DNA from: a virus
Lineage: Duplodnaviria; Caudoviricetes
Direction: 5' to 3' (one strand)
Length of the DNA: 64,000 nucleotides
IMG/VR virus record: IMGVR_UViG_3300044723_007969
In this document: one piece after another, positions 1-64,000 of the stretch
Numbering within the stretch: the stretch's first letter is position 1
Layout: every line of letters begins with the position of its first letter
Made by a program: the position numbers and the translations under genes
Notes under the pieces: generated by a model
Told to the model about the DNA's origin: nothing
The model's database searches: none
Seen by the model: the letters and a program-made list of their open reading frames with translations, nothing else

Positions 1-1
1 T

Positions 2-430
2 ATGAAAGATAACATAGTTTGTTCTGGAGCCATGTTCTACGCCACCAGCACCAAACGTTTCCTTTTCCTACAGAGGACTGATAAGAAAACACAAGGCATG
101 TGGGGATTGGTTGGTGGTAAAAGTAAATTCACAGAGAGTGCCTTCGAAGGACTTAAACGTGAGATTGAAGAAGAGACGGGTAGTGTACCCAAGTTCAAGA
201 AAGTGATACCTCTGGAGATGTTCACATCAAACGATCAGAAGTTCTTCTTCCATACATACCTCGTAGCCATAGAGTCAGAATTCATACCCAAATTGAACAC
301 GGAACACTCAGGATACTGTTGGACCGCTTTCGAATGTTGGCCCAAGAACCTACACATGGGACTGAGGAACACCCTCAACAATAAAAGTATAAAAGGTAAG
401 TTACAGACTATATTAGATTTAATAGTTTAA
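2..430 (+). CDS. Nudix hydrolase
   Basis: Nudix box GGKSKFTESAFEGLKREIEEETG; C-terminal EHSGYCW. Confidence 0.9.
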   Translation: MKDNIVCSGAMFYATSTKRFLFLQRTDKKTQGMWGLVGGKSKFTESAFEGLKREIEEETGSVPKFKKVIPLEMFTSNDQKFFFHTYLVAIESEFIPKLNTEHSGYCWTAFECWPKNLHMGLRNTLNNKSIKGKLQTILDLIV

Positions 431-990
431 AGCCTTCCGATCACAACCTGTATCACGCCCTCGTCGTTTGTGGTTTTATCTTCGACGCTTTTTCCTATTA
501 TTGTGCCTGCTGGTGGATCTGTGTCTTCTGTCCATGCCCGTGCATGTCCTGGAGTGGTGCTTGAAACCATCATATCTCCCTTTGAGACTGTGCCTATAAC
601 TTTTGTTGGTACTCTTCCCAATAACGCTATTGGCGGATGAAATTCATTTAACATTTCCGGTTGCCTGTGTGGACTGTTCATCACTGTGTAGGGATCTGTC
701 GACAACACACCTGCCACTCGCTTGTCAGCATCGCTTGTTGATTCTGTTATTTCTTTTTCTCCTCCGAAACTCACTACAGTGCCTGGTTCGTATACAGCGT
801 CTGCGTGGTAGCGTTCAGCCACGTCGGCGTATTTTGCCTCTCTCGCAACAGTTTCAAATCCACCTGCTGTGGAGTTGTCATGAATTCTTAAAGCATCATT
901 GGTTGTGTCTATTGTGACTTCTCCCAACGCACCTGTGAACGCATCGTTCTGTGAGCTGGTCCCTCTTCTAAATTGTAATGTTGTTGGCAT
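427..990 (-). CDS. small virion protein: Mtd-like N-terminal anchor plus C-terminal G2-like intramolecular chaperone/autocleavage domain
   Basis: N-term LQFRRGT...FTGALGEVTIDT; C-term YADVAERY..YEPGTVV.FGG..VAGVLS..ALLGRVP.KV..KGD; SD GAGGAG and upstream ATAAATA. Confidence 0.7.
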   Translation of the reverse strand: MPTTLQFRRGTSSQNDAFTGALGEVTIDTTNDALRIHDNSTAGGFETVAREAKYADVAERYHADAVYEPGTVVSFGGEKEITESTSDADKRVAGVLSTDPYTVMNSPHRQPEMLNEFHPPIALLGRVPTKVIGTVSKGDMMVSSTTPGHARAWTEDTDPPAGTIIGKSVEDKTTNDEGVIQVVIGRL

Positions 991-1014
991 AGTTTTCTCT
1001 CCTCGTATTTATTG

Positions 1015-2640
1015 TTATGCTCCCACGTAGGCCTCGTCCGCACCCAGATCTGTTGTCTCTGTGGTGCCGATCGGGTCCATCATGTCAAATACTGTACCCA
1101 AGTTTACACCAAATGCATCAGTACCACCTGTTTCAAACGGGGTCTCCGCGGTGTCCTGTGCGGCGTTCTTGGCCAGGTCATAGTTGCTATCTGAGCCCGG
1201 CATCGTGGATATCGTGGAATTGGGATAACTTGACCCGGATCCTCCTCCTCCACCGTCCGCCCATGATAGCACACCCGCACCGTTCGTTGATAAGACCTGT
1301 CCGGACGTGCCCGCGCCGTCGGGCAGTGTGAGTATGGTGTTCGATGTGACGGTTCCTGGAGCCCTCAAGGCAATGTACTGTCCACCCGCGGTGTCCTGTA
1401 ATCTCAACTGGCCCTGTGCCAGCACGTCTATCTGAGTGTTGATCTGCGGTGATGTTAAGGTCTTGTTCGTTAGTGTCTCTGCGCCTGTCAATGTTGCTAA
1501 TGCAGATGCTTCTACACCATCAACTGTGTCGGCATCCAGACCCGATCCCGTGCCATCCACGGTCTTGATCGCGGTCAGTATCTCTGATGCAGATTGATCT
1601 GCTGTCGCACTACTTTCAATGCCTGATAATTTTGTTTTCTCTGCGTCTGTAAAAGCGTTTGTATCAGAATTATTTTCATAAGCAGTTTTAATTTCTGCAT
1701 CAGTTTGATCAGCAGTCGCACTACTTTCAATACCGTCTAATTTAGTACCATCCGTGGCCACGTCCCTGCCATCCACCGTGCCGGTCACCGTGATGTTGCC
1801 GGTCACTGACAGTGCGTTGTTGGCCACCACCTGTCCGCTGAAAGTGGCCGAGGTGTCGTTGATGACTAGTTCGGCGTTGCCGTCTGCCGTCACTGTGATC
1901 GTTCCATCGGAACCTGTGTCTGTGACTGCTACTGAAGAATTTCCTTGTGTTATTGAAGTTGTAGAAACCGCCGCTATAGAATCGTCCACATATTTCTTTG
2001 TGGAAGCATCTGTGTCGGCCACCGGTTCGTTTAAAACCACAGCAGTGGATTCGTAGTCGTTAGCGATGCTGGTGTGTTGCTTACCCCTACCCGCCTTCTT
2101 TTTTAATACCTTCAGTGAGTTGTTTCCTGAGTCTGCGGACAGAGCCAGGTCACCTAGGTATATGGTCGAACCCGTCACGTACAAGGCCGCCCATTGTGAA
2201 GTGGGTGAACCTAGAGTGTATGTGTCATCGGCACGTGGGATTATATTTCCGCCCATGTCTATGTTGTCATTGATCTGTATAGCAGAGGAGTCGTCTGATG
2301 ATAAAGTGTTCACTACAAGTTCTGCCTGTGCCACTATCTTGCCTGTGCCATTTGGATCCAACACGAGGTTGGCGTTGCTTGGTGACTGCAAGGTCGATCC
2401 CACAGCAGTCAAGTCGCCTAGTGTGGCCGGCACATTTGTGAGTGCAGAACCATCGCCGGAGAATGATGTGGCCGTCACCGAACCGTTTACGTGTAAAGTT
2501 GATGTGGGTTCAGAAGTACCAATACCCACACGACTGTTCGTGACGTCGAGATACAGTAGGTTTGTTTCAAATGCTAGGTCGACTCCGTTCCTGGTCAGAT
2601 TGGACTTTAGGACCGACCCTGATATACGACCTATGGCCAT
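1015..2640 (-). CDS. tail fibre / virion structural protein
   Basis: T/G/S-rich; N-term MAIGRISG..NL.R.G.DLAFETNLL.LDVTNSRVGIGT shared with 3907-5889 and 7889-11611; DASTKKYVD motif; KL.GIESSATADQ repeat. Confidence 0.7.
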   Translation of the reverse strand: MAIGRISGSVLKSNLTRNGVDLAFETNLLYLDVTNSRVGIGTSEPTSTLHVNGSVTATSFSGDGSALTNVPATLGDLTAVGSTLQSPSNANLVLDPNGTGKIVAQAELVVNTLSSDDSSAIQINDNIDMGGNIIPRADDTYTLGSPTSQWAALYVTGSTIYLGDLALSADSGNNSLKVLKKKAGRGKQHTSIANDYESTAVVLNEPVADTDASTKKYVDDSIAAVSTTSITQGNSSVAVTDTGSDGTITVTADGNAELVINDTSATFSGQVVANNALSVTGNITVTGTVDGRDVATDGTKLDGIESSATADQTDAEIKTAYENNSDTNAFTDAEKTKLSGIESSATADQSASEILTAIKTVDGTGSGLDADTVDGVEASALATLTGAETLTNKTLTSPQINTQIDVLAQGQLRLQDTAGGQYIALRAPGTVTSNTILTLPDGAGTSGQVLSTNGAGVLSWADGGGGGSGSSYPNSTISTMPGSDSNYDLAKNAAQDTAETPFETGGTDAFGVNLGTVFDMMDPIGTTETTDLGADEAYVGA

Positions 2641-2722
2641 ACCTGGTACTCCTTATAATTGTGTTAGTGCAACATATGTCACACACGGTCTAGATATCAT
2701 TGCCGACCGACAGCAGTATAGG

Positions 2723-2730
2723 TATTTATA
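2723..2730 (-). promoter_or_regulatory. T4-type late promoter TATAAATA
   Basis: Exact TATAAATA on the minus strand just downstream of a terminator, upstream of 1015-2640. Confidence 0.75.
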
Positions 2731-2735
2731 CGCCT

Positions 2736-2766
2736 AAAAAAAAAGGCGATCCGAAGACCGCCTTTT
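2736..2766 (-). terminator. rho-independent terminator (cUUCGg loop)
   Basis: minus strand GGCGGTC-TTCG-GATCGCC followed by a long T run. Confidence 0.9.
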
Positions 2767-2793
2767 GATTCTACTAAAAAGTATGAGTATTTA

Positions 2794-3786
2794 CTAGTGG
2801 CTGACTCTCACTGCCGCTAATACTGATCCATTACCACTTGTTGTTTTGCTTGTAAGAGCTCTACCAATCACGTTGAATGCTGTGCATTCTGATTTCTGAG
2901 CCGCTTTAGCATAACCTGGTACTGATGCAGAAATAAGTCTGTCACCTTTGTTTACTGTACCAATAACTTTTACGTCAACTCTACCCGTCATTGCGATGTA
3001 AGGGTGAGTATCGTCTGAACCTGCGCCACCATTCATTTTGAATGCCGCTTGGTGTTCACCAGATACAACACCAAACACTTCGTCTGATGCTTCTTCGTTC
3101 ACTTTGCAAATTTCTTCTGCTCCGCCTAGTGCTACAACTGTTCCCGGTGCTAATACTTCATTCGCCGCAAATCTTTCTGCTACGTCTGAGTATTGTGCCG
3201 CTGTTGCTGTTCCTGTCAAGTTGGCTACTAGTGTTCCTACTGCGGAAAGAGTCAAGTCACCTGTACTTGCACCTGTTGCCGTTGTTGTTCCTAGTGTGAA
3301 CGTGTCTGCTGACTCGTCCCACATAAACACAGCATTGTCACCAGTTGATCCTCTTTCAAATACAAAACCAAGGTCGTTAGCGTTTGAGCCAGCGCCTGTG
3401 TTTAATTCGATAAGTGGGTCAGCATGAGTGGTAACAGTTGACGCAATCGTGGTCGTCGTACCGTTTACAGTTAAGTCTCCTGTCACTACAACGTTACCTG
3501 AGAACGTTGCTGACGTGTCATTTAAAACAAGTTCGTTGTTACCGTCTGCCGCCATGGTAATCGTTCCGTTTGTTCCTGTGTCAGTTACTGTGATCGATGT
3601 GTTTAATTGTGAAATACTGTTTTGTGATAGACCCGCTAGTGAGTCGTCCACATATTTCTTGTTGGCCACGTCACCGTCTGCCGATGGTGCCGCCGTCGCC
3701 ATTCCTGTTATGGTGTTCGCACTTGCTGATATTACTATATCACCAACTGAAATACCGTTGTGTACTCTAAAGTTTCTTGTTGTCAT
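2794..3786 (-). CDS. fibre-like structural protein with C-terminal G2-like chaperone domain
   Basis: GDLTVNGTTTT..DPLIELN module; C-term YSDVAERF..PGTVVALGG..GRVDVKV..KGD. Confidence 0.7.
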   Translation of the reverse strand: MTTRNFRVHNGISVGDIVISASANTITGMATAAPSADGDVANKKYVDDSLAGLSQNSISQLNTSITVTDTGTNGTITMAADGNNELVLNDTSATFSGNVVVTGDLTVNGTTTTIASTVTTHADPLIELNTGAGSNANDLGFVFERGSTGDNAVFMWDESADTFTLGTTTATGASTGDLTLSAVGTLVANLTGTATAAQYSDVAERFAANEVLAPGTVVALGGAEEICKVNEEASDEVFGVVSGEHQAAFKMNGGAGSDDTHPYIAMTGRVDVKVIGTVNKGDRLISASVPGYAKAAQKSECTAFNVIGRALTSKTTSGNGSVLAAVRVSH

Positions 3787-3834
3787 GGTTCCTATATCTC
3801 CCGCATGATTGTGTTTGATTTAATGATGAGCCGT

Positions 3835-3876
3835 AAAAAAACGCCCCAACAGTAGTATTTACCAATTGGGGCGTTT
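3835..3876 (-). terminator. terminator hairpin with a late promoter (TAAATA, 3856-3861) in its loop
   Basis: minus strand AAACGCCCCAA-ttggTAAATActactg-TTGGGGCGTTTTTTT. Confidence 0.75.
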
Positions 3877-3906
3877 AAAATTATCTCTAAGGTTTAGTTT
3901 TGCCTA

Positions 3907-5889
3907 CTACACTGCCGCTAATGAGTACTGTACTTTAGCCGCTGTTACGCCACCTGTGCTCTGTGCTTTAACTTCTACAGTACCACTGTTGTAGTTTGCA
4001 GTAATTGTCGCTAAATCACTTGATCCAGTGTTCGTAATACCGTACACTGTAATGAATGCAGTTGTACCGTCGTGTACCACTGTACCTTTCATTGCCGCGT
4101 ATTCTGTGTTTGCTGTGTCTGTTAACTGAATGAATATCTCAGCACTTCTGTAAGAAGAAGCGTTGAATGTCATTATGCTAGTTGCAGTTGATGTGAAGTT
4201 AACTGAACTCGTCTCAGATCTCGCAACACCACCTGTCACTAACGAAGTGTTGTCAGCACCCGTGATCGCAAAAATCCTTGCCGCACTGTGTGGGGCAGAA
4301 GTGAATGTGATGTTGGTACCTGATACTGTGTAGTTCTCAGTTGGTTCTTGGAACACGTTGTCGATGTAAACGAATACATTGTTCACGTTTTCTGGAGCCG
4401 ATCCAAAGAAACCTGTGAACGTTGTAGTTGATCCATCACCTGTCGCTGTCTCTTTGGTGAAAGTTGGAGCATCACCGGCAATCGCTATGTTAACAAATGT
4501 TGATCCATCTTGACAACCCTCATACTGTCCAGTCTGTGAGTTAAATCTAATGATACCTGTCGCACCTGTTGGTCTCTGTGATGTTGTACCAATCGGCAAT
4601 CTCCATGCATCAGTTGAACTTGAAGCATCTAAAACATAACCAGGTGTGTTTGTTCCGATACCGATCCTGTCTGTGCTGGCGTCAAGGTAAAGCAGGTTGG
4701 TCTCAGTCTGTCCTGAAAACACTGCGTCATAGTCTCCAAGACCACTGTTGTAGGTGAATGTTCCACCGTTGACTACTAGGTTGGTTGACACTGTCACAAC
4801 ACCGGTCGAGTCAGCGATTGCGATCGCCGCTGTGCCATCATTTGCTTTTACAGTGCTTGTCTGTAGGTCTGAAGTGATGATGTCTGCTGTTGTTGTTATG
4901 TTACCAGTAGAGTCTGCGATAGTCATTGACAATGTGCCGTCCGCGGCAGAAACTGTACCAGTTTCTGTGTCTACAAATGTAGCCACGTTGGCTCTTAAAG
5001 AAGCATAACTGTCGATAGTCACGTTACCTGCTGTGGTTCCATCCTCACCTGATGTGACCGCGAAAGCGAATTGGTCCGCTGATTCGTCCCAGATGAATGA
5101 AACGTTGTCGTCCGATCCTCTGTTGAAGAATAGACCTTGGTCGAACGTGTTGCCCGCTCCGCCTGAGTTGTTCTTCGCTAATGTTAATAGCGGATCTTCG
5201 ATAACCAGCGTCTGTGAGTCAATGGTGGTTGTGGTACCGTTTACAGTAAGGTCACCACCTATTGTGGCGTTTCCTGTGGTTGTCACTGTGGTGAAAGCAC
5301 CAGTTGATGCTGAATTGGCACCGATCGCTGTTCCGTCGATTTCACCAGACGCTACGTTGATCTTTGAAATAACTACCTCACCAGTTCCATCTGGTGTTAT
5401 AGTGATGTCACCGTTTGACACTGTACTTTGGATAGTTGAAGCAGTTGTTGAAATAGTTGTCGTTCCAAGCGTGATTAGTGTATCTTCAATCTTCGCTCTC
5501 TCTGTGCCTGCTATGTCAAATCTGATGATGTCTTCATCCGGATTTTTCTCAACCTGTATTCTTGTATCCTCGTCAGCGTCTTTAAGTGTATCACCTGAAG
5601 CCAGGTTGGCCCAAACATTGTTTGAGTAACCCTCAATAGTGCTAAGTGTACTGTTGTATCTGATCTGTCCGTTTGCCGCTGAACCCGGTCTCTGGGCTGA
5701 TGTTCCTGCCGGAATTGATATAGCATCAGTCGCCGAGATATGTAGTGTGGTTGCCGGCGAAGCCGTTCCAATACCTACTCTACTATTCGTTACGTCTAGT
5801 GCTAATAAGTTTGTTTCAAATGCTAAATCTGTTCCTGACCTTGCCAGATTGGCAGATAACATCTGTCCTGTAATTCGTCCTATTGCCAT
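3907..5889 (-). CDS. tail fibre / virion structural protein
   Basis: shared MAIGRI N-terminus; P.GT..QRP..G.IR(Y/F)N modules; D.D.DT.IQVE..DED.IRFD; GDGSTTTF..VYIDNV.QEP..NY module. Confidence 0.7.
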   Translation of the reverse strand: MAIGRITGQMLSANLARSGTDLAFETNLLALDVTNSRVGIGTASPATTLHISATDAISIPAGTSAQRPGSAANGQIRYNSTLSTIEGYSNNVWANLASGDTLKDADEDTRIQVEKNPDEDIIRFDIAGTERAKIEDTLITLGTTTISTTASTIQSTVSNGDITITPDGTGEVVISKINVASGEIDGTAIGANSASTGAFTTVTTTGNATIGGDLTVNGTTTTIDSQTLVIEDPLLTLAKNNSGGAGNTFDQGLFFNRGSDDNVSFIWDESADQFAFAVTSGEDGTTAGNVTIDSYASLRANVATFVDTETGTVSAADGTLSMTIADSTGNITTTADIITSDLQTSTVKANDGTAAIAIADSTGVVTVSTNLVVNGGTFTYNSGLGDYDAVFSGQTETNLLYLDASTDRIGIGTNTPGYVLDASSSTDAWRLPIGTTSQRPTGATGIIRFNSQTGQYEGCQDGSTFVNIAIAGDAPTFTKETATGDGSTTTFTGFFGSAPENVNNVFVYIDNVFQEPTENYTVSGTNITFTSAPHSAARIFAITGADNTSLVTGGVARSETSSVNFTSTATSIMTFNASSYRSAEIFIQLTDTANTEYAAMKGTVVHDGTTAFITVYGITNTGSSDLATITANYNSGTVEVKAQSTGGVTAAKVQYSLAAV

Positions 5890-5981
5890 TGTGTTTTCCC
5901 CTTATCGATAATTGTTGTCTTGCAAAACTGTAGGTATTTATTTAAAATCCGTATTACGTTGGTGTTAAATACCATAAGACA

Positions 5982-6521
5982 ATGAAAAGTGCGTATATTA
6001 CAGTTATTGGCAGTCTACCCATACGGTTCGATATAGAACAGGCCCGTGCCTTGGGACCAGTGATTGCCTCTGCCAATTCCAACAAGAGCACAACATTTGA
6101 CTATGCCACTGTGAACACCGAGACCAATCTACAGGACATGCTGAACTCTCCCAACTTTCGAGGAGCAGAACTGCTGGTGCCAGAGAAATTATTCAAAAAA
6201 TATGTGTTCTTTGATGGCGTGACCTGCCTGCCGGAGTTCCCAGGGCTCAAAAGTTATGACATAGATCCAGAGAAATGTTCATCACAGACATTGAGTCTGA
6301 TGTTGGCAGTCTATCTCAAACAGACCATAGTTTTCCTATTGGGATATGACATATCTAATCCCACGGAGCTCACGAGATTGAAAAGCATCATGATAGCAAA
6401 TCCCAACACAAAATTCATGTACATATGTGATCCCCCCAGGACGTATCAATTGGATGACCTGGATAATGGATTCTGTGACAACTACATCAAGTTACAGGAG
6501 TTGATTGATAATGCCAGGTAA
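5982..6521 (+). CDS. degenerate Maf/DUF115-like (glycosyltransferase-like) protein
   Basis: YITVIGS...SSQTLSLMLAVYLKQTIVFLLGYD parallels SSGPTALKLA..EIYILGFD of 19426-20052; TAAATA 10 nt upstream. Confidence 0.5.
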   Translation: MKSAYITVIGSLPIRFDIEQARALGPVIASANSNKSTTFDYATVNTETNLQDMLNSPNFRGAELLVPEKLFKKYVFFDGVTCLPEFPGLKSYDIDPEKCSSQTLSLMLAVYLKQTIVFLLGYDISNPTELTRLKSIMIANPNTKFMYICDPPRTYQLDDLDNGFCDNYIKLQELIDNAR

Positions 6522-6876
6522 ACCAACAATTTACAGATACAGCGTTAAGTTGATGTGGCCGGCCATGTGTCGTAATCGTAGTGTTGAGATATTGAAGGAT
6601 CGTCCGGATCTCGTTGATCAAATGAACAAGTTCAGGATCAAGATAGACAACGTCTTGAAGATAATATGCAGGAAGAACTTCCAAGTGGATGGCACGTACA
6701 TGATGTCCGGAGTGAGATTATGGTTCGAGTCAGGACAGGACTGTTATGATTTCATAATAAGGCAACCAGAATTTGATTGGGAAGTAAAACCAGAACTGTC
6801 AGTGATGAATACATTGACCAGTCAATTACAAACCTTTGATATTGTTTATACGCCCACTGGCGTGACTATAGATTAA
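6505..6876 (+). CDS. hypothetical protein
   Basis: 123-aa ORF overlapping the previous stop; probable ATG at 6511. Confidence 0.6.
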   Translation: MIMPGKPTIYRYSVKLMWPAMCRNRSVEILKDRPDLVDQMNKFRIKIDNVLKIICRKNFQVDGTYMMSGVRLWFESGQDCYDFIIRQPEFDWEVKPELSVMNTLTSQLQTFDIVYTPTGVTID

Positions 6877-7889
6877 TCAGCAAAACCGTGTAAAACCGAT
6901 ATCCTAGCACCTGCGTGTGCGGCCTCACCAAAGTCTATGGTTGTACCGGTTATGGTGTAGTTCTGTGTTGGTTCCTGCATCACTCCATCTATGTATACCA
7001 CAATGTTTTCAACCCCCGAAGGTGAAGTGCTCATTGTGAATGACTGTGTTGATCCGTCACCTGCGAATATATCCTTAACGACATTGTCCGCATCGTAGTC
7101 TGTCCTTAGGTTGGTGAACGTGGATCCGTCCTGGGAAACCTCGTACCTACCTGTTTCGGTGTTGAACCTTAGTACACCTTCTTGTGCAGATGGTCTCTGT
7201 GCTGTTGTGCCTGTTGGTACTATGATGCCTGTGTTTGCTTGGAACACGTACTGTCCTGTTCCTGACGTGTCAAACTCCATGTCGGCGTTGGAACTGGTTG
7301 TTGAAACCTGGTTGCCAGAGAATGAAAAGTCACCTGTGTCTGACACGTTGTTCTGTAATCCTAACGTTCCTGTGTATCTTGCTCCAGATACGTAAACTGA
7401 TTTGCCTGAGAAGTTTACTCCATCGGGCAAGTTGGTACCGATAAAATGTAAAACGCCGGATTGATAGTCAAAGAAATATTCATCATTGGCACCCGAACCT
7501 GCGGCAAAAACTTGATTGCTTATGTTAGCGGCGTTACCGGCATCTGACGACGTGTGTATGTAAACTTTCACACCATACGTTGCCCCGAACTCCGGTGGTA
7601 TCCAGTCAGTCAGCCCTGTCTTCCATGACCTACTTGTGGTTGATGTTGTGTCAGCGGTTGTTTCGTTTGGTGTGCCTGTTGGATAGACGGTTACCACACC
7701 TGAACTTGATCCCGGCATGGTTGCTGGTATTAGATTCGCTTGGTTCCAAGTCTTGTCACCCCTCAACAATAATGGAGATGCAATGGCTTCGTTGGGTGCC
7801 GCCTTGTTGGCATTTGTGTCCGTCTTGGTCGCACCATAACCGATCTTCTTCCAAAGGTAGTCTACTTTTTTTGCATCTGCTATTGCCAT
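6873..7889 (-). CDS. virion structural protein
   Basis: PTGTTAQRP..GVLRFN and GDGSTQSF..VYIDGV.QEP..NY modules; start overlaps the stop of 7889-11611. Confidence 0.7.
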   Translation of the reverse strand: MAIADAKKVDYLWKKIGYGATKTDTNANKAAPNEAIASPLLLRGDKTWNQANLIPATMPGSSSGVVTVYPTGTPNETTADTTSTTSRSWKTGLTDWIPPEFGATYGVKVYIHTSSDAGNAANISNQVFAAGSGANDEYFFDYQSGVLHFIGTNLPDGVNFSGKSVYVSGARYTGTLGLQNNVSDTGDFSFSGNQVSTTSSNADMEFDTSGTGQYVFQANTGIIVPTGTTAQRPSAQEGVLRFNTETGRYEVSQDGSTFTNLRTDYDADNVVKDIFAGDGSTQSFTMSTSPSGVENIVVYIDGVMQEPTQNYTITGTTIDFGEAAHAGARISVLHGFAD

Positions 7890-10800
7890 TACTCTGCTAC
7901 TCCCACTGACAGTGCCGTAACGCTGTCACCTGAATTCAATTTTATTCTGACCAAACAAGTGTTACCCACAGAGTTTGCTAGACTTTCCGTACCGAGTGTG
8001 AACGTGAACTGTTCATTTGAATATGTTGTGTTGTCTACGACTCTGTCACCACCTGTCTTGGCACATCCGTTTGATCCATTGCCTCCGTTACCGGTGTCTG
8101 CTCCTGGCACACCTGCACCAGCATATTGTGACGAACAATCCAGCCAACCATTTGCATCTGATGCCGAGTCGATTGCGGTACCTGGCATTGCAATAAACAT
8201 TCCTGACACCCTGCCCGACATAGTTATTGAGAACTGCGATACTGGAGTTCTCCTGAATGCGAACGTGTAGTACTGTGCCTCGCCGCCGTCCCTTGATGTG
8301 TTTAAATCAGGACCAACGGGTAGGTATCCCGAACTCAAGTCTGTGGTGAAGTGTTTAATCGTTCCGAATCTTGATATGGCTTCGGTAGTCCCCGCCACAG
8401 TAACAGCACCAGACCAAGCGTTGCTAGTGTAGTAATTAGTGGCTGAGTTGAAAGAAGGTGTGTCTGACGAGGACCCGAACCCTGTTATTCTTAGAGCATC
8501 GTCAGTGTGTGTACTGCCGTCCCCTAGAGAATCTGATACAGTTATACCGCCGGCTTCATTGTCTAATGTTGCTAATGTCCCACGATATACTTGAATTTTT
8601 GTTGCACTTGAATTATATGCTCCTGTTCCGTTTGCATTTTTACTTCTTGCTCTGATAGTTTTAACCGATTTCACATTGGTTGCGGTACTAATAGGAACTG
8701 TTACTGCTCCTATTGTGTAAGCACTGCCAACACCAATGTCCGTCTTAGGAATGTTTGAACTTAACATGGTAGTTGAACCATCTACCTGTGCGTATGTGTA
8801 CGCAGAATCTGTAATAGCATCATCTGACGTCGACTCTTGGTTGGTGTCGTTGTGTACTTGATGAGGTGAGTTGGTGTCTTGGTATGCTTGTCCTGTGAAG
8901 TTTGCAATGGTTGTACCAGTGACTGTGACTGTTGGTGATCCTGTGTTGTAGTATGGTACACCTGACACATAACGTTTGGATCCTGCTGTGCCTTCTGCCA
9001 CTGTTCCTATTGCTGTTGTGGGAACAGCAGTTATGTCATCTCTGACAACGTGTACAATGTTCGTGTTACCACCTGCTGAACTTTCTAGTCTTTGTGCATT
9101 TGATCCTACACTGTAATCTGTCAACGCTTCAGTAATTTTTGCAGTTGCCACTAAAAACATTCTTTGTGGTAATGTTAACACTTCATCTGCATCTCTATGG
9201 TTTGTAATTACAAGCGTGTCATCTGTTGTGTTGTTTGCTCCACCTTCTGCTGTTGTGAATGTTCTAGCACCCTTGCTGGCATTGTTAATTTTTGCAGTAA
9301 GTGTTTGGTTCACAGTTGATCCTGTGCCATTTGAATTGTTTGTTAAGAAGTTTGTACACGTATTTGTGTTTATTGTACCACTTGTATAACGTCTTGCTGT
9401 TGTTGTGTTTAAAGAGTCACCTGCCGATTGTGACGTGAATGAACTCGAGTTGTCTGTGAATCCATGACATAATTTTGGTGATGTACCTTGTGCAGAATCA
9501 CTCAATGTCAAACTTACCGCTGACAAATTTTGAGGTGCACTTGGTGTTGAATTCATCTGCCAATTGATAGTTTCCTCGTCGTCTTGGAAGATCGTGTCGG
9601 GTGTGCCATGAGCTCTCACCCTTGTCGTGAAGTTACCTGCACTTGTACCTGAGAAGTTTTTAGACAGGGTAGCACCTATGCTTCCTGCATTAGATCCATT
9701 CTCTGCAATAGTTGTTAAGTCACTGGAATCATCCTTGAAATCATAGTCATAATTGTCCGCATTCTGTGAAGTATTCGTGAAAGTTGTCAGTGCTCTGTTG
9801 GCCCCATCTAGGTCAACTACATCGTACAAGTCATACTGGTTGTCTCCACTTTTGGTTGAAACCACGTTTGACGTAGCGGCAATGTTCGCTCTCACGTCTG
9901 GCTCAACAATGATGTTTAAGTTTGCCGTATAAGGCGATCCTGTGTGTCCGTTTGCCAATGATAATGAAGTATTATAAGTTACAGTTGTTCCACCACTCTG
10001 TTGTCCACTAGTTAAATTGAAGGTGTTGTTGATTGTGTTACCTGTGTCACCTGACGATCCCGAACCAACTGCAACCACAGTGTTTGAATCTCCTTCTCCA
10101 AAGTTCCAAGTGTACTGTTGTGTTGCTGAAAAACTCGAATTCGCCCCCGGAAGTGTCGCTGTGTTGTTTGTGAATGTAACAGGAAAACCGTTCGTTGCTT
10201 CTTCATTGATTCCTCTGACACTGTTTGCGGCATAGGCCGCCGTGTGTGCTGAGTAAACTTCAAAGTTACTTGTTGCCTGTGCTGGTACCACAGCCGGGTC
10301 TGCTGTTGTGTGTGTTAGTAGTCTTAATTTGATTTGATATTTGGTATCACCTGTGCCTGTACCTGCAACTGTTGAACCATCATCGTTTGCACTGTTGTTG
10401 TAAGTGTGTGCTAATCTTGTTCCGCCATTAGTTGATGATCCGCCAGCGACGCCATTATCGCCTGTAACATCATTTTCTGAGGTGTCGCCCCAATCAATAT
10501 TATATGTTGTACTTGCGCCTGCAACATTTGTAGTATTATTTTGTAGATACACTGTGTCACCACTGTTGGCTGTTGTAATTGGTGAACCTCCTGATGCGGC
10601 CGCATATATGGCAAACGCAGGTACCGGTTGTGATGTGTACACTGTGATAACTTGGTTGGTTTGTGAATCACCTGAGTTTGCAAATGATCCTGAAGAACCT
10701 GATACTGCTGTGTTGTTGTATGCTTTAACAGAAATTGTGTAAGGCTGTCCAGAGTTTTCATCATAGTCATGGAATGGTGTTGTGGTAGTAACAGTTTGTA

Positions 10801-11611
10801 CTGCTGTGCCATCTCCCCAATTGACATCATATCTGTTTGCTCCGCCGCCGATGGCTGATATATTTAAAGTAACTCTTGTGCCTAATGATCCTGCTGTTGG
10901 GTTTGCTGTGTATGTTACACTTTTAACATACGTTGAATTTCTAATATTTTCCATAGTTTCATTTAATCCATCTATGGCATCTGTAACTTTTGTTGTTGAA
11001 GTCAATGAAGTTAATGCACCATCTCCAAATGTTGAGTCGTCTGGTGTAGATAGATCTGTATCCATGCCGGTCACTGCCGCAATCGCACTTGAAAGATTGC
11101 TTGATAAAGTACCTGAAAGAGAAGTTACTGAATCGTCTACATACTTTTTAGTTGATGCATCTGAGTTTGCAGTCGGCTCTCCTACTTCTACTTTTGATAA
11201 TGTAACAGCACCAAAGTCTGTTGTGGTTGATCCATCTTGTGTTGTTGTTCCAAATTTGAATTTTGTTGTGTTTTCGTCCCAAAGCATCATGGCATTGTTG
11301 CCTGCCGCTCCTCTGTTGATCATTACTCCTGAATCATTGCCCACCGATCCTGAGCTGTTCAGGACGATCATGTTGTCTTCTATGGATAAATTTTGTGAGT
11401 CTATTGTGGTTGTGGTACCAGTGACTGTAAGGTCACCAGCAATTCTCGTATTACCGGCAACATCTAATGCAAAATTACCAGGAGATGCTGTACCTACACC
11501 TATTCTACCGTTGGCAACATCAAGATGTAGGAGGGTGTCGTTGAACGACAGATCCGTGCTACGGATAAGGTTCGATTCTAAGGTTTCGCCTGCTATCTTG
11601 TTTATTGCCAT
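7889..11611 (-). CDS. large virion adhesin with PKD-like repeats
   Basis: 1240 aa; PKD-like motifs YDVNWGDGT, YNIDWGD, YTWNFGEG, YDYDFKD; MAI..NL.R N-terminus. Confidence 0.7.
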   Translation of the reverse strand: MAINKIAGETLESNLIRSTDLSFNDTLLHLDVANGRIGVGTASPGNFALDVAGNTRIAGDLTVTGTTTTIDSQNLSIEDNMIVLNSSGSVGNDSGVMINRGAAGNNAMMLWDENTTKFKFGTTTQDGSTTTDFGAVTLSKVEVGEPTANSDASTKKYVDDSVTSLSGTLSSNLSSAIAAVTGMDTDLSTPDDSTFGDGALTSLTSTTKVTDAIDGLNETMENIRNSTYVKSVTYTANPTAGSLGTRVTLNISAIGGGANRYDVNWGDGTAVQTVTTTTPFHDYDENSGQPYTISVKAYNNTAVSGSSGSFANSGDSQTNQVITVYTSQPVPAFAIYAAASGGSPITTANSGDTVYLQNNTTNVAGASTTYNIDWGDTSENDVTGDNGVAGGSSTNGGTRLAHTYNNSANDDGSTVAGTGTGDTKYQIKLRLLTHTTADPAVVPAQATSNFEVYSAHTAAYAANSVRGINEEATNGFPVTFTNNTATLPGANSSFSATQQYTWNFGEGDSNTVVAVGSGSSGDTGNTINNTFNLTSGQQSGGTTVTYNTSLSLANGHTGSPYTANLNIIVEPDVRANIAATSNVVSTKSGDNQYDLYDVVDLDGANRALTTFTNTSQNADNYDYDFKDDSSDLTTIAENGSNAGSIGATLSKNFSGTSAGNFTTRVRAHGTPDTIFQDDEETINWQMNSTPSAPQNLSAVSLTLSDSAQGTSPKLCHGFTDNSSSFTSQSAGDSLNTTTARRYTSGTINTNTCTNFLTNNSNGTGSTVNQTLTAKINNASKGARTFTTAEGGANNTTDDTLVITNHRDADEVLTLPQRMFLVATAKITEALTDYSVGSNAQRLESSAGGNTNIVHVVRDDITAVPTTAIGTVAEGTAGSKRYVSGVPYYNTGSPTVTVTGTTIANFTGQAYQDTNSPHQVHNDTNQESTSDDAITDSAYTYAQVDGSTTMLSSNIPKTDIGVGSAYTIGAVTVPISTATNVKSVKTIRARSKNANGTGAYNSSATKIQVYRGTLATLDNEAGGITVSDSLGDGSTHTDDALRITGFGSSSDTPSFNSATNYYTSNAWSGAVTVAGTTEAISRFGTIKHFTTDLSSGYLPVGPDLNTSRDGGEAQYYTFAFRRTPVSQFSITMSGRVSGMFIAMPGTAIDSASDANGWLDCSSQYAGAGVPGADTGNGGNGSNGCAKTGGDRVVDNTTYSNEQFTFTLGTESLANSVGNTCLVRIKLNSGDSVTALSVGVAE

Positions 11612-11674
11612 AATACTACATTCATATTTACCAGAACGTCACACGGTTGGAAACACACACTAAATAGTCATTAT

Positions 11675-12541
11675 ATGGCACTATTACCTATCAACAAATC
11701 GGACAAAGTATCTAAATCTAGAATCGCTATACAGCAGATAGATCTACACAACAATGCTATAAGTGGAGATGTGATTGATGGCGGAACAATAACGAATTTC
11801 AACTCCACCGGGATCAAAGACACCGCAGATTCTATAAATTTAGTGGTCAACAATGACGTTGTCGAAGTTGCATCGGATCTAAACGTCAAAGGCACAATCA
11901 GGGTAGAGAATCTAGAATACGTGTCAGCACAGGTCCCTAAGTTGAATGTCACCGAAGCAGTAATGGTTGATCACAACGAAGTGCTTTGGAAGGACAGACT
12001 GGGAAAAAGTGTAACAAAAAGTCACTTATCCGAATTGGGCATACTTAAAAATTTACAAGTGCGTAATACTTTCTACGTAGCAGATGGTAGGGTAGGAGTG
12101 AACACAACGGCCCCTAGTGCAGACTTCTCTGTGAACTCGGGTGGCTATGAAATAATAACAACAATGCAGGAGTCAAATGCATATGTTGGCACTCACACCC
12201 ATGTTGCTTTTGCCATAGGAACAGACAACACACCGAGAGTCACATGTAGAGCAAACGGAGATGTGGTCGTTGGAACAGAGACAGGCAGACCCATAAACAT
12301 GAGTGTGTATGGTCAGGTCGGCGTCAATGTCAAATATCCCCAAGAAAGCCTGCACGTGGACGGAAACATCAAATTCGCAGAGAGAACATTTGCTTCTGGA
12401 CAGAAAGAACCAACTGAAGGTAGATGGGACACAGGTTCTGTGATTTGGAATGAGAAGCCTGCGTTGAACCAACCAGTTGGATGGGTTTGTCTTAAAGGTG
12501 GCAAGCCGGGTAACTGGCGTCCCTTTGGTATAATTTACTAG
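11675..12541 (+). CDS. fibre-like structural protein
   Basis: RVGVNTTAP and VGVNVKYP..LHVDGNI fibre motifs; C-term G..IWN..P..GWVC..GG.PG.W; TAAATA 8 nt upstream. Confidence 0.6.
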   Translation: MALLPINKSDKVSKSRIAIQQIDLHNNAISGDVIDGGTITNFNSTGIKDTADSINLVVNNDVVEVASDLNVKGTIRVENLEYVSAQVPKLNVTEAVMVDHNEVLWKDRLGKSVTKSHLSELGILKNLQVRNTFYVADGRVGVNTTAPSADFSVNSGGYEIITTMQESNAYVGTHTHVAFAIGTDNTPRVTCRANGDVVVGTETGRPINMSVYGQVGVNVKYPQESLHVDGNIKFAERTFASGQKEPTEGRWDTGSVIWNEKPALNQPVGWVCLKGGKPGNWRPFGIIY

Positions 12542-12553
12542 AAATATTTTTTA

Positions 12554-13030
12554 TTATTCGCCTAGTTTAGCAAGGCCGTGAACTATTGTGACTATGTGTC
12601 CACCTGTGGCGCCGTCGTTTCCTGGAGGTGCTGAACCAAAAGTGATCTGTGCCGCTGTGCCTGTACCTGATATGGAATAGTTTGTTGTTGGTACCTGGTA
12701 TACACCACCAACGAATACCATTATGTCTGTTGCATCACTGACACCTACTGAGAAAGTTGCAGTCGATGAATCATCTATGCTTGAACCTGCACCGTTTCCA
12801 AAAACGGTAGTAGATCCATCACCCTGGAATCTGTCTATTGTGATTGTTTTCTGTCTTGATGCTTCTGATATGTTGTACCAGGCCGCACCATTGTATGCTT
12901 GATACGTTGAAGTAGTTTTGTTGTAGAGTATCTGTCCATTAGATCCTGATGGTCTTTGAGCTGTTGTGACGCTTGGAATTTCTACTGTGGACCCTTGTGT
13001 CAACTCTGGGTTTTTAGCATATCTACCCAT
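12554..13030 (-). CDS. small virion structural protein
   Basis: P..TTAQRP..GQI.YN module plus GDGSTTVF..VFVGGVYQ.P..NY module. Confidence 0.65.
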   Translation of the reverse strand: MGRYAKNPELTQGSTVEIPSVTTAQRPSGSNGQILYNKTTSTYQAYNGAAWYNISEASRQKTITIDRFQGDGSTTVFGNGAGSSIDDSSTATFSVGVSDATDIMVFVGGVYQVPTTNYSISGTGTAAQITFGSAPPGNDGATGGHIVTIVHGLAKLGE

Positions 13031-13035
13031 GGTTA

Positions 13036-13347
13036 TTATAATCCTATAGTTGAGATAGTTGCGTTAAACTGTGCCGCTGAATCTGGAGCCGCTATCCAAA
13101 CTTTAGCACCCGATTCTAAAATCATTTTCTCTGTGTCTATGATATAAGTGTCTCTGGCTTTGATCGTCAATTGAGAATACACTAGATGGTTAGCAGTTGC
13201 TGATACACCATTTGGTGTTACATATACGTCAACTGTTCCGTCGCCGTCTGTTTTATTTGTAATGTAAATCACTGTAACTGCCGTGTCCGCAGACGCAGTG
13301 AAGGCCGCTGTTACCGCCGTTCCTACTTGAAAATTTGTTATTGCCAT
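13036..13347 (-). CDS. small beta-rich virion protein
   Basis: 103 aa, tightly packed in the structural operon. Confidence 0.6.
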   Translation of the reverse strand: MAITNFQVGTAVTAAFTASADTAVTVIYITNKTDGDGTVDVYVTPNGVSATANHLVYSQLTIKARDTYIIDTEKMILESGAKVWIAAPDSAAQFNATISTIGL

Positions 13348-13350
13348 ATC

Positions 13351-14193
13351 TTATCCTAACGCAATGGCCAATGCCGTTGCTTTGCTTTTACTTATCAGTT
13401 CTCCTACGGTGCCAGTTGCGATGTTTGAGTTTCTAAAATAGAGACCAGTTCCTCCGCCACCTGCTGTTTTGTTGTATAATATTGTTTGTGCTGTTGCTGT
13501 TGGATCTGTTGCCATTGCTGAAAATGTTAGTGTGTCGTTAACGACCACGTTACCAGTTCCGCTGGCTTTCAATACAAGATCATCATTGGATCTTGTGGCT
13601 GTCACAACATTATCAACTATTGATACAGCATCGTTGGCTATTGAAGTTGTTGCTGTGATGTTGCCTGTGACTGCTAATACTGTTCCGTCAAATGTTAAAT
13701 TTGCTTCGCCTTGTATTGCGTCCGGACCAGTGATAGTTGTCACTTGATTGTTTGTTGAACCCGATAAACTTACACTACTCGTAGAGTCTACATAAGTTTT
13801 TGTTGCCGCATCTGATCCTGCTGTTGGTTCAGCAACCTGTATTTTTGCCAGTGCCGTATCTACTATCGCATTACCGGTGCCATCTGATGTTGTTGTGACT
13901 GCTTTAAAAACATCGTCACCCTCGTTCCAGTAGATCGCCGCGTTGTTGGCCGCACCTCTGTTTATTAGTATACCTGCGTCAATGTCTGACGGAGTTGAAT
14001 TGTTTCTGCTTAGGATTATGATAGGGTCTTCAATAGTAAGTGATGCTGTGTCTATGACTGTGTTCGTTCCTTCAACGTCGAGGTCACCTTTGACAACAAC
14101 TCTTCTTGAATCTAAGACAATATCTTTTGTACCTGCCGCACCCGTGCCGGCTTGTATAGTGTAATCATCTGAGGTACGTAAATTCTTTGCCAT
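13351..14193 (-). CDS. virion structural protein (fibre/decoration)
   Basis: GDLDVEG..IEDPII.L..AGILINRG..WNE..D.F; DAATKTYVD; C-term KSKATALAIALG. Confidence 0.65.
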   Translation of the reverse strand: MAKNLRTSDDYTIQAGTGAAGTKDIVLDSRRVVVKGDLDVEGTNTVIDTASLTIEDPIIILSRNNSTPSDIDAGILINRGAANNAAIYWNEGDDVFKAVTTTSDGTGNAIVDTALAKIQVAEPTAGSDAATKTYVDSTSSVSLSGSTNNQVTTITGPDAIQGEANLTFDGTVLAVTGNITATTSIANDAVSIVDNVVTATRSNDDLVLKASGTGNVVVNDTLTFSAMATDPTATAQTILYNKTAGGGGTGLYFRNSNIATGTVGELISKSKATALAIALG

Positions 14194-14212
14194 TTGCTAT
14201 TATTTATGTAAG

Positions 14213-14240
14213 AAAAGGGGGAGCGTGTAACTCCCCCTTT
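14213..14240 (-). terminator. rho-independent terminator
   Basis: AAAGGGGGAG-7 nt loop-CTCCCCCTTTT. Confidence 0.85.
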
Positions 14241-14258
14241 AAAGCACGTATTGTTCTA

Positions 14259-14693
14259 TTATCTAACGTCGATGTTCGCTTTGTCGGAATCCTGACCTTC
14301 GTCAGTACCCTCTGCTTTAAGCGTGTAAGGTTTGCTACCTTCAGCACCGCCGGCAGTTACATAATGAATTGTGTTGTTGAAGAACTTACTTACGTAAGCA
14401 ACTGTTGAGTCATCTAAGATAACTTGTACACAGAATTCACCAACGCCACTCGTGTTGTCGTTCGCGAGTGAACCTGGAGCAACTGCTTTAAGCATCATTA
14501 CTACTTCAGTTGAATCTTCTAAGTGTATCTTGAATAACCTAGATGATCTTTGTGCAACAACGTAAGCCACTGTGGAATCAACTTTTGCTCCACCGAATGG
14601 TCTGTAAGCCGTAACCGCAATTTTACCAGAAAGGTCTCCGCCGAATGCGCCAGAGGCTCCTGATATCTTGTTTTTGTTTATTGGTCTTCCCAT
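14259..14693 (-). CDS. probable head-associated structural protein
   Basis: 144 aa, MGRPINK N-terminus, strong SD, codon bias like the capsid gene, downstream of the capsid gene. Confidence 0.55.
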   Translation of the reverse strand: MGRPINKNKISGASGAFGGDLSGKIAVTAYRPFGGAKVDSTVAYVVAQRSSRLFKIHLEDSTEVVMMLKAVAPGSLANDNTSGVGEFCVQVILDDSTVAYVSKFFNNTIHYVTAGGAEGSKPYTLKAEGTDEGQDSDKANIDVR

Positions 14694-14700
14694 TTGTTTT

Positions 14701-14801
14701 CTCCTTTAAAGGAGTCCAATCCTAGTTCTCCTAGGTACGCGGTTGTTATCCGCATAAGTCTTCTACAGTGGTAGAAGTACGTTTGAACTGTGTGTATTTA
14801 T
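14701..14801 (-). promoter_or_regulatory. late promoter plus structured 5' leader (four hairpins, last one occludes the SD)
   Basis: ATAAATA 14795-14801; stems CTTCTAC/GTAGAAG, TATGCGG/CCGCGTA, CCTAG/CTAGG, and palindrome CTCCTTTAAAGGAG. Confidence 0.6.
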
Positions 14802-14874
14802 TATTTTTTAGGAGTTATAAAGTGTGTGGTTAAAAGGCCGATTCAATATGTCTCCATCGTCGACCTTTAAGTGA

Positions 14875-14982
14875 TTAACCTTGAACTTCCGGTACAGGCT
14901 GACCTGACCAAAGCATCCATGCGAATACGATCACGACTACTGCCGCACCTATCCATAGTTTCTTGTCTTTTAAATGTTTCAT
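14875..14982 (-). CDS. 35-aa single-pass membrane peptide (not in the ORF track)
   Basis: MKHLKDKKLWIGAAVVVIVFAWMLWSGQPVPEVQG; SD AAGGAG and TAAATA (15000-15005) upstream. Confidence 0.65.
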   Translation of the reverse strand: MKHLKDKKLWIGAAVVVIVFAWMLWSGQPVPEVQG

Positions 14983-15072
14983 GATTATCTCCTTAACATT
15001 ATTTAATTAAAGAGTGGCGCAAGATTAAATGGCTCACACCACTCTGAGGTTACGTATTTCTAGATTTTTATA

Positions 15073-15306
15073 TTATTTTCTGTTGTAGATATGATATAAA
15101 ATCCAAACTGCGACCAATCCGATCAACCCTTGATCAGAAAAGCCTTTCAGTACGCCCTGGATGTTTCCGATTACCGAAACATTTGGCCAGAACGGAATAC
15201 CTTGACCATTGAAAAGGATTTCTAAAACAATCCCCAACGCAATTAAACTTACTCCTACGTCGGCAATAGATTTCGCCCATCCTTTTACTTTCATCATGAT
15301 ATCCAT
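15073..15306 (-). CDS. small membrane protein with two hydrophobic segments
   Basis: VGVSLIALGIVLEILF and GLIGLVAVWILYHIY; SD GGAGG; TAAATA at 15352-15357. Confidence 0.7.
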   Translation of the reverse strand: MDIMMKVKGWAKSIADVGVSLIALGIVLEILFNGQGIPFWPNVSVIGNIQGVLKGFSDQGLIGLVAVWILYHIYNRK

Positions 15307-15455
15307 AATTGGACCTCCCTTTGATTTAAAGTTTCTTTCGAAACTCTGAATTATTTAGAAGTCTGCAACCAAAGTAAAACTACAACATTTGGTCTGCGGA
15401 TGGTATGGACACCAAAATAATTTTTAATAAGAGCGGTTAATGAAAATTAAGTCAC

Positions 15456-15485
15456 AAAAAAAGGGCGACCGAAGCCGCCCTTTTT
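15456..15485 (-). terminator. rho-independent terminator after the capsid gene (cUUCGg loop)
   Basis: GGGCGGC-TTCG-GTCGCCC then T7. Confidence 0.92.
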
Positions 15486-15507
15486 GAAATAAAAATAAAC
15501 CTGAGGC

Positions 15508-16692
15508 TTATTTGAATTTTAAGTTTCCTGAAGTTACAGCAACTTTTCCAACGTAGTCAGCCGCGTTACCAAGAGATGATGCAGTGTTTGTTAACTCTAC
15601 ATAACCATATCTTGTTAAGAAACCTACTACCGGTTCGAAAGTTGATGGATCAAGAACAACGCCTGAAGACATTAAAGGTATGTAAGGACAATAGAACGCT
15701 GGAGCGTCTGCCTCACTTGCACCTTTGTAGCCAACTAGTACGTCTGTACTGTCTGCCGCGTAAGCGTCTACGTATACTCTCATCGCACCGTTTAAAGTTC
15801 CAACGAATTTAGTATTTGTTGGTGCTTCAAATGTACCCTCAGTCGATCTTGCGAATGCTGAAGTTGTTGCTGATTGAAGAATAGTTAAAGCAGTTGGAGA
15901 TACTACTGCGTAGTTTCCAGCGCCTCTTCTAGTTCTTGAAGCGATTTGGTTAGCAACTCTATTGATTAGAACAGCCAATGCCGCGTGTTCATCACCAACG
16001 AATGTTGCAGTACCTGATACAGCCGCTTGGTCAAAAGTCTCAGAAGCAGTTCCTGCCAATGTTCTTAATGATCCAATTACTTCTTGGTCGATCTCAGCAG
16101 TAATCTCTTGAGCTAATGCCGCCATGATTTCTGCTTCTACATCGATACCTTGTTGTGCTTGTGCATCTTGAGCCGCTTCAAAAGTCCATCTTGCTGATAG
16201 TTTTCTTGATTTAGCCTCAACCGCTTGTTTCAAGATTTGGATAGATAATCTCTTACCTGGTGTACCCTCTAACGCCGCTGTAGAAGAACCTTTTGCGTTT
16301 CCTTCTGTAGTGTCGTCTGCTTGGTTACCTGAGTAAGCTCTAGCAATCTTGAATGGAGATAATGCTTCTTCACCAGCCGTTGCGTTGTTGGCTACTGTGT
16401 CCGCGTATCTTATTCTTAGTGTGTGGATTTGACCTACAGGACCAGTCATCGGTTGTACACCAACGATCTCGTTCGCAATAACAGTCGGCATAACCCTTCT
16501 GATTACTGGTAGGATAACCCTGTTTAACGTAGCAACGTTACCGGCACTTGTTGCACCAGCAGTAGAAGCCTCAGACAAGTATCTTTTAGTGTTTTCTAAC
16601 ACTACGTCCATAGTCTTCTTCTTGTTACCTGCTAAACCTTCAGTTAGAGCGGCTTTAGTTTCGCCCCATTTTGATTCAAATATATCTGACAT
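15508..16692 (-). CDS. gp23: major capsid protein (T4 gp23-like)
   Basis: RRVMPTVIANEIVGVQPMTGP, VEAKSRKLSARWTFEAAQD, FYCPYIPL, F.PVVGFLTRYG. Confidence 0.96.
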   Translation of the reverse strand: MSDIFESKWGETKAALTEGLAGNKKKTMDVVLENTKRYLSEASTAGATSAGNVATLNRVILPVIRRVMPTVIANEIVGVQPMTGPVGQIHTLRIRYADTVANNATAGEEALSPFKIARAYSGNQADDTTEGNAKGSSTAALEGTPGKRLSIQILKQAVEAKSRKLSARWTFEAAQDAQAQQGIDVEAEIMAALAQEITAEIDQEVIGSLRTLAGTASETFDQAAVSGTATFVGDEHAALAVLINRVANQIASRTRRGAGNYAVVSPTALTILQSATTSAFARSTEGTFEAPTNTKFVGTLNGAMRVYVDAYAADSTDVLVGYKGASEADAPAFYCPYIPLMSSGVVLDPSTFEPVVGFLTRYGYVELTNTASSLGNAADYVGKVAVTSGNLKFK

Positions 16693-16716
16693 TTGTAATC
16701 TTCCTTTGTTTAGTTG

Positions 16717-17784
16717 TTATATACCCGCTAACTTACGGATACTTGTTATATCAGCATCTTCCCTTTGTGCTCTGTCGCCGCCTGACTCAGAAAGTATTTT
16801 GGCACCTTCTTTGGTCACAGCCTTGTCAGCCATCACGTGTGGTAGATACTTGTTGAACGAAGCCTCAAGTTTCGCTGTTGAAACTGATTCTAACAACTGA
16901 CTCATTACTTCACTCTTTTCTTTGCCCAATGGTTTGAGCATCTCAGCCATCTTTTCCTTGCGTTCCATCAAGTCCGCTTGTCTCTTGGCTTCCGCCTCCT
17001 TGGACTCAATCACCGCTTGTTTCTCTTCGACGGCCTTCTCAGCGTCTTTTAATTTAAGTGTAGTTTCATCCACAACTCTCATTAACTTCGCAGACTCAGA
17101 TTTCTCATTTAAGTAAGAATTCTGGTACTCCGATGCAAACGCTTCGAATATTTTCTTACCAAAGTTGATTTCTCTAGCAGATGTAATGTCTTCCTTCAAG
17201 CCTTTTAGCTCTTCAGCAAGTTTTTTATTAACTGCAGATTCTACAACTTTAGCAGATCTTGTTATGAAAGCCTCTTTCATCTTAGCCATTTGTTTTTTGG
17301 CTTCGGCTACTAGTTTGACTTTCGTTTCCACAACGCCTTTTTTGTCTTCATGGAACTCTTTAATTTCTTTTGCAAGAGCGTTTACTACGAACTCTTCCAT
17401 TTTCTTAAAGTTTTCATGAACACCTTTTCTGTCGCCGTGTAGTTCTTTTAACTCTTCTGATAGTTTAGATAGGATGAATCCTTCTAATTTAGCAGAATGT
17501 TTGCCTACGTTTTCTTTGTAAGCGATTTTTTCTTGTGCAAGTGCTTTTCTGTCTTCAACGAATTTCGTGATCTCTTCAGATAACTTTTCGTTCATCATTT
17601 TGTCAATAGCCTCGATCATGTTTGCTTTGTCGTGTTCGTATCTTTTAGCAAACTCTTCTCTTAACTCAGCGCCTACAACTTCTTTGTTTTCTTTAATCTT
17701 CGAATCCCAAGCCTCTTGGATGCCTTTTTGCACATCTTCTGAGATCGCTCCTGACTCTACTAATTTTGATATTGCGTCTATCAT
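16717..17784 (-). CDS. gp22: prohead scaffolding protein (gp22-like)
   Basis: E/K-rich coiled coil between protease and capsid genes; C-term RKLAGI. Confidence 0.8.
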   Translation of the reverse strand: MIDAISKLVESGAISEDVQKGIQEAWDSKIKENKEVVGAELREEFAKRYEHDKANMIEAIDKMMNEKLSEEITKFVEDRKALAQEKIAYKENVGKHSAKLEGFILSKLSEELKELHGDRKGVHENFKKMEEFVVNALAKEIKEFHEDKKGVVETKVKLVAEAKKQMAKMKEAFITRSAKVVESAVNKKLAEELKGLKEDITSAREINFGKKIFEAFASEYQNSYLNEKSESAKLMRVVDETTLKLKDAEKAVEEKQAVIESKEAEAKRQADLMERKEKMAEMLKPLGKEKSEVMSQLLESVSTAKLEASFNKYLPHVMADKAVTKEGAKILSESGGDRAQREDADITSIRKLAGI

Positions 17785-17785
17785 G

Positions 17786-18418
17786 TTATTTTAGGTCCTT
17801 TATTATGTTGGTTAGTGCCTCCTTGAGGAACTTTTGTGCTTTTGGGTCATTTCTAACTTCAGCCGCCAACCCTTTTGCCATGTTACCACCCTTTGTATTC
17901 ATTAGGTGTTCGTAAATTGGCGTTGGGTAAGCACCTGGTGCCGAAGGTTGGGCAACAACATCGACTGTGATGATCTCGAAGTCTGAAACTTCGCCGCTTC
18001 CGTATTCGTTCATGTTTCCAGAACCTCTACTTGAAACGCCTAGTTTCACACCTGATTGCAACATAGTTTCGACAAGTTTGCCCATCGGTGTCGGTAGGAT
18101 TTTCATCTTACCGTATCCATTTGGTCCGTCCATCCACATTTCTGTGATCATGTGAGACACACGGTCCAAATTAATCTTTAAATCATCTGGGTGATCCACT
18201 TCACCTAACACAGAGTATCCAGAACTGATCTGATCGTTCAGTGTTTTAGTCGCTTTTGCGATTTCTGACACTGGGTAAACTCTCTGATTAGCGTTCTTGA
18301 TCCCACCTTGAATACAGATACCCTTCATGTACAAATCCTTACCGTCTTTTCCCTCGTGTAAGATCTGCACTCTGGCCTGATCAAATGTTAGATTCTCTCT
18401 TAGGTATAGTGATGCCAT
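17786..18418 (-). CDS. gp21: prohead protease (gp21-like)
   Basis: N.N.RVYP, GEVDHP, GVSSRGSG, TVDVVAQPSAP. Confidence 0.95.
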   Translation of the reverse strand: MASLYLRENLTFDQARVQILHEGKDGKDLYMKGICIQGGIKNANQRVYPVSEIAKATKTLNDQISSGYSVLGEVDHPDDLKINLDRVSHMITEMWMDGPNGYGKMKILPTPMGKLVETMLQSGVKLGVSSRGSGNMNEYGSGEVSDFEIITVDVVAQPSAPGAYPTPIYEHLMNTKGGNMAKGLAAEVRNDPKAQKFLKEALTNIIKDLK

Positions 18419-18445
18419 CCGACGATCTCCCTGTTAAATCAACAA

Positions 18446-19318
18446 TTACTTAGAAGCAACTGGTGATTTTGCTGATTTATCAGAACCATCCGCAGTTGAA
18501 GGTTTAACTTCCTTCATCTTTGGCTCAGTAGTTTGGTTCATGCTTTTCGCTGTTGGAGCCGGTCTTCCTTTTTCTTCTGCTCCGCCTTTAGCGATGTTTG
18601 AACCACCTTGGCCCATTTTTGTGCCTGCGTCTGCTACTGGTGATTTCTTGTTATCAGCATGGTCGGCAGTGTCCGCTTTAGCCATGTTTTTGTATTCTTT
18701 TACAGTTTCTTTGGCTGGTGCTTCTTTGCTTTCCATCTCTGGAGTTAACTCTGGTGCTAAAGATTCTTCTTCTTTTTCTTCTTCACCGTCTTTTTTGTCG
18801 CCCATCATTGCTTCGAATTCTGCCTTTAGTTCATCTAAAGCGTCTTCCAAGTCAACTACTCTGTCTTCAACATCGCCTTCTGCGTCTTTTTCAGCGTCCA
18901 TGTCTGCTGGCATTTCTTCACCTTTATCTGCATCCATTTCGCCTTCTTCTTCTGCTGAGATGTCTTTAACCAATTCGTCAGTTGCGTCGCCGCCTACTTC
19001 TTCAATTGATTCTTCTTCAGTAGTTTCAGATTCAGTTGCTTCGTCTTCGATTTCAACAACTTCGTCTACTTGCTCGTCTTTAGATTCTTCAGTAGTTTCT
19101 TCTACTTTTTCCTCTTCAGATGCTTCAGTTTCTTTAACTTCTTCTTTAGCGTCTTCTTTTGATTCTTCTTTTGCCTCGGCAGTTACTTCTTCGTCTGCTA
19201 GGTTCTCGTAGATGTCTCTTGACTTTTCTACTACGATTTCGTGGAATAAAGCCTCTGCTTTATCGTTTTCTTCATTTATTAGTAATTCTAATAAACTCTC
19301 AAATTTATTGTTTGACAT
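18446..19318 (-). CDS. highly acidic prohead core protein
   Basis: E/D-rich protein upstream of the protease; late promoter at 19368-19373. Confidence 0.65.
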   Translation of the reverse strand: MSNNKFESLLELLINEENDKAEALFHEIVVEKSRDIYENLADEEVTAEAKEESKEDAKEEVKETEASEEEKVEETTEESKDEQVDEVVEIEDEATESETTEEESIEEVGGDATDELVKDISAEEEGEMDADKGEEMPADMDAEKDAEGDVEDRVVDLEDALDELKAEFEAMMGDKKDGEEEKEEESLAPELTPEMESKEAPAKETVKEYKNMAKADTADHADNKKSPVADAGTKMGQGGSNIAKGGAEEKGRPAPTAKSMNQTTEPKMKEVKPSTADGSDKSAKSPVASK

Positions 19319-19425
19319 TTTACACGTGCTCCTTGTTTTATAGTCGATTTGTACTTATAAGTGTTTGTATTTACTGCAAAGGTACGAAAACGGTGGTGTA
19401 ACTGGTGTAAAATGACGTCTTTTTG

Positions 19426-20052
19426 TTATCTTTTAATCTGGAGTTCGAATTTTGCCAGGAATTCTTCAGTTGAGGTGTGTTTCATGTTGTCTGCCCAGGT
19501 CAGATCTTTGGGTTGGAACCATCCCGCAGGCACAACTCTATGGAACTTGACCTCCTTGTAATCTTGTAGGCAACGCTTGGTCTGATTCATCCAGTTGCCG
19601 TAGAACGTGGCCTCGTCGTTGCTTTTCTTGTAGTTCCTTGTGTCCTTGAACATGTTGTTGAAACGGAATCTGTTGTTTTTGTTGCCTTCGGCATGACCTT
19701 GATAGTCAAACCCCAGTATGTAGATCTCCTTGTGTCCTTGGTCACAGGCCAATTTCAATGCTGTTGGACCGCTTGACCAACCCAGACTAGGCTTGAACCA
19801 GTTGACATGATCCATTATTTTCTGGTTTTTGTTGTATTGGTTGTTGAAATTGCTCCATACTTTATTATGTACAGGATAATCTGATTCCGCTATCTCTAAA
19901 ATCATCTTTGGATCAACTGCCACAAGGAAGTCGGGACGGTGTGTTCTGTACACACCATTGCAGGCAAAAACCGTGCCTCGTTCTTTGAGGTCATCGATAT
20001 CGATGCCCTTACGTGATTCACCGTTACCTAGTACGAACGCTATTGATGACAT
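19426..20052 (-). CDS. Maf/DUF115/CstII-like glycosyltransferase-fold protein
   Basis: AFVLGNGESR, FACN..YR..PDFLVAVD, WSSGPTAL..A, IYILGFD. Confidence 0.7.
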   Translation of the reverse strand: MSSIAFVLGNGESRKGIDIDDLKERGTVFACNGVYRTHRPDFLVAVDPKMILEIAESDYPVHNKVWSNFNNQYNKNQKIMDHVNWFKPSLGWSSGPTALKLACDQGHKEIYILGFDYQGHAEGNKNNRFRFNNMFKDTRNYKKSNDEATFYGNWMNQTKRCLQDYKEVKFHRVVPAGWFQPKDLTWADNMKHTSTEEFLAKFELQIKR

Positions 20053-20294
20053 TATAACGTTAAGTTATCGTCTGTGGCAGGTTGTCCGTACATCTTTTGG
20101 ACAAATACTGCTTCTTCCTTTTGTTGAGCATCGTGTGCCTCAGATGCCAACCTCATAGAGTTGATTTGTTTGAGTGTTAGTCTTGTTTTTCTTGTGTCTT
20201 CTGAATCTAGAATGGAAATATCGTTCTCAGGCTCGTATGTTTTGTCCTGTTCAAGGCCATCTGCGCCGTAAGTGAAGAATTCATTCAGTTTCAT
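20052..20294 (-). CDS. small head-module protein
   Basis: 80 aa; DTRKTRLTL..IN..R..MYG; TAAATA 5 nt upstream. Confidence 0.65.
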   Translation of the reverse strand: MKLNEFFTYGADGLEQDKTYEPENDISILDSEDTRKTRLTLKQINSMRLASEAHDAQQKEEAVFVQKMYGQPATDDNLTL

Positions 20295-20309
20295 AAACGT
20301 ATTTAACCC

Positions 20310-22040
20310 TTATACCTGTCCGCCGCCACCTGTGCCACCTGGCGTCTGTCCACCTGGCGTCTGTCCTGGCTGTCCTGGCTGTGCTCCGCCTGGTTCTGGT
20401 GCGTCTACATCTGCTGTTGGCTCTTCGAATTGATCCAGGTCGGCACTGATACCCGATTGTGTAACTCCACCACCTCTCAATTCATTTGATTTAGTTTGTT
20501 TCTTCTGTGGTACATTGTTTTCTTCTGCCCAAAGTTCGGCATTTCTTGCCATTTCTTCTTCGCTCAATCCTAAATATCTTTTTAGTGCAAATCTTTTACT
20601 CATGTAAGGCAGTTCTGCCACCTGTGAAAATGTGTTGACCCTGCTTTGGTCCATTTCTGTCTGTCTGTACTGTGCAAAGTTCTGTGGTGGATTCAATTTA
20701 AGACCAAACATACTGTTGTCTATGTTGTATCCTTTTGATTTGATCCATAATTTGAACTCACTGTCAAATGTTTCTGCCAACATTGATTGTAATCTAGCAC
20801 AATACTTGTTGAATCTCAATTCCTGGATGTATGCAGTACCCACTCTACCATCATTGTACTGTTGTCCACCGTCTTCTGCACCTGTTGGTAGATAAGAACT
20901 TGGAATTCTCAATCCTCTGAACAGTTTGTTTGTGAAGAATCTCAAGTCATCTATCTCACCAAGGTTTGTACCACCCGGTAGTGTGTCCACTTTAGAACCT
21001 CTACCCTCTGCTGTCTGTGGGAAGAAGTAATCTTCGTTTATTGACATTGGGTTGTATGTTGCATCTATGAAGTTTGCTCCACCTGATGCACTTGGAATTC
21101 TTCTTTGGTTGATCTCGTTTTTGACCCTCTCAACGAACTGCATAGCCAAGTGTGTTGGCATGTTACCCACGTCTATGTAGAATACCCTTCTTTCAGGTGC
21201 TCTTTGAACCCTGTAGATGATGATTGCGTCTTCTAATAATTCTTTTTGTTTGTAAACCTTGAATACTTGTTCTAACACCGACTGTCCAAATGGGAATAGG
21301 TTGTCTAGACCATCTGACATTGACATGTGGATCACATGTTCTGCGTTTATGTTGTACGCATTCATGGTCTTGTAGAATCTTCCACCTGCGTTTCCGCCTG
21401 CGAAGCCTGACATGTTGTTTGTGGCACCTGCGTTTGCATAACTTGATCCGTATGCCGCTGTTCCACCGCCTGTGGTTCCACCACCACCATAAGTTTGATT
21501 TGGTGTGATCTGTGTTGCACTCAATCTCTGTAAGTTAGGGTTTATATCTCTGATCACATACTGTTCAGGTTTCTTGCCCTCTGATTCATTTACAACGATC
21601 CTGTCAACTTTGGCGTTGTCTATGTACAACCATTTCTGTGTTTCCGGATCCCTAACGAAGAAACAGTCTCCGTATTTTAATGCGTTCCTGAATATCCTAA
21701 AAATTCTCTTGTTGAACTTGTTTGACTTGGTCCATTGTTGAAGTGCCTTCTTGAGAAGTTTCACTTCGTGTTCTGTTGTCTCATCATTGAACACTATGTC
21801 GAACGGAGTTTCGTTCTCTGTGTTCTGCTGTGTCGAGAATTCCGCCAGGATGTCCAGTGCCGCATTGATCTCCGAGTCTGAATCCATTTGGTCATACTGG
21901 AAGTATCTCTGTATCCTGTTGGGGTGTCCTGTGTACACGTCCGGAAGATAGGAACTGTAATTCCTCTTCGCGAAGTTGGGCACTTTCTCTCCACTTATGG
22001 GAGAAAGGTTAGCGTCTTTAAAATATTTTTTCCAAGCCAT
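20310..22040 (-). CDS. gp20: portal protein (gp20-like)
   Basis: LLEDAIIIYRVQRAPERRVFYIDVGNMP, EDYFFP, TLPGG.NLGEIDD. Confidence 0.96.
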   Translation of the reverse strand: MAWKKYFKDANLSPISGEKVPNFAKRNYSSYLPDVYTGHPNRIQRYFQYDQMDSDSEINAALDILAEFSTQQNTENETPFDIVFNDETTEHEVKLLKKALQQWTKSNKFNKRIFRIFRNALKYGDCFFVRDPETQKWLYIDNAKVDRIVVNESEGKKPEQYVIRDINPNLQRLSATQITPNQTYGGGGTTGGGTAAYGSSYANAGATNNMSGFAGGNAGGRFYKTMNAYNINAEHVIHMSMSDGLDNLFPFGQSVLEQVFKVYKQKELLEDAIIIYRVQRAPERRVFYIDVGNMPTHLAMQFVERVKNEINQRRIPSASGGANFIDATYNPMSINEDYFFPQTAEGRGSKVDTLPGGTNLGEIDDLRFFTNKLFRGLRIPSSYLPTGAEDGGQQYNDGRVGTAYIQELRFNKYCARLQSMLAETFDSEFKLWIKSKGYNIDNSMFGLKLNPPQNFAQYRQTEMDQSRVNTFSQVAELPYMSKRFALKRYLGLSEEEMARNAELWAEENNVPQKKQTKSNELRGGGVTQSGISADLDQFEEPTADVDAPEPGGAQPGQPGQTPGGQTPGGTGGGGQV

Positions 22041-22046
22041 ACTTTA

Positions 22047-24293
22047 TTATACTAGACTTCCTGTCATGTTTGCAACATTATTATTCATGTTTTTGGTATT
22101 TCTTTCAATCATACTTGCTATCATGTTGTTCGTATTTAACGTTTTGTTGAGGTTGTTGATAGCCACTACCAACTTGTCTTCTCCTCCGCCGGTTATTTTG
22201 TCTTTAACCAACATAATACTGTCTTTGAAATCCTTCAATCCATCCTTAAAATTATTGAGTTCCAATGTTTGTGCATTTTTCAGTGGATCTCCCTCCATTG
22301 TGCCCCGGTACATGGCATCGTGTGCGCCAAGTAACCCAATCATTTGTTTTGGTGTGACCACTGCTTCCATGCCGTGTAGCATGGCCGGTGTTCCACTGCC
22401 GAAGTTCTGGAACAGTGCTCCTGTTCCCATGGTTCCTTTGTTGAACATGGATTTGGCATCTACTGCATCTTCATTGTACCCTTTGAATATTCCATACCCT
22501 GCACCAAGTATTCCTCCTATTGCGGCTCCAACTGCTGTTCCCACAATAGGTATCGCAGATCCTATCATTGCACCAGTTAACGCACCGCCTGCCGCGGCTC
22601 CGCCAACACCTAAACCTTTTTTCGCGTGGGTGTCTGCACCTGCGGCATACTCACCACTGGCACCAGCAATACCTACACCGGCCAACGCCCCACCTGCCTT
22701 TAATCCTGCTTTTCCCATTCGAGCCATGACACCTGACTTGCCCATTCCTATCGCTGTACCCAGTGCCACAATGCTGACCTGCTTGGCGAAGTCAAATATC
22801 AGTGCCCCCGCCAGTGCCGCCATCAGCGCCTTGCCGAAGTTGGCCGGACTGAAACCCTTGATCGTCTCAACAATTTTTTCCACGTATCCTTTGAAATCAC
22901 CTGTGATGAATTCTGTAAACCTTGTTATGGCTGGGGTCAGTCCTGATAAAAATTGTGTCTGTACTTCAGCGAACGCGGTCTTCAATCTTCTCATCTCTTC
23001 ATTGAATGGCATCATGGTTTCTGCCAGTTCTTTGGCTTTTGCCGCTTGTTCGGCCGCGGCCTCGCCTACATCCATCTGTTGTGTGGCAAAGTAGTTCATC
23101 GCATTGGCAAGTTCTGGAAACTGCCTCAAGATTATCTGATCCATCTCATCCATAAAGCCTTGGGCGTGCGGTTTAAACATGGCCATTATTTCTGGTGCTG
23201 TTTTACCTGCTTTAACCAAGTTTTTGAAGTTCAAGAACAGATCCGCGATCTCTGGATTAAGACCCATTAACTGTTCACCGAGTTCGTCAAACGGTACACC
23301 AGATTCCATCATCATCTTGGCGTTGTCATGCATGGCGGGTGCCATCACTTTCAATCCTGCCAGGAATAGGTTCGCTTGAGTCGCCTGGTCTTCAGTCAGT
23401 CCGGTCAATGCCTTTTGGAGTAGTGCATCTTTCTGCTGAGCCTTGACTTCGTCATCGATCTGTTTTCTCTGGATACCTGTTGTTTTGGCTAATAGATCAA
23501 GTTGTTTGGCGTACTTGGTAGTTCTCTCGGCCACCTGTCGTGCTGTCAGTGTTTCTTTTATTTCCGCGAATCTCTGTCTTTCCAGGTACGTGCCCATGTA
23601 GTCGTTGAGCTCTTCTGTTGTGATACCAAGATTGAACAGACCGTCTGCCAAGGCCTTGTCCCTTATGGACAGTGAGAACTGTGCAAGGTTCTTTATACCC
23701 TGTTCCGTGGTACCAAAAAGTGATGACAGTGCTAATGCGTTGTCGGCTACTAATCCGCCAAACTCACCCAGTGGTAACATCGCGGAGTGTGCCATCTCCC
23801 TCATGCCGATCAAACTCTTACCAAAACTTGCACCGACCTGAGACAACTCCCTGAACACATTCACATTGTAGTCTAGGCTTCCTGCAAGTGCCTGAACTGC
23901 GTCTCCGGCCAGTCCAAATCTGGAAAACATGCCCGCCAGTTGTTCCATGTCATTGGACGCCGAGGCCGCACCGTCGCCTAACTTGAACATTGTCTTCACA
24001 AATGGTCCGGCAAAACTAGTGGCCTTGTCTAAAGAATCGGAGAACTCCGCTACGGATTCTTCTGCCTTGTCAAATTCCTTGTTGATATCTTTTAAGTTTT
24101 TTATCTCTTCATCATCGAGTTTTTTCTTTGCCTTCATCGACTTGATGGTTGCTTCTAACTGTTTCTGAAATTCTTTCTGCTCTTTTGCTGATTTACCAGC
24201 CAGTGAGCCCGTTATGGCACCCGAACGAGATTTGTCGTCGGTCATCCTCTTTAGGGTTTCTATGAGTTTTTCTATTTCTCTTTCCAATTCCAT
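22047..24293 (-). CDS. tape measure protein (probable)
   Basis: ~750-aa helical A/G-rich protein with a hydrophobic GAAAGGALTGAMIGS segment and a PAMLHG.EAVVTP motif; ATG at 24293. Confidence 0.65.
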   Translation of the reverse strand: MELEREIEKLIETLKRMTDDKSRSGAITGSLAGKSAKEQKEFQKQLEATIKSMKAKKKLDDEEIKNLKDINKEFDKAEESVAEFSDSLDKATSFAGPFVKTMFKLGDGAASASNDMEQLAGMFSRFGLAGDAVQALAGSLDYNVNVFRELSQVGASFGKSLIGMREMAHSAMLPLGEFGGLVADNALALSSLFGTTEQGIKNLAQFSLSIRDKALADGLFNLGITTEELNDYMGTYLERQRFAEIKETLTARQVAERTTKYAKQLDLLAKTTGIQRKQIDDEVKAQQKDALLQKALTGLTEDQATQANLFLAGLKVMAPAMHDNAKMMMESGVPFDELGEQLMGLNPEIADLFLNFKNLVKAGKTAPEIMAMFKPHAQGFMDEMDQIILRQFPELANAMNYFATQQMDVGEAAAEQAAKAKELAETMMPFNEEMRRLKTAFAEVQTQFLSGLTPAITRFTEFITGDFKGYVEKIVETIKGFSPANFGKALMAALAGALIFDFAKQVSIVALGTAIGMGKSGVMARMGKAGLKAGGALAGVGIAGASGEYAAGADTHAKKGLGVGGAAAGGALTGAMIGSAIPIVGTAVGAAIGGILGAGYGIFKGYNEDAVDAKSMFNKGTMGTGALFQNFGSGTPAMLHGMEAVVTPKQMIGLLGAHDAMYRGTMEGDPLKNAQTLELNNFKDGLKDFKDSIMLVKDKITGGGEDKLVVAINNLNKTLNTNNMIASMIERNTKNMNNNVANMTGSLV

Positions 24294-24331
24294 ATGGTTT
24301 TTAATCACCGGGTTTTATACGCACATAAATA

Positions 24332-24360
24332 TTGACACGTAACAGCAACTATACTATATT
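24332..24360 (+). promoter_or_regulatory. sigma70-type promoter TTGACA-N17-TATATT
   Basis: near-consensus; its -10 overlaps a minus-strand TATAAATA at 24357-24364. Confidence 0.65.
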
Positions 24361-24377
24361 TATAGACACAAAAAACC

Positions 24378-25286
24378 ATGGATAAGCCATTAACAAACAT
24401 GCCAAACATACCAGGAACGCCCACAACTAGTGCGGCTGAAAATCCACTTAAAAAATATTACAGACAACCGTCGATCTACATCAAGTTGCCCTCCAAGGGA
24501 CGGTTCTACGATGCAGACAGTTTCACACCCACAGAGACCGGTGACATACCCATATTGCCGATGACAGCAAAGGATGAGATGACTTTGAAGACACCAGACG
24601 CACTGATCAACGGTCAGGCCACGGTCGATGTCATCGAAAGTTGTGTGCCGAACATCAAGAATGCCTGGAGGATCGTCAATCATGACTTGGACGTCATACT
24701 ATTGGCCATGAGGATTGCGACCTATGGTGAGAGCATGACCTTAACTGGTTCGGTGCCTAATACCTCAGATACTGTGGAACACACAGTCAGCCTTCCGGCA
24801 ATGTTGGAAGAGGCGGCCAAAGAAGAAATCACAGACACTTTTGCAACCAAGAGCGGGTTTCAGGTCAAAGTAAAACCAATGGACTACAAGCAGTTAACAG
24901 ACACACAGATCGGTGCATTCGAGAAACAGAAACAGTACGCGGCGATGATGTCAAAAGAAGGGATAGACCCTGAGGAAAAAGGAAAACTGTTTGCTGAAAA
25001 CTTCAAGCAGTTGACTGAATTGAACTTCAACGTGCTCTACAATGCGATAGCAGAACTACACACACCAGATGCTATTGTGGTTAAGGACCACGAACAAATA
25101 AAAGAATTTCTTGACAACGCACCAAAAAAAGTTGTCGAGGAGATACAAGAAGGCCTTGCAAAGAACAGAATACAAGGAAGCATCAAACCTATCAAGTTGA
25201 AAGCAACTGAAGAGCAGATCATGAAAGGTGCTCCGGCCAATTACGAAATGCCGATCACGTTTGATAGCTCAAATTTTTTCGCATAA
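24378..25286 (+). CDS. baseplate hub assembly protein / tail chaperone (gp26-like)
   Basis: YIKLPS.G..Y, P.TAKDE..L, DLD.IL.A.R.A.YGE, C-terminal NFF. Confidence 0.75.
   Translation: MDKPLTNMPNIPGTPTTSAAENPLKKYYRQPSIYIKLPSKGRFYDADSFTPTETGDIPILPMTAKDEMTLKTPDALINGQATVDVIESCVPNIKNAWRIVNHDLDVILLAMRIATYGESMTLTGSVPNTSDTVEHTVSLPAMLEEAAKEEITDTFATKSGFQVKVKPMDYKQLTDTQIGAFEKQKQYAAMMSKEGIDPEEKGKLFAENFKQLTELNFNVLYNAIAELHTPDAIVVKDHEQIKEFLDNAPKKVVEEIQEGLAKNRIQGSIKPIKLKATEEQIMKGAPANYEMPITFDSSNFFA
25274..25280 (+). other. putative -1 ribosomal frameshift site T-TTT-TTC
   Basis: heptamer is in register with the 0 frame, one sense codon before the stop; the -1 frame is open into 25298-25510. Confidence 0.65.
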
Positions 25287-25297
25287 ATCTGCTGTCA

Positions 25298-25510
25298 ATG
25301 GGGGACTCTGACATTATCAAGTACCTCAAGGAGTTCGACAGCCATATCAAGAACATGAAAATGGAAGTATTCAAGACCATGTGGTACATGCGTGGGGGCA
25401 TATCCCATCAGGAAGCACTGAATCTGAGCCCGGAAGACAGGAAGGTAATACATGCTTTGGTAAAAGAAAACATGGAGACAACCAAAAAAACCGGTCAGCC
25501 TTTCTTCTAG
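25298..25510 (+). CDS. gp51-like / tail chaperone C-terminal module (likely frameshift extension)
   Basis: WYMRGGIS..EA.NLS.EDR; no SD before the ATG. Confidence 0.65.
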   Translation: MGDSDIIKYLKEFDSHIKNMKMEVFKTMWYMRGGISHQEALNLSPEDRKVIHALVKENMETTKKTGQPFF

Positions 25511-25562
25511 AATATAGTATACTATTATAACATTTGAAAATGCAGATAATTAACACTTACAT

Positions 25563-25883
25563 ATGTCCGAAAAAGACCTAGTCAAAGAACTCAAATCCGA
25601 AATCGTAGAAATCACAAAAGACCGTGATGATGCTTTGTCTAAGGTGAAGGCCAAGGAGAGCCGGATGAAGCAGGTGTTGATCAAACTGGAACACGCCACA
25701 CAGGATGTGCAGACAGTGGGCCACAAGATAGGTGAACAGAACAAGCAGATAGCGGAACTGCAGGCCAAGTTGGACACCAAGGGCCGACTGCTTGACGAGG
25801 CCCTGCAGAAAATCAAGGACATACATGACGACTCAACAGAAAAAACAGAACCCGACACAGACGATAAAGAATTGGATCAGTGA
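25563..25883 (+). CDS. coiled-coil hypothetical protein
   Basis: 106 aa with heptad-like pattern. Confidence 0.6.
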   Translation: MSEKDLVKELKSEIVEITKDRDDALSKVKAKESRMKQVLIKLEHATQDVQTVGHKIGEQNKQIAELQAKLDTKGRLLDEALQKIKDIHDDSTEKTEPDTDDKELDQ

Positions 25884-26346
25884 GTTTGTAACCAAACCCA
25901 ATCCCATATTCGGTGACCTGCCGCCGTGCCCATTCGCACAGAAGGCCATAGTGGAAGATAAAGTCGAATTTGTCGAATTGAATGGCACTGGCAACTACAA
26001 CACATTATATCAGTTCATAACACAGTTTGATTTCGAAGAAAAAGATGTATTGTGTATGATCGCTGAACCCGATCAATTTTCCGCCAAAGAGACTGTCAGT
26101 ATAGCAAATGACTTGAATCGATATTTCATGAGGAAGGACATTGTTGTCCTGGAAGATCATCCAGAAATCAATGAGCACGTCGAGGATGTGAAATTGAACA
26201 ACGGCAAGTATATTTTATTTTTGGCACAGAGTTTAAGCAAGTTGAACAAATTCTCCAAGATGTTGGAGACCGGACCTTACTACAAGAATTGGTCTAAAGG
26301 TTATCTGGAATCAGTGAAAGGTTTCCGAGAGAAGAAAAGTCAGTAA
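25825..26346 (+). CDS. DUF1415-like protein
   Basis: W...FV.......PCPFA..A and DHP motifs; ATG 25825 with SD AAGGA. Confidence 0.55.
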   Translation: MTTQQKKQNPTQTIKNWISEFVTKPNPIFGDLPPCPFAQKAIVEDKVEFVELNGTGNYNTLYQFITQFDFEEKDVLCMIAEPDQFSAKETVSIANDLNRYFMRKDIVVLEDHPEINEHVEDVKLNNGKYILFLAQSLSKLNKFSKMLETGPYYKNWSKGYLESVKGFREKKSQ

Positions 26347-27067
26347 GTTTACTGTCCCTCCTACACAATCGTTTGTACTGTTTTTTGTTGGTGCTCCATT
26401 CGGTGCCGGTCCACCACTCGAATCCTCGATAGTTGGCCTTGTATTCCGACGACAGCTCGTAGCCTGATCCCATGTAGAAGTACCTCACGTAGTTCTCACT
26501 GGCCCACTCGATCTCCATGTCCAGCGTTATGTCACTTATGGGAACGGTGTTGGCATGGATCACACTCTCCAGACCCGCGAGGTCCTGGGAGTCATATGAG
26601 TCTATGGTGGAGTAGTTGTCTTCCTGGTACCTGTATCGTTTCTGTTTGGTGAATCCTATGATGTTGTCCGCGGTGCCGGTGTAGAACAGCATGAACTGAT
26701 CACGCCTGTGGTAGTGTCCGAAGGGATCGTAGTCCGCGCCAAATTTTTTCCGTTCCATGTACTGCTTGTATATGTGCGGCAGTCCCAACAGTTTGACCAT
26801 CTCACTTGCGTCGATAACCTTTATGCCGATCTGCTCGCCGGCGTGCGTGTGCGATTTGTATCTAGGACGCCATTTGTCCATGTTGATCCGTGTGCTACGT
26901 GATTGGTAGAATACCTCACGATGATTGTTTATGGGGTGGTCCAGTGCGAGCCAACCCCGGTCGATCGCTTCCGATTCCTCATCCTCGTCCACTATGGCCA
27001 TGGGTCGGCATATGACCAGATCCTGCTGTTCCTGTTTGCCGAATGTGTGGTCGAAGAGTAGTTCCAT
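26294..27067 (-). CDS. ATE/Bpt-like aminoacyl-tRNA--protein transferase (divergent)
   Basis: N-part RGW..FYQSRSTRI..W.P; C-part MEIEWA....YFYMGSGY..S.EYKANYRGFEWW...W resembles ATE_C; TAAATA 7 nt upstream. Confidence 0.6.
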   Translation of the reverse strand: MELLFDHTFGKQEQQDLVICRPMAIVDEDEESEAIDRGWLALDHPINNHREVFYQSRSTRINMDKWRPRYKSHTHAGEQIGIKVIDASEMVKLLGLPHIYKQYMERKKFGADYDPFGHYHRRDQFMLFYTGTADNIIGFTKQKRYRYQEDNYSTIDSYDSQDLAGLESVIHANTVPISDITLDMEIEWASENYVRYFYMGSGYELSSEYKANYRGFEWWTGTEWSTNKKQYKRLCRRDSKLTDFSSLGNLSLIPDNL

Positions 27068-27084
27068 TGTGTGATATTTAAGGT

Positions 27085-27520
27085 GCTGTCAGAGACGGCT
27101 TACGCCATCTGAAACTTCGCTTACGCTCGTTTCTTTTTTAACTTACGCAGTTGTAAAAAACTTGAACGCAGTGTGCGTTCTCTGTGGTAGATGAGCAGTC
27201 ACAATTCGGCTATTTCTAGCCGAACTGACTTAAACTCTGTGGTGAGTTCACAGTCACTATACATCGCTACTCTCGTCGGGCGGTTGTGCTGTACCCGTTT
27301 GCTCATTCATTACAACGCGAATCTACCAAACCCCTGTATAATGGTTTTTGGTAAATCTGAGGTCTATCTTTTTCTAGGAGCCTCATCATTTTTTGCTGTT
27401 TGCATCTAAGGATTCACCTGTCGCTTGTTAGCCGCATTTCCTTGCTCACTGGTTGCGATGCTATGTTTGCCTATGGGGAAATTTGTTTGCCTGGTGGAAG
27501 GATACGGTTGCCCTTCAACT
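27085..27520 (-). ncRNA. putative large structured non-coding RNA (alternatively a transcribed origin)
   Basis: ~440 nt with no credible ORF, about 10 stems, GAAA/GTAA tetraloops on the minus strand, internal repeats and its own sigma70-type promoter. Confidence 0.55.
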
Positions 27521-27522
27521 AC

Positions 27523-27551
27523 TATATAACACAGATAAAAATGTCAGTCAA
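27523..27551 (-). promoter_or_regulatory. sigma70-type promoter TTGACT-N17-TATATA with extended -10 TG
   Basis: minus strand TTGACTgacatttttatctgTGtTATATA pointing into the structured element. Confidence 0.6.
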
Positions 27552-27574
27552 TCTTTTTGGCTTTAAATACCGCT

Positions 27575-27982
27575 ATGCATTGGACGTACCAAGGAAATGA
27601 AATTACCAACATGCCGGAAGATGTTGTGGGATTTGTTTATCTCATAACAAATACAACCAACGGTAGGATGTACATAGGCAAGAAACTTGCTAGATTCAAG
27701 AGAAGTCGTCCACCACTCAAAGGCAGAAAGAACAAGCGTAGATACAAGGTTGATTCTGACTGGCAAGACTACTACGGTTCAAGCGATGATCTCACAATCG
27801 ATGTCAACAAAATTGGTAAAGATAAATTCACGAGGGAAATACTTTTCTACTGCAAGTCCAAGGCGGAACTATCTTATGTTGAGGCACGTGAACAGTTTGC
27901 ACGTAAGGTCCTAGAAACTAATGATTACTACAATGGTCATATCCGTGTGAGAGTACACGGCAAGGGAATAATCAAGTCATAA
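27575..27982 (+). CDS. GIY-YIG endonuclease (T4 endonuclease II / DenA-like)
   Basis: GFVYLITN..NGRMYIGKK, DW..YYGSS, F.REIL, E...Q, YYN; ATG 27575 lies 5 nt after TAAATA. Confidence 0.85.
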   Translation: MHWTYQGNEITNMPEDVVGFVYLITNTTNGRMYIGKKLARFKRSRPPLKGRKNKRRYKVDSDWQDYYGSSDDLTIDVNKIGKDKFTREILFYCKSKAELSYVEAREQFARKVLETNDYYNGHIRVRVHGKGIIKS

Positions 27983-28013
27983 AAAAACCCCCGACTATTG
28001 CTAGCCGGAGGAT
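27981..28013 (-). terminator. rho-independent terminator for the Hc1-like gene
   Basis: minus strand CCTCCGGCTA-gcaa-TAGTCGGGGG then T7. Confidence 0.75.
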
Positions 28014-28040
28014 TTGGGTTTTGCAAAATCCAATAATCGA

Positions 28041-28235
28041 TTACGCCGCTGTCTTCGCCGCGTTCTTGACTTCCTGAATTTCTTTTCTTCTTGCTTTGAT
28101 CAACTTAGACAGATTTGCCAATGCTTTTCTGGCTCTGGTAGCAGATGCTTTAACACCCTTCTCTACGAACTTACCATTCTCTTCTGAGTAAGTTTGAATC
28201 TCTGTCATGATCGATTCGTGTGTTTCATTTGACAT
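28041..28235 (-). CDS. histone H1-like Hc1-family DNA-binding protein
   Basis: F.EKGVKASATRARKAL..L.KL.K.RR; SD AAGGAG; TTGACA at 28312-28317 upstream. Confidence 0.75.
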   Translation of the reverse strand: MSNETHESIMTEIQTYSEENGKFVEKGVKASATRARKALANLSKLIKARRKEIQEVKNAAKTAA

Positions 28236-28325
28236 ATGTTTTTTCTCCTTCTATTGTCGTACGATATAATTAATTAACATATGTTTAATTTAAGCACACA
28301 AGATGTGGTTTTGTCAACAAGAAAA

Positions 28326-30101
28326 TTAAACAATTATCTCAACATCATTGGCATAGTTGGTAAAACCATTCTCTTTTACAACTTTCAGTACACTATTCAC
28401 TCTGCTCACCAACTCGTCTTTGTGTGATATTAGGAAAATATTTTTTTGTTGTGTACGACTCATTTCTTTCAGTACAGCCATTGAACTCTCAACACCAGAT
28501 ATGTCCATACCTGCATCCACCAGTTCGTCAATGAATAGCAAGTTGATCTGTTGATAAAGACTTTCCCACACATCTCGGAATGCCCAACTCAAACTTAGGA
28601 TCAATCTGTTTCTTTCTCCCCTACTCAAATTGTCAAAATCCAATTCTCTGCCTAGTTCTTCTATACGTACAGTGAGGTCTGATTGGAAAGTCACTGTGTG
28701 TGGCAGTTTTACCTTGCCCAAGAAGTATGCTAATCTTTGATTCAGGTATGTTAAGTTTTGTTCTATTATCCTTGTTCTTATGAAAGAGTCTTTGGCTGTC
28801 AGCAATTTGTACAAGAACTCCTGGTGCCTGTGCAAGTCTTCTAGTTCGTTTGCTTTCTCAAAATCAATTTTTTGTATTGCTGTTTTAGTTAATTCTTCGA
28901 CCTGTTCGGCATATGGATCCTGTTTCTTCTCGTTTTGTTCAAGTTGTCGTTTGAGATCCTTCAATGATCCCTTGTGATTGTACGCCTCGTCCATGGAGTC
29001 GTAGTAGGTATCCGGGGTGTTGCCCAAATCACCAATTTCGTCTATGCCCTGTTGTATCTTTGCAAGATCACTTTCAAGTTTTGAACTGTATTCTTTGGAT
29101 TCAGTCAATGTTGTTTTTAATTTGCCAACCAATTGCTCGTGCTTGTCATCGTGTAATTCTTGCTCACAAGTCGGACATTTTTGTTGAGCCGCATACTCTA
29201 GGTCACTTTCTGTTTTTTCCACAGTGCTTTTTGCTTTTGTGTACGAGTCTTCGTGATACGCTTTTTCCTTTTGTAAACTCAATAATTTGATATAGTTTTC
29301 GTTATGTTTCTGCAGACGTTTGTGTGCATCCAGTTCCGCTTTGATGTCTACTTTTTCCAGTTCCGCTATTGCTTCTGCAAAACTTTTTGAGTCTTCCTCT
29401 TTTTGTGTTTGCCATGCACTCGACCTTATTTTTAAACTTTCAATCGATTCTGTAATTTTTTCATTAGATGCAACCCTGGCATCTATTTTTAGTTTTTCTT
29501 CAGTAAGTATTTGTTTGGTTGCTTTTTGCTTTTCTTTTAGCAGATCTGCTTTTTGTGAGAGCAGTGTTATACCAAGCAACTGCTCAATAATTTCTCTTTG
29601 TTCGTTTGCCTTGGTTGATAAAAACGGTTGTGTGTATGTGTTCAACGCAATTATGTTTTTAAACATGGAATGGGTCATGCCCATTAGTTTATTAATTTCT
29701 ACCTGTGTTTCTCTGTTCTCACCTTGTGCTTCGTTGCTTTCTACGTTTTGTTCGATGTTGTTTGCGTAGAATCTAAACACCTGTGGCTTTCTTCCACGCT
29801 CTATTGTGTACTCCACATTGTTCTTTACAAACTTGACACTGACCAACATGCCTTTCTCGTTGGTCTTGTTTACGAGATTGTCTCTTCTTATGTTTGTCAA
29901 TGCTTCGCCAAAGAACACATATGAGAGTGCATTAATGATTGTGGTCTTACCGGTACCGTTCCTAGCACCTGCGTCATCACCACCCAGGTCCATGTTCTCA
30001 CCAATCACGAGCACAAGATTTTTGTTGGCAAAATTTATTGCCTGGGCCTGATTGCCCACGCTCATGAAGTTTTTAACTATTAGTTCTTTAATTGTTAACA
30101 T
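28326..30101 (-). CDS. gp46: Rad50/SbcC-like recombination ATPase (gp46)
   Basis: Walker A NGTGKTT, zinc hook CPTC, signature LSRGE, Walker B LFIDE, ISH. Confidence 0.95.
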   Translation of the reverse strand: MLTIKELIVKNFMSVGNQAQAINFANKNLVLVIGENMDLGGDDAGARNGTGKTTIINALSYVFFGEALTNIRRDNLVNKTNEKGMLVSVKFVKNNVEYTIERGRKPQVFRFYANNIEQNVESNEAQGENRETQVEINKLMGMTHSMFKNIIALNTYTQPFLSTKANEQREIIEQLLGITLLSQKADLLKEKQKATKQILTEEKLKIDARVASNEKITESIESLKIRSSAWQTQKEEDSKSFAEAIAELEKVDIKAELDAHKRLQKHNENYIKLLSLQKEKAYHEDSYTKAKSTVEKTESDLEYAAQQKCPTCEQELHDDKHEQLVGKLKTTLTESKEYSSKLESDLAKIQQGIDEIGDLGNTPDTYYDSMDEAYNHKGSLKDLKRQLEQNEKKQDPYAEQVEELTKTAIQKIDFEKANELEDLHRHQEFLYKLLTAKDSFIRTRIIEQNLTYLNQRLAYFLGKVKLPHTVTFQSDLTVRIEELGRELDFDNLSRGERNRLILSLSWAFRDVWESLYQQINLLFIDELVDAGMDISGVESSMAVLKEMSRTQQKNIFLISHKDELVSRVNSVLKVVKENGFTNYANDVEIIV

Positions 30102-31110
30102 CTAGATCGTTATAAATTGCTGTTAATATGTTTTTGTCGTATGTTTCTGACTCAACACCCTGCAGTTGTTTGACCACGATTTGATCTACAGAATCAAATT
30201 TTTGTACTTCAACAGTTGGTTGCTGTGCCTTGTCCACCTGCTCTGGTATTAGTTGCAGTTCCCTCAATTCGTATTTGTCTATAAATGTTTCTCTGACAAA
30301 GTTTGCTTCTTCATACGAGATTTTTATGTCCAGTGTGACTCTCACGTACATTTTTGGTTTTAAGTATTTTTCAGGATCAGCCAATAGGTCACTTATCTTT
30401 ATTGTGATGTATCTTGGCATGTCTGGCCAGTTGATGTATTTGGGTTTACCGCCCATTTCTATTATCATCATGCCCCTGTCGTCGTCCCAGGCATCTGAAT
30501 AATTGTGTGGGAAGGCGTTGCCCATGTATGTCACATTTTTCATCACCTGCCTTTTATGGAAGTGTCCTGAGAACACCTGTCCGCAGTTGGCAAAATGGTC
30601 TGTCTGTATTCCACCCACGTCCGGCATCTCCACCATTGCGTTCATCTTGAAGTATGGCAGTTCAAAATGACCAAACACATACTGTTGATTTAACTTCTGT
30701 ATCTTCTTCCATTCGTCGCCAACTATCCATGGAATGATTGCAACATCATCTTCGACTATCCATTCGTTGACAATGTGTATGTTTGGAATGTTTCTGATAA
30801 ACTCCATTGAGTTTATTTCTCTTTTTTCCCTGTAGAACAAATCGTGGTTGCCCATCATAACGTACACCTTCTCAAACGCTTTGCCCAGTCTCTCTATGTT
30901 GGAAACTGTGTAGTTCATTGTGGAAACGTTTGTGCTTGATCTGTGATGGTGCCAGTCGCCCAGGAATATACAAGTTTCACAACCTTCTGCTTTGGCCTGT
31001 TCTATGAACCAGTATATAAATGCCTCACAGTCATCGTTGTGTATTCTAGAATTACCCTTCATGCCGAAGTGTATGTCTGTGAAACAGGCCACCTTTTTAA
31101 AGAATGCCAT
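30088..31110 (-). CDS. gp47: Mre11/SbcD-like nuclease (gp47)
   Basis: DIHFG, GDW, GNHD, GHFE, SGHFH phosphoesterase motifs. Confidence 0.95.
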   Translation of the reverse strand: MAFFKKVACFTDIHFGMKGNSRIHNDDCEAFIYWFIEQAKAEGCETCIFLGDWHHHRSSTNVSTMNYTVSNIERLGKAFEKVYVMMGNHDLFYREKREINSMEFIRNIPNIHIVNEWIVEDDVAIIPWIVGDEWKKIQKLNQQYVFGHFELPYFKMNAMVEMPDVGGIQTDHFANCGQVFSGHFHKRQVMKNVTYMGNAFPHNYSDAWDDDRGMMIIEMGGKPKYINWPDMPRYITIKISDLLADPEKYLKPKMYVRVTLDIKISYEEANFVRETFIDKYELRELQLIPEQVDKAQQPTVEVQKFDSVDQIVVKQLQGVESETYDKNILTAIYNDLDVNN

Positions 31111-31113
31111 TTA

Positions 31114-32094
31114 TTACCACCTCTTCTTGACTATTGGTTTATGATTGGTCATGTCAACTTTTCTAGAGTTAACACTTTCAAAATCTTCTTTGTCTATCTT
31201 GCCTTTTTTCTTCAATGCTTTGTTCAATTTTGCAATACCAGTTTTATTGACCTGTCGCACTTCGCCGTGTATCGTTTCCATTCTTTTTTTATATACTGGC
31301 GAACTGGCATCATTTTCATTTTGTCTTGTGAAACTGGGCATCATGTTGTTCTGTTCCAGAAGATCATCTCTGATTGCTTGATTCTTTTTTTCTATGTTCA
31401 GTATCCTTGTGAAACTGTTTGTGATGGCCGCGGTGTAGTATGCGAATGGATTGTCCGACTTCGATTCGTCGAATTGCAGACCGATCTGTGATAGTTGCAT
31501 CAAGGCCTGTGACTGCATCTCATCATTATACGTGTAGCCTCTCCAGTTGGATCTTGTCCCATATCTCTCACAGAGCTTCATGTACATCATTGCCAGTTGG
31601 TTTGTCATCTTGCCGTGGTCTGATGAGAAATTTCCATTGCTCATTCCTCCCACCCAGTGTGATTTCCCAACACACGAAAGTTTGCCTTTTTTATCCAATC
31701 GGTAGTGTTGGAATGGTGGGAAGTTGACCTTGGTGTGATGGTCCGCTGTTGTTTTTGGACTCTTCTTCCTTCCGGAATCCATGGGTATGTGATCGAACGT
31801 CATAACCCGGAATACTAGGTTGGTTTTGTCTATCTTCCTTGGGGAGATGGTGTAATCAGATAACTTGATCTTCTTTTTGCCCTCGGCCTTGGCCTGCTCC
31901 CACGCCTTGTTTGACAATCTCTTGGCTTGGTTCTTTTTGGCCTCTGCTATGGTCCTGCTGTTGATCTTCTTCAGGTTAGGCACTATTATGTCATACCCTG
32001 CGTCCTCGGGCATAACGTATGAACAATAGGTGTTCTTGCTGGCATGTATTTGTGCCAGTAAATCTCGGTTGTTTAAGTACTTTACTCTTTTCAT
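31114..32094 (-). CDS. gp55: late-transcription sigma factor (gp55-like)
   Basis: YLNN.DLL, NW.GYTY.DEM, FD..KS.NPFAY.T....NSF.R.L..EKK; gp55-47-46 order as in T4-like phages. Confidence 0.8.
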   Translation of the reverse strand: MKRVKYLNNRDLLAQIHASKNTYCSYVMPEDAGYDIIVPNLKKINSRTIAEAKKNQAKRLSNKAWEQAKAEGKKKIKLSDYTISPRKIDKTNLVFRVMTFDHIPMDSGRKKSPKTTADHHTKVNFPPFQHYRLDKKGKLSCVGKSHWVGGMSNGNFSSDHGKMTNQLAMMYMKLCERYGTRSNWRGYTYNDEMQSQALMQLSQIGLQFDESKSDNPFAYYTAAITNSFTRILNIEKKNQAIRDDLLEQNNMMPSFTRQNENDASSPVYKKRMETIHGEVRQVNKTGIAKLNKALKKKGKIDKEDFESVNSRKVDMTNHKPIVKKRW

Positions 32095-32183
32095 AATTTT
32101 TCTGTGTTATTGGATAAAAGTGACCACAAACAGGTCTGTTAGATCGTGCCGTAAGGATTATTAAGTGCGCCTAAAATTGTGCC

Positions 32184-32191
32184 TATAAATA
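32184..32191 (+). promoter_or_regulatory. T4-type late promoter TATAAATA for the baseplate operon
   Basis: exact consensus at the strand switch. Confidence 0.75.
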
Positions 32192-32235
32192 TAGTTAAAG
32201 TATACGAAATTTTACAATGGAAAGCAACCTTTAAT

Positions 32236-33069
32236 ATGATCAAAAAAACACTGGGTGGTGTAATCAAAGACGTGGGACAGGGTATATTCAACAAAACCCT
32301 GGGCAGACTCATGGGTGCAGGTATTTCCACGGACAACCGTATGGTCCAAGCAAGGGCCAAGTGGTCGGGCAGGAATGACAAAAAAGATTGGCGTGTGAGA
32401 TTACAAGTACCAAACTCAAACGAACTACAAAAATTCTTTGATTTTGCCAACAATCCTATATTGAACCCACTGGCAGAATCCAATGGTATTTTCTGGCCAC
32501 TGACACCGATGATGCAGATCCAACACTCTGCCAACTACGATGCCTTGGCAATGACACACAGTAACATGCCACAACAGGCATATGGTCAATCACAGGTTGA
32601 CTCATTGAATATCATAGGTGAGTTCCCGGTACAGAACAGCGAAGACGCCAAGCACTGGGTGGCAACAGTAAATTTTTTAAGGACAGCAACAAAGATGTTT
32701 TTCGGTCTGGATGACGGCACAGGGTTGAAAGGAAACCCACCACCGATCATGCATTTGTCAGGGTATGGAGACCACATGTTCAACAAGGTCCCAGTGGTAA
32801 TAAACAGTTTCAACGTTGAACTACGACAGGGCATAGACTACATATCAACAGTACAAACCCAAGTAGGTTACGGACAGGGTAGAGTTGATAGAGGGCTGGC
32901 GGAACGTGTTCAGAGAGGGGAGGACCAGTCATGGGCACCCACACTGTCAAACATATCTGTGTTGGTAACACCTATATACAGCAGAGATTCCATGAAGACA
33001 TTCTCAATGAAGAGATTCGTCAAGGGAGAGTTAAACGGTAAGGGCACTAACGAGGTAGGATTTATCTAA
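32236..33069 (+). CDS. tail tube initiator / baseplate tube cap (gp48/gp54-like)
   Basis: P.TP......ANY.....THSN, GNPPP...L.GYG..MF..VPVVI.SF; ATG 32236 more likely than GTG 32179. Confidence 0.65.
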   Translation: MIKKTLGGVIKDVGQGIFNKTLGRLMGAGISTDNRMVQARAKWSGRNDKKDWRVRLQVPNSNELQKFFDFANNPILNPLAESNGIFWPLTPMMQIQHSANYDALAMTHSNMPQQAYGQSQVDSLNIIGEFPVQNSEDAKHWVATVNFLRTATKMFFGLDDGTGLKGNPPPIMHLSGYGDHMFNKVPVVINSFNVELRQGIDYISTVQTQVGYGQGRVDRGLAERVQRGEDQSWAPTLSNISVLVTPIYSRDSMKTFSMKRFVKGELNGKGTNEVGFI

Positions 33070-33368
33070 TGGCAAACTATTCAAATACTTCACCTTACTT
33101 CGAAACAGAAATGAGATCTACGTACCTGGATGTGTTGAATCCACGAACGTTGACAATAGAGGATGACGATCAGAGCTACACAATAGAAAGAACCTATGCA
33201 TACAGACCAGACCTTCTTGCATATGACCTTTATGGAACGCCCAGGTTATGGTGGGTGTTCACACAGCGTAATCCAGATCAAATAGAGGATCCGATATACG
33301 ATTTCAAACCGGGAGTAACGATCAAACTGCCAAAAAAAGAAAACGTGTTAAAAGATTTAGGACTATAA
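33069..33368 (+). CDS. gp53: baseplate wedge protein (gp53-like, LysM-like)
   Basis: YRPDLLAYDLYG..RLWWVF..RN. Confidence 0.8.
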   Translation: MANYSNTSPYFETEMRSTYLDVLNPRTLTIEDDDQSYTIERTYAYRPDLLAYDLYGTPRLWWVFTQRNPDQIEDPIYDFKPGVTIKLPKKENVLKDLGL

Positions 33369-33372
33369 ACTT

Positions 33373-35844
33373 ATGAAAGTTTATAATAAGATAGTTTACG
33401 ACAAAGACAACAACATCATAGAAGAAGATTCCTACGACTACGACGGCCCTGTTGCCCAGGCCAGAAAGGCTTATACATCCGGAACGGCCCGACCATCGAA
33501 AAATACTACGTCAAACTCTAGCAAATTCCAAACAAGATTCAGCGGCAATAAAAATTTACACAAAGAGACTATAGGACGTACCAACAATAATGATTATGAG
33601 GGAGTGACCGCTCCTAGTAACAATGGCGGATCCTCAAAATCTTATCCAGGGTCAGCCGCAAATTCAATGATAGAATTGGGGAAGTTATCTATCTCGGATA
33701 ATTTGGTGCCCAATCCACTTTTCAAATATGCCAGTTACAACACCATATTCACACTGAGCGCCATGAATCAGGCCGAACTGAAGGATCCCCAAACTCTTTT
33801 TAAGGGTGCACCACACGACATCATAGTGAGGAGTGGGGGAATAGGAGATCCGCGGGTCAGCACCAACGCAGAACCTGGAGTGGCCAAGGCGGTGAGAGAA
33901 AAAATTTCAGAAAAGGCACAGCAGGTGATGGACGATGCACAGGCGGTCCTTGCACAAGGGCGTGACTTATACTTCAACAGCGTTCGAATGGAGAACATTC
34001 CAAGTTTGAATGAGAGACGTAGGCTCACTTCCGTCACAAGCGTTGAAATGGAAATAACAGAACCAATGGGGATAAGTCTTTTAGACAAGATACGTGGTGC
34101 GGCCGCCAACTGCAACTTCTTGGATCATATCAATGCCCCATATTTGTTGACAATGGAATTCAAAGGGTATGACGAGTTGGGCAACATAATATCAGAGAAA
34201 GACCAAAAAGTACTACAAAGGAAGATACCTATTAAGTTGATATCTATGAACATAACTGTAAATCAAGGTAGTACTGTCTATACCATGAAAGCAGTACCCT
34301 ACAACGAACGAGGGTTTTTCAATAATCCCACATACCTGCGTACTTCGGGACAGATACTGGCAGGCGATAACATACAAGATTCAATGAACAATGTCGCTAA
34401 CCTACTGAACAAGCAGGTGAAGGATGAAAAGGATGACAAGATGATCGAGATACCGGACACATACCAAATCGTGGTAGACGAACTGTTCAGAGATGAAAAG
34501 CCAATGCAGGGCAATTTAGGTACCATGGACATAGCAGTGGGAGAGCAGGATCAAAAATTTTCCAACCAAGGAGTTGGTGGACAATCACCAGGACCACAGA
34601 GAGGTCAACAAGGCAAGAAACCAAGAAAGGCCGGCACTGTCAAACAGGGAGACAACATACTCACTATAATGTCAGAGCTGATGAAATCACTACCGAGGTT
34701 CCAGGAGGAAGGATCCATAGACAAATTCATGGCCGCGATCAAGAACAGCACCGAGGAAATGTATTTTGACTATTTCATGATCGAAGCCAGTGTGGTGCCC
34801 GATCCTAACCAGTTTGACCGTCTCAGGGGTGTCCATCCCAGTACGATAACTTACAACATAGTTCCATACAAGGTACATGCGTATTCTCTTGCGGAACCAG
34901 GCACCAGCACAGGTACCAATTTTGAACCATTTGTCAAAAAGGCATACAACTACATATTCACAGGCGACAACGTGGACATATTAGACCTCAGTATTAATTA
35001 CAAAGTGGCCTATTTCTCGTCCAAGCTCAAAGACATAGAGGGCAAATCCAGTGGAGACAAACTGGCCAGTAAACCAAAAAAACCAGAAACGGTGAAAAAA
35101 GGAGATCCAGAAACAGTGGATCCTTTTCTTGGACCAGGATTCATACACCAATCACAACCTGGAGTGGCCAAGTCAGTAACTAGTGGTATAAACAAAGGAC
35201 CTTCCACGGCGTTGGATCAACGTATGGACGCACTGTCAAATCCAAAAGGAGACATGGTCAAGGTAGACATGACCATTCTAGGTGATCCAGCATACTTGGG
35301 GCAGACCCAGTTCATACCTACCACTGCCGACAAGGACATATTAGCCGCTAACCAGAAAAAACTGTCATTCTCGTCAGGCAACAGAATGGTGTGGAACGAG
35401 ATATTTGGCAACTACAACATGGGGTTCGGAGACACAGTGGTAAGGCTGACCTTCCGTTCGCCAGCAGATGTCAACGACAAACTCGGTATATATGATATCA
35501 ATGAGCAGGAGCAGATACAGTTCTCCGGTTTGTACAGAGTTATAAAAGTAATCAGCACATTCGCAGATGGCAAGTTCACGCAGGTGCTTGAGATGGTGAG
35601 ATTCAAAAACCAGGGAGACAAACCAAAGGTCTATGCGGAGAAATCTTACATAAAACCAAACATTCATGACAACAGACCCGGAATGCTAGGAGACGGATTA
35701 GTAGAGTTGGGAGAGTACAATGCCTTAAGGGCAGACATCAGGGATAGTTTTAGGGGTGGATTCAGTGGTCTAGTTAAAAAAGTAGCCGACGCCGCCCAGG
35801 ATAAATTAAAAGAAAAACTAGGGATTAATATACACAGGAAATAA
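33373..35844 (+). CDS. baseplate hub protein (gp27-like)
   Basis: between gp53 and gp5; M.ILGDP..L and FSGLY.V.KV.S.F..GKF.Q.L motifs. Confidence 0.65.
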   Translation: MKVYNKIVYDKDNNIIEEDSYDYDGPVAQARKAYTSGTARPSKNTTSNSSKFQTRFSGNKNLHKETIGRTNNNDYEGVTAPSNNGGSSKSYPGSAANSMIELGKLSISDNLVPNPLFKYASYNTIFTLSAMNQAELKDPQTLFKGAPHDIIVRSGGIGDPRVSTNAEPGVAKAVREKISEKAQQVMDDAQAVLAQGRDLYFNSVRMENIPSLNERRRLTSVTSVEMEITEPMGISLLDKIRGAAANCNFLDHINAPYLLTMEFKGYDELGNIISEKDQKVLQRKIPIKLISMNITVNQGSTVYTMKAVPYNERGFFNNPTYLRTSGQILAGDNIQDSMNNVANLLNKQVKDEKDDKMIEIPDTYQIVVDELFRDEKPMQGNLGTMDIAVGEQDQKFSNQGVGGQSPGPQRGQQGKKPRKAGTVKQGDNILTIMSELMKSLPRFQEEGSIDKFMAAIKNSTEEMYFDYFMIEASVVPDPNQFDRLRGVHPSTITYNIVPYKVHAYSLAEPGTSTGTNFEPFVKKAYNYIFTGDNVDILDLSINYKVAYFSSKLKDIEGKSSGDKLASKPKKPETVKKGDPETVDPFLGPGFIHQSQPGVAKSVTSGINKGPSTALDQRMDALSNPKGDMVKVDMTILGDPAYLGQTQFIPTTADKDILAANQKKLSFSSGNRMVWNEIFGNYNMGFGDTVVRLTFRSPADVNDKLGIYDINEQEQIQFSGLYRVIKVISTFADGKFTQVLEMVRFKNQGDKPKVYAEKSYIKPNIHDNRPGMLGDGLVELGEYNALRADIRDSFRGGFSGLVKKVADAAQDKLKEKLGINIHRK

Positions 35845-35846
35845 CA

Positions 35847-38582
35847 ATGTCAGGATTACACAATTACGTCAGCGGTGACGCTTCAACTCCCAAGGCACCG
35901 GGTGTCAACGAGGATTGGGGTAAACTATCGCCGGGTCCATATGTGGGTGTGGTCAAATCAAACAACGATCCCTTAAGGGCCGGCAGGCTCAAGGTGTTGA
36001 TACCTTCACTGAAAGGTAGCACCGGATCGGATTTCGATGGTCTCATAGACTGTGACTACCTGTCTCCGTTCTATGGCAACAAAGGATTATCATACATCAA
36101 GCAAGGATACAAACACACAGACTCCCAGTTCTCATACGGATTCTGGGCAGTACCACCTGACCTAGAGACCAGGGTACTGGTGATATTCGCAGAGGGCAAG
36201 ATAGAGGAAGCGTTCTGGATAGGATGTGTGCAGGAGCCACTTACAAACCACATGACACCAGGTATAGCCTCTTCTTTCAGAACAAGAGACTCTGACAACC
36301 AGAGCACCCAAGATGAATATGGTTCGGAGAATCTACCTGCGGGTGAAGTCAACAGACTCATGGACATCGATGAAAACAATTTCGACCAGGCACCCATGCC
36401 GATACACCCACTCGCAGACACATTGATGACACAGGGTCTGAGCAAAGACAACATCAGGGGAAACACCACATCTTCGGCACAAAGGGAAGCACCAAGCCAG
36501 GTGTTTGGCATGAGCACACCGGGTAGACTCAACCCTGGCGCAACACCGGTCAAGGTCGGAGCAAAGGATTCCGAGGCCGAGGCCATAGTGGACAGGTTGT
36601 CCGGACACACATTCGTCATGGACGATGGTGCAGAAGACGGCACTAACCAACTGACAAGATTACGTACGTCATCAGGACACCAGTTGCTGATGCACGACTC
36701 AGAAGGAATAGTGTACATAGCCAACGCATCAGGTAACGCCTGGATAGAGATGAACAAGGAAGGCAGGATAGACATTTACTCTGGTGTGGGAGGTATCAAC
36801 ATGAGGACACAGGGTGACTTCAACCTACACGCCGACGCCAACATCAACATGCACGCCGGCCAGAGTGTACGTATGTCAGCACCAGGAACAGATGACGTGT
36901 ATTACAAGCCAGATGACTTACCGGTCAAGAAAGGACAGAAGTCAACTGCTGATATAAAAGTCCCTAGGAGACCAGGAGAGATATTGATGTCAACAGACTA
37001 CCTGCAGACAATGGCGGAAAAAGGTGTGTTCACAAGTTCTCAGGATGGACAGATCTCCACATACGCTAAAGGTGGTATGTTCTCGTACACAGACGGGCAG
37101 GTGCTGGTGGGAGCCGGAGGACAGATACACTTGGCCGGTGCACAGGTACATTTCAATTCAATTGCGGCCAGTGACAAGTGGGGACCTAAATGGTTGAAAC
37201 CATCCGAAGTTGGCATGGAGCCTAGACTAGAGGGAGACGTGGATTTGACCAAGAAGGGCATAGAGCCATTGGCACCATTCACCAAACAGACCAAGACAAC
37301 AGTACACAGATTCATAACACACGAACCGGTGCCAAGGTTCAAAGGATTCTCAGCCGACGGTTTAATGCCGAATTTCGATGAAAACTCTGATATGATGGAC
37401 AGTAAACAATGGTACAAACTTTCAGCCACACCAGGGACAGTGGAATTCATGGAACAGCAAAACAGACTGAGCCCAATCGCCGCTGTTAGAGACGGACAGG
37501 CACAGGCTGACATGGAAAGGATCGCTAGGGACCAGATGGGAACATCTACAGATCCCAAAAAGGCCAGGGCGATACTGGCAAACGTTGGGAAACTTTATGA
37601 CAAGAAATTTAACATAGCCTCTTTATCAAAAGACAAATGGGACCTGGCAGACAGCATCAGCAGTAAGTTCGCGGGTTTCAATGTTTCAGACAAAGCAAGT
37701 GATGTCCTCAACAACACAACGAAGAAACTGGCAGATCAGGTCATAGACACAATATCTGGATCAGATGCAGTTGCCATGTTCAAGGACAATGTTTTCGTTA
37801 ACCAAGCAGGAGAACTTTTCGCACTGGGTGGAGGAGCAGACTTCTCTAAACTTGCGGCGGGAAATGTTAAGGGATTCGCGACAGATGTAGGGTCCAAAGC
37901 ACTGGCCAACGTGGCCAACGACACATTCCAGAAGGCGGTGGGAGACCTCACCAAGAGGAAGGCCATAGGTGTGGACAAGTGGGGCAACATCGTATATGAA
38001 CGATCGGTTTTACCAAGTTCCGTAGCCGGCATAGACATATCCGGCATCGCGGGCAACATCAACATAGCCAACCTTGCATCCATAGGTGACCTCAAGGCCG
38101 CGACCAACGTGTTCAAGAACGTGGTGGCAGGACAGGTTACATCTGCAGTCACGTCGACGGCAATATCGGCCATAAAAGGACAGGCATCGTCCTTCATAAC
38201 AGGATTTTTAGGAAAAAGCACAGCGAGAGAATTGGCCCGTGTCGGAGGAGTGAATGCGGCCAGCAGTCTAGGACTCAAGATAGGAGCAACCAAGTTGCCA
38301 CAACTTTTAGGTGGACAAACAATTAGTTCTGTGGCATCATCTATCGGTAGTTTCTTCAGTTCAGGATTCGGTTTCAGTGATGAAAGACTGAAAGAAGACA
38401 TAAGATTTGTTGGCAAATCGTACGCAGGAATTAACATATATTCATTTAAATACAAACAACTGCCTGGTAGGTACATGGGAGTAATGGCACAAGAAGTCCC
38501 ATGGGCTAGGCACATGACAGACACTGGTTACTATGCTGTGGATTACAGCAAGGTGGATGTGGAATTTAGGAGGTTACATTAA
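35847..38582 (+). CDS. gp5: central spike (gp5/VgrG-like) with a long C-terminal extension and S74 chaperone domain
   Basis: OB-fold GVV..NNDPL..GRLKV, GFW.VPPD..VLV.F; RT.SGH..M.D beta repeats; terminal SDERLKEDI..GVMAQEV..VDYSK. Confidence 0.8.
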   Translation: MSGLHNYVSGDASTPKAPGVNEDWGKLSPGPYVGVVKSNNDPLRAGRLKVLIPSLKGSTGSDFDGLIDCDYLSPFYGNKGLSYIKQGYKHTDSQFSYGFWAVPPDLETRVLVIFAEGKIEEAFWIGCVQEPLTNHMTPGIASSFRTRDSDNQSTQDEYGSENLPAGEVNRLMDIDENNFDQAPMPIHPLADTLMTQGLSKDNIRGNTTSSAQREAPSQVFGMSTPGRLNPGATPVKVGAKDSEAEAIVDRLSGHTFVMDDGAEDGTNQLTRLRTSSGHQLLMHDSEGIVYIANASGNAWIEMNKEGRIDIYSGVGGINMRTQGDFNLHADANINMHAGQSVRMSAPGTDDVYYKPDDLPVKKGQKSTADIKVPRRPGEILMSTDYLQTMAEKGVFTSSQDGQISTYAKGGMFSYTDGQVLVGAGGQIHLAGAQVHFNSIAASDKWGPKWLKPSEVGMEPRLEGDVDLTKKGIEPLAPFTKQTKTTVHRFITHEPVPRFKGFSADGLMPNFDENSDMMDSKQWYKLSATPGTVEFMEQQNRLSPIAAVRDGQAQADMERIARDQMGTSTDPKKARAILANVGKLYDKKFNIASLSKDKWDLADSISSKFAGFNVSDKASDVLNNTTKKLADQVIDTISGSDAVAMFKDNVFVNQAGELFALGGGADFSKLAAGNVKGFATDVGSKALANVANDTFQKAVGDLTKRKAIGVDKWGNIVYERSVLPSSVAGIDISGIAGNINIANLASIGDLKAATNVFKNVVAGQVTSAVTSTAISAIKGQASSFITGFLGKSTARELARVGGVNAASSLGLKIGATKLPQLLGGQTISSVASSIGSFFSSGFGFSDERLKEDIRFVGKSYAGINIYSFKYKQLPGRYMGVMAQEVPWARHMTDTGYYAVDYSKVDVEFRRLH

Positions 38583-39004
38583 TGGCATACGGTGATTCAG
38601 GAGACGGTGGTTCAGGCGCTCTATCAGACAAGCAAGTTTCCTTCAAAGGATTCAGCAGTCGTGCTGACCAGAAGAATTTCAAGTTGTATGATTTCGAAGT
38701 TGCCAAACAGGACCTTATCAACCGACTCTCTATTCGTAAAGGCGAGCGTGTTGAGAACCCAGAATTTGGCACAATAATATATGATGCCATATTCGAACCA
38801 TTCACAGAGGCACTAAAAGATGCCATCATAGATGATGTTACGGCTAATCTCAATGCAGATCCACGTCTATCAACAGAGGAAATACTAGTTTCTGAGGCAG
38901 AACAGGGCATAGCCATACAGGCAACAATAACATATGTGCCATTGAATATCACAGAGAAATTACAATTTAATTTCGACGAAAACTCGTTGCTACGCCTATC
39001 TTAA
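38582..39004 (+). CDS. gp25: baseplate wedge subunit (gp25-like)
   Basis: DL.N.L..RKGERV.NPEFG....D..FEP, DPR. Confidence 0.9.
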   Translation: MAYGDSGDGGSGALSDKQVSFKGFSSRADQKNFKLYDFEVAKQDLINRLSIRKGERVENPEFGTIIYDAIFEPFTEALKDAIIDDVTANLNADPRLSTEEILVSEAEQGIAIQATITYVPLNITEKLQFNFDENSLLRLS

Positions 39005-39046
39005 TATACGCATATTTCCTAACACATAAATATCGTTGTATATACT

Positions 39047-42000
39047 ATGGCCACAACAGACAGACAGAACAGATTATTAGTTGCGGAAGATTGGCAGAAG
39101 ATCTACCAGTCATTCCAGCAGGCAGATTTCAAATCCTACGATTTTGAAACACTACGTAGAACAATGGTGGCATATCTACGTGAGAACTATCCAGACGATT
39201 TCAACGATTTCGTGGAAAGTTCGGAGTACGTTGCACTCATAGATCTAATCGCCTACATAGCACAGGCTTTGAGTTTCAGGGTTGATCTAAACGCTAGGGA
39301 AAATTTCTTAGAAACCGCAGAAAGAAGAGACTCGGTACTAAGACTTGCACGTCTTATAAATTACAACGCCAAAAGAAATAGGCCAGCAACAGGGCTCTTG
39401 AAAATTAATTCTATGTCTACAACACAGGACGTGGTAGACAGTTCAGGCACAAACCTATCAAACCAAACTGTTATCTGGAATGACTCTGCAAACAGCAATT
39501 ACAGAGAACAGTTTATTGCGATATTGAATGCCGCTAACCAAACAGGACAACTTTTTGGAAATCCAAGGGAGTCAGGACCCATCGGTGGAATAGATACAGA
39601 AGTATACACTTTAAGTTCCAACCAGATCGATCTGCCTTTGTTCAAGTATGTCAAGTCTATTGGCGGAGTATCAAGACAGTTTGAAATAGTACCAAGCACA
39701 ATAAACAATTCTGATTCAATTTATGAATCAGATCCTATCCCGGGCACAGGCCTGACCTACACTTATAGATCAGACGGCGGCGGTGACAGTTCCAACAACA
39801 CAGGATTCTTTTTCTTGTTCAAGCAAGGAACCATGCAGTATGCAGACTTCACAGTGGACACAGCAATCACGAATTACATTAGATCCATAACGGTTAACAA
39901 TATCAATGACTCGGACGTGTGGCTGTACAAGTTGGACCAGTTCGGACAGATGTCAGAGAAATGGACACAGGTACCTGCACTATCTGGAAACAACGCAATT
40001 TATAACTCTCTATCAGGCTCGGAAAGAAACATCTACAATGTTGTTACTAAGGCAGATGATAAGATAGATCTAGTTTTTGGAGACGGAACTTTTTCTAATC
40101 TCCCCCTAGGGTCTTTTAGGACATATCACAGGATAAGCGACAACGTAAAATACGCTATAACACCTGCAGACATGCAGAACGTGACTTTATCAGTTCCTTA
40201 CACAGACAACTTTGGAGCACAACAGAGCCTTACATTGTCAGTGGGATTAAGACAGTCGGTTTACAATTCCGCGGCCGCAGAAACCAGTGAGTCGATAAAA
40301 GAAAAAGCCGCACAGGTTTATTATTCACAGAATAGGATGATCACAGCAGAGGATTATCAAGTGGTACCCCTTTCAGCATCACAAGAAATAGTAAAAGTTA
40401 GATCTATTAACAGATCAGCCTCAGGAATTTCAAGAGCCAAGGAGATACTCGACCCATCAGGTGCATATTCAAATGTCAGTGTTTTTGCAGATGACGGAAT
40501 ATTATACAGAGAAGAATCAACACAACAATTTACTTTCACGTTCAACAACAGGGGTGACATACAATCAATAATGGACGGTTCAATAGAAAACAAACTGAAA
40601 CAACCATACTCGAGACACTTCTACTATTTCAAATATGGGACGAAAGATCTCAGCACATTAACTGCCACGTGGAATTCAACTACTACATCCACGAACACCA
40701 ATACCGGATACTTTACTTCTACAGGTGCATTGTCGATCGGTGATTTTGCAACTTCTAATTTTAAATTCGCAAAGCCGGGTGCATTGGTTAAATTCACTTC
40801 ACCAGACACACGAGGGTTTTTAAACGATTCCTTAGTTACAGCAGGAACAGATGATGCTCAAGACAGGAAATGGGCCAAGATAGGTGCATTAGTAGGAGAT
40901 GGCGCAAACAGCGGTGTAGGTAACCTTGAGTCGGGTGTTGGACCTGTGACGTTGAGTAGTGTGATACCTAACGGTGCAGTTGCAAGTGCAGTGATACCGA
41001 ATTTCACAACTTCATTTGCACAAGACCTAGAGTTGAACATGATGGATAGAATAGAACAATTTGAAGAGTTCGGTCTAAGATACGATATTAATTCGGAAAC
41101 ATGGAAAGTTATTACAGCAACAAATTTAAGCACTTCGTCTGTTTTCAGCCTTGATAACACAGGTGATACCTCAGCAACTAATTTAGATGCAAGTTGGTGG
41201 TTCAAGTTCACCAATGACGGAAACACGTACACAGTGACATACAGGAAGTTGGAATATATATTTGAATCTGAATCACAGAACAAGTTTCACTACGACACAG
41301 AAGAAAAAATTTACGATTACAAGACAGGAAAAAGTGTTAAGGACACAGTAAAAGTACTAAAAACTAATTCATTAATATCTACAGGCAACAGCATAGGTTA
41401 CCCTATTACATGGCAAGTGACAGACACAGTGAAAGAAGCAGACGGTTTCCAAGACAACAGGAAAGTCAAGGTTGGCTTCTATGATGATGACGACGACGGT
41501 GTTGTAGACAATCCTGAACTTTTTGATATTATTGTGGAGCCAACATTATCTGAAAGCACCAAATTTGTATTTTTTGAAAAATACACATCCTATGACAACA
41601 TATCAAGATTTAGACCATACGCGGCATCAAACTTTGTGGTGACACAAAATGAATCAGATATAAATCTTAACACTGCCACGTACACAGATAATCAGTTGTT
41701 TTACTTTTACGCATCAGATGAGGACGTGATAAAGAAGTACGACTTGTCTACCAACACACTTTCAACTACCACAGATTACTTGGCTAGAAAGGGTAGAAGG
41801 TCTATAAATTTCCAATACAAGCACAACGCAGGACAAGAGACAAGGATAGATCCTAGTGTCTCTAACATTGTAGATGTCTACATGCTGGAGAGAACTTATG
41901 ATAACCTTTACAGGATTTGGTTGCAGGACGGAGGTGTAAAACCTGCCACATCAACTTCAGACCAACTAAGGATTAATTATTCGGGTACTCTAAATCCATT

Positions 42001-42535
42001 GAAGTCACTTTCTGATCAGATAGTGTATCATCCGGTCAAGTACAAGATACTTTTCGGTAGCAACGCGGACGAGGAATTACAAGCCACGTTCAAAGTAGTT
42101 AAGAATCCTAAAACCAATGTGACAGACGCAGTAATAAAGACAAGAGTAGTTGCGGCAATAAACGAATTCTTTGCACTGGACAACTGGGATTTTGGAGATA
42201 CATTTTATTTTACAGAATTAGCCGCTTACATACACAATCAATTGGCTCCGGATCTGTTGACAGCAGTGATAGTTCCTAACCAATCAGGACAGGGTTTTGG
42301 GTCTCTGTTCCAGATAGATTCAGCGTCAGACGAAATTTTCATCAGTGGGGCCACCGTTGGTGATGTAACAATAATAAGTGCATTGGGAGCCAATCAGTTA
42401 TTGGCATCCGGCACAGTTGTGACATCAACATCAACTGCCACGAACAATACTACATCAGGATCAGCAGTATCAGGCTCTACTACAACAACGTCCGGTTCAG
42501 GTTCAAACACCGGCAGTAGTGGATCAGGATACTAA
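39047..42535 (+). CDS. gp6: baseplate wedge subunit (gp6-like)
   Basis: DF..L...M..YL, E.FL.TA..R.SV..LA....Y, L.FGDG, QNR.IT..DY. Confidence 0.88.
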   Translation: MATTDRQNRLLVAEDWQKIYQSFQQADFKSYDFETLRRTMVAYLRENYPDDFNDFVESSEYVALIDLIAYIAQALSFRVDLNARENFLETAERRDSVLRLARLINYNAKRNRPATGLLKINSMSTTQDVVDSSGTNLSNQTVIWNDSANSNYREQFIAILNAANQTGQLFGNPRESGPIGGIDTEVYTLSSNQIDLPLFKYVKSIGGVSRQFEIVPSTINNSDSIYESDPIPGTGLTYTYRSDGGGDSSNNTGFFFLFKQGTMQYADFTVDTAITNYIRSITVNNINDSDVWLYKLDQFGQMSEKWTQVPALSGNNAIYNSLSGSERNIYNVVTKADDKIDLVFGDGTFSNLPLGSFRTYHRISDNVKYAITPADMQNVTLSVPYTDNFGAQQSLTLSVGLRQSVYNSAAAETSESIKEKAAQVYYSQNRMITAEDYQVVPLSASQEIVKVRSINRSASGISRAKEILDPSGAYSNVSVFADDGILYREESTQQFTFTFNNRGDIQSIMDGSIENKLKQPYSRHFYYFKYGTKDLSTLTATWNSTTTSTNTNTGYFTSTGALSIGDFATSNFKFAKPGALVKFTSPDTRGFLNDSLVTAGTDDAQDRKWAKIGALVGDGANSGVGNLESGVGPVTLSSVIPNGAVASAVIPNFTTSFAQDLELNMMDRIEQFEEFGLRYDINSETWKVITATNLSTSSVFSLDNTGDTSATNLDASWWFKFTNDGNTYTVTYRKLEYIFESESQNKFHYDTEEKIYDYKTGKSVKDTVKVLKTNSLISTGNSIGYPITWQVTDTVKEADGFQDNRKVKVGFYDDDDDGVVDNPELFDIIVEPTLSESTKFVFFEKYTSYDNISRFRPYAASNFVVTQNESDINLNTATYTDNQLFYFYASDEDVIKKYDLSTNTLSTTTDYLARKGRRSINFQYKHNAGQETRIDPSVSNIVDVYMLERTYDNLYRIWLQDGGVKPATSTSDQLRINYSGTLNPLKSLSDQIVYHPVKYKILFGSNADEELQATFKVVKNPKTNVTDAVIKTRVVAAINEFFALDNWDFGDTFYFTELAAYIHNQLAPDLLTAVIVPNQSGQGFGSLFQIDSASDEIFISGATVGDVTIISALGANQLLASGTVVTSTSTATNNTTSGSAVSGSTTTTSGSGSNTGSSGSGY

Positions 42536-45500
42536 TGGCAGATAACACAACTAATTCACTAACAAATAACGAAGTTGTCAAACAAGGCAACAACGAGTAC
42601 AGACGTACGGTTCAACATTTACCTGCTTTTTATAGAACAGACACTAACCAGAGGTTCCTTTCCAGCACCGTAGATCCTTTGATACAGAAAGGTGCACTTG
42701 AAAGACTAGACGGGTTCATAGGTAGACAAGACGCATACACAAGGCAAGTCACAGACAGATATGTTTCTGCAACCAATCGGGATAGATATGCATACCAACT
42801 GGAACCGGCAGTAACATACACAAACAGAGACACAACGTCGGTCAACCCAGAGGATCAGGTCAAGTTCACAGGTACGTATGATGATTACATCAACCAGATC
42901 AAGTACTTTGGAGGAAAAATCAATAATCACGACAGACTAAACAAAGAAAAAATATACAGTTGGAATCCTGCGATTGACTACGACAAACTGATCAATTACA
43001 GAGAGTATTACTGGATACCAGAGGGACCGGGATCCATAGAAATAGATTCTGTAGGACCAAATGCAGTGGCGGAATATTCAGTAGAGAATTTAGCACAAGG
43101 TGCCTACAACTTCTCACACAGGGAGAATGAAAACAATCCTATATTGACACTTTACAGAGGCAACACATACAAATTTAATGTAAACGCAAAAGGACATCCG
43201 TTCTACATAATGACTGAGCCATACAAGGACGGGTCGACAAATTTATTTTACACGTCAGGTGTGACCAATGCTGGCGCAGACACAGGGACAGTGACTTTTA
43301 CAGTGCCTACGGGAGCACCGGATATACTTTACTATCAGTGTGGTAATCATGATGCCATGTATGGTATCTTACAAATAAAAACTATCACGTCGACAACAGA
43401 AATCAATCCTGCCGATGACATAATAGGTGCAAAAAATTACAGTCTGAGAACTTTAGATCTTTCAAATGGTATGAAGATCAAGTTTCCGGCCAGCCTAGTG
43501 GGATCAGATTATCAGAACAGGGAATACTACGTTGAGGGCGTTGGAGATTCAATAACATTGACAGACGTTGATGACATGATAACTCCGGCCAGTTATTCCA
43601 CAGAGACGACAGTATTATATGATGCAGTTGGTTATGACACAAGACCTTATGCAAAGGCTTTCTACACACCAGACGCTAAAGATTACATAACAATTAAGAA
43701 GGATTCACGTGACCAGAACTCCTGGTCAAGATATAACAGATGGTTCCACAGATCTGTGATTGAAGAGACTGCTAGGGTTTCGGGTTTCACACCTGTACTG
43801 GATGAGGACAGCAGGGCAAAGAGACCCATAATTGAGTTTGATTCAGGACTAGCACTTTATAACCATGGTACGGTAGCCAAAAGATCCGTAACACTTTTTG
43901 ATACAGTAACGACAGATGCTTTCAGCAGTGTGGTCAAACAGACAGGTTATATCATTGATGGATTACCTGTAGAAGACGGAATGAGAGTTGTGTTTTCTGC
44001 AGACACTGATTCTACAGTTAAAAATAAAATATATGTCGTGAACTTTGTCACAGCAGGAGATTCCACACAGGTAATATCCTTAACAGAAGCATCAGACGGC
44101 ACACCAGCGGCCGACGAAAGTATTTTTATTGAGTTTGGTTCAGCAAACCAAGGAAACACATATCACTATGATGCAACATCTGAATCATGGAAATTATCTC
44201 AACAGAAGACCGGAGTGAACCAACAGCCGTTGTTCAAAATGTTCGACAACGAACATACTAGTTTCGACGATGCAACAACGTATCCCAACTCATCTTTCAC
44301 AGGTGCAACTGTTTTCAAATTTGCAACGTCGGATACAGCACCGACAGACACAGTATTGGGTATAAAAGTGAAATACAACACTGTCAACAACATCGGTGAC
44401 ATAGTGTTTGAATCAGATCATACATCTGGAACATTCACATACAAATTAGGTACTACAACATTTACAAAGAATCTCGCCGAGGGACATCTACACTATACAA
44501 CAAGCAGAACAACGCACAATTCTAGAAGTTCGTGGATACAGAGCACAAACCCTAGCAAACAACGAGTCATAAGGACTTTCACAGTTGGGAAAACAGAAAA
44601 AAAATTATTCCCTGTGGACTGTTATGACAAATCAGCATTATTGACCGATCTTGAAATTTCAGTTTCTGTGAATGGTGAGAAAAAATCGCTGACAACAGAT
44701 TACACATTAGTAAATGGTACTAAAAACAGATACGTAAAATTTGTCAAAGAACTTATTGTGGATGACCAAATAAGGTTATCTGTGTACAGTGCCGCCGACA
44801 AAGTGAAAGGCAAAGGCATTTATGAGGTTCCAGACAACTTGTCCACAAACAGCATGAATGGCAAGTTAGGCACATTCACTTATGGTCAGGTGTTGAGACA
44901 TGTAAGAGATATATTTGAGAAGAACACTAATCTCACAGGATCGGTGCCAGGTAGCACAAATTTAAGAGATAATCCAGACTCACGTTTTCTAGGTGGTACA
45001 ATACACCAACACGAAGGTCCATTACTGCCGGCAATATACGGGCTGATAGATCGAGATACTAATTTAATTAATGCCATTGAGTACACAGCTCATGAATATG
45101 AAAAATGGTATGATGCATTTCTGACACATATAACAGGTACTGCTTACGAGGGAGTTGCCGCTGATAGGGTGGATGAAATAATCAGCAGTATTACTACTGG
45201 AAGGAATTCGAGTTTTCCTTTCTACTATGAAGACATGTTGGGGTATGGAGAGAATGTTACAACTAGATCATACACGGTGTTGGGTGCATCACAGACAGAA
45301 TATGCAATAGATTCAATTCATGACATAACCAAAATAAGCAATAGGGCAGTGTACGTTTATCTTAATGATGTGCAGTTGTTGGTCGGCTCACAGTACACAT
45401 TCAGCACCACAGACGATAGTGTCAACATAACAGCAACACTTACCGAAGGAGATAGGATCGTAATAAAAGATTACGCAGACACAACAGGAAGTTACATGCC

Positions 45501-48500
45501 AACTTCACCGACCAAACTAGGCATGTATCCAAAGTTTACACCAGAAATATTCACGGATGACACATACATCACAAGCACGACAGTGATAAGAAAACATGAT
45601 GGATCCATAATTAAAGCATACGGTGACGAACGTGATTCTTTAATACTGGAATTAGAGAAAAGAATTTACAACAATCTTAAGACATCGTACGATAACACAC
45701 TTATCAACATAAATGACGTATTGCCAAATGTTTTTTCTTCAACGGAGTATACGGTAGATGAAATAAATGACATAATGGCAACAGATTTCTACTCATGGGC
45801 GGGACGTGGAAATGTACAATACATCAGTAACACAACATTCGTAGAAGGATCACCATTCACTTACAACTATGCACGATCAACATCCAACAAGTCAGGTGAC
45901 AAGTTGCCGGGATATTGGAGAGCCATATACAAAGAATATTACGACACAGATGCACCTCACGTGAGACCATGGGAGATGCTAGGACATTCAGAAAAGCCAA
46001 CAGATTGGGACACAACTTATGGAACTGCACCTTACACCTCAGGTAACAGTATTTTATGGAACAAAATTGCCACAGAGTCAGGAAGGTACGGCAAACCAGG
46101 CATACTAAATTACTTGCCGGTAGACACATCAGGTAACCTGCTCGACCCGTTGGCGATAGGGTTAGTGGACAACCTCGACGTGGCAGGCAGGTCAGCAGGA
46201 TGGAAGTTTGGTGATCAATCACCAGCAGAAACTGCCTGGAGGAGATCGTCAGCATATACTTTTTCAGTGATAAGAACATTGGCACTGACAAAACCCGCCA
46301 AGTTTTTCAGCAACTTATTTGATCCATCTAGATTGACAACAAATGTTGCAGGAAATCAGATAGACACAGACACAGGAGTCAGGTCCACACTGGCCACTTC
46401 TAAATATCACCTAGAGACTGTAACAGACAACAACACAGGAATAACGACGAGGTACCACACAGCGGGTTACCAGCCCTTTATTGTGAACCACTTGGTGTCA
46501 AAGAACCTTGATCCAAAAACTTTCTACTATGACAGGATGAAAAATCTTAAAGTTCAACTGGCATACAAATTGGGAGGATTCACTGACAAGGATAATATAA
46601 AAATATTAACAGATTCAGTATCTCCAGGATCAACATCAGGATCCAAGTTCATACCTGATGAGAACTACAAGATTTTATTCAGGACGTCAAACCCTGTTGA
46701 CAGTTTCCAATATTCGGGTGTACTGATTGAGAAGAACACGGATACAACAACAAAAACAGATGGTTCTACTGTAACAAATGTTGGTGGGTATAAAGTTCTA
46801 GGTTATTCAAAATCAAAACCGTATTTTAACTTCAATTATCCGATAAAGACCACAACTGCTTCAGCAGTGTCAGTGGAAGGTTCGGTGACAGTAGAGAAAT
46901 TTAACATCTACCAAGAAGCCACACAGACTGTGCCTTATGGGCATGTGTTCGACACCATACAGGATGTGGCTGACTTCTTGTTTGGATACGGACACTGGTT
47001 GGAAGACCAAGGGTTCCGCTTTAATAAGTTTTCAAAGGAACTGAAGGAAACATTGAACTGGTCAAACGCAGTTAGAGAATTCTTGTTCTGGACAACACAA
47101 CAATGGACACCAGGATCAGCGGTAACAGTATCACCTGCGGCAGACGGTTTCGAGTTAGACACAACAGACGGTATTGTAGGCAAAATGCGAAATCTTTCGG
47201 GAGACTATTCTATACTTGACTCCGGTGGAAGAAAAATAGATGTAAGAGAAATATCAACAAAGAGATTAGGTAAAACATTCGAGTTAGGAATCAAATCTGC
47301 AGATGTTGGACTATACAATATTGCTTTGAACACCGTACAGAAGGAACACATTCTGTTGTTTGACAACAGCACCGTGTTCTCGGATATCATATACGAACCA
47401 TACACAGGATTTAGACAAGAGAGATTAAAACTTGTTGGATGGAAAACAGCCGGATGGAACGGCGACTACTATGCTCCAGGGTTTGTGTTTGATGCCGCAC
47501 AGGTCACATACTGGTTGGCCAACACAGATTACAGGATCGGGGATTCAGTAGAGTATCAGGCCAAATTCTATGTGTCCAAGGCAAATCACAATTCGGGACC
47601 TAAGTTTGACATAGAGAATTGGACATTGAAAACAGAAAAACCAGCACCACAACTAATACCAAACTTCGAATACAAGATTTCACAATTCAATGATTTTTAC
47701 AATCTAGAAACGAACAACTTTGATGAATCTCAACAAAAGTTAGCACAGAGATTGATCGGGTATCAGTCAAGGGATTACTTAGAAAATCTTTTCGTCAACG
47801 ACGTATCACAGTACAAGTTCTATCACGGATTTATAAAGGAGAAAGGTACCAAAAATGCAATAGACAAGATACTCAAAGCCAAGTATGAGGGCGAGGACAT
47901 TGATCTAGATCTACATCCTGAATGGATGATAAGGACAGGAAATTTTGGTAACACAGATTCAACGGAAAGCATACAGATAACACTCAATCAAAATCAAATT
48001 ACTTCAGATCCTCAGAGCATTGAGCTACTAGAAAACACAAAAGACACGCCGGAGTACGCAAGATCAGAAGGTGTTGCTAAAGATAATTTTTTCTACAAGC
48101 CAGTGGAGTACACAACCTCAACAACGTTCAGTAGGTTGGATTACACTAAAGAAGGAGTTAATAGAGATACTGCACAGGTATTCAAGACTGCTGGCTATCC
48201 ACAGTTGGGACAGGTACAACACACAGCATTCAATATAACAGACATTTTCAACCTAGATGTAAACAGAGTTGCATCAAGCGAATTGATATGGGTGGCCAAT
48301 AAATCTAATAGAGATTGGGACGTGTTCAGGATCACAGCGGGAGATTTTAAAATTGCAACTGTGCGTTCAGTAAATGGTGCCTCGCAGTTGGAACTTATCT
48401 TCACAGGTTCACATGGATTGTCACAAGGTACACAGACAACAGAAGCAGATTACTTCGCTATAAGCAACAGCGAGGAAGAAACGCTTAATGGAGTTTATCA

Positions 48501-51500
48501 GGTCGCTTCGATAGTGGACCACAGGACTGTACTCATTGATTACACAGGTAATACATCTTTCATACCGGCATTGGAAGATGGATCGACTGCAGACACTTAT
48601 GGCAATGTCTATAAGTTTATATCTGTGAGAGTAGATTCCATGGACAACTGTAATGACAAAATAAACTATGACAAGTACAGGGATAGAGACAACAGCATAG
48701 AACGTGAGGGCGACAAGGTTTTCGCAGACGCAGACAGTTCGGGACTGTGGCGTGTTTATGAAAAGCAAGATCCATACACACTGAAAAACATTTTATCTCC
48801 AGATTCAGCAACGACCCAACAAGATTTTGGACACAGGATAGTTGCACGTAATGACGGAAGGACGGTGATCGCATCTGCACCTGGCAAAGCACAAGGGGAA
48901 GTACACTTCCTGTTCAGGTCCACAGCAACACCAGGGTCACTGTTCAGACCAAACTCAACGGTTACAACGACGGCCGGAAATGACAATACAAGTAAACTAG
49001 GTGAATCACTGTCGATGAGCACGGATGAGAACTTTGTTATTGCGGGTGCACCGTATGCCAATTCTCTTGGTTCAGATGGTAGCACAAGATTCGCAGACGC
49101 AGGAGCCATAGAGTTATTTGTGTGGGATCCGTCGACGTTCAAGTACGGAACACTAGTGACAAAGAGACCACCCACAGACCAGGCATCACAGAACTTTGGC
49201 TGGGCACACAAGATCGCTGAGCCAGGTGCAAGTTCAGTCAGAAGCACGCCAACAAAATACATGTTTGTGTCCGCACCTGGACTTAATTCAGACACGGGCA
49301 GAGTGTACATGTATGAGTGGGGTATAGGTGCTGATGGATCAACGTATGATTCATGGACTCAGTGTGCAACAATAGATTCAGCAGAAGGTGGATCAGGGCA
49401 GAGATTCGGTCACCGGTTGGAAGTCAACGACAACGGGGACATATTGGCTGTAAGTTCGATCGCACCAGGCAACGCAGGCAAGGTTGACATATTTGTTAGA
49501 TCATCACACTCCAATGACGATAGTGTGGCACATTCATTCACTCATGTACAAACACTGACAGGAGTATCAACAGATGGCTCTAGTTTGAACACACAATTTG
49601 GTGATTCCGTTGCAATGAGCAAAGACGGAACACGATTGATTATAGGAGCACCGGGCGTTGACAAAACAGAGCAAGACGATGCAGGTGCAATATATTATTA
49701 CAAATGGAACGCAGACGGTTCCACAAACACATACACATTACAACAGACCATGGAATCACCTGATTCCCAAGTCAACATGAGATTTGGAACGTCATTAAGC
49801 ATGAACCAAGCAGGCACCAGGTTGATCATAGGCGCACAGAATTTTTCAAACGTCAGAGAGATGAAGTTCGACGCCGGAGAAACAACATTCGATCTACAAG
49901 ACACAACAATATCAGATACCAACACAGAATCAGGCAGTGCCTACACGGCCACGATGTACAACACCAAATTTGTCATAGATGACAGATTGATCACGGATAG
50001 TGTGTCAGCACACGACGGGTTCGGCAAAGGAGTTTGTGTCACAGACAACACAGTGCTGGTAGGAGCGCCACAGGATGATGGCAACATCGCATCGGACGGA
50101 AGTAGCAGGGTGCAGAACGACGGAACACTGTCGTGTTTTGATCTATCTGTTTCAGGGGAATATGCATGGAAAAATATAACTTTTGAGACACCGTTGATCG
50201 ACATAGAGAAGGCCGGACAGGTATTTGATTTCAACAACAAAACTAAACAAATAAGAGATTTCTATGACCTTTATGATCCAGTGCAAGGTCGTATATTGGG
50301 GGTAGCAGATCGTGAAATCAATTACAAGACAGAGTGGGATCCAGCGACCTACAACACAGGCCAAGACGAAAATACAAAAACACCATGGGCGGAGGAACAC
50401 CTGGGAGAAGTATGGTGGGATCTATCTCAGGTAAAATGGCTTTGGTATGATCAAGGTACACAAGAATACAAATTTAATCACTGGGGACAGAAATTTCCAG
50501 GATCGACAATAGACATATATGAATGGACAGAGTCACCCGTGCTTCCAAGCGTATGGAACACCAGGTCTGGCACACAACAAGGAGCAGTGGAAGGCATATC
50601 AGGAATAGCCGCGTATGGTGATGACTCTAGTTATAACATAGTTCAGAGATATAACTCTTCCGTCAACAGATTTGTGAACATCTATTACTTCTGGGTAAGG
50701 AACAGATCAACTGTACCTACAAATAGTGTTGTGACGAGAAAGAACTCCACATCATTCGTGTCAAACCTTATAGACTTTCCGGAAAGATTTTCATACAAGT
50801 ATTACTCTATAACAGACACCAACATGTTGATCATCAACAAGATAGGCGCACTGACAAACAGTGACATTGTTCTCAACATAGACATCCGGACAAACAACTT
50901 CGAGGGCGATTCACACAGCGTATGGAAACTGGCGAAAGAGGGTGATAAGGACTGGAGACCAGGACATCAGATAGAGACACGTTGGTGGGATTCACTCACA
51001 GGCAAGAACGTAGCAGGTGATATTGTTCCTGATCTAGACCTACCGGTCAACAGGAGATATGGAAACAACATAAGACCTAGGCAGGGGTGGTATGTGAACA
51101 GGTTCAATGCATTGAAAGAAATAATAGATTATGCAAATGATGTGTTGAAGAAACATCAACTAGTAGGAACAATCAATCTTAACAACTTAAACTCTGCTGA
51201 TCCAGAACCAACAGCACAGAGTTTAGAATGGGACGCATATGTAGACACCTACGCAGAATTGACATACATCGACACTAGAGAGTTCTCTGGAACAGTCAAC
51301 TATCTTGTGAAGGCGGACGAAACGGCCAATAATTATTGGGCAATATATACTTGGGACGGTACTGAATGGACTAGGACAAAATTACAAACTTACAACACCT
51401 CCGCTTATTGGGGTTACACAGATTGGTATCAAGTACTGGAACATCATGGTGAGACAGGTATGGTACATGATGCAAATACAAAAATTGACAAACAGGTGAC

Positions 51501-54500
51501 ATATCAGTATGAATTGGATACATTGGATCTTGCTGTTGGCAAACATGTAAAAGTGACATCAGCCGACACGGGTGGATGGAAACTGTTCATGAAAACAGCA
51601 ACAGGATGGAGCAACGTTGGAACAGAAAACGGCACAATTAGATTAAAAACAACACTGTATGATTATTCCCAGGATGCCACGGGATTTGCAGGACAGGACA
51701 GTTTCGACGACAATTTCTTTGATCAGGATCCGTCAACAGAAACTAGAAAAATTTTAACAGCACTCAGAGATGATCTTTTCATCAATGATTTAGCGATAGA
51801 ATACAACACATTGTTCTTCACCGGACTTAGAAAGGTTCTAGAAGAACAAACATATGTGGACTGGATGTTCAAAACATCTTTTATCAATATTAAGAATTCT
51901 GTAAGGAAACTAGATCAGAGAAAAACTTACACCATAGGCACCGACAGTTGGATAGAGAGTTACATAAATGAAGTTAAACCTTTCCACACAACGATTAGGG
52001 AGTACAAGTTAGGTTACACAAACACAGACACACATGATGGTATATTCTCTGACTTTGATAATCCAACGTTCTATGACCCAGAGACGAACGCTATAAGATC
52101 TTTAAACGTTGACTCGGACACGGACAAGTTGACCGAATTCCCACACCAGATGTGGTATGACTACCATAAGAAATACGTGCAGTCCATCACAGTGACACAC
52201 GGAGGTTCAGGATATCAACAGATACCGATAGTTACGGTGCTCGGCGGAACAACAGGATCCACAGGACCTTTCCAGATACAGGCTACAAGTTCATCAGGCA
52301 CAACAAGTGGACAGTTTGGTTACTACTATCCTTTGTTCACAAACGAGAAACAAGCAGAGATTTATGACACACAGAATGGTGGAACTGGCACAACGAAGAC
52401 TTACACGTTCGATGGCTATCCGGGTTCTTTCTATGGACCAACGGCATCAACAGCAGAATCAACAAGTGACAAGTCTGGGGCCTTCAAGATGTACATAACA
52501 CCAACAAACACTGCGGCAACAGCCACAGCGACAATACAGAATGGTGCAGTCACAAAGATAACTGTCACGGGAATTGGTGCAAATTACAACAGCACTCCTG
52601 TGGTGATAATATCCGGGGGACGAACGGACGGTTCAACACCAACAGACACTGCCAAGGCATACGCAAATTTGAACAATGACTTGGTCAGAGATCTAGATAC
52701 AACAATAAAATTTGACAGGGTGTCTAGCACGTCCAGGGTACAGGACTGGACGGCGTCTACGGCGTACGCTTACAATGATCTAATTAGACACAAAAATCAA
52801 TTGTACAAAGTGACAAAAGCGTTTACGGCAACAACCGATTTTGATGACAATGTAGCAGATCTTTACAAGGTTTATGGAGATGAGACAGGTTTAACAGCCG
52901 CTGACAGGACAAAAGGTTTCTACACGCCAGGCACAGGAATGCCGGGCAACGAACTTGACCAGGTCATGACAGGTATCGACTACGGCGGAACAATGGTGAC
53001 AGGATTGCTGTTCAACCAGAGCCAAGGGTGGGACAGATCGGGTTGGTATGATTTTCCATGGGACAACTATGGAGGTTCTAGAGTCAAGGCATTCAAGGGA
53101 GATGGTTCATCTAACACCTTCACATTTGATACCGCACCTGCAACAACAGAAGTTTATCAAGTCTATATAACAGAAGATGACAGCACAAGGAGAAAACTCA
53201 CAGATGTTGTGAGGGGTGATGGGTCAAGCGTGGTCATGCCTGTTGGCGGATTGAGTATAACACCGAACGCAAACGCATTGGTAGAATTCATACCGTTCGA
53301 TGACGACGGTGTGTTGACACCGACAGATGACAGGACATTGGATTCCATAGTCAAAGGTGGACTTTTTGGATCAGCATTAGGACATGCACCTAGTGATATA
53401 ATGTTAGAAGGCGACGACTTTGTATCACCAGATACTAGTTACGCACCTGAAGAGACTGTGCCAGGTCAGTTGTTTGACACATTAGACATAAAAGTTTACA
53501 CATCACCAGAGTCAGGAGTTCCATTTATCAGCGAGAAAAATTACACAGGAAATGGAAGCACAACAACTTTCGCCATAGGAGACTTTCCAGGAACATTGGG
53601 ATCAGTGACAGTGAGTGTTGGTGGCGTTGTGAAAAAACTAACAACAGATTACACAATCAATGTTGCAAACAAAACAATAACATTTGGATCGGCACCTGCT
53701 AACGGCAGTGTAATAGCAACTAGGGTTTTTGCTATATCAGGGGATAATTACAGGGTGCTTGACACATTCGTTGGAGATAATTCAACAGTATCGTTTACGA
53801 CTTCGTCAAGAAGTGAGTTCAATCTAGATTCAACTGTATCAGACATATACGTGACACAGGATGGAGTACCAAGGACAGATTTTACACGAACCATTACAGC
53901 GAATACGGTTACAATAACTTTCAATTCACCGGTACCACCGACAGGTGCCTTTATACAGGTTGCAGGATTCAACAAGTCAGCAAGTTCTCCAACAAGGAGT
54001 TTTGCAAGTATAAGGAATCAAGAACTAACATATGCAAGTGGAACGAACAGATACACATTGACATATCCACCAGGTTCTATAGGTCCATTCTCAGGTTTGA
54101 CAACAGTGGAAGTAAACGGTAGGGTGCTACGAGGACCAGACAACACGTATTATGTTGGTGACGGAAGCACATACACTTATGGAGTAGTGTCAGGTCTAGA
54201 GGATGATTCCACAGTTGACCCAGCAAAAACAATTTCATCTGCTTCGCAGGTAGAAGTTTATGTGAACGGAACTAAGAAAGATTTAAACACCGACTACACA
54301 GTTGATATAGGAAATCAAAATATAGAGTTTGTTACATCAGCAGTACCAACATCAACAGATGTAATCTGTATTTCAACTTTAGTTGATCATCAGTACTTTA
54401 ATCAAGGCACAGATATCATATTGGTACCTAGTGCTATAACTTCACCGTATTCACTTTCAAACAGCGACAAGATTTCAGTAACAACATTTAATAATGCTTT

Positions 54501-55425
54501 GGGAATGAAACAGAGAAGAGAAGTTCTCGAAGGAAGATCAAGTGGAATCTTCAAATTGAGATTCGACACTTTGAATGCAGGATACACTTATGTGTGGTTA
54601 AATGGTGAACAGTTGACCCAAGGTGTGGACTGGCTTGTGAGCGGCAACACAATAACTGTACCAGGCAAGACGATCACAGCAAGTGATAGATTAGATGTGA
54701 TGTATTTCGCGGTAGAATCTGCCACAGGTGCAACAGGATTCAGGATATTCAAAGACATGTTGAACAGGACGTTCTACAAACGTATATCCAAGACTGCAAC
54801 AACAAAATTAACGATAGATATGACAGAAGGGACACAGACCATCACAGTAGAAGATGGCACAGTGTTACCTGATCCAAAAAACGTTATCAGTTATGATGGA
54901 TCGTCTGTTCAAACAATTATACCGGGAGTCATATTCATAGACAAAGAGAGAATAGAATACTTTACAAAAACAGGTAACACGTTGGGACAACTGCAACGTG
55001 GAACTCTTGGAACAGGAATTAAGGGGCATGGATCAGGCACGGAAGTGGTAGATGCGTCTGGTACTCAAACCATCCCTTATGCGGACACGGTACACACCAA
55101 CACCTTCACAGGTGACGGTAGCACTGTAATTTTCGCACTATCACAAACACCATCATCCGCTAGTGAGTTAGACATATTCATTGGTGGCCAACGATTGTTG
55201 CTCACTAGCGAGGATGGTTCAACTATAAATTACTCTGTGTCTGGAAGCAACGTTACTTTGAGTACGGCACCCGCTTCAGGCACACAGGTCAAAATATTAC
55301 ACAAGAAAGGACAGGTATGGTACACTGCTAAGGACGGAAACCCAGCAGATGGTAAAGGATTACAGGCTTCTACAAGCCAACAGGCTAAATTCATTGCTAA
55401 TGAGCCTACAAACGCACCTGAATAA
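42535..55425 (+). CDS. giant baseplate wedge / receptor-binding scaffold (gp7-like), 4296 aa
   Basis: follows gp6; KEKGT..AI, EVKPFHT; FG-GAP-like repeats ~48.8-50.1 kb; cupredoxin-like insert; GDGST modules. Confidence 0.75.
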   Translation: MADNTTNSLTNNEVVKQGNNEYRRTVQHLPAFYRTDTNQRFLSSTVDPLIQKGALERLDGFIGRQDAYTRQVTDRYVSATNRDRYAYQLEPAVTYTNRDTTSVNPEDQVKFTGTYDDYINQIKYFGGKINNHDRLNKEKIYSWNPAIDYDKLINYREYYWIPEGPGSIEIDSVGPNAVAEYSVENLAQGAYNFSHRENENNPILTLYRGNTYKFNVNAKGHPFYIMTEPYKDGSTNLFYTSGVTNAGADTGTVTFTVPTGAPDILYYQCGNHDAMYGILQIKTITSTTEINPADDIIGAKNYSLRTLDLSNGMKIKFPASLVGSDYQNREYYVEGVGDSITLTDVDDMITPASYSTETTVLYDAVGYDTRPYAKAFYTPDAKDYITIKKDSRDQNSWSRYNRWFHRSVIEETARVSGFTPVLDEDSRAKRPIIEFDSGLALYNHGTVAKRSVTLFDTVTTDAFSSVVKQTGYIIDGLPVEDGMRVVFSADTDSTVKNKIYVVNFVTAGDSTQVISLTEASDGTPAADESIFIEFGSANQGNTYHYDATSESWKLSQQKTGVNQQPLFKMFDNEHTSFDDATTYPNSSFTGATVFKFATSDTAPTDTVLGIKVKYNTVNNIGDIVFESDHTSGTFTYKLGTTTFTKNLAEGHLHYTTSRTTHNSRSSWIQSTNPSKQRVIRTFTVGKTEKKLFPVDCYDKSALLTDLEISVSVNGEKKSLTTDYTLVNGTKNRYVKFVKELIVDDQIRLSVYSAADKVKGKGIYEVPDNLSTNSMNGKLGTFTYGQVLRHVRDIFEKNTNLTGSVPGSTNLRDNPDSRFLGGTIHQHEGPLLPAIYGLIDRDTNLINAIEYTAHEYEKWYDAFLTHITGTAYEGVAADRVDEIISSITTGRNSSFPFYYEDMLGYGENVTTRSYTVLGASQTEYAIDSIHDITKISNRAVYVYLNDVQLLVGSQYTFSTTDDSVNITATLTEGDRIVIKDYADTTGSYMPTSPTKLGMYPKFTPEIFTDDTYITSTTVIRKHDGSIIKAYGDERDSLILELEKRIYNNLKTSYDNTLININDVLPNVFSSTEYTVDEINDIMATDFYSWAGRGNVQYISNTTFVEGSPFTYNYARSTSNKSGDKLPGYWRAIYKEYYDTDAPHVRPWEMLGHSEKPTDWDTTYGTAPYTSGNSILWNKIATESGRYGKPGILNYLPVDTSGNLLDPLAIGLVDNLDVAGRSAGWKFGDQSPAETAWRRSSAYTFSVIRTLALTKPAKFFSNLFDPSRLTTNVAGNQIDTDTGVRSTLATSKYHLETVTDNNTGITTRYHTAGYQPFIVNHLVSKNLDPKTFYYDRMKNLKVQLAYKLGGFTDKDNIKILTDSVSPGSTSGSKFIPDENYKILFRTSNPVDSFQYSGVLIEKNTDTTTKTDGSTVTNVGGYKVLGYSKSKPYFNFNYPIKTTTASAVSVEGSVTVEKFNIYQEATQTVPYGHVFDTIQDVADFLFGYGHWLEDQGFRFNKFSKELKETLNWSNAVREFLFWTTQQWTPGSAVTVSPAADGFELDTTDGIVGKMRNLSGDYSILDSGGRKIDVREISTKRLGKTFELGIKSADVGLYNIALNTVQKEHILLFDNSTVFSDIIYEPYTGFRQERLKLVGWKTAGWNGDYYAPGFVFDAAQVTYWLANTDYRIGDSVEYQAKFYVSKANHNSGPKFDIENWTLKTEKPAPQLIPNFEYKISQFNDFYNLETNNFDESQQKLAQRLIGYQSRDYLENLFVNDVSQYKFYHGFIKEKGTKNAIDKILKAKYEGEDIDLDLHPEWMIRTGNFGNTDSTESIQITLNQNQITSDPQSIELLENTKDTPEYARSEGVAKDNFFYKPVEYTTSTTFSRLDYTKEGVNRDTAQVFKTAGYPQLGQVQHTAFNITDIFNLDVNRVASSELIWVANKSNRDWDVFRITAGDFKIATVRSVNGASQLELIFTGSHGLSQGTQTTEADYFAISNSEEETLNGVYQVASIVDHRTVLIDYTGNTSFIPALEDGSTADTYGNVYKFISVRVDSMDNCNDKINYDKYRDRDNSIEREGDKVFADADSSGLWRVYEKQDPYTLKNILSPDSATTQQDFGHRIVARNDGRTVIASAPGKAQGEVHFLFRSTATPGSLFRPNSTVTTTAGNDNTSKLGESLSMSTDENFVIAGAPYANSLGSDGSTRFADAGAIELFVWDPSTFKYGTLVTKRPPTDQASQNFGWAHKIAEPGASSVRSTPTKYMFVSAPGLNSDTGRVYMYEWGIGADGSTYDSWTQCATIDSAEGGSGQRFGHRLEVNDNGDILAVSSIAPGNAGKVDIFVRSSHSNDDSVAHSFTHVQTLTGVSTDGSSLNTQFGDSVAMSKDGTRLIIGAPGVDKTEQDDAGAIYYYKWNADGSTNTYTLQQTMESPDSQVNMRFGTSLSMNQAGTRLIIGAQNFSNVREMKFDAGETTFDLQDTTISDTNTESGSAYTATMYNTKFVIDDRLITDSVSAHDGFGKGVCVTDNTVLVGAPQDDGNIASDGSSRVQNDGTLSCFDLSVSGEYAWKNITFETPLIDIEKAGQVFDFNNKTKQIRDFYDLYDPVQGRILGVADREINYKTEWDPATYNTGQDENTKTPWAEEHLGEVWWDLSQVKWLWYDQGTQEYKFNHWGQKFPGSTIDIYEWTESPVLPSVWNTRSGTQQGAVEGISGIAAYGDDSSYNIVQRYNSSVNRFVNIYYFWVRNRSTVPTNSVVTRKNSTSFVSNLIDFPERFSYKYYSITDTNMLIINKIGALTNSDIVLNIDIRTNNFEGDSHSVWKLAKEGDKDWRPGHQIETRWWDSLTGKNVAGDIVPDLDLPVNRRYGNNIRPRQGWYVNRFNALKEIIDYANDVLKKHQLVGTINLNNLNSADPEPTAQSLEWDAYVDTYAELTYIDTREFSGTVNYLVKADETANNYWAIYTWDGTEWTRTKLQTYNTSAYWGYTDWYQVLEHHGETGMVHDANTKIDKQVTYQYELDTLDLAVGKHVKVTSADTGGWKLFMKTATGWSNVGTENGTIRLKTTLYDYSQDATGFAGQDSFDDNFFDQDPSTETRKILTALRDDLFINDLAIEYNTLFFTGLRKVLEEQTYVDWMFKTSFINIKNSVRKLDQRKTYTIGTDSWIESYINEVKPFHTTIREYKLGYTNTDTHDGIFSDFDNPTFYDPETNAIRSLNVDSDTDKLTEFPHQMWYDYHKKYVQSITVTHGGSGYQQIPIVTVLGGTTGSTGPFQIQATSSSGTTSGQFGYYYPLFTNEKQAEIYDTQNGGTGTTKTYTFDGYPGSFYGPTASTAESTSDKSGAFKMYITPTNTAATATATIQNGAVTKITVTGIGANYNSTPVVIISGGRTDGSTPTDTAKAYANLNNDLVRDLDTTIKFDRVSSTSRVQDWTASTAYAYNDLIRHKNQLYKVTKAFTATTDFDDNVADLYKVYGDETGLTAADRTKGFYTPGTGMPGNELDQVMTGIDYGGTMVTGLLFNQSQGWDRSGWYDFPWDNYGGSRVKAFKGDGSSNTFTFDTAPATTEVYQVYITEDDSTRRKLTDVVRGDGSSVVMPVGGLSITPNANALVEFIPFDDDGVLTPTDDRTLDSIVKGGLFGSALGHAPSDIMLEGDDFVSPDTSYAPEETVPGQLFDTLDIKVYTSPESGVPFISEKNYTGNGSTTTFAIGDFPGTLGSVTVSVGGVVKKLTTDYTINVANKTITFGSAPANGSVIATRVFAISGDNYRVLDTFVGDNSTVSFTTSSRSEFNLDSTVSDIYVTQDGVPRTDFTRTITANTVTITFNSPVPPTGAFIQVAGFNKSASSPTRSFASIRNQELTYASGTNRYTLTYPPGSIGPFSGLTTVEVNGRVLRGPDNTYYVGDGSTYTYGVVSGLEDDSTVDPAKTISSASQVEVYVNGTKKDLNTDYTVDIGNQNIEFVTSAVPTSTDVICISTLVDHQYFNQGTDIILVPSAITSPYSLSNSDKISVTTFNNALGMKQRREVLEGRSSGIFKLRFDTLNAGYTYVWLNGEQLTQGVDWLVSGNTITVPGKTITASDRLDVMYFAVESATGATGFRIFKDMLNRTFYKRISKTATTKLTIDMTEGTQTITVEDGTVLPDPKNVISYDGSSVQTIIPGVIFIDKERIEYFTKTGNTLGQLQRGTLGTGIKGHGSGTEVVDASGTQTIPYADTVHTNTFTGDGSTVIFALSQTPSSASELDIFIGGQRLLLTSEDGSTINYSVSGSNVTLSTAPASGTQVKILHKKGQVWYTAKDGNPADGKGLQASTSQQAKFIANEPTNAPE

Positions 55426-55434
55426 ATACACTAG

Positions 55435-56160
55435 ATGACACAGGACAACAAACCAACAGAATCAAAAGAAGAGAACAAAAAGCCACAGGATAACACAGGT
55501 GTTATGATGACTGGGCATATCAAGATTTTCGACCCAGAGACAGGTGAGGTTATCGTAGACAAAAGAAACGCGATACACTATGAAAACATGTCTCAGGCAC
55601 TGGCCAATTCACTGGCCAACAAGTCAACAGGTTTCGTACACGAGATGGCGTTTGGTAATGGCGGAACATCCGTCGATCCAACAGGTGTAATTACATACCT
55701 CACTCCAAACTCAACAGGCAGTAATGCCACTTTGTACAATCAAACCTACTACAAAGTCATAGATGATAACTCTGCAACCAACAAAGACACAACAAGAAAC
55801 AAGATGGAAGTGCGACACACAGCAGGTAACAAGTACACTGACATTGTTTGCACTTGTACTTTGGACTACGGTGAGCCAACAGGACAAGCGGCGTTTGACA
55901 ACACTACAGATTTCAATGGTGCATATGTTTTTGATGAATTAGGATTGAAGAGTTGGGAAGGTACAGAGAATGGCGGAACAAACAAATTGTTGACACACGT
56001 TGTATTCCACCCAGTACAGAAATCTTTAAACAGATTGATCCAGGTTGATTACACTCTAAGAATACAAAGTTTAACAACATTCACTGAAACTAGTTCTACT
56101 GCACTGTCAACTTCAAACACAGTGAGTGGTACAACATCAGGTGGTAACACAGGGTACTAA
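55435..56160 (+). CDS. baseplate / tail-collar structural protein
   Basis: G.IKI.D......VDK.NAI, FG.GG, FDELGL, TH..F.PV.KS.NR...YT.R. Confidence 0.65.
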   Translation: MTQDNKPTESKEENKKPQDNTGVMMTGHIKIFDPETGEVIVDKRNAIHYENMSQALANSLANKSTGFVHEMAFGNGGTSVDPTGVITYLTPNSTGSNATLYNQTYYKVIDDNSATNKDTTRNKMEVRHTAGNKYTDIVCTCTLDYGEPTGQAAFDNTTDFNGAYVFDELGLKSWEGTENGGTNKLLTHVVFHPVQKSLNRLIQVDYTLRIQSLTTFTETSSTALSTSNTVSGTTSGGNTGY

Positions 56161-56163
56161 TAA

Positions 56164-57660
56164 ATGGAATACACAGTAAACAAGAGTAACACTTCGGCAT
56201 CGCCGAACAAGTACACAGTACAAGATGGAATACTAAACAATCAAACTGATTTGAGTTTCATTGGAAGAGGTTACGCTGGTTACGGAGAAGTAATCGCTGA
56301 AAATTTCCTGCATCTTTTAGAAAACTTTTCAAACGATTCTGCACCTAGTAAGCCAATACAAGGACAGTTATGGTATGACAGTTCGGCCAATAGGCTTAAA
56401 GTCTACACTGGTTCAGCATTCGTACCATCCGGAGGTAATGTTCCTTATCAATCAGACGCACCATCTGCCTTGACGCAGGGAGACCTATGGATAGACTCGG
56501 ACACAGGCCAGATGTATTTCTACAACGGTTCAAGTTCGGTGTTGGTAGGACCACCCAGTGCTTCGGGAACAACAAACGGTTTCACGTATGACAGCATACT
56601 GGACTCATTAGACGCAACACAGAACATAACAAAATTATTCAATGATGGGAACCTGATAGCAATAATATCAGAGGACACCTTCACACCCAAAACAGGTATA
56701 TCAGGGTTCGCAACAGTAACAAAAGGTATCACACTATCAACAGCAATAGCAGACGTCAAGTTCTCAGGAACTGCCACAGATGCAGATGCATTAGGTGGAG
56801 TAGCGGCGGCCAACTATCTGAGATCAAATTCCAATGACACCACATCAGGAACACTTGGTGTTGTTAATGACTCAGGGTTGACGGTTGGTGCTGACAGTGA
56901 TTTACTTTTGACGGTCGATGCGACAGGAGTTAATCTAACCAACGCCACGCAGGACACAGACATTTCAATCAAAGTGAATGATGGTGGTACAACCACTACC
57001 GTTCTCACAGTCGACGGTGCAACATCAAGAATTGGAATAGGCACCACGACACCGACAACGAAACTACAAGTTTCAGGAACAGTGACAGCAACAGCATTCG
57101 CAGGTCCTGTGACAGGCGACCTAACAGGTAACGTTACTAGCACAGGCGCAAACTCGATGACCACTTTGACAATGGGTGGTACACTCACATCAAAAGCAAT
57201 ATTGCCAGATGCAACAACAACTTATGATTTAGGATCAACAAGCAAGAAATATAACACCGTACATGCAAAAGCAACATCGGCCCAATACGCTGACTTGGCA
57301 GAGATATATGAATCAGACTCTAGGTATGACGTGGGAACAGTTGTCGTATTTGGCGGAGAAAAAGAAGTAACACAATCAACGATATCAAATGACACAAGGG
57401 TGGCAGGTGTCGTGAGTGAAAATCCTGCTTACCTAATGAACGACGAGTCCGAAGGACAAGCGATCGCACTTGTAGGAAAAGTCAAGTGTAAAGTACACGG
57501 AATGGTATCAAAAGGCGATCTTTTAACCACTTGTGGAACACATCCAGGCTGTGCCCAAAAGACGGCAAGTCCTGTGTTGGGTTCTGTGGTAGGAAAAGCA
57601 ATGGAAAACAAGGATGATGCAGGAGAAAGTGTCATTTTAATAAGCGTAGGAAGACTATAA
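56164..57660 (+). CDS. short tail fibre with C-terminal G2-like chaperone domain
   Basis: N-term G..YAGYGE..ENF..LLENF..AP..P..GQLW.D; C-term YADLAE.Y..GTVV.FGG..ALVGKV.CKV. Confidence 0.7.
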   Translation: MEYTVNKSNTSASPNKYTVQDGILNNQTDLSFIGRGYAGYGEVIAENFLHLLENFSNDSAPSKPIQGQLWYDSSANRLKVYTGSAFVPSGGNVPYQSDAPSALTQGDLWIDSDTGQMYFYNGSSSVLVGPPSASGTTNGFTYDSILDSLDATQNITKLFNDGNLIAIISEDTFTPKTGISGFATVTKGITLSTAIADVKFSGTATDADALGGVAAANYLRSNSNDTTSGTLGVVNDSGLTVGADSDLLLTVDATGVNLTNATQDTDISIKVNDGGTTTTVLTVDGATSRIGIGTTTPTTKLQVSGTVTATAFAGPVTGDLTGNVTSTGANSMTTLTMGGTLTSKAILPDATTTYDLGSTSKKYNTVHAKATSAQYADLAEIYESDSRYDVGTVVVFGGEKEVTQSTISNDTRVAGVVSENPAYLMNDESEGQAIALVGKVKCKVHGMVSKGDLLTTCGTHPGCAQKTASPVLGSVVGKAMENKDDAGESVILISVGRL

Positions 57661-57663
57661 ATA
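57656..57663 (+). promoter_or_regulatory. late promoter TATAAATA, 7 nt before ATG
   Basis: exact consensus overlapping the previous stop codon. Confidence 0.7.
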
Positions 57664-57670
57664 CAGGTAT

Positions 57671-59086
57671 ATGGCGTACACAATCAATAAAACAGACGGC
57701 GGAACAGTAGCCACGATCACAGACGGAACAGTAGACAACACTACTAGTTTGCAGTTGTTCGGAAAAAGTTATTCAGGATTTGGTGAGGGCCTTAACGAGA
57801 ACCTTGTCAAACTACTAGAGAATTCAGCAGGAACAGGAGCACCATCGGCACCATTGAGAGGTGAACTATGGTTCGACACAAACACAAACCAAATTAAAGT
57901 ATATGATGGTTCAAGTTTCAAGCCCACAGGCGGTTCGAAAACAGGAAACACAGCGCCATCGTCACCATCAGTGGGTGACCTTTGGACAAACACAGACGAC
58001 GACCAGATATTTGTCTACACAGGAGACTCAAGAACACACCAAGCAAACAACGGATGGGAATTGGTAGGTCCAGTGTTCACGGCAGGACAGACATTGTCCG
58101 GTTGGAAGATTGAAACTATTGCTAGTGCAGGTGGAAACAAGGTTGTTTCATCTATGTACGTGGGTAATACTAGAGTATGTATAGTTTCCAAGGAAGATTT
58201 CACACCTTCAGCAGTACAAACAGGATTTACAACAATCAAGTCAGGAATGACATTGAATTCAACTCTTGGAGCAGTGTTTGAAGGAACGAACACATCAGCA
58301 ACCTTCTTGAACGTATCAGGTACGACAAACAATTCAGGATTGATTGCAGGCGGTAACTTCCTGAGATCAGACGTGGCAGACACCACAACAGGTGGGCTGA
58401 CCATTGACGCAGATGCAGGATTGTCAATAGGTGATGATCAGGAATTGACAGTGACAGTCACAAGCAACAACGTCACTATTGCACAGACATCACAGGACAA
58501 AGATATAAAATTCACAGTGAACGATGGCGGAGTTACAAAAACTCCTCTACAATTGACAGGTGCGGACGGCGGCATTGACATGATAGGTGACCTTACAATC
58601 ACAGGTAACTTGAATGTGAGTGGTGCTTACAACTACACATCATCTAACGTAGTTCAACACTCAGACACTTTCTTGAAAGTAAACGCAGGTGGTTCAGAAG
58701 TAGACGCAGGACTTATAGTAGAAACATCAGACACAGATGATGCCAGAATGTTCTATGATGTGTCTGAAAACTTCTGGTCAGCAGGACATGGACAAGCATA
58801 TTCACAGGTAATCAGATTAGTGGACGCAGTCGAGGACGGCGATAACAACAAAGGTAAAGTTTTGAAAACCACAGCGGCAGGTAATGTCAAAGTTACTTCA
58901 GCAAACTTAGGTGTCGTAGGTTCAGCAATAGCAACGTCAGATACTTCAAGTACAGCAGTTCCGACAATAGGACAGGTTGCTACGTTTGGAAACCTTTGGG
59001 GTGGATCAGCGAAGTATGTAAACACTTCTGCTCCTACAAGCGGCGACGGAGTTGACGGAGATATTTGGTTCGTAAGGGAGGCGTAA
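57671..59086 (+). CDS. short tail fibre / baseplate fibre paralogue
   Basis: same N-terminal module as 56164-57660; C-term SAPTSGDGVDGDIWF adaptor motif. Confidence 0.7.
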   Translation: MAYTINKTDGGTVATITDGTVDNTTSLQLFGKSYSGFGEGLNENLVKLLENSAGTGAPSAPLRGELWFDTNTNQIKVYDGSSFKPTGGSKTGNTAPSSPSVGDLWTNTDDDQIFVYTGDSRTHQANNGWELVGPVFTAGQTLSGWKIETIASAGGNKVVSSMYVGNTRVCIVSKEDFTPSAVQTGFTTIKSGMTLNSTLGAVFEGTNTSATFLNVSGTTNNSGLIAGGNFLRSDVADTTTGGLTIDADAGLSIGDDQELTVTVTSNNVTIAQTSQDKDIKFTVNDGGVTKTPLQLTGADGGIDMIGDLTITGNLNVSGAYNYTSSNVVQHSDTFLKVNAGGSEVDAGLIVETSDTDDARMFYDVSENFWSAGHGQAYSQVIRLVDAVEDGDNNKGKVLKTTAAGNVKVTSANLGVVGSAIATSDTSSTAVPTIGQVATFGNLWGGSAKYVNTSAPTSGDGVDGDIWFVREA

Positions 59087-59092
59087 TCCCTT

Positions 59093-60520
59093 ATGGTAGC
59101 AATAGTTAAAAAATTTTCATACACAGGCACAGTGCAAGAGGTAACGATACCCGCAGGCACACAATCAATTGACATATACCTATGGGGTGGCGCCGCAGGT
59201 GGTGGTGGCCCAGATGACAATCCGGGAGGACCAGGCACAGGTGGACAGCACGTCAAACACGTGGGTTACACTGGTGTAGCAAGTAACATAGGAAACACTC
59301 TACAGGTCGCAGTAGGCGGCGGTGGAGGTGGTGGATCATCAGGTGGTGGAGCACCGGGTGGTGTCAACGGAAAAAGTTTAACAAATTACTCAGGCGGGAG
59401 AGGTGGTAACGCAGGACCACAACCATATTCAGGTGGTGGAGGCGGTGGCGGAGGAGCCACAGTCTTAACAGTCAACGGAACAGCGACACACATTGCCGCA
59501 GGTGGTGGTGGCGGAGGTGGTGCAGGTAACCACTCGGGTTCAACACCAGGCATTAATTCTCACTCTGCACACTCACAAACACCAGCCACACTAGGACAGA
59601 ACGGTGGAGATCACTCTGGAGACGGAGGTGGTGGAGGTGCCGGTGGCGGTGGAGCCGCTGGAGGAAAAGGTGGAGCAGGTGGTTCAGGAGACAACACAGG
59701 TCAGGGTGGATACACAGGTACAAGTTTATTCCAAACGGGAGGATCAAGTGCGGCGGCATCAGGAGTCACGCCAGGTGGAACGGGTGAGTCATACTACGTG
59801 GCAGGCACATCAGTTGGCGGAAACCCAGCCTCATCTGGATCAAATGGATATGCAGTTGTCGTTTTCAACATAGGAGTACAAGCAAACGTCAAAGTATCAG
59901 GATCATGGAAAGAAGTAAATGACATGTATACCAAAGTATCAGGTGCATGGAAACAGATCACAGCAGGCTATGTTAAGGTGGGCAGTGATTGGAAGGCACT
60001 GTTCAACGCAGGAGTGAACTTTATTGAAAACGCGGCAGGTTTTGGAAACTCAGCAGGTGTTAGTGGAGCGCCAGGTGGATCAGGTGGTGGCGGTGGTTGT
60101 TTCATAGCAGGCACAATGATATCAATGCATGACGGTTCATTGAAACCAGTAGAGCAAGTGGACATAGGTGACACAGTTTCAGTAGGTGGTAAAGTTTTCG
60201 CAACAGGTAAATTCTTGATAGACAACCTATACGATTACAATGGTATACAGGTATCAGGAACACACATGGTCAAGGAAGACGGTGCGTGGGTTAGAGTAGA
60301 GGACAGTAGATTAGGAGTATCACTAGGTGACGATGAAGTGATAGTGTACGTGTTTGGTAACGAGAACAGAAGAATTATAATCAACAACACAGAGTTCACA
60401 GACTACTTTGAATTAAGTGAACAGCAAGAACTAACCAACCACGGCGAACAATTTTTTAGTAATTGGCAGGATCATGATAGACAGATACATGATAAAAATG
60501 TTAATATACTAAATGCTTGA
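59093..60520 (+). CDS. glycine-rich adhesin-like protein with a C-terminal Hint domain
   Basis: F.YTG..Q...P.G....I..WG..GGGG Gly-rich domain; KVSG.WK repeats; G|CFIAGT.I.M.DG..K.VE...GD.V, SGTH. Confidence 0.8.
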   Translation: MVAIVKKFSYTGTVQEVTIPAGTQSIDIYLWGGAAGGGGPDDNPGGPGTGGQHVKHVGYTGVASNIGNTLQVAVGGGGGGGSSGGGAPGGVNGKSLTNYSGGRGGNAGPQPYSGGGGGGGGATVLTVNGTATHIAAGGGGGGGAGNHSGSTPGINSHSAHSQTPATLGQNGGDHSGDGGGGGAGGGGAAGGKGGAGGSGDNTGQGGYTGTSLFQTGGSSAAASGVTPGGTGESYYVAGTSVGGNPASSGSNGYAVVVFNIGVQANVKVSGSWKEVNDMYTKVSGAWKQITAGYVKVGSDWKALFNAGVNFIENAAGFGNSAGVSGAPGGSGGGGGCFIAGTMISMHDGSLKPVEQVDIGDTVSVGGKVFATGKFLIDNLYDYNGIQVSGTHMVKEDGAWVRVEDSRLGVSLGDDEVIVYVFGNENRRIIINNTEFTDYFELSEQQELTNHGEQFFSNWQDHDRQIHDKNVNILNA

Positions 60521-61181
60521 TAAATCCTTTTACCACGGCCAACAAGGCGAGTGTTTCAAACAGTTAGAAAAATATTTTGAAGAGATCAAACACGAGTTTG
60601 ATTCACAACCTAACAAGGCTTTCTTAGATCCGGAAGATTTCTCAGATAGTGTTAGGGGACTTCCAGAAGACTTTGACGACAAGTCAGGTGACTATGTGCA
60701 TGGCGAATGGCAAGCATTAGGCATACAATCAGGTGACCATGAGGGACAATCTTTCAATGACTATCCTATTCTATATTCCATACTGAGAAAATTTCCTTAC
60801 AAAACAAATGTAGCGATAATGACTGTTGGTCCTAACACAAAGATCGGTAATCACACAGACAACGAAGGTGGATGGAGATATCAAATGTGCTTAGACGACG
60901 GTGGAGGAGACCAGAGTGGCATGCATGTGATGAACATTGAAACTCGTAAACAGGAACTGATGACTTGGAAAACAGGTGAAGCGTTTGTATTTCAACCAGA
61001 TATACAAGTACACAACGGATTCAATAGAAATCCAGGGCCAAGGACAACATTATTAATTGACTTTTACAAGGAATCATTGTACACTAAAGAGAAGTTCGAA
61101 GAGTATTACCAACACTATTCGGAATGTTTTGAAGGGTTAGAAAATCTAGTGGATGTACATGAGACAAGAAAACAAAAATAA
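60513..61181 (+). CDS. Asp/Asn beta-hydroxylase-like 2OG-Fe(II) dioxygenase
   Basis: I..HTD, WK.GE.F.F, HNG.N....R..L.ID. Confidence 0.8.
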   Translation: MLDKSFYHGQQGECFKQLEKYFEEIKHEFDSQPNKAFLDPEDFSDSVRGLPEDFDDKSGDYVHGEWQALGIQSGDHEGQSFNDYPILYSILRKFPYKTNVAIMTVGPNTKIGNHTDNEGGWRYQMCLDDGGGDQSGMHVMNIETRKQELMTWKTGEAFVFQPDIQVHNGFNRNPGPRTTLLIDFYKESLYTKEKFEEYYQHYSECFEGLENLVDVHETRKQK

Positions 61182-61737
61182 CAAGATTGCCATAATTGGT
61201 CACACAAAAGGTATAGGCAAGGCCATAGCAGATCTGTACAGAAGAAAAAAATACGAGATTATTGGATTGAGTAGAAGTACAGGATATGATTTGGCAACAG
61301 ATCAAGAAAAGATAATGGAAAAACTAGTGGACTGTGAATTGATTGTAGTAAATGCATATGCTAAATTTGGACAGTATCACTTACTCAAAAGAATTTACAG
61401 TGAATTCCACCATCATTACAAGAAGGTTGTAGTAATAACAAGCACGTCAGGTACACCACAGGGCAAAGACGAGGAAAATTATGGCGCCGACTACAACGAA
61501 TACTGCTGGCACAAAGAGCATCTGATAAAATACATCAGCGATTTACAAGAAGAGTTGTTCAATAAACCTTTGTCGGTGTATGACGTTTGTCCTGATGTAG
61601 TGGATACCGATATGATAAAAGGATTATGGGAAGGACTGCCTAAACTCAAAGCGGATGAAGTAGCAGACACAGTGCGTTATTGCTTTGAATCACCTTTTAA
61701 TATAAACAAGATTGTGATACAAAAAAATGTTAGTTAG
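61159..61737 (+). CDS. short-chain dehydrogenase/reductase
   Basis: IIGHTKGIGKAI, VNA, Y...K (YCWHK), P..VDT.M. Confidence 0.85.
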   Translation: MRQENKNNKIAIIGHTKGIGKAIADLYRRKKYEIIGLSRSTGYDLATDQEKIMEKLVDCELIVVNAYAKFGQYHLLKRIYSEFHHHYKKVVVITSTSGTPQGKDEENYGADYNEYCWHKEHLIKYISDLQEELFNKPLSVYDVCPDVVDTDMIKGLWEGLPKLKADEVADTVRYCFESPFNINKIVIQKNVS

Positions 61738-62191
61738 ACCCTGGAACAGAGATAAGGATTATGACACACTAGTAAAGTGGTGGAGACAGTGGGAATTTGG
61801 CGTAGTGCCAAAAGAGTGTTTACCGCCGGAGGGTGTTATGGTAGAAGTAGATGGAAAACCAATTTGTGCCAGTGGACTATATGTGGGCCAAGGAACACAG
61901 TTTGGATTCATGGAATGGGTGGTATCAGACAAACAAGCAGATCGTAGAAAACTACACGAATCATTGAAATTATGTATCGATAGCATAATGTCATTGGCCA
62001 AAGACAAGGGGTTAAAACTGGTTTACACTGCTACCAAGCACGAAGCATTGGGCAAAAGATATCAAAAATACCACGAAATGATGCTCACAGAGAGTAATGT
62101 AAAGACTTTCCTACGAGATTTAGACGGAAATTACACAAACGATTTAGAGTGGATACAGGACGAAGAGCAATACTTCAAAGGCAATAAATAA
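61727..62191 (+). CDS. GNAT-like acetyltransferase
   Basis: LP..G...E..G.P....GLY, A...G.K..Y.......L...Y pattern. Confidence 0.55.
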   Translation: MLVRPWNRDKDYDTLVKWWRQWEFGVVPKECLPPEGVMVEVDGKPICASGLYVGQGTQFGFMEWVVSDKQADRRKLHESLKLCIDSIMSLAKDKGLKLVYTATKHEALGKRYQKYHEMMLTESNVKTFLRDLDGNYTNDLEWIQDEEQYFKGNK

Positions 62192-62210
62192 GCATAAGGA
62201 GAACATTTAA

Positions 62211-62387
62211 ATGGCAACAAAACAAGAAGTGGCAGACTATATCAATGATAATTTCGAGACAGTCTGGACAGCAGAAGAGCAGACGAAAGTCGATCAGATG
62301 CTTAATCCAGCACTAGCGGAGATTTTAATCAAACTAGTAGGTGACGTAAGTTTCTTGACTGAAGTTAGAGATAACAGATCTAACTAA
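62211..62387 (+). CDS. 58-aa hypothetical protein (not in the ORF track)
   Basis: MATKQEVADYINDNFETVWTAEEQ...DNRSN; SD AAGGAG and ATAAATA at 62184-62190. Confidence 0.7.
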   Translation: MATKQEVADYINDNFETVWTAEEQTKVDQMLNPALAEILIKLVGDVSFLTEVRDNRSN

Positions 62388-62395
62388 TTTGGGAT

Positions 62396-64000
62396 ATGGC
62401 ATACAACATTAACAACACATTCGGGACCTTATTGGTCACATTACCAGATGGTACAATCGATACCACTACTACCGACCTTGCGTTGTTTGGAAAGAGTTAT
62501 GCAGGGTTTGGTGAAAAGTTAAATGAGAATCTTGTCAAACTACTAGAGAACTTCAACAACACTTCGGCTCCTAACAACAAAATTCAAGGTCAACTTTGGT
62601 TTGACCAAACTAATAAACAAATTAATGTATATGACGGTACAAAATTTAAACCAGTAGGTTCTCCAACTCCTTCAACTGCACAGCCAACAAACGCTGTATT
62701 GGGTGATGAATGGTTTGACACAAACGCAAATCAGTTCTACATCTACAACGGTGCAGACTGGACACTGATCGGACCAACAACAGTTGCAGGATCAGGTGTA
62801 ACACAGGTGATACCAGAAACAGCACCAGACGACACAGGTGTAAATCAGTCATATCTTAAACTGGTAGCCAACGACGCAGTGGTCGGTGTTGTATCAGATG
62901 TGGCATTCACTCCGAGCGCCACGGACACAGTATCTCAAGCATTGGTCACAGCAGGTTTTGCCACAGTGGGACAAGGTATACAACTTTCAAGTTCGGTTGC
63001 GGCAGTAAAATTCAGAGGAACAGCCACAGACACAGACGCAATGGGCGGAGTGGCCGCGGCCAACTATCTCAGATCAGACACTAACGACACGACAACAGGT
63101 AGATTGACCGTACAGAACGACCTAGGAATTAGAATAGGTGGTGGACTGGATATCAACATGTCTATGTCAGGTGATGATTTCACAATAGCAAACACCACTA
63201 GTAATGGTGACATCGCTTTCACGTTGAATTCAACAGTGTTTGGTGGAACAAGGAAAGTGATGGACATGGATGGAGGAACAGGACGTGTCAACATATTTGA
63301 GGGCGGAAACATCACATGTGATAACTTGACAGTCAGAGGAACACAGGTGATAATGAACACTTCTACACTCTCAGTTGAGGACAACATAATAGAACTCAAC
63401 AGGAACATTTCATCAAACGCGGCCACACCAAAATTCACAGGAATCAAAGTCAAAAGAGGATCTGTGTCCTCAGCAATAGAACAGGACCTATTTTGGGTAT
63501 GGGACGAGACTTTCGCAGACGATGGCTCAACAACTTACGGAAATGCAGGTGGTGCCTTTACAGCATTCAAGTCAGGTGGTGGAGACGACGAATTATCGGC
63601 ACCTACTCTAGTTGATATAAGGGCCAATGTAGTACATGCCACAACAACATCGGCCATGTACGCAGACTTGGCAGAGAGATATGAAGCCGACTGTGAGACA
63701 GAAGTGGGAGATGTGGTGATGCTAGGAGGACATGCAGAGATCACCAAGTGCAACAAAGAACTTTGTGACCAAGTTTTTGGGGTGATTTCAGATTCTCCAG
63801 CGTTTTTGATGAATGCCCAAGCGGGAAACAACGATTCACACCCCATGGTGGCACTAAAAGGACGTGTTTTTGTCAAAATACAGGGTACTGGTAAAGCAGG
63901 AGATCGTGTTGTATCAGCAGGAAACGGTGAAGCAAGGATCGCCGAGTTGGACGAATGTACCGCTTTTAACACACTCGGTAGACTGCTCAAGGATAAATAC
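62396..64000 (+). CDS. short tail fibre paralogue with G2-like chaperone domain (runs off the window)
   Basis: MAYNINNTFG..GKSYAGFGEKLNENLVKLLENF; YADLAERY..ALKGRVFVK; the last codons of the window are in the same frame with no stop. Confidence 0.8.
   Translation, partial: MAYNINNTFGTLLVTLPDGTIDTTTTDLALFGKSYAGFGEKLNENLVKLLENFNNTSAPNNKIQGQLWFDQTNKQINVYDGTKFKPVGSPTPSTAQPTNAVLGDEWFDTNANQFYIYNGADWTLIGPTTVAGSGVTQVIPETAPDDTGVNQSYLKLVANDAVVGVVSDVAFTPSATDTVSQALVTAGFATVGQGIQLSSSVAAVKFRGTATDTDAMGGVAAANYLRSDTNDTTTGRLTVQNDLGIRIGGGLDINMSMSGDDFTIANTTSNGDIAFTLNSTVFGGTRKVMDMDGGTGRVNIFEGGNITCDNLTVRGTQVIMNTSTLSVEDNIIELNRNISSNAATPKFTGIKVKRGSVSSAIEQDLFWVWDETFADDGSTTYGNAGGAFTAFKSGGGDDELSAPTLVDIRANVVHATTTSAMYADLAERYEADCETEVGDVVMLGGHAEITKCNKELCDQVFGVISDSPAFLMNAQAGNNDSHPMVALKGRVFVKIQGTGKAGDRVVSAGNGEARIAELDECTAFNTLGRLLKDKY

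Follow-up and report, generated by a model that had tools for sequence, protein, structure and literature searches.

Conserved slippery site at the end of a gp26/gp51-family gene of giant T4-related phages points to a programmed −1 frameshift producing a short and a long form

The locus belongs to an uncultured, marine, giant phage related to T4. Among cultured phages, the giant phages Phosso and Atu_ph07 are nearest to it, and 121Q, RaK2 and PA5oct come next. In the window, that is, the whole 64-kb stretch of DNA that was analyzed, a gene of the gp26/gp51 family (ORF1) ends at a slippery run from which a second reading frame continues, and the following features were recognized at and around this junction:

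20310-22040, minus strand: T4-type portal gene
22047-24308, minus strand: 753-aa neighbor of ORF1, weak tape-measure candidate (PHROG 167 and 794, 'tail length tape measure', E 2-3e-4)
24378-25286, plus strand: ORF1, short form of 302 aa plus stop codon TAA (25284-25286), gp26/gp51-family baseplate-hub assembly protein
25265-25267, plus strand: TAG closing the −1 frame just upstream of the heptamer, the frame being open from −16 relative to the ORF1 stop
25271-25277, plus strand: second canonical heptamer A_AAT_TTT, seen by direct reading and overlapping the next one
25274-25280, plus strand: slippery heptamer T_TTT_TTC in the X_XXY_YYZ register of ORF1, proposed −1 shift site
25280-25510, plus strand: −1-frame extension of 76 codons (RINLLSMGD...KKTGQPFF) plus stop codon TAG (25508-25510), predicted C-terminal helical domain of a 377-aa long form
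25298-25300, plus strand: ATG from which gene callers begin a 70-aa ORF2; unconserved, with no Shine-Dalgarno sequence
27557-27982, plus strand: segE-like GIY-YIG homing endonuclease gene (PF19835, 2e-36)

An earlier sequence-only reading of this DNA had described the gene at 24378-25286 as gp26-like, and this identity is borne out by profile searches: ORF1 scores 42.6 bits against the Pfam family PF12322 (T4_baseplate; gathering cut-off 24.5, E 7.3e-11), which places it in that family, and it matches PHROG 150, 'baseplate hub', with an E-value of 5.5e-14. The window holds one PF12322 body, that of ORF1, and one extension. Both cysteine pairs (CPxC ... CxxC) that are present in most members of the family, including T4 gp26 and gp51, are absent from the window's clade when 24378-25283 is compared with the relatives; at these places the clade has VPNTSDT.. 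and ..GAPANYEMPITFDSSNFF, as do the short paralogues of loci L104-L108. ORF1 and the gene at 22047-24308 are divergent, the portal gene follows on the far side of the latter, and this same divergent neighbor is kept in Phosso, 121Q, RaK2 and PA5oct. The tape-measure candidate that had been placed next to ORF1 does adjoin it; its identity as a tape measure is suggested by weak PHROG matches, and no similarity was found between the 753-aa protein and T4 gp29. A tape-measure similarity of its homologue was noted by the annotators of RaK2, and the PA5oct record lists the homologue as a virion protein detected by MS. A gp46-like nuclease is also found among the neighbors of ORF1, and the segE-like gene adjoins a gene-free stretch at 27082-27552.

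Direct reading of the 3′ end of ORF1 gives ...GAT AGC TCA AAT TTT TTC GCA TAA, which confirms both the ending AAT TTT TTC GCA TAA and the in-register T_TTT_TTC that had been pointed out before. The site has the properties of a −1 frameshift site, namely an X_XXY_YYZ heptamer in the 0-frame register and a −1 frame that is open across it; since this frame is open only from position 25268, downstream of the TAG at 25265-25267, the shift must fall within 25268-25283. The −1 reading, TTT TTT CGC ATA AAT CTG CTG TCA ATG ..., joins the called ORF at 25298-25510, which lies in the −1 frame relative to ORF1, and the path and the junction peptide proposed in the sequence-only reading were both recovered from the reading frames. 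The predicted products have 302 aa and 301 + 76 = 377 aa, with the junction ..SSNFF/RINLLSMGD.. (the slash marking the point of passage into the extension), and a slip at the overlapping A_AAT_TTT would yield a protein identical to that obtained by a slip at T_TTT_TTC.

In a single sequence, the heptamer alone is not beyond chance, as TTTTTTC occurs in 25 copies in the window against 17.2 ± 3.5 expected. This abundance in an AT-rich window is the point in favor of a functionless arrangement, due to chance, to faulty assembly or to decay of the gene; nevertheless, five cultured phages and hundreds of independently assembled sequences show the same arrangement, and Turkey5, a sixth cultured phage, has the same two-ORF layout in its record. 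On comparative sequence grounds, what goes beyond chance is the in-register conservation at synonymous sites together with a −1 ORF, devoid of a start codon in most relatives, that is conserved in all of them, and an origin by chance, error or decay is in effect already refuted, with a probability close to nil.

The comparison of relatives relies on two scans. The first, anchored on ORF1, comprised 80 loci of uncultured phages (IMG/VR), 14 loci from a later scan and five cultured phages (Atu_ph07, Phosso, 121Q, RaK2 and PA5oct); the second, independent and anchored on the extension motif, comprised 80 loci out of at least 598 matches. The in-register site is kept in every relative that is complete at this point, that is, in about 170 loci of uncultured phages and in Atu_ph07, Phosso, 121Q, RaK2 and PA5oct. 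The slippery run lies 1-6 codons upstream of the stop codon in nearly all the homologues (13-14 codons in L038, L039 and L047), and wherever a homologue in the ORF1-anchored scan extends as far as the site, its conserved downstream ORF is read in the −1 frame. In L044 and L045, the tblastn match to ORF1 has an in-frame stop codon close to its beginning (~3001-3050), with a normal heptamer and extension, indicating that the real start of the ORF1 homologue lies downstream.

Clustering of the ORF1 homologues at 60% amino acid identity gave 27 clusters, and xxT TTT T(T/C)C is present in all 27 of these groups, which share less than 60% identity. The residue preceding the two phenylalanines varies (N, H, S, R, T or L), yet the third base of its codon is always T. 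The second phenylalanine codon is TTC in 26 of the 27 clusters and is replaced by TCC (serine) in the remaining one, in genes where 224 phenylalanine codons are TTT versus 91 TTC (29% TTC); the predominance of TTC at this position is expected if its C opens the Arg, His or Gln codon of the −1 frame. Across 61 unique junction regions, bases −1 to +3 and +5 are invariant, and column conservation follows a −1-frame codon periodicity that starts at the C of the heptamer. The sequence AAT TTT TCC was found in nine loci, all from one clade, where A_AAT_TTT is the sole heptamer. In the extension-anchored scan, all 56 unique junctions of the split loci are in the −1 frame with an in-register TTTTTTC, preceded by AAT, AGT, GAT, CAT or GGT. 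Both the slippery site and the frame offset are thus conserved among divergent homologues, synonymous sites included (27/27 clusters; 56/56 junctions), and the alignment of homologous gene pairs, which had been suggested as a check together with the initial proposal, yielded neither a variable frame offset nor a homologue without a slippery site.

The conservation extends downstream of the run. When the −1 frame is translated beginning at the heptamer, 71-81 residues are obtained (76 in most cases), which align from the first residue in all the relatives and share the consensus R-[IM]-[KR]-L-L ... W-Y-M-R-G-G ... E-R ... K-K-T-G-x-P-F-F. The profile built on this extension retrieved 662 matches at E ≤ 1e-3 among 1.8 billion representative proteins, and the short matches are ORFs of 44-102 aa, delimited by gene callers, which begin at many different positions of the profile, a scatter characteristic of a domain that lacks its own start. 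No family was found for the extension (the 70/76-aa −1 ORF) in Pfam, PHROGs, NCBIfam or PDB sequences, and an AlphaFold2 model of the window's extension alone is helical, with a pLDDT of 89.2.

An alternative explanation is that ORF2 is a separate 70-aa protein translated from the ATG at 25298 by re-initiation or coupling, the heptamer being merely the codons of a conserved ..NFF C-terminus. The ATG lies at codon 7 of the extension, 11 nt past the TAA, equivalents are present in L008, L010, L013 and L014, and the two phenylalanines are conserved even in T4 gp26 (..KEFFELL), where no shift takes place; in addition, ATGA overlaps occur in Atu_ph07, Phosso and L015-L017, and a TAATG overlap in 121Q, so that translational coupling is possible in these relatives, although not as a general mechanism. 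By contrast, near relatives (L003-L007, L009, L011 and L012) have CTC (Leu) or AAA (Lys) in place of the window's ATG; in RaK2 and PA5oct, whose records leave the extension unannotated, there is no ATG, GTG or TTG at its start, and in 33 of the 56 unique junctions of the extension-anchored scan none of these codons occurs within the first 12 codons. The downstream ORF is conserved from the shift site on, and most relatives have no start codon for it. Furthermore, conservation in the −1 frame reaches upstream of the ATG (R-I-x-L-L), with a codon periodicity that sets in at the heptamer, all 27 divergent clusters agree at the synonymous sites of the heptamer while T4 has TTC TTT, and natural fusions show the extension working as a C-terminal domain. 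The window sequence has no Shine-Dalgarno-like purine run before the ATG at 25298, as had been stated from the sequence. A separate ORF2 product is, in view of these data, very unlikely to account for the locus, although in the window itself a 70-aa protein might to some extent be translated from this ATG, independently or by re-initiation.

Natural fusions of this kind, in which the long form is encoded in a single frame, are represented by P0121 and about 19 of the best 150 of the 662 representatives, with lengths of 319-351 aa and a PF12322 body, the extension forming the very C-terminus. The junction in these proteins reads ..L-D-x4-F-R-x-K-L-I.. and has no double phenylalanine, indicating that they are not sequencing slips. 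Among the 80 loci of the extension-anchored scan, 73 are split, with a single body gene and a −1 extension, and seven are fused in-frame; an adjacent short paralogue, carrying neither extension nor heptamer, is found in all seven fused loci and only in those, in the order short-long in five and long-short in two. The two-gene lineages are the following:

L087/L088 (= L109/L110), 3001-4035 and ~4090-4908: in-frame long form and short paralogue
L104-L108: in-frame long form and short paralogue

The occurrence of both gene orders suggests more than one duplication event, and the consistent presence of the short paralogue indicates that, where the frameshift was lost, the two forms are maintained by separate genes. 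These lineages share with the window the body family and the extension domain, and the long form of the two-gene phages corresponds to the predicted trans-frame product to within one junction residue; they differ in lacking the heptamer and in having the long and short forms as adjacent paralogues. The AlphaFold2 model of a natural long form (L087:3001-4035; pLDDT 80.9, pTM 0.71) matched entries of BFVD described as 'baseplate hub assembly protein/chaperone' (E down to 1.2e-20, TM 0.69/0.83), a fold match to annotated gp26/gp51 proteins that concerns a relative at ~30% identity and not the window protein itself; the predicted model of this relative thus has the fold common to annotated gp26/gp51 proteins.

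As regards the way in which the −1 frame is entered, both T_TTT_TTC and A_AAT_TTT fall in the H_HH.U_UU.Y class. In E. coli, this class ranks with the most efficient −1 motifs, and U_UU.Y tetramers shift readily (PMC4066793). The same 377-aa protein could also arise by transcriptional slippage, with RNA polymerase adding one U on the T6 run, since an mRNA longer by 1 nt encodes the identical ..NFFRINLL.., and the T run is the invariant element of the site; nevertheless, the run comprises only 5-7 T (5 in the AAT TTT TCC clade), the site always obeys the codon-register rules of tandem tRNA slippage, the A_AAT_TTT variant included, and TTTTTTC is not avoided elsewhere in the window. Productive slippage by bacterial polymerases occurs on longer runs than this, of about 8-9 or more. 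The treatment of slippage run lengths in PMC5009743 is in line with about 8-9 or more, and slippage by the polymerase can be given only a slim chance of being the mechanism.

A downstream RNA stimulator is not evident in the window (z −0.02 for the single-sequence fold of 25281-25370, and −0.46), RNAalifold gave no consensus pair for the 11 nearest relatives, and no Shine-Dalgarno-like stimulator was found upstream of the heptamer. In 27 representatives, the downstream folds have a mean z of −1.5, with values of −5.8 in L097, −5.4 in L015 and −4.2 in L049. Strong hairpins are located 3-8 nt past the slippery site in L097, L099, L015, L049, L100, L074 and L001, and the stem in L097 and L099 is apparently kept through paired changes; such lineage-specific hairpins could act as frameshift stimulators. 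A conserved 'TATAA' after the heptamer was considered as a late promoter and rejected, as it is just GTA TAA or CGT ATA AAx, and relatives with a longer 0-frame tail (RaK2, PA5oct and the L055 group) do not have it.

Taken together, the comparative evidence supports the central proposal of the sequence-only reading, a programmed −1 slip with products of about 302 and 377 aa: ORF1, a gp26/gp51-family gene, would very probably be translated into both forms by means of T_TTT_TTC. Most ribosomes would terminate at the TAA at 25284 and release the short form of 302 aa; in a fraction of them, tRNA-Phe would slip back one base on T_TTT_TTC, or equivalently on A_AAT_TTT, and these ribosomes would proceed in the −1 frame to the TAG at 25508, giving the 377-aa long form with its 76-aa helical C-terminal domain. 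We infer both the ribosomal nature of the shift and its efficiency. A requirement for both the short and the long form is suggested by the strict conservation of the −1 frameshift and by the short paralogue that accompanies all seven in-frame long forms, and both forms may be needed in a fixed ratio for initiation of the hub and the tail tube. By analogy with lambda G/GT, the common body might be the chaperone and the extension might contact a second partner. A common body and a partner-binding 76-aa tail, made at a set ratio, constitute a testable hypothesis, and the presence of the site in the cultured phages RaK2, 121Q, PA5oct and Atu_ph07 makes it testable there. No report of this frameshift was found in the literature searched, and none of the GenBank records of 121Q, RaK2, PA5oct, Atu_ph07, Phosso and Turkey5 has a joined CDS annotated; in these records the long form is missing or mis-annotated, and in hundreds of metagenomic phages the gene calls give the extension as a 'hypothetical protein' of 44-102 aa with an arbitrary start.

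Among known systems, the nearest in its logic is that of lambda G and GT. Xu, Hendrix and Duda reportedly described in 2004 a conserved −1 frameshift in the tail assembly chaperone genes of long-tailed phages. According to a review, conservation of the G-T frameshift extends to long-tailed phages 'except T4' (PMC5009743). As in lambda, the proposed slip takes place in a tail-assembly gene, a few codons before the stop codon, yields a short product and one extended at the C-terminus, and concerns a gene located beside a tape-measure-like gene; the heptamer is G_GGA_AAG in lambda and T_TTT_TTC in the window. The lambda pair lies between the tube and tape-measure genes on the same strand, whereas ORF1 is divergent from the tape-measure candidate and does not share this synteny. 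In Pfam, PHROGs and NCBIfam, neither ORF1, which matches only PF12322 and phrog_150, nor the extension belongs to a known tail-assembly-chaperone family. Foldseek searches of the PDB with the long form and the extension gave no match at E ≤ 1e-3, and the VIA wide structure search returned generic helical matches only (Z ≤ 7.3); as the models match no solved structure beyond generic helical hairpins, no fold link to known tail assembly chaperones was seen. Of the earlier designation as a lambda G/GT-style tail chaperone, the short/long slip logic stands, the link in sequence and synteny does not, and none in fold was seen; judged by sequence, the analogy is one of logic only and not of family membership. 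The E/E+E' tail chaperone frameshift of P2 uses a T-rich heptamer, TTTTTTG. P2, a contractile-tailed phage, thus resembles the window in its U-rich heptamer and its short and long forms, and differs in that the protein belongs to another family and the gene lies between the tube and tape-measure genes.

In terms of protein family, the comparison is with T4, where gp26 and gp51 are listed as 'hub assembly chaperones' (Leiman et al. 2010, PMC3004832, Table 2); gp51 is needed for assembly and absent from the particle, and the roles of both proteins in hub assembly are still obscure (PMC3004832). T4 gp26 (208 aa) and gp51 (249 aa) match PF12322 over the full length of the model, with E-values of 8.8e-64 and 3.9e-52, and the C-terminus of gp51 is about 45 aa longer than that of gp26. 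T4 and the window are alike in the PF12322 family, in the existence of a short form and a longer one with an additional C-terminal tail, and, for gp26, in the ..FF.. end; they are unlike in that T4 has two divergently transcribed paralogous genes without a heptamer. The 3′ end of T4 gene 26 is GAG TTC TTT GAG TTA CTA TAA, with FF of the C-terminal ..KEFFELL encoded by TTC TTT and gene 25 coming next, in agreement with the previous remark that such a slip is not the described mode for T4 gp26/gp51. The retention of FF in T4 gp26, where there is no shift, indicates that the motif has a reason at the protein level. T4 gene 26 also yields an in-frame internal product, 26', and ORF1, compared with gp26, has about 95 aa more and no counterpart of the cysteine pairs.

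When the extension profile was compared by hhalign with a profile of 27 gp51 homologues, the best match was the C-terminal tail of gp51 (residues 223-249; E 5.8e-4, probability 29%); a plain HMM search of the extension against gp51 was not significant (1.5-2.5 bits). An hhalign match to gp51 residues 36-65 (E 0.004) was judged spurious, because this region belongs to the PF12322 body and the gp51-family profile moves the best match to the C-terminal tail. The gp51 tail and the 76-aa extension are plausibly homologous, and the short/long parallel between the T4 paralogues and the window is, as far as the sequences indicate, established as one of architecture. The precomputed annotation of the T4 gp51 homologues P0273-P0364 lists a further Pfam family, PF28602, which is not given for P0121, the natural long form; the region that this family covers is probably the C-terminal tail of gp51.

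A broader scheme, to which we give somewhat less than an even chance, would make gp26/gp51 the T4-type functional counterpart of lambda G/GT, the short/long pair being universal in long-tailed phages. The ancestral T4-like state would then have been the slip on T_TTT_TTC, replaced in T4, the textbook 'exception', by a duplication, with gene 26 for the short form and gene 51 for the long one, as several uncultured lineages would have done independently.

What the first reader, a model, noticed from the sequence alone, without database searches (positions are those of the whole stretch)
27085..27551. Promoter-driven, highly structured ~440-nt non-coding element between an ATE-like transferase and a GIY-YIG nuclease
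Seen: the longest gene-free stretch in a gene-dense window. A minus-strand TTGACT-N17-TATATA promoter with extended -10 points into it. Read on the minus strand it is almost all stems: GAAGG/CCTTC, GCATC/GATGC, TGAGG/CCTCA, ATTTACCAAA/TTTGGTAGAT, long-range ATGAGCA/TGCTCAT, CGGG/CCCG, TTCGGCTA-GAAA-TAGCCGAA (27205-27224), GAACGCA/TGCGTTC (27164-27180), and three terminal GCGTAAG hairpins (27093-27152). GNRA loops occur only on that strand. It also has AGGCAAACA twice and two 23-nt repeats GTGACTG-N7-ACCACAGAG 55 nt apart (27180-27202, 27235-27257). I do not recognise it as tRNA, tmRNA, RNase P or an intron. Inference: a new large phage ncRNA, possibly a partner of the divergent GIY-YIG nuclease or the downstream tRNA-dependent transferase. 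Alternative: a transcribed R-loop replication origin with ssDNA mini-hairpins.
Basis: partly seen in the sequence, partly recalled or inferred. Interest (0 to 1): 0.88.

Follow-up and report, generated by a model that had tools for sequence, protein, structure and literature searches.

The report
Twin-box structured RNA of giant phages
The gene-free gap holds a real gene for an RNA of about 425 bases, folded and knotted, that is in no RNA catalogue and is common in uncultured aquatic giant phages; it shows the same short word twice, and the two copies always change together, so it probably grips two copies of an outside partner that is still unknown.

Summary
Window 27516-27093 (minus strand) is a separately promoted gene for a pseudoknotted non-coding RNA.

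- **Conservation:** it is 79-97% identical in over 250 IMG/VR and metagenome loci, even where the neighbouring protein is only 47-49% identical.
- **Structure:** my 83-pair model forms standard pairs in 96% of cells, against 30-37% for slid controls. 33 pairs change on both sides.
- **Known families:** nothing in Rfam 15 matches. ARAGORN finds no tRNA or tmRNA. No cellular genome carries it.
- **Twin boxes:** the 6-nt word ACCACA occurs at 27243-27238, in a hairpin loop, and at 27188-27183, in a junction. It takes about 9 forms across relatives and switches at least 14 times on the RNA tree. The two copies are identical in all but one of about 190 unique RNAs. No complement exists in the RNA, within 3 kb, or as a covarying site in a complete 328-kb relative.
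- **Neighbours:** the downstream 257-aa gene folds like aminoacyl-tRNA-dependent transferases (ATE1, FemX, MprF). It stays beside the RNA in three orientations, so the RNA is not simply its leader.
- **Function:** unknown. My best reading is a trans-acting RNA whose two identical seeds base-pair with an external partner.

This scan had already noted the same family on other DNA (38 notes, at least 34 genomes).

The parts
27523..27551 (-). Promoter of the RNA: -35 TTGACT (27551-27546), 17-nt spacer, TGT + TATATA (27528-27523)
   Evidence: Sequence. A -35 TTGAC plus a -10-like hexamer at 14-18 nt is found in 70 of 102 unique homologues, and the upstream block AAAGCCAAAAAGATTGAC is conserved. The start of transcription is inferred, not measured.
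27093..27516 (-). Twin-box RNA gene, about 425 nt. The 5' end is inferred from the promoter; the 3' end is taken as the end of conservation.
   Evidence: 79-97% identity in about 60 loci. Conservation profile. Covariation.
27497..27516 (-). P0, 5' hairpin GAAGG-GCAACCGTAT-CCTTC. Present only in one promoter-proximal subtype.
   Evidence: Variants GAAGG/CCTTC, GATAG/CTATC, GATGG/CCATC and GTTGG/CCAAC.
27465..27492 (-). Two AGGCAAAC boxes (27492-27485 and 27472-27465). Related copies lie before P2 and before P5.
   Evidence: Their role is unknown. Pairing of the second box with the first UGACUG is 84-99% paired but shows no double changes.
27402..27461 (-). P1 domain: GCATC/GATGC enclosing AAGGA/TCCTT and a small GNRA-type hairpin; holds the invariant GGTGAAT
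   Evidence: Helices 1 and 2 (100% and 99.6% paired; 2 pairs with double changes).
27358..27385 (-). P2 hairpin TGAGG...CCTCA with an inner 2-bp helix and an AGAAAAAG loop
   Evidence: Helices 3 and 4. Pair 27383-27360: AT:47, GC:46.
27321..27356 (-). P3 long hairpin. Its loop (27341-27335, TTATACA) forms the pseudoknot.
   Evidence: Helix 5: 11 of 12 pairs change on both sides.
27257..27263 (-). 3' strand of the pseudoknot (TGTATAG), pairing with the P3 loop 27341-27335
   Evidence: Helix 6: 99.4% paired, 3 pairs with double changes, e.g. UA:26 and CG:18. Mutual information between columns.
27277..27297 (-). P5: CGGG/CCCG stem with a 13-nt loop TACAGCACAACCG. The loop is identical in all 46 aligned homologues. 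It also lay inside the exact pattern used for the wider scans, so those add no test of its constancy.
   Evidence: Closing pair CG:33, UA:13.
27231..27256 (-). Module 1: UGACUG (27256-27251), then hairpin P7 (TGAACTC/GAGTTTA) with box 1 ACCACA (27243-27238) in its loop
   Evidence: 58 of 99 unique RNAs have at least 5 closing pairs. Stems vary: GAACUC/GGGUUC, GAUACA/UGUAUC, UACUC/GGGUA. Helix 10 is 82% paired.
27202..27227 (-). P8: 11-bp hairpin with a GAAA tetraloop, lying between the two modules
   Evidence: Helix 12: 100% paired, 4 pairs with double changes.
27183..27201 (-). Module 2: UGACUG (27201-27196), CTCATCT, then box 2 ACCACA (27188-27183), single-stranded or closed by only 3 bp
   Evidence: Box columns covary with box 1 as identical letters (CC:78 GG:22; CC:82 AA:9 TT:7 GG:3; AA:83 GG:18).
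27155..27180 (-). P9: variable, terminator-like hairpin GAACGCA-CAC-TGCGTTC followed by a U run. Absent in some relatives.
   Evidence: It is variable, and missing in L058, L060 and L061. Helix 13.
27093..27133 (-). 3' domain: P10 (GAAAC...GTTTC with an inner GC-GTAA-GC) and P11 (AGATGGC-GTAA-GCCGTCT)
   Evidence: Helices 14-16. This domain stays with the RNA when other genes are inserted before the 257-aa gene.
27575..27982 (+). Divergent neighbour: small GIY-YIG nuclease, catalytic domain only. ATG 27575 is the likely start; the ORF listing gives TTG 27557.
   Evidence: PF19835, E = 2e-36. Conserved start ATGCATTGG in relatives. Divergent and adjacent in 116 of 153 loci.
26294..27067 (-). 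Downstream neighbour: 257-aa protein with the fold of aminoacyl-tRNA-dependent transferases
   Evidence: No Pfam or PHROG hit. AlphaFold2 model, pLDDT 77. Foldseek top hits are ATE1, L-PGS/MprF, FemX and Sba18.

Best explanation
The gap encodes an independently transcribed, trans-acting structured RNA of giant aquatic phages. A sigma-70-type promoter (27551-27523) drives an RNA of about 425 nt. It folds into about 16 helices locked by a pseudoknot between the loop of P3 and the strand just before the first UGACUG. This rigid scaffold shows the same 6-nt word twice: once in the loop of hairpin P7 and once in the junction after P8. In each module the word follows an invariant UGACUG. I infer that the two words are seeds that base-pair with two copies, or two sites, of an external nucleic acid. 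That partner differs between phage lineages or hosts, so the words change often but must stay identical.

Shown: the RNA gene, its fold, the pseudoknot, the twin identity and its repeated switching, and the absence of an internal or nearby complement.

Inferred: the start and end of the transcript, action in trans, base pairing as the way the words are read, and the nature of the partner.
For: Conservation:
- The RNA is 79-97% identical in about 60 loci, including loci where the flanking protein is 47-49% identical.

Structure:
- 23 compensatory pairs by RNAalifold.
- The curated structure is 96.2% paired against 30-37% for slid controls, with 33 double-change pairs against 5-8, and 0 of 500 shuffles reaching the observed values.
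- The pseudoknot pairs show UA:26/CG:18 and similar.

Twin boxes:
- The twin-box columns covary as identical letters and have no Watson-Crick partner column.
- About 9 word forms exist.
- The word changes at least 14 times on a tree of 176 unique RNAs built with the boxes masked.
- Only 1 unique RNA has unequal boxes.
- Box 1 sits in a hairpin loop whose stem covaries.

Own transcription unit:
- The promoter is conserved.
- The RNA keeps its 3' domain when 0.7-2.1 kb is inserted before the next gene.
- The transferase-like gene lies downstream on the same strand, upstream on the opposite strand, or downstream on the opposite strand in different subfamilies.

Near-identical flanking proteins coexist with different words. 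That argues against those proteins reading the word.
Against: - No partner was found. There is no complement of 5 nt or more in the RNA for the two commonest words. No enrichment or fixed position appears within 3 kb.
- In a complete 328-kb relative, the only 7-mers that covary with the box between related genomes are the boxes themselves.
- A dimeric protein reader, or contacts between copies in an RNA multimer, could also keep the two words equal.
- Six nucleotides is a short seed.
- The tree count of 14 changes may be inflated by recombination between RNA alleles, which one search suggests does occur.
Confidence: 0.45

Rival explanations
1. tRNA-gripping scaffold. Box positions 3-5 act like a codon and the invariant A after them stacks on or pairs with U33. 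The RNA would then hold two tRNAs of one kind by their anticodon loops. It would do this either for the neighbouring aminoacyl-tRNA-dependent transferase-like protein, or to shield or sequester host tRNAs during infection.
For: - The words read xx-NNN-A, with NNN = CAC, UAC, GAC, AUG, GUG or GGC, and position 6 is always A.
- Box 1 sits in a 6-7-nt hairpin loop suited to loop-loop pairing.
- The neighbouring 257-aa protein has the fold of ATE1, FemX and MprF. It stays beside the RNA in three orientations.
- A phage enzyme that uses charged tRNA is on record (Mu Mom, PMC13219725).
Against: - Positions 1-2 of the word also stay identical between the boxes, yet they would face the purine at tRNA position 37 and position 38. 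In the AG- forms they could not pair.
- There is no match to the T-box model, and I saw no UGGN bulge.
- Distant homologues of the transferase lack the RNA.
- I chose the reading frame after seeing the data.
- No tRNA genes occur in the window or in four large related contigs. The three tRNAs of the complete relative (Thr-UGU, Trp-CCA, Arg-ACG) do not match its box AGAUGAG.
Confidence: 0.15
2. Protein-binding or self-assembling architectural RNA. The two words would be read by a dimeric protein, or would form equivalent contacts in a multimer of the RNA, as in the ROOL and GOLLD cages. Identity would be kept by symmetry rather than by base pairing with a target.
For: - It is a large, ornate, phage-borne RNA with several GNRA loops and repeated boxes (AGGCAAAC two to four times, UGACUG twice).
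- No nucleic-acid partner was found.
- Precedent: ROOL and GOLLD form RNA-only assemblies (bioRxiv 10.1101/2024.12.08.627333, listed).
Against: - At least 14 switches of a 6-nt word are hard to follow for a protein reader.
- The flanking proteins stay 94-98% identical across a word change.
- The words are not self-complementary, so they cannot kiss each other.
- There is no Rfam match to ROOL or GOLLD.
Confidence: 0.15
3. Cis-acting leader or riboswitch of the downstream 257-aa gene. The terminator-like hairpin P9 and the competing strands would act as the expression platform.
For: - The RNA lies directly upstream on the same strand in 89 of 127 loci.
- P9 is a hairpin followed by a U run.
- There are hints of mutually exclusive pairings: UGAAU and CGAAU compete for GUUCG, and UCAUCU and the 3' strand of P11 compete for AGAUG.
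Against: - In other subfamilies the gene lies upstream or on the other strand.
- Genes are inserted between the RNA and the gene in L023, L024, L029 and L055.
- P9 is variable, or absent.
- The conserved 3' domain lies after P9.
- The evidence for the alternative pairings rests on two clades only.
Confidence: 0.07
4. A DNA-level element: a replication origin with an R-loop or single-stranded DNA hairpins, or the target region of a homing endonuclease, rather than a functional RNA.
For: - It is next to a GIY-YIG nuclease gene and to recombination genes (Rad50- and Mre11-like).
- RNA alleles and flanking genes evolve out of step, which suggests local gene conversion.
Against: - Compensatory changes keep pairs on one strand only, with many G-U pairs (UG:36, GU:40 and others). 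These would be A-C mismatches on the other strand.
- The fold z-score favours the minus strand.
- There is no turn in GC skew here.
- A conserved promoter points into the element.
Confidence: 0.03

Closest known systems
'Twin-box structured RNA' noted earlier in this scan (unpublished AI notes, e.g. e1-3440727, e1-5374581, e1-5374588)
   Same: The same family. It shares look-alike sequence words, the invariant hairpin, the pseudoknot, two always-identical variable boxes, a neighbouring small GIY-YIG gene, and hosts that are uncultured aquatic giant or T4-like phages.
   Different: This is another genome. New here:
- box 1 is shown in a hairpin loop;
- the word switches at least 14 times;
- a search of a complete genome finds no target;
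- the neighbouring 257-aa protein has the fold of aminoacyl-tRNA-dependent transferases and keeps its place in three orientations.
GOLLD (RF01998) and ROOL (RF03087) RNAs
   Same: Large, intricately folded non-coding RNAs of unknown function carried by phages and prophages, with their own transcription units.
   Different: - No sequence or structure match.
- Smaller: about 425 nt, against roughly 580-800 nt from my own knowledge.
- Not next to tRNA genes.
- Whether it forms multimers is untested.
- As far as I know, neither family has twin covarying words.
T-box leader RNAs (RF00230)
   Same: If the codon reading holds, both use a structured RNA whose variable triplet, followed by a conserved purine, selects one tRNA. 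The neighbouring gene here is related to aminoacyl-tRNA use.
   Different: - No match to the model.
- No T-box sequence or UGGN bulge was seen.
- There are two words instead of one.
- It is not fixed upstream of the gene.
- It occurs in phages rather than in Firmicutes operons.
Two-guide RNAs: archaeal C/D box sRNAs and IS110 bridge RNAs (comparison from my own knowledge)
   Same: One folded RNA shows two short single-stranded guide segments in repeated modules next to invariant motifs.
   Different: - Those RNAs carry two different guides; here the two are identical.
- No fibrillarin/Nop5/L7Ae genes or IS110 recombinase genes were seen.
- No target has been found.
Polynucleobacter-1 RNA motif (RF01718), named as closest by earlier notes
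   Same: A candidate structured RNA from fresh-water and estuary sequences (PMC2864571).
   Different: No match in this RNA at E up to 10. No match at the RNA locus in five related phage records; the only weak hit (13.7 bits, E = 0.056) lies elsewhere in one record.

Membership tests
Twin-box RNA (this scan's own provisional family) | Invariant hairpin CGGG-UACAGCACAACCG-CCCG | tested here: met
   Window 27297-27277. The same 19-mer occurs in more than 118 IMG/VR loci and more than 120 metagenome loci.
Twin-box RNA (this scan's own provisional family) | Two identical variable words, each after UGACUG, about 55 nt apart | tested here: met
   ACCACA at 27243-27238 and 27188-27183. Identity covariation.
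Twin-box RNA (this scan's own provisional family) | Pseudoknot between a hairpin loop and the strand before the first module | tested here: met
   27341-27335 with 27263-27257; 99.4% paired, 3 pairs with double changes.
GOLLD / ROOL / HEARO / OLE / raiA and all other Rfam 15 families | Score at or above the family's gathering cut-off | tested here: not met
   The whole window gives only freshwater-2, elsewhere. Region 26900-27750 at E up to 10 gives two chance snoRNA hits. Eight divergent loci give none.
GOLLD / ROOL | RNA-only multimeric cage | not testable with these tools
   Needs native gels or cryo-EM.
tRNA / tmRNA | Cloverleaf or tRNA-like domain with a tag reading frame | tested here: not met
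   ARAGORN finds 0 genes in the window.
Group I / group II intron | Match to the intron model, and a host gene split by the element | tested here: not met
   No Rfam hit. The flanks are a complete 257-aa gene starting 25 nt after the RNA, and a divergent nuclease gene.
T-box leader (RF00230) | Match to the model; specifier loop plus T-box bulge; terminator/antiterminator upstream of the regulated gene | tested here: not met
   No hit at E up to 10. The position relative to the gene is not fixed.
Polynucleobacter-1 (RF01718) | Match to the 141-position model | tested here: not met
Aminoacyl-tRNA-dependent transferases (ATE / FemABX / MprF C-domain) for the neighbouring 257-aa protein | Fold of this superfamily (top Foldseek matches all belong to it) | tested here: met
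   Foldseek: 8tzv ATE1 E = 2e-6; 4v36, 1ne9, 5vrv, 7duw, 7tif, 9wqy. TM 0.35-0.49. Model pLDDT 77.
Aminoacyl-tRNA-dependent transferases (ATE / FemABX / MprF C-domain) for the neighbouring 257-aa protein | Sequence-level match to ATE_N/ATE_C, FemAB or DUF2156 profiles | tested here: not met
   No Pfam family at E up to 0.01. No PDB sequence match.
Aminoacyl-tRNA-dependent transferases (ATE / FemABX / MprF C-domain) for the neighbouring 257-aa protein | Transfer of an amino acid from charged tRNA | not testable with these tools
   Needs an enzyme assay.

The most novel reading that the evidence does not exclude
The RNA is a new kind of dual-seed phage RNA that seizes two molecules of one specific host tRNA by their anticodon loops. 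The box would read as two flanking nucleotides, a codon, then an invariant A. Most forms are NAC codons (His, Tyr, Asp), which belong to the queuosine-family tRNAs. The RNA would either feed these tRNAs to the neighbouring aminoacyl-tRNA-dependent transferase or shield them from host anticodon nucleases. The frequent word switches would then reflect retargeting in an arms race.
Probability: 0.1. Interest if true: 0.92.

Novelty: new member of a known kind. Interest (0 to 1): 0.72.

Why it matters
Large structured RNAs with unknown jobs are rare, and studying them has repeatedly exposed new biochemistry. This one is abundant in uncultured marine and freshwater giant phages, and its promoter looks like the kind a host polymerase reads. 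It also carries a feature I know from no described RNA class: two short words that mutate often but always together. That feature makes the function testable. The words can be changed singly or jointly, and they can serve as bait to find the partner. The nearby gene, with the fold of enzymes that use charged tRNA, adds a concrete lead. If the partner is a host tRNA or a defence RNA, the RNA would be a new tool of phage takeover or counter-defence.

Tried and rejected
- **Rfam.** The whole window at gathering scores, the region at E up to 10, and eight divergent loci gave no family for this RNA. RF01718 searched directly in five related phage records gave no match at the RNA.
- **ARAGORN.** No tRNA or tmRNA.
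- **Cultured phages.** blastn (distant mode) of the region gave no match. tblastn of the 257-aa protein gave no match.
- **Cellular genomes.** The 19-mer scan of 185,579 species genomes gave 7 hits. Four are full RNA copies on small contigs binned into unrelated MAGs. Three are chance matches in GC-rich coding DNA. None gave a host clue.
- **Internal partner for the boxes.** Mutual information found no Watson-Crick partner column. No complementary 5-mer exists in 55 ACCACA and 16 GCCACA RNAs.
- **Nearby target.** No enrichment of the own-word complement over other words in 859 kb of flanks. No positional peak within 3 kb.
- **The word ACCACAG in the window.** 22 copies against 12.7 expected, but most lie on the sense strand of genes.
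- **Complete relative G005 (328 kb) against G006 and G007.** 28 sites of the 7-mer against 40 expected. Only the boxes themselves covary. One candidate, at 305,635, lies on the sense strand of a gene.
- **Coding reading.** Antisense frames are not kept open in relatives; the shortest open stretch is 15 aa. The two ORFs in the gap have no PHROG hit.
- **Long-range ATGAGCA/TGCTCAT helix.** Weak support.
- **Possible switch (UGAAU and CGAAU competing for GUUCG).** Rests on two clades only, so I keep it as tentative.
- **Reads and genome.** No whole genome is held for the window.
- **PDB sequence searches.** Neither the 257-aa profile nor the nuclease gave a useful hit.
Full report
**What is there.** Between the 257-aa gene (26294-27067, minus strand) and the small GIY-YIG gene lies about 500 nt with no conserved reading frame. 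The GIY-YIG gene is on the plus strand, ends at 27982, and most likely starts at ATG 27575. The minus strand folds better than shuffled controls (z = -3.4), while the plus strand gives z = -1.7.

**It is conserved as RNA.**
- A search with the 257-aa protein brought in 78 IMG/VR loci. In about 60 of them the gap is 79-97% identical to the window. This holds even in L058, L060 and L061, where the protein is only 47-49% identical.
- The invariant 19-mer GGGTACAGCACAACCGCCC then found more than 118 viral loci and more than 120 metagenome loci.
- RNAalifold on 46 MAFFT-aligned copies predicted 71 pairs, 23 of them with compensatory changes.
- Mutual information between columns of 102 unique copies recovered the hairpins. 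It also found a pseudoknot between the loop of P3 (27341-27335) and 27263-27257.
- My curated model has 83 pairs in 16 helices. It is paired in 96.2% of cells, against 30-37% when the partners are slid by 1-3 columns. It has 33 pairs with changes on both sides, against 5-8 for slid partners. No shuffle out of 500 reaches the observed values for percentage paired, double-change pairs or covariation score.
- Many pairs are G-U, so the constraint is on the minus-strand transcript and not on DNA.

**Anatomy (RNA strand, window coordinates).**
- Promoter: TTGACT 27551-27546, 17 nt, TGT-TATATA 27528-27523.
- P0: 27516-27497.
- Two AGGCAAAC boxes: 27492-27485 and 27472-27465.
- P1 domain: 27461-27402.
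- P2: 27385-27358.
- P3: 27356-27321.
- Conserved joining strand: 27320-27298.
- P4: 27302/27301 with 27267/27266.
- P5: 27297-27277, with its invariant 13-nt loop.
- P6: 27276-27269.
- Pseudoknot 3' strand: 27263-27257.
- Module 1: UGACUG 27256-27251, then hairpin P7 27250-27231 with ACCACA 27243-27238 in its loop.
- P8: 27227-27202, with a GAAA loop.
- Module 2: UGACUG 27201-27196, CUCAUCU, then ACCACA 27188-27183.
- P9: a variable, terminator-like hairpin 27180-27164 followed by a U run.
- P10: 27133-27111. P11: 27110-27093.

Relatives show two promoter-proximal subtypes. Both have a -35 TTGACY and a -10-like hexamer, TATAAACA or GTTATATAG. 70 of 102 unique copies fit a simple -35/-10 pattern. 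The transcript ends are inferred.

**The twin boxes.**
- Columns 27243-27241 and 27188-27186 covary as identical letters: AA:83 GG:18; CC:78 GG:22; CC:82 AA:9 TT:7 GG:3. They have no Watson-Crick partner column.
- Across about 190 unique RNAs the 6-nt word is ACCACA, GCCACA, AGCACA, AGUACA, ACUACA, AGAUGA, ACAUGA or ACGUGA. In a distant subfamily the shared word is GACAA or GGCAA. Both copies always carry the same word.
- Only L193 has unequal boxes, ACAACA against ACCACA.
- On a tree of 176 unique RNAs built with the boxes masked, the word changes at least 14 times; the minimum for 8 states is 7. Recombination between alleles could inflate this figure.
- Box 1 sits in the loop of a hairpin whose stem changes in a compensatory way: GAACUC/GGGUUC, GAUACA/UGUAUC, UACUC/GGGUA. 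Box 2 has at most a 3-bp local closure.

**Search for the partner.**
- No complement of 5 nt or more, G-U pairs allowed, exists anywhere in the RNA for the two commonest words.
- The complement of each RNA's own word is not enriched in 859 kb of flanks and has no preferred position within 3 kb.
- I fetched a complete relative, G005 (328,292 bp, box AGAUGAG), and two related fragments, G006 and G007 (box AGAUGAU). G005 carries one copy of the RNA. The 7-mer and its complement occur 28 times against 40 expected. The only sites that follow the G-to-U difference between the genomes are the boxes themselves.
- So a partner, if it is a nucleic acid, is probably encoded by the host, or it pairs over fewer positions than I could detect.

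**Context.**
- The locus order in relatives is Rad50-like, Hc1-like, GIY-YIG, RNA, 257-aa gene, then a 184-aa gene on the other strand.
- The nuclease is the divergent neighbour in 116 of 153 loci with enough flank. In others it is displaced or absent.
- The nuclease is only about 136-141 aa, the catalytic domain alone.
- The 257-aa protein has no Pfam or PHROG match. Its AlphaFold2 model (pLDDT 77) matches human and yeast ATE1, L-PGS/MprF, FemX and Sba18, which are all aminoacyl-tRNA-dependent transferases.
- A profile of this protein finds it downstream on the same strand in the main family. It lies upstream on the opposite strand in the L081 group. A shorter relative lies downstream on the opposite strand in subfamily B. 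This argues against a simple leader role and is compatible with a functional link. It could also be plain synteny. Distant homologues (25-32% identical) have no RNA and no gap.
- Loci with 94-98% identical flanking proteins carry AGUACA instead of ACCACA, and their RNA is only 83% identical. So the flanking proteins do not track the word, and RNA alleles seem to be exchanged between phages.
- The closest cultured relatives by the Rad50-like protein are PA5oct-like jumbo phages, at 49.5% identity. Related contigs of 87-197 kb are rated 24-55% complete, and one complete genome is 328 kb. These are therefore giant phages.

**What it is not.**
- No Rfam 15 family matches, including GOLLD, ROOL, RNase P, tmRNA, introns, T-box and Polynucleobacter-1.
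- ARAGORN finds nothing.
- No cellular genome holds it. Four copies in MAGs lie on small contigs assigned to unrelated phyla, and three further hits are chance matches in coding DNA.
- The GC skew gives no sign of an origin at this position.

**Reading.** The best-supported explanation is a trans-acting structured RNA that offers two identical seeds to an outside partner. I put 0.45 on this mechanism and about 0.95 on the RNA gene itself. A narrower form of the idea is that the seeds pair with tRNA anticodon loops. It is prompted by the codon-plus-A pattern (CAC, UAC, GAC, AUG, GUG, each followed by an invariant A), by the loop display of box 1, and by the neighbouring gene for an enzyme of the charged-tRNA-using type. 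A phage enzyme that uses charged tRNA to modify DNA was reported recently (Mu Mom, PMC13219725). However, the two 5' positions of the word are unexplained by this idea, and I chose the reading frame after seeing the data, so I give it 0.15. Protein reading or self-assembly gets 0.15, a cis leader 0.07, and a DNA-level element 0.03.

**Novelty.** The family is absent from Rfam, and I found no paper describing it in two literature searches. Its kind, a large ornate phage RNA of unknown function, is known. The twin covarying words are a feature I know from no described class. This scan had already noted the same family on other DNA, in 38 notes covering at least 34 genomes. Those notes were used as leads only.

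Noticed in passing
window 14691-14777 (-): A full-length match to the freshwater-2 RNA motif (RF02980): 75.6 bits against a cut-off of 49.9. It lies directly upstream of ORF 14259-14693 (-).
   Followed up: no
window 26294-27067 (-): The 257-aa protein has no Pfam or PHROG family, but its predicted fold matches aminoacyl-tRNA-dependent transferases (ATE1, FemX, MprF/L-PGS, Sba18). It has no homologue in cultured phages.
   Followed up: partly
window 27557-27982 (+): The GIY-YIG protein is only the catalytic domain (PF19835) with no DNA-binding domain. Its likely start is ATG 27575 (MHWTYQG), conserved in relatives, and not the TTG at 27557.
   Followed up: partly
window 28041-28235 (-): A 64-aa histone H1-like Hc1 protein (PF07432, E = 3e-12) sits between the Rad50-like gene and a strong hairpin-plus-T-run terminator at 28011-27988.
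   Followed up: no
window 42535-55425 (+): A single open reading frame of 4296 aa lies in the plus-strand gene block.
   Followed up: no
L193 (IMG/VR locus): The only RNA copy of about 190 whose two boxes differ: ACAACA against ACCACA. It may be an intermediate of a word switch, or a sequencing error.
   Followed up: no
L002, L003 compared with L058, L060: The RNA and its flanking genes evolve out of step. In L002 and L003 the proteins are 94-98% identical to the window's while the RNA is 83% identical and carries a different word. In L058 and L060 the protein is 48% identical while the RNA is 80% identical. This suggests exchange of RNA alleles, perhaps helped by the adjacent nuclease.
   Followed up: partly
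G005 = IMGVR_UViG_3300021964_000012 (loci L334-L350): A complete 328,292-bp relative has one RNA copy about 14 kb from one end and three tRNA genes (Thr-UGU, Trp-CCA, Arg-ACG). It is classed as having direct terminal repeats, but its first and last 50-2000 bases are not identical in my check.
   Followed up: partly
window 27309-27305, 27225-27221 and 27208-27204: UGAAU upstream has the same sequence as the 3' strand of P8 and could pair with its 5' strand instead. The three positions change together in two clades. This may be a conformational switch, but the evidence is thin.
   Followed up: partly
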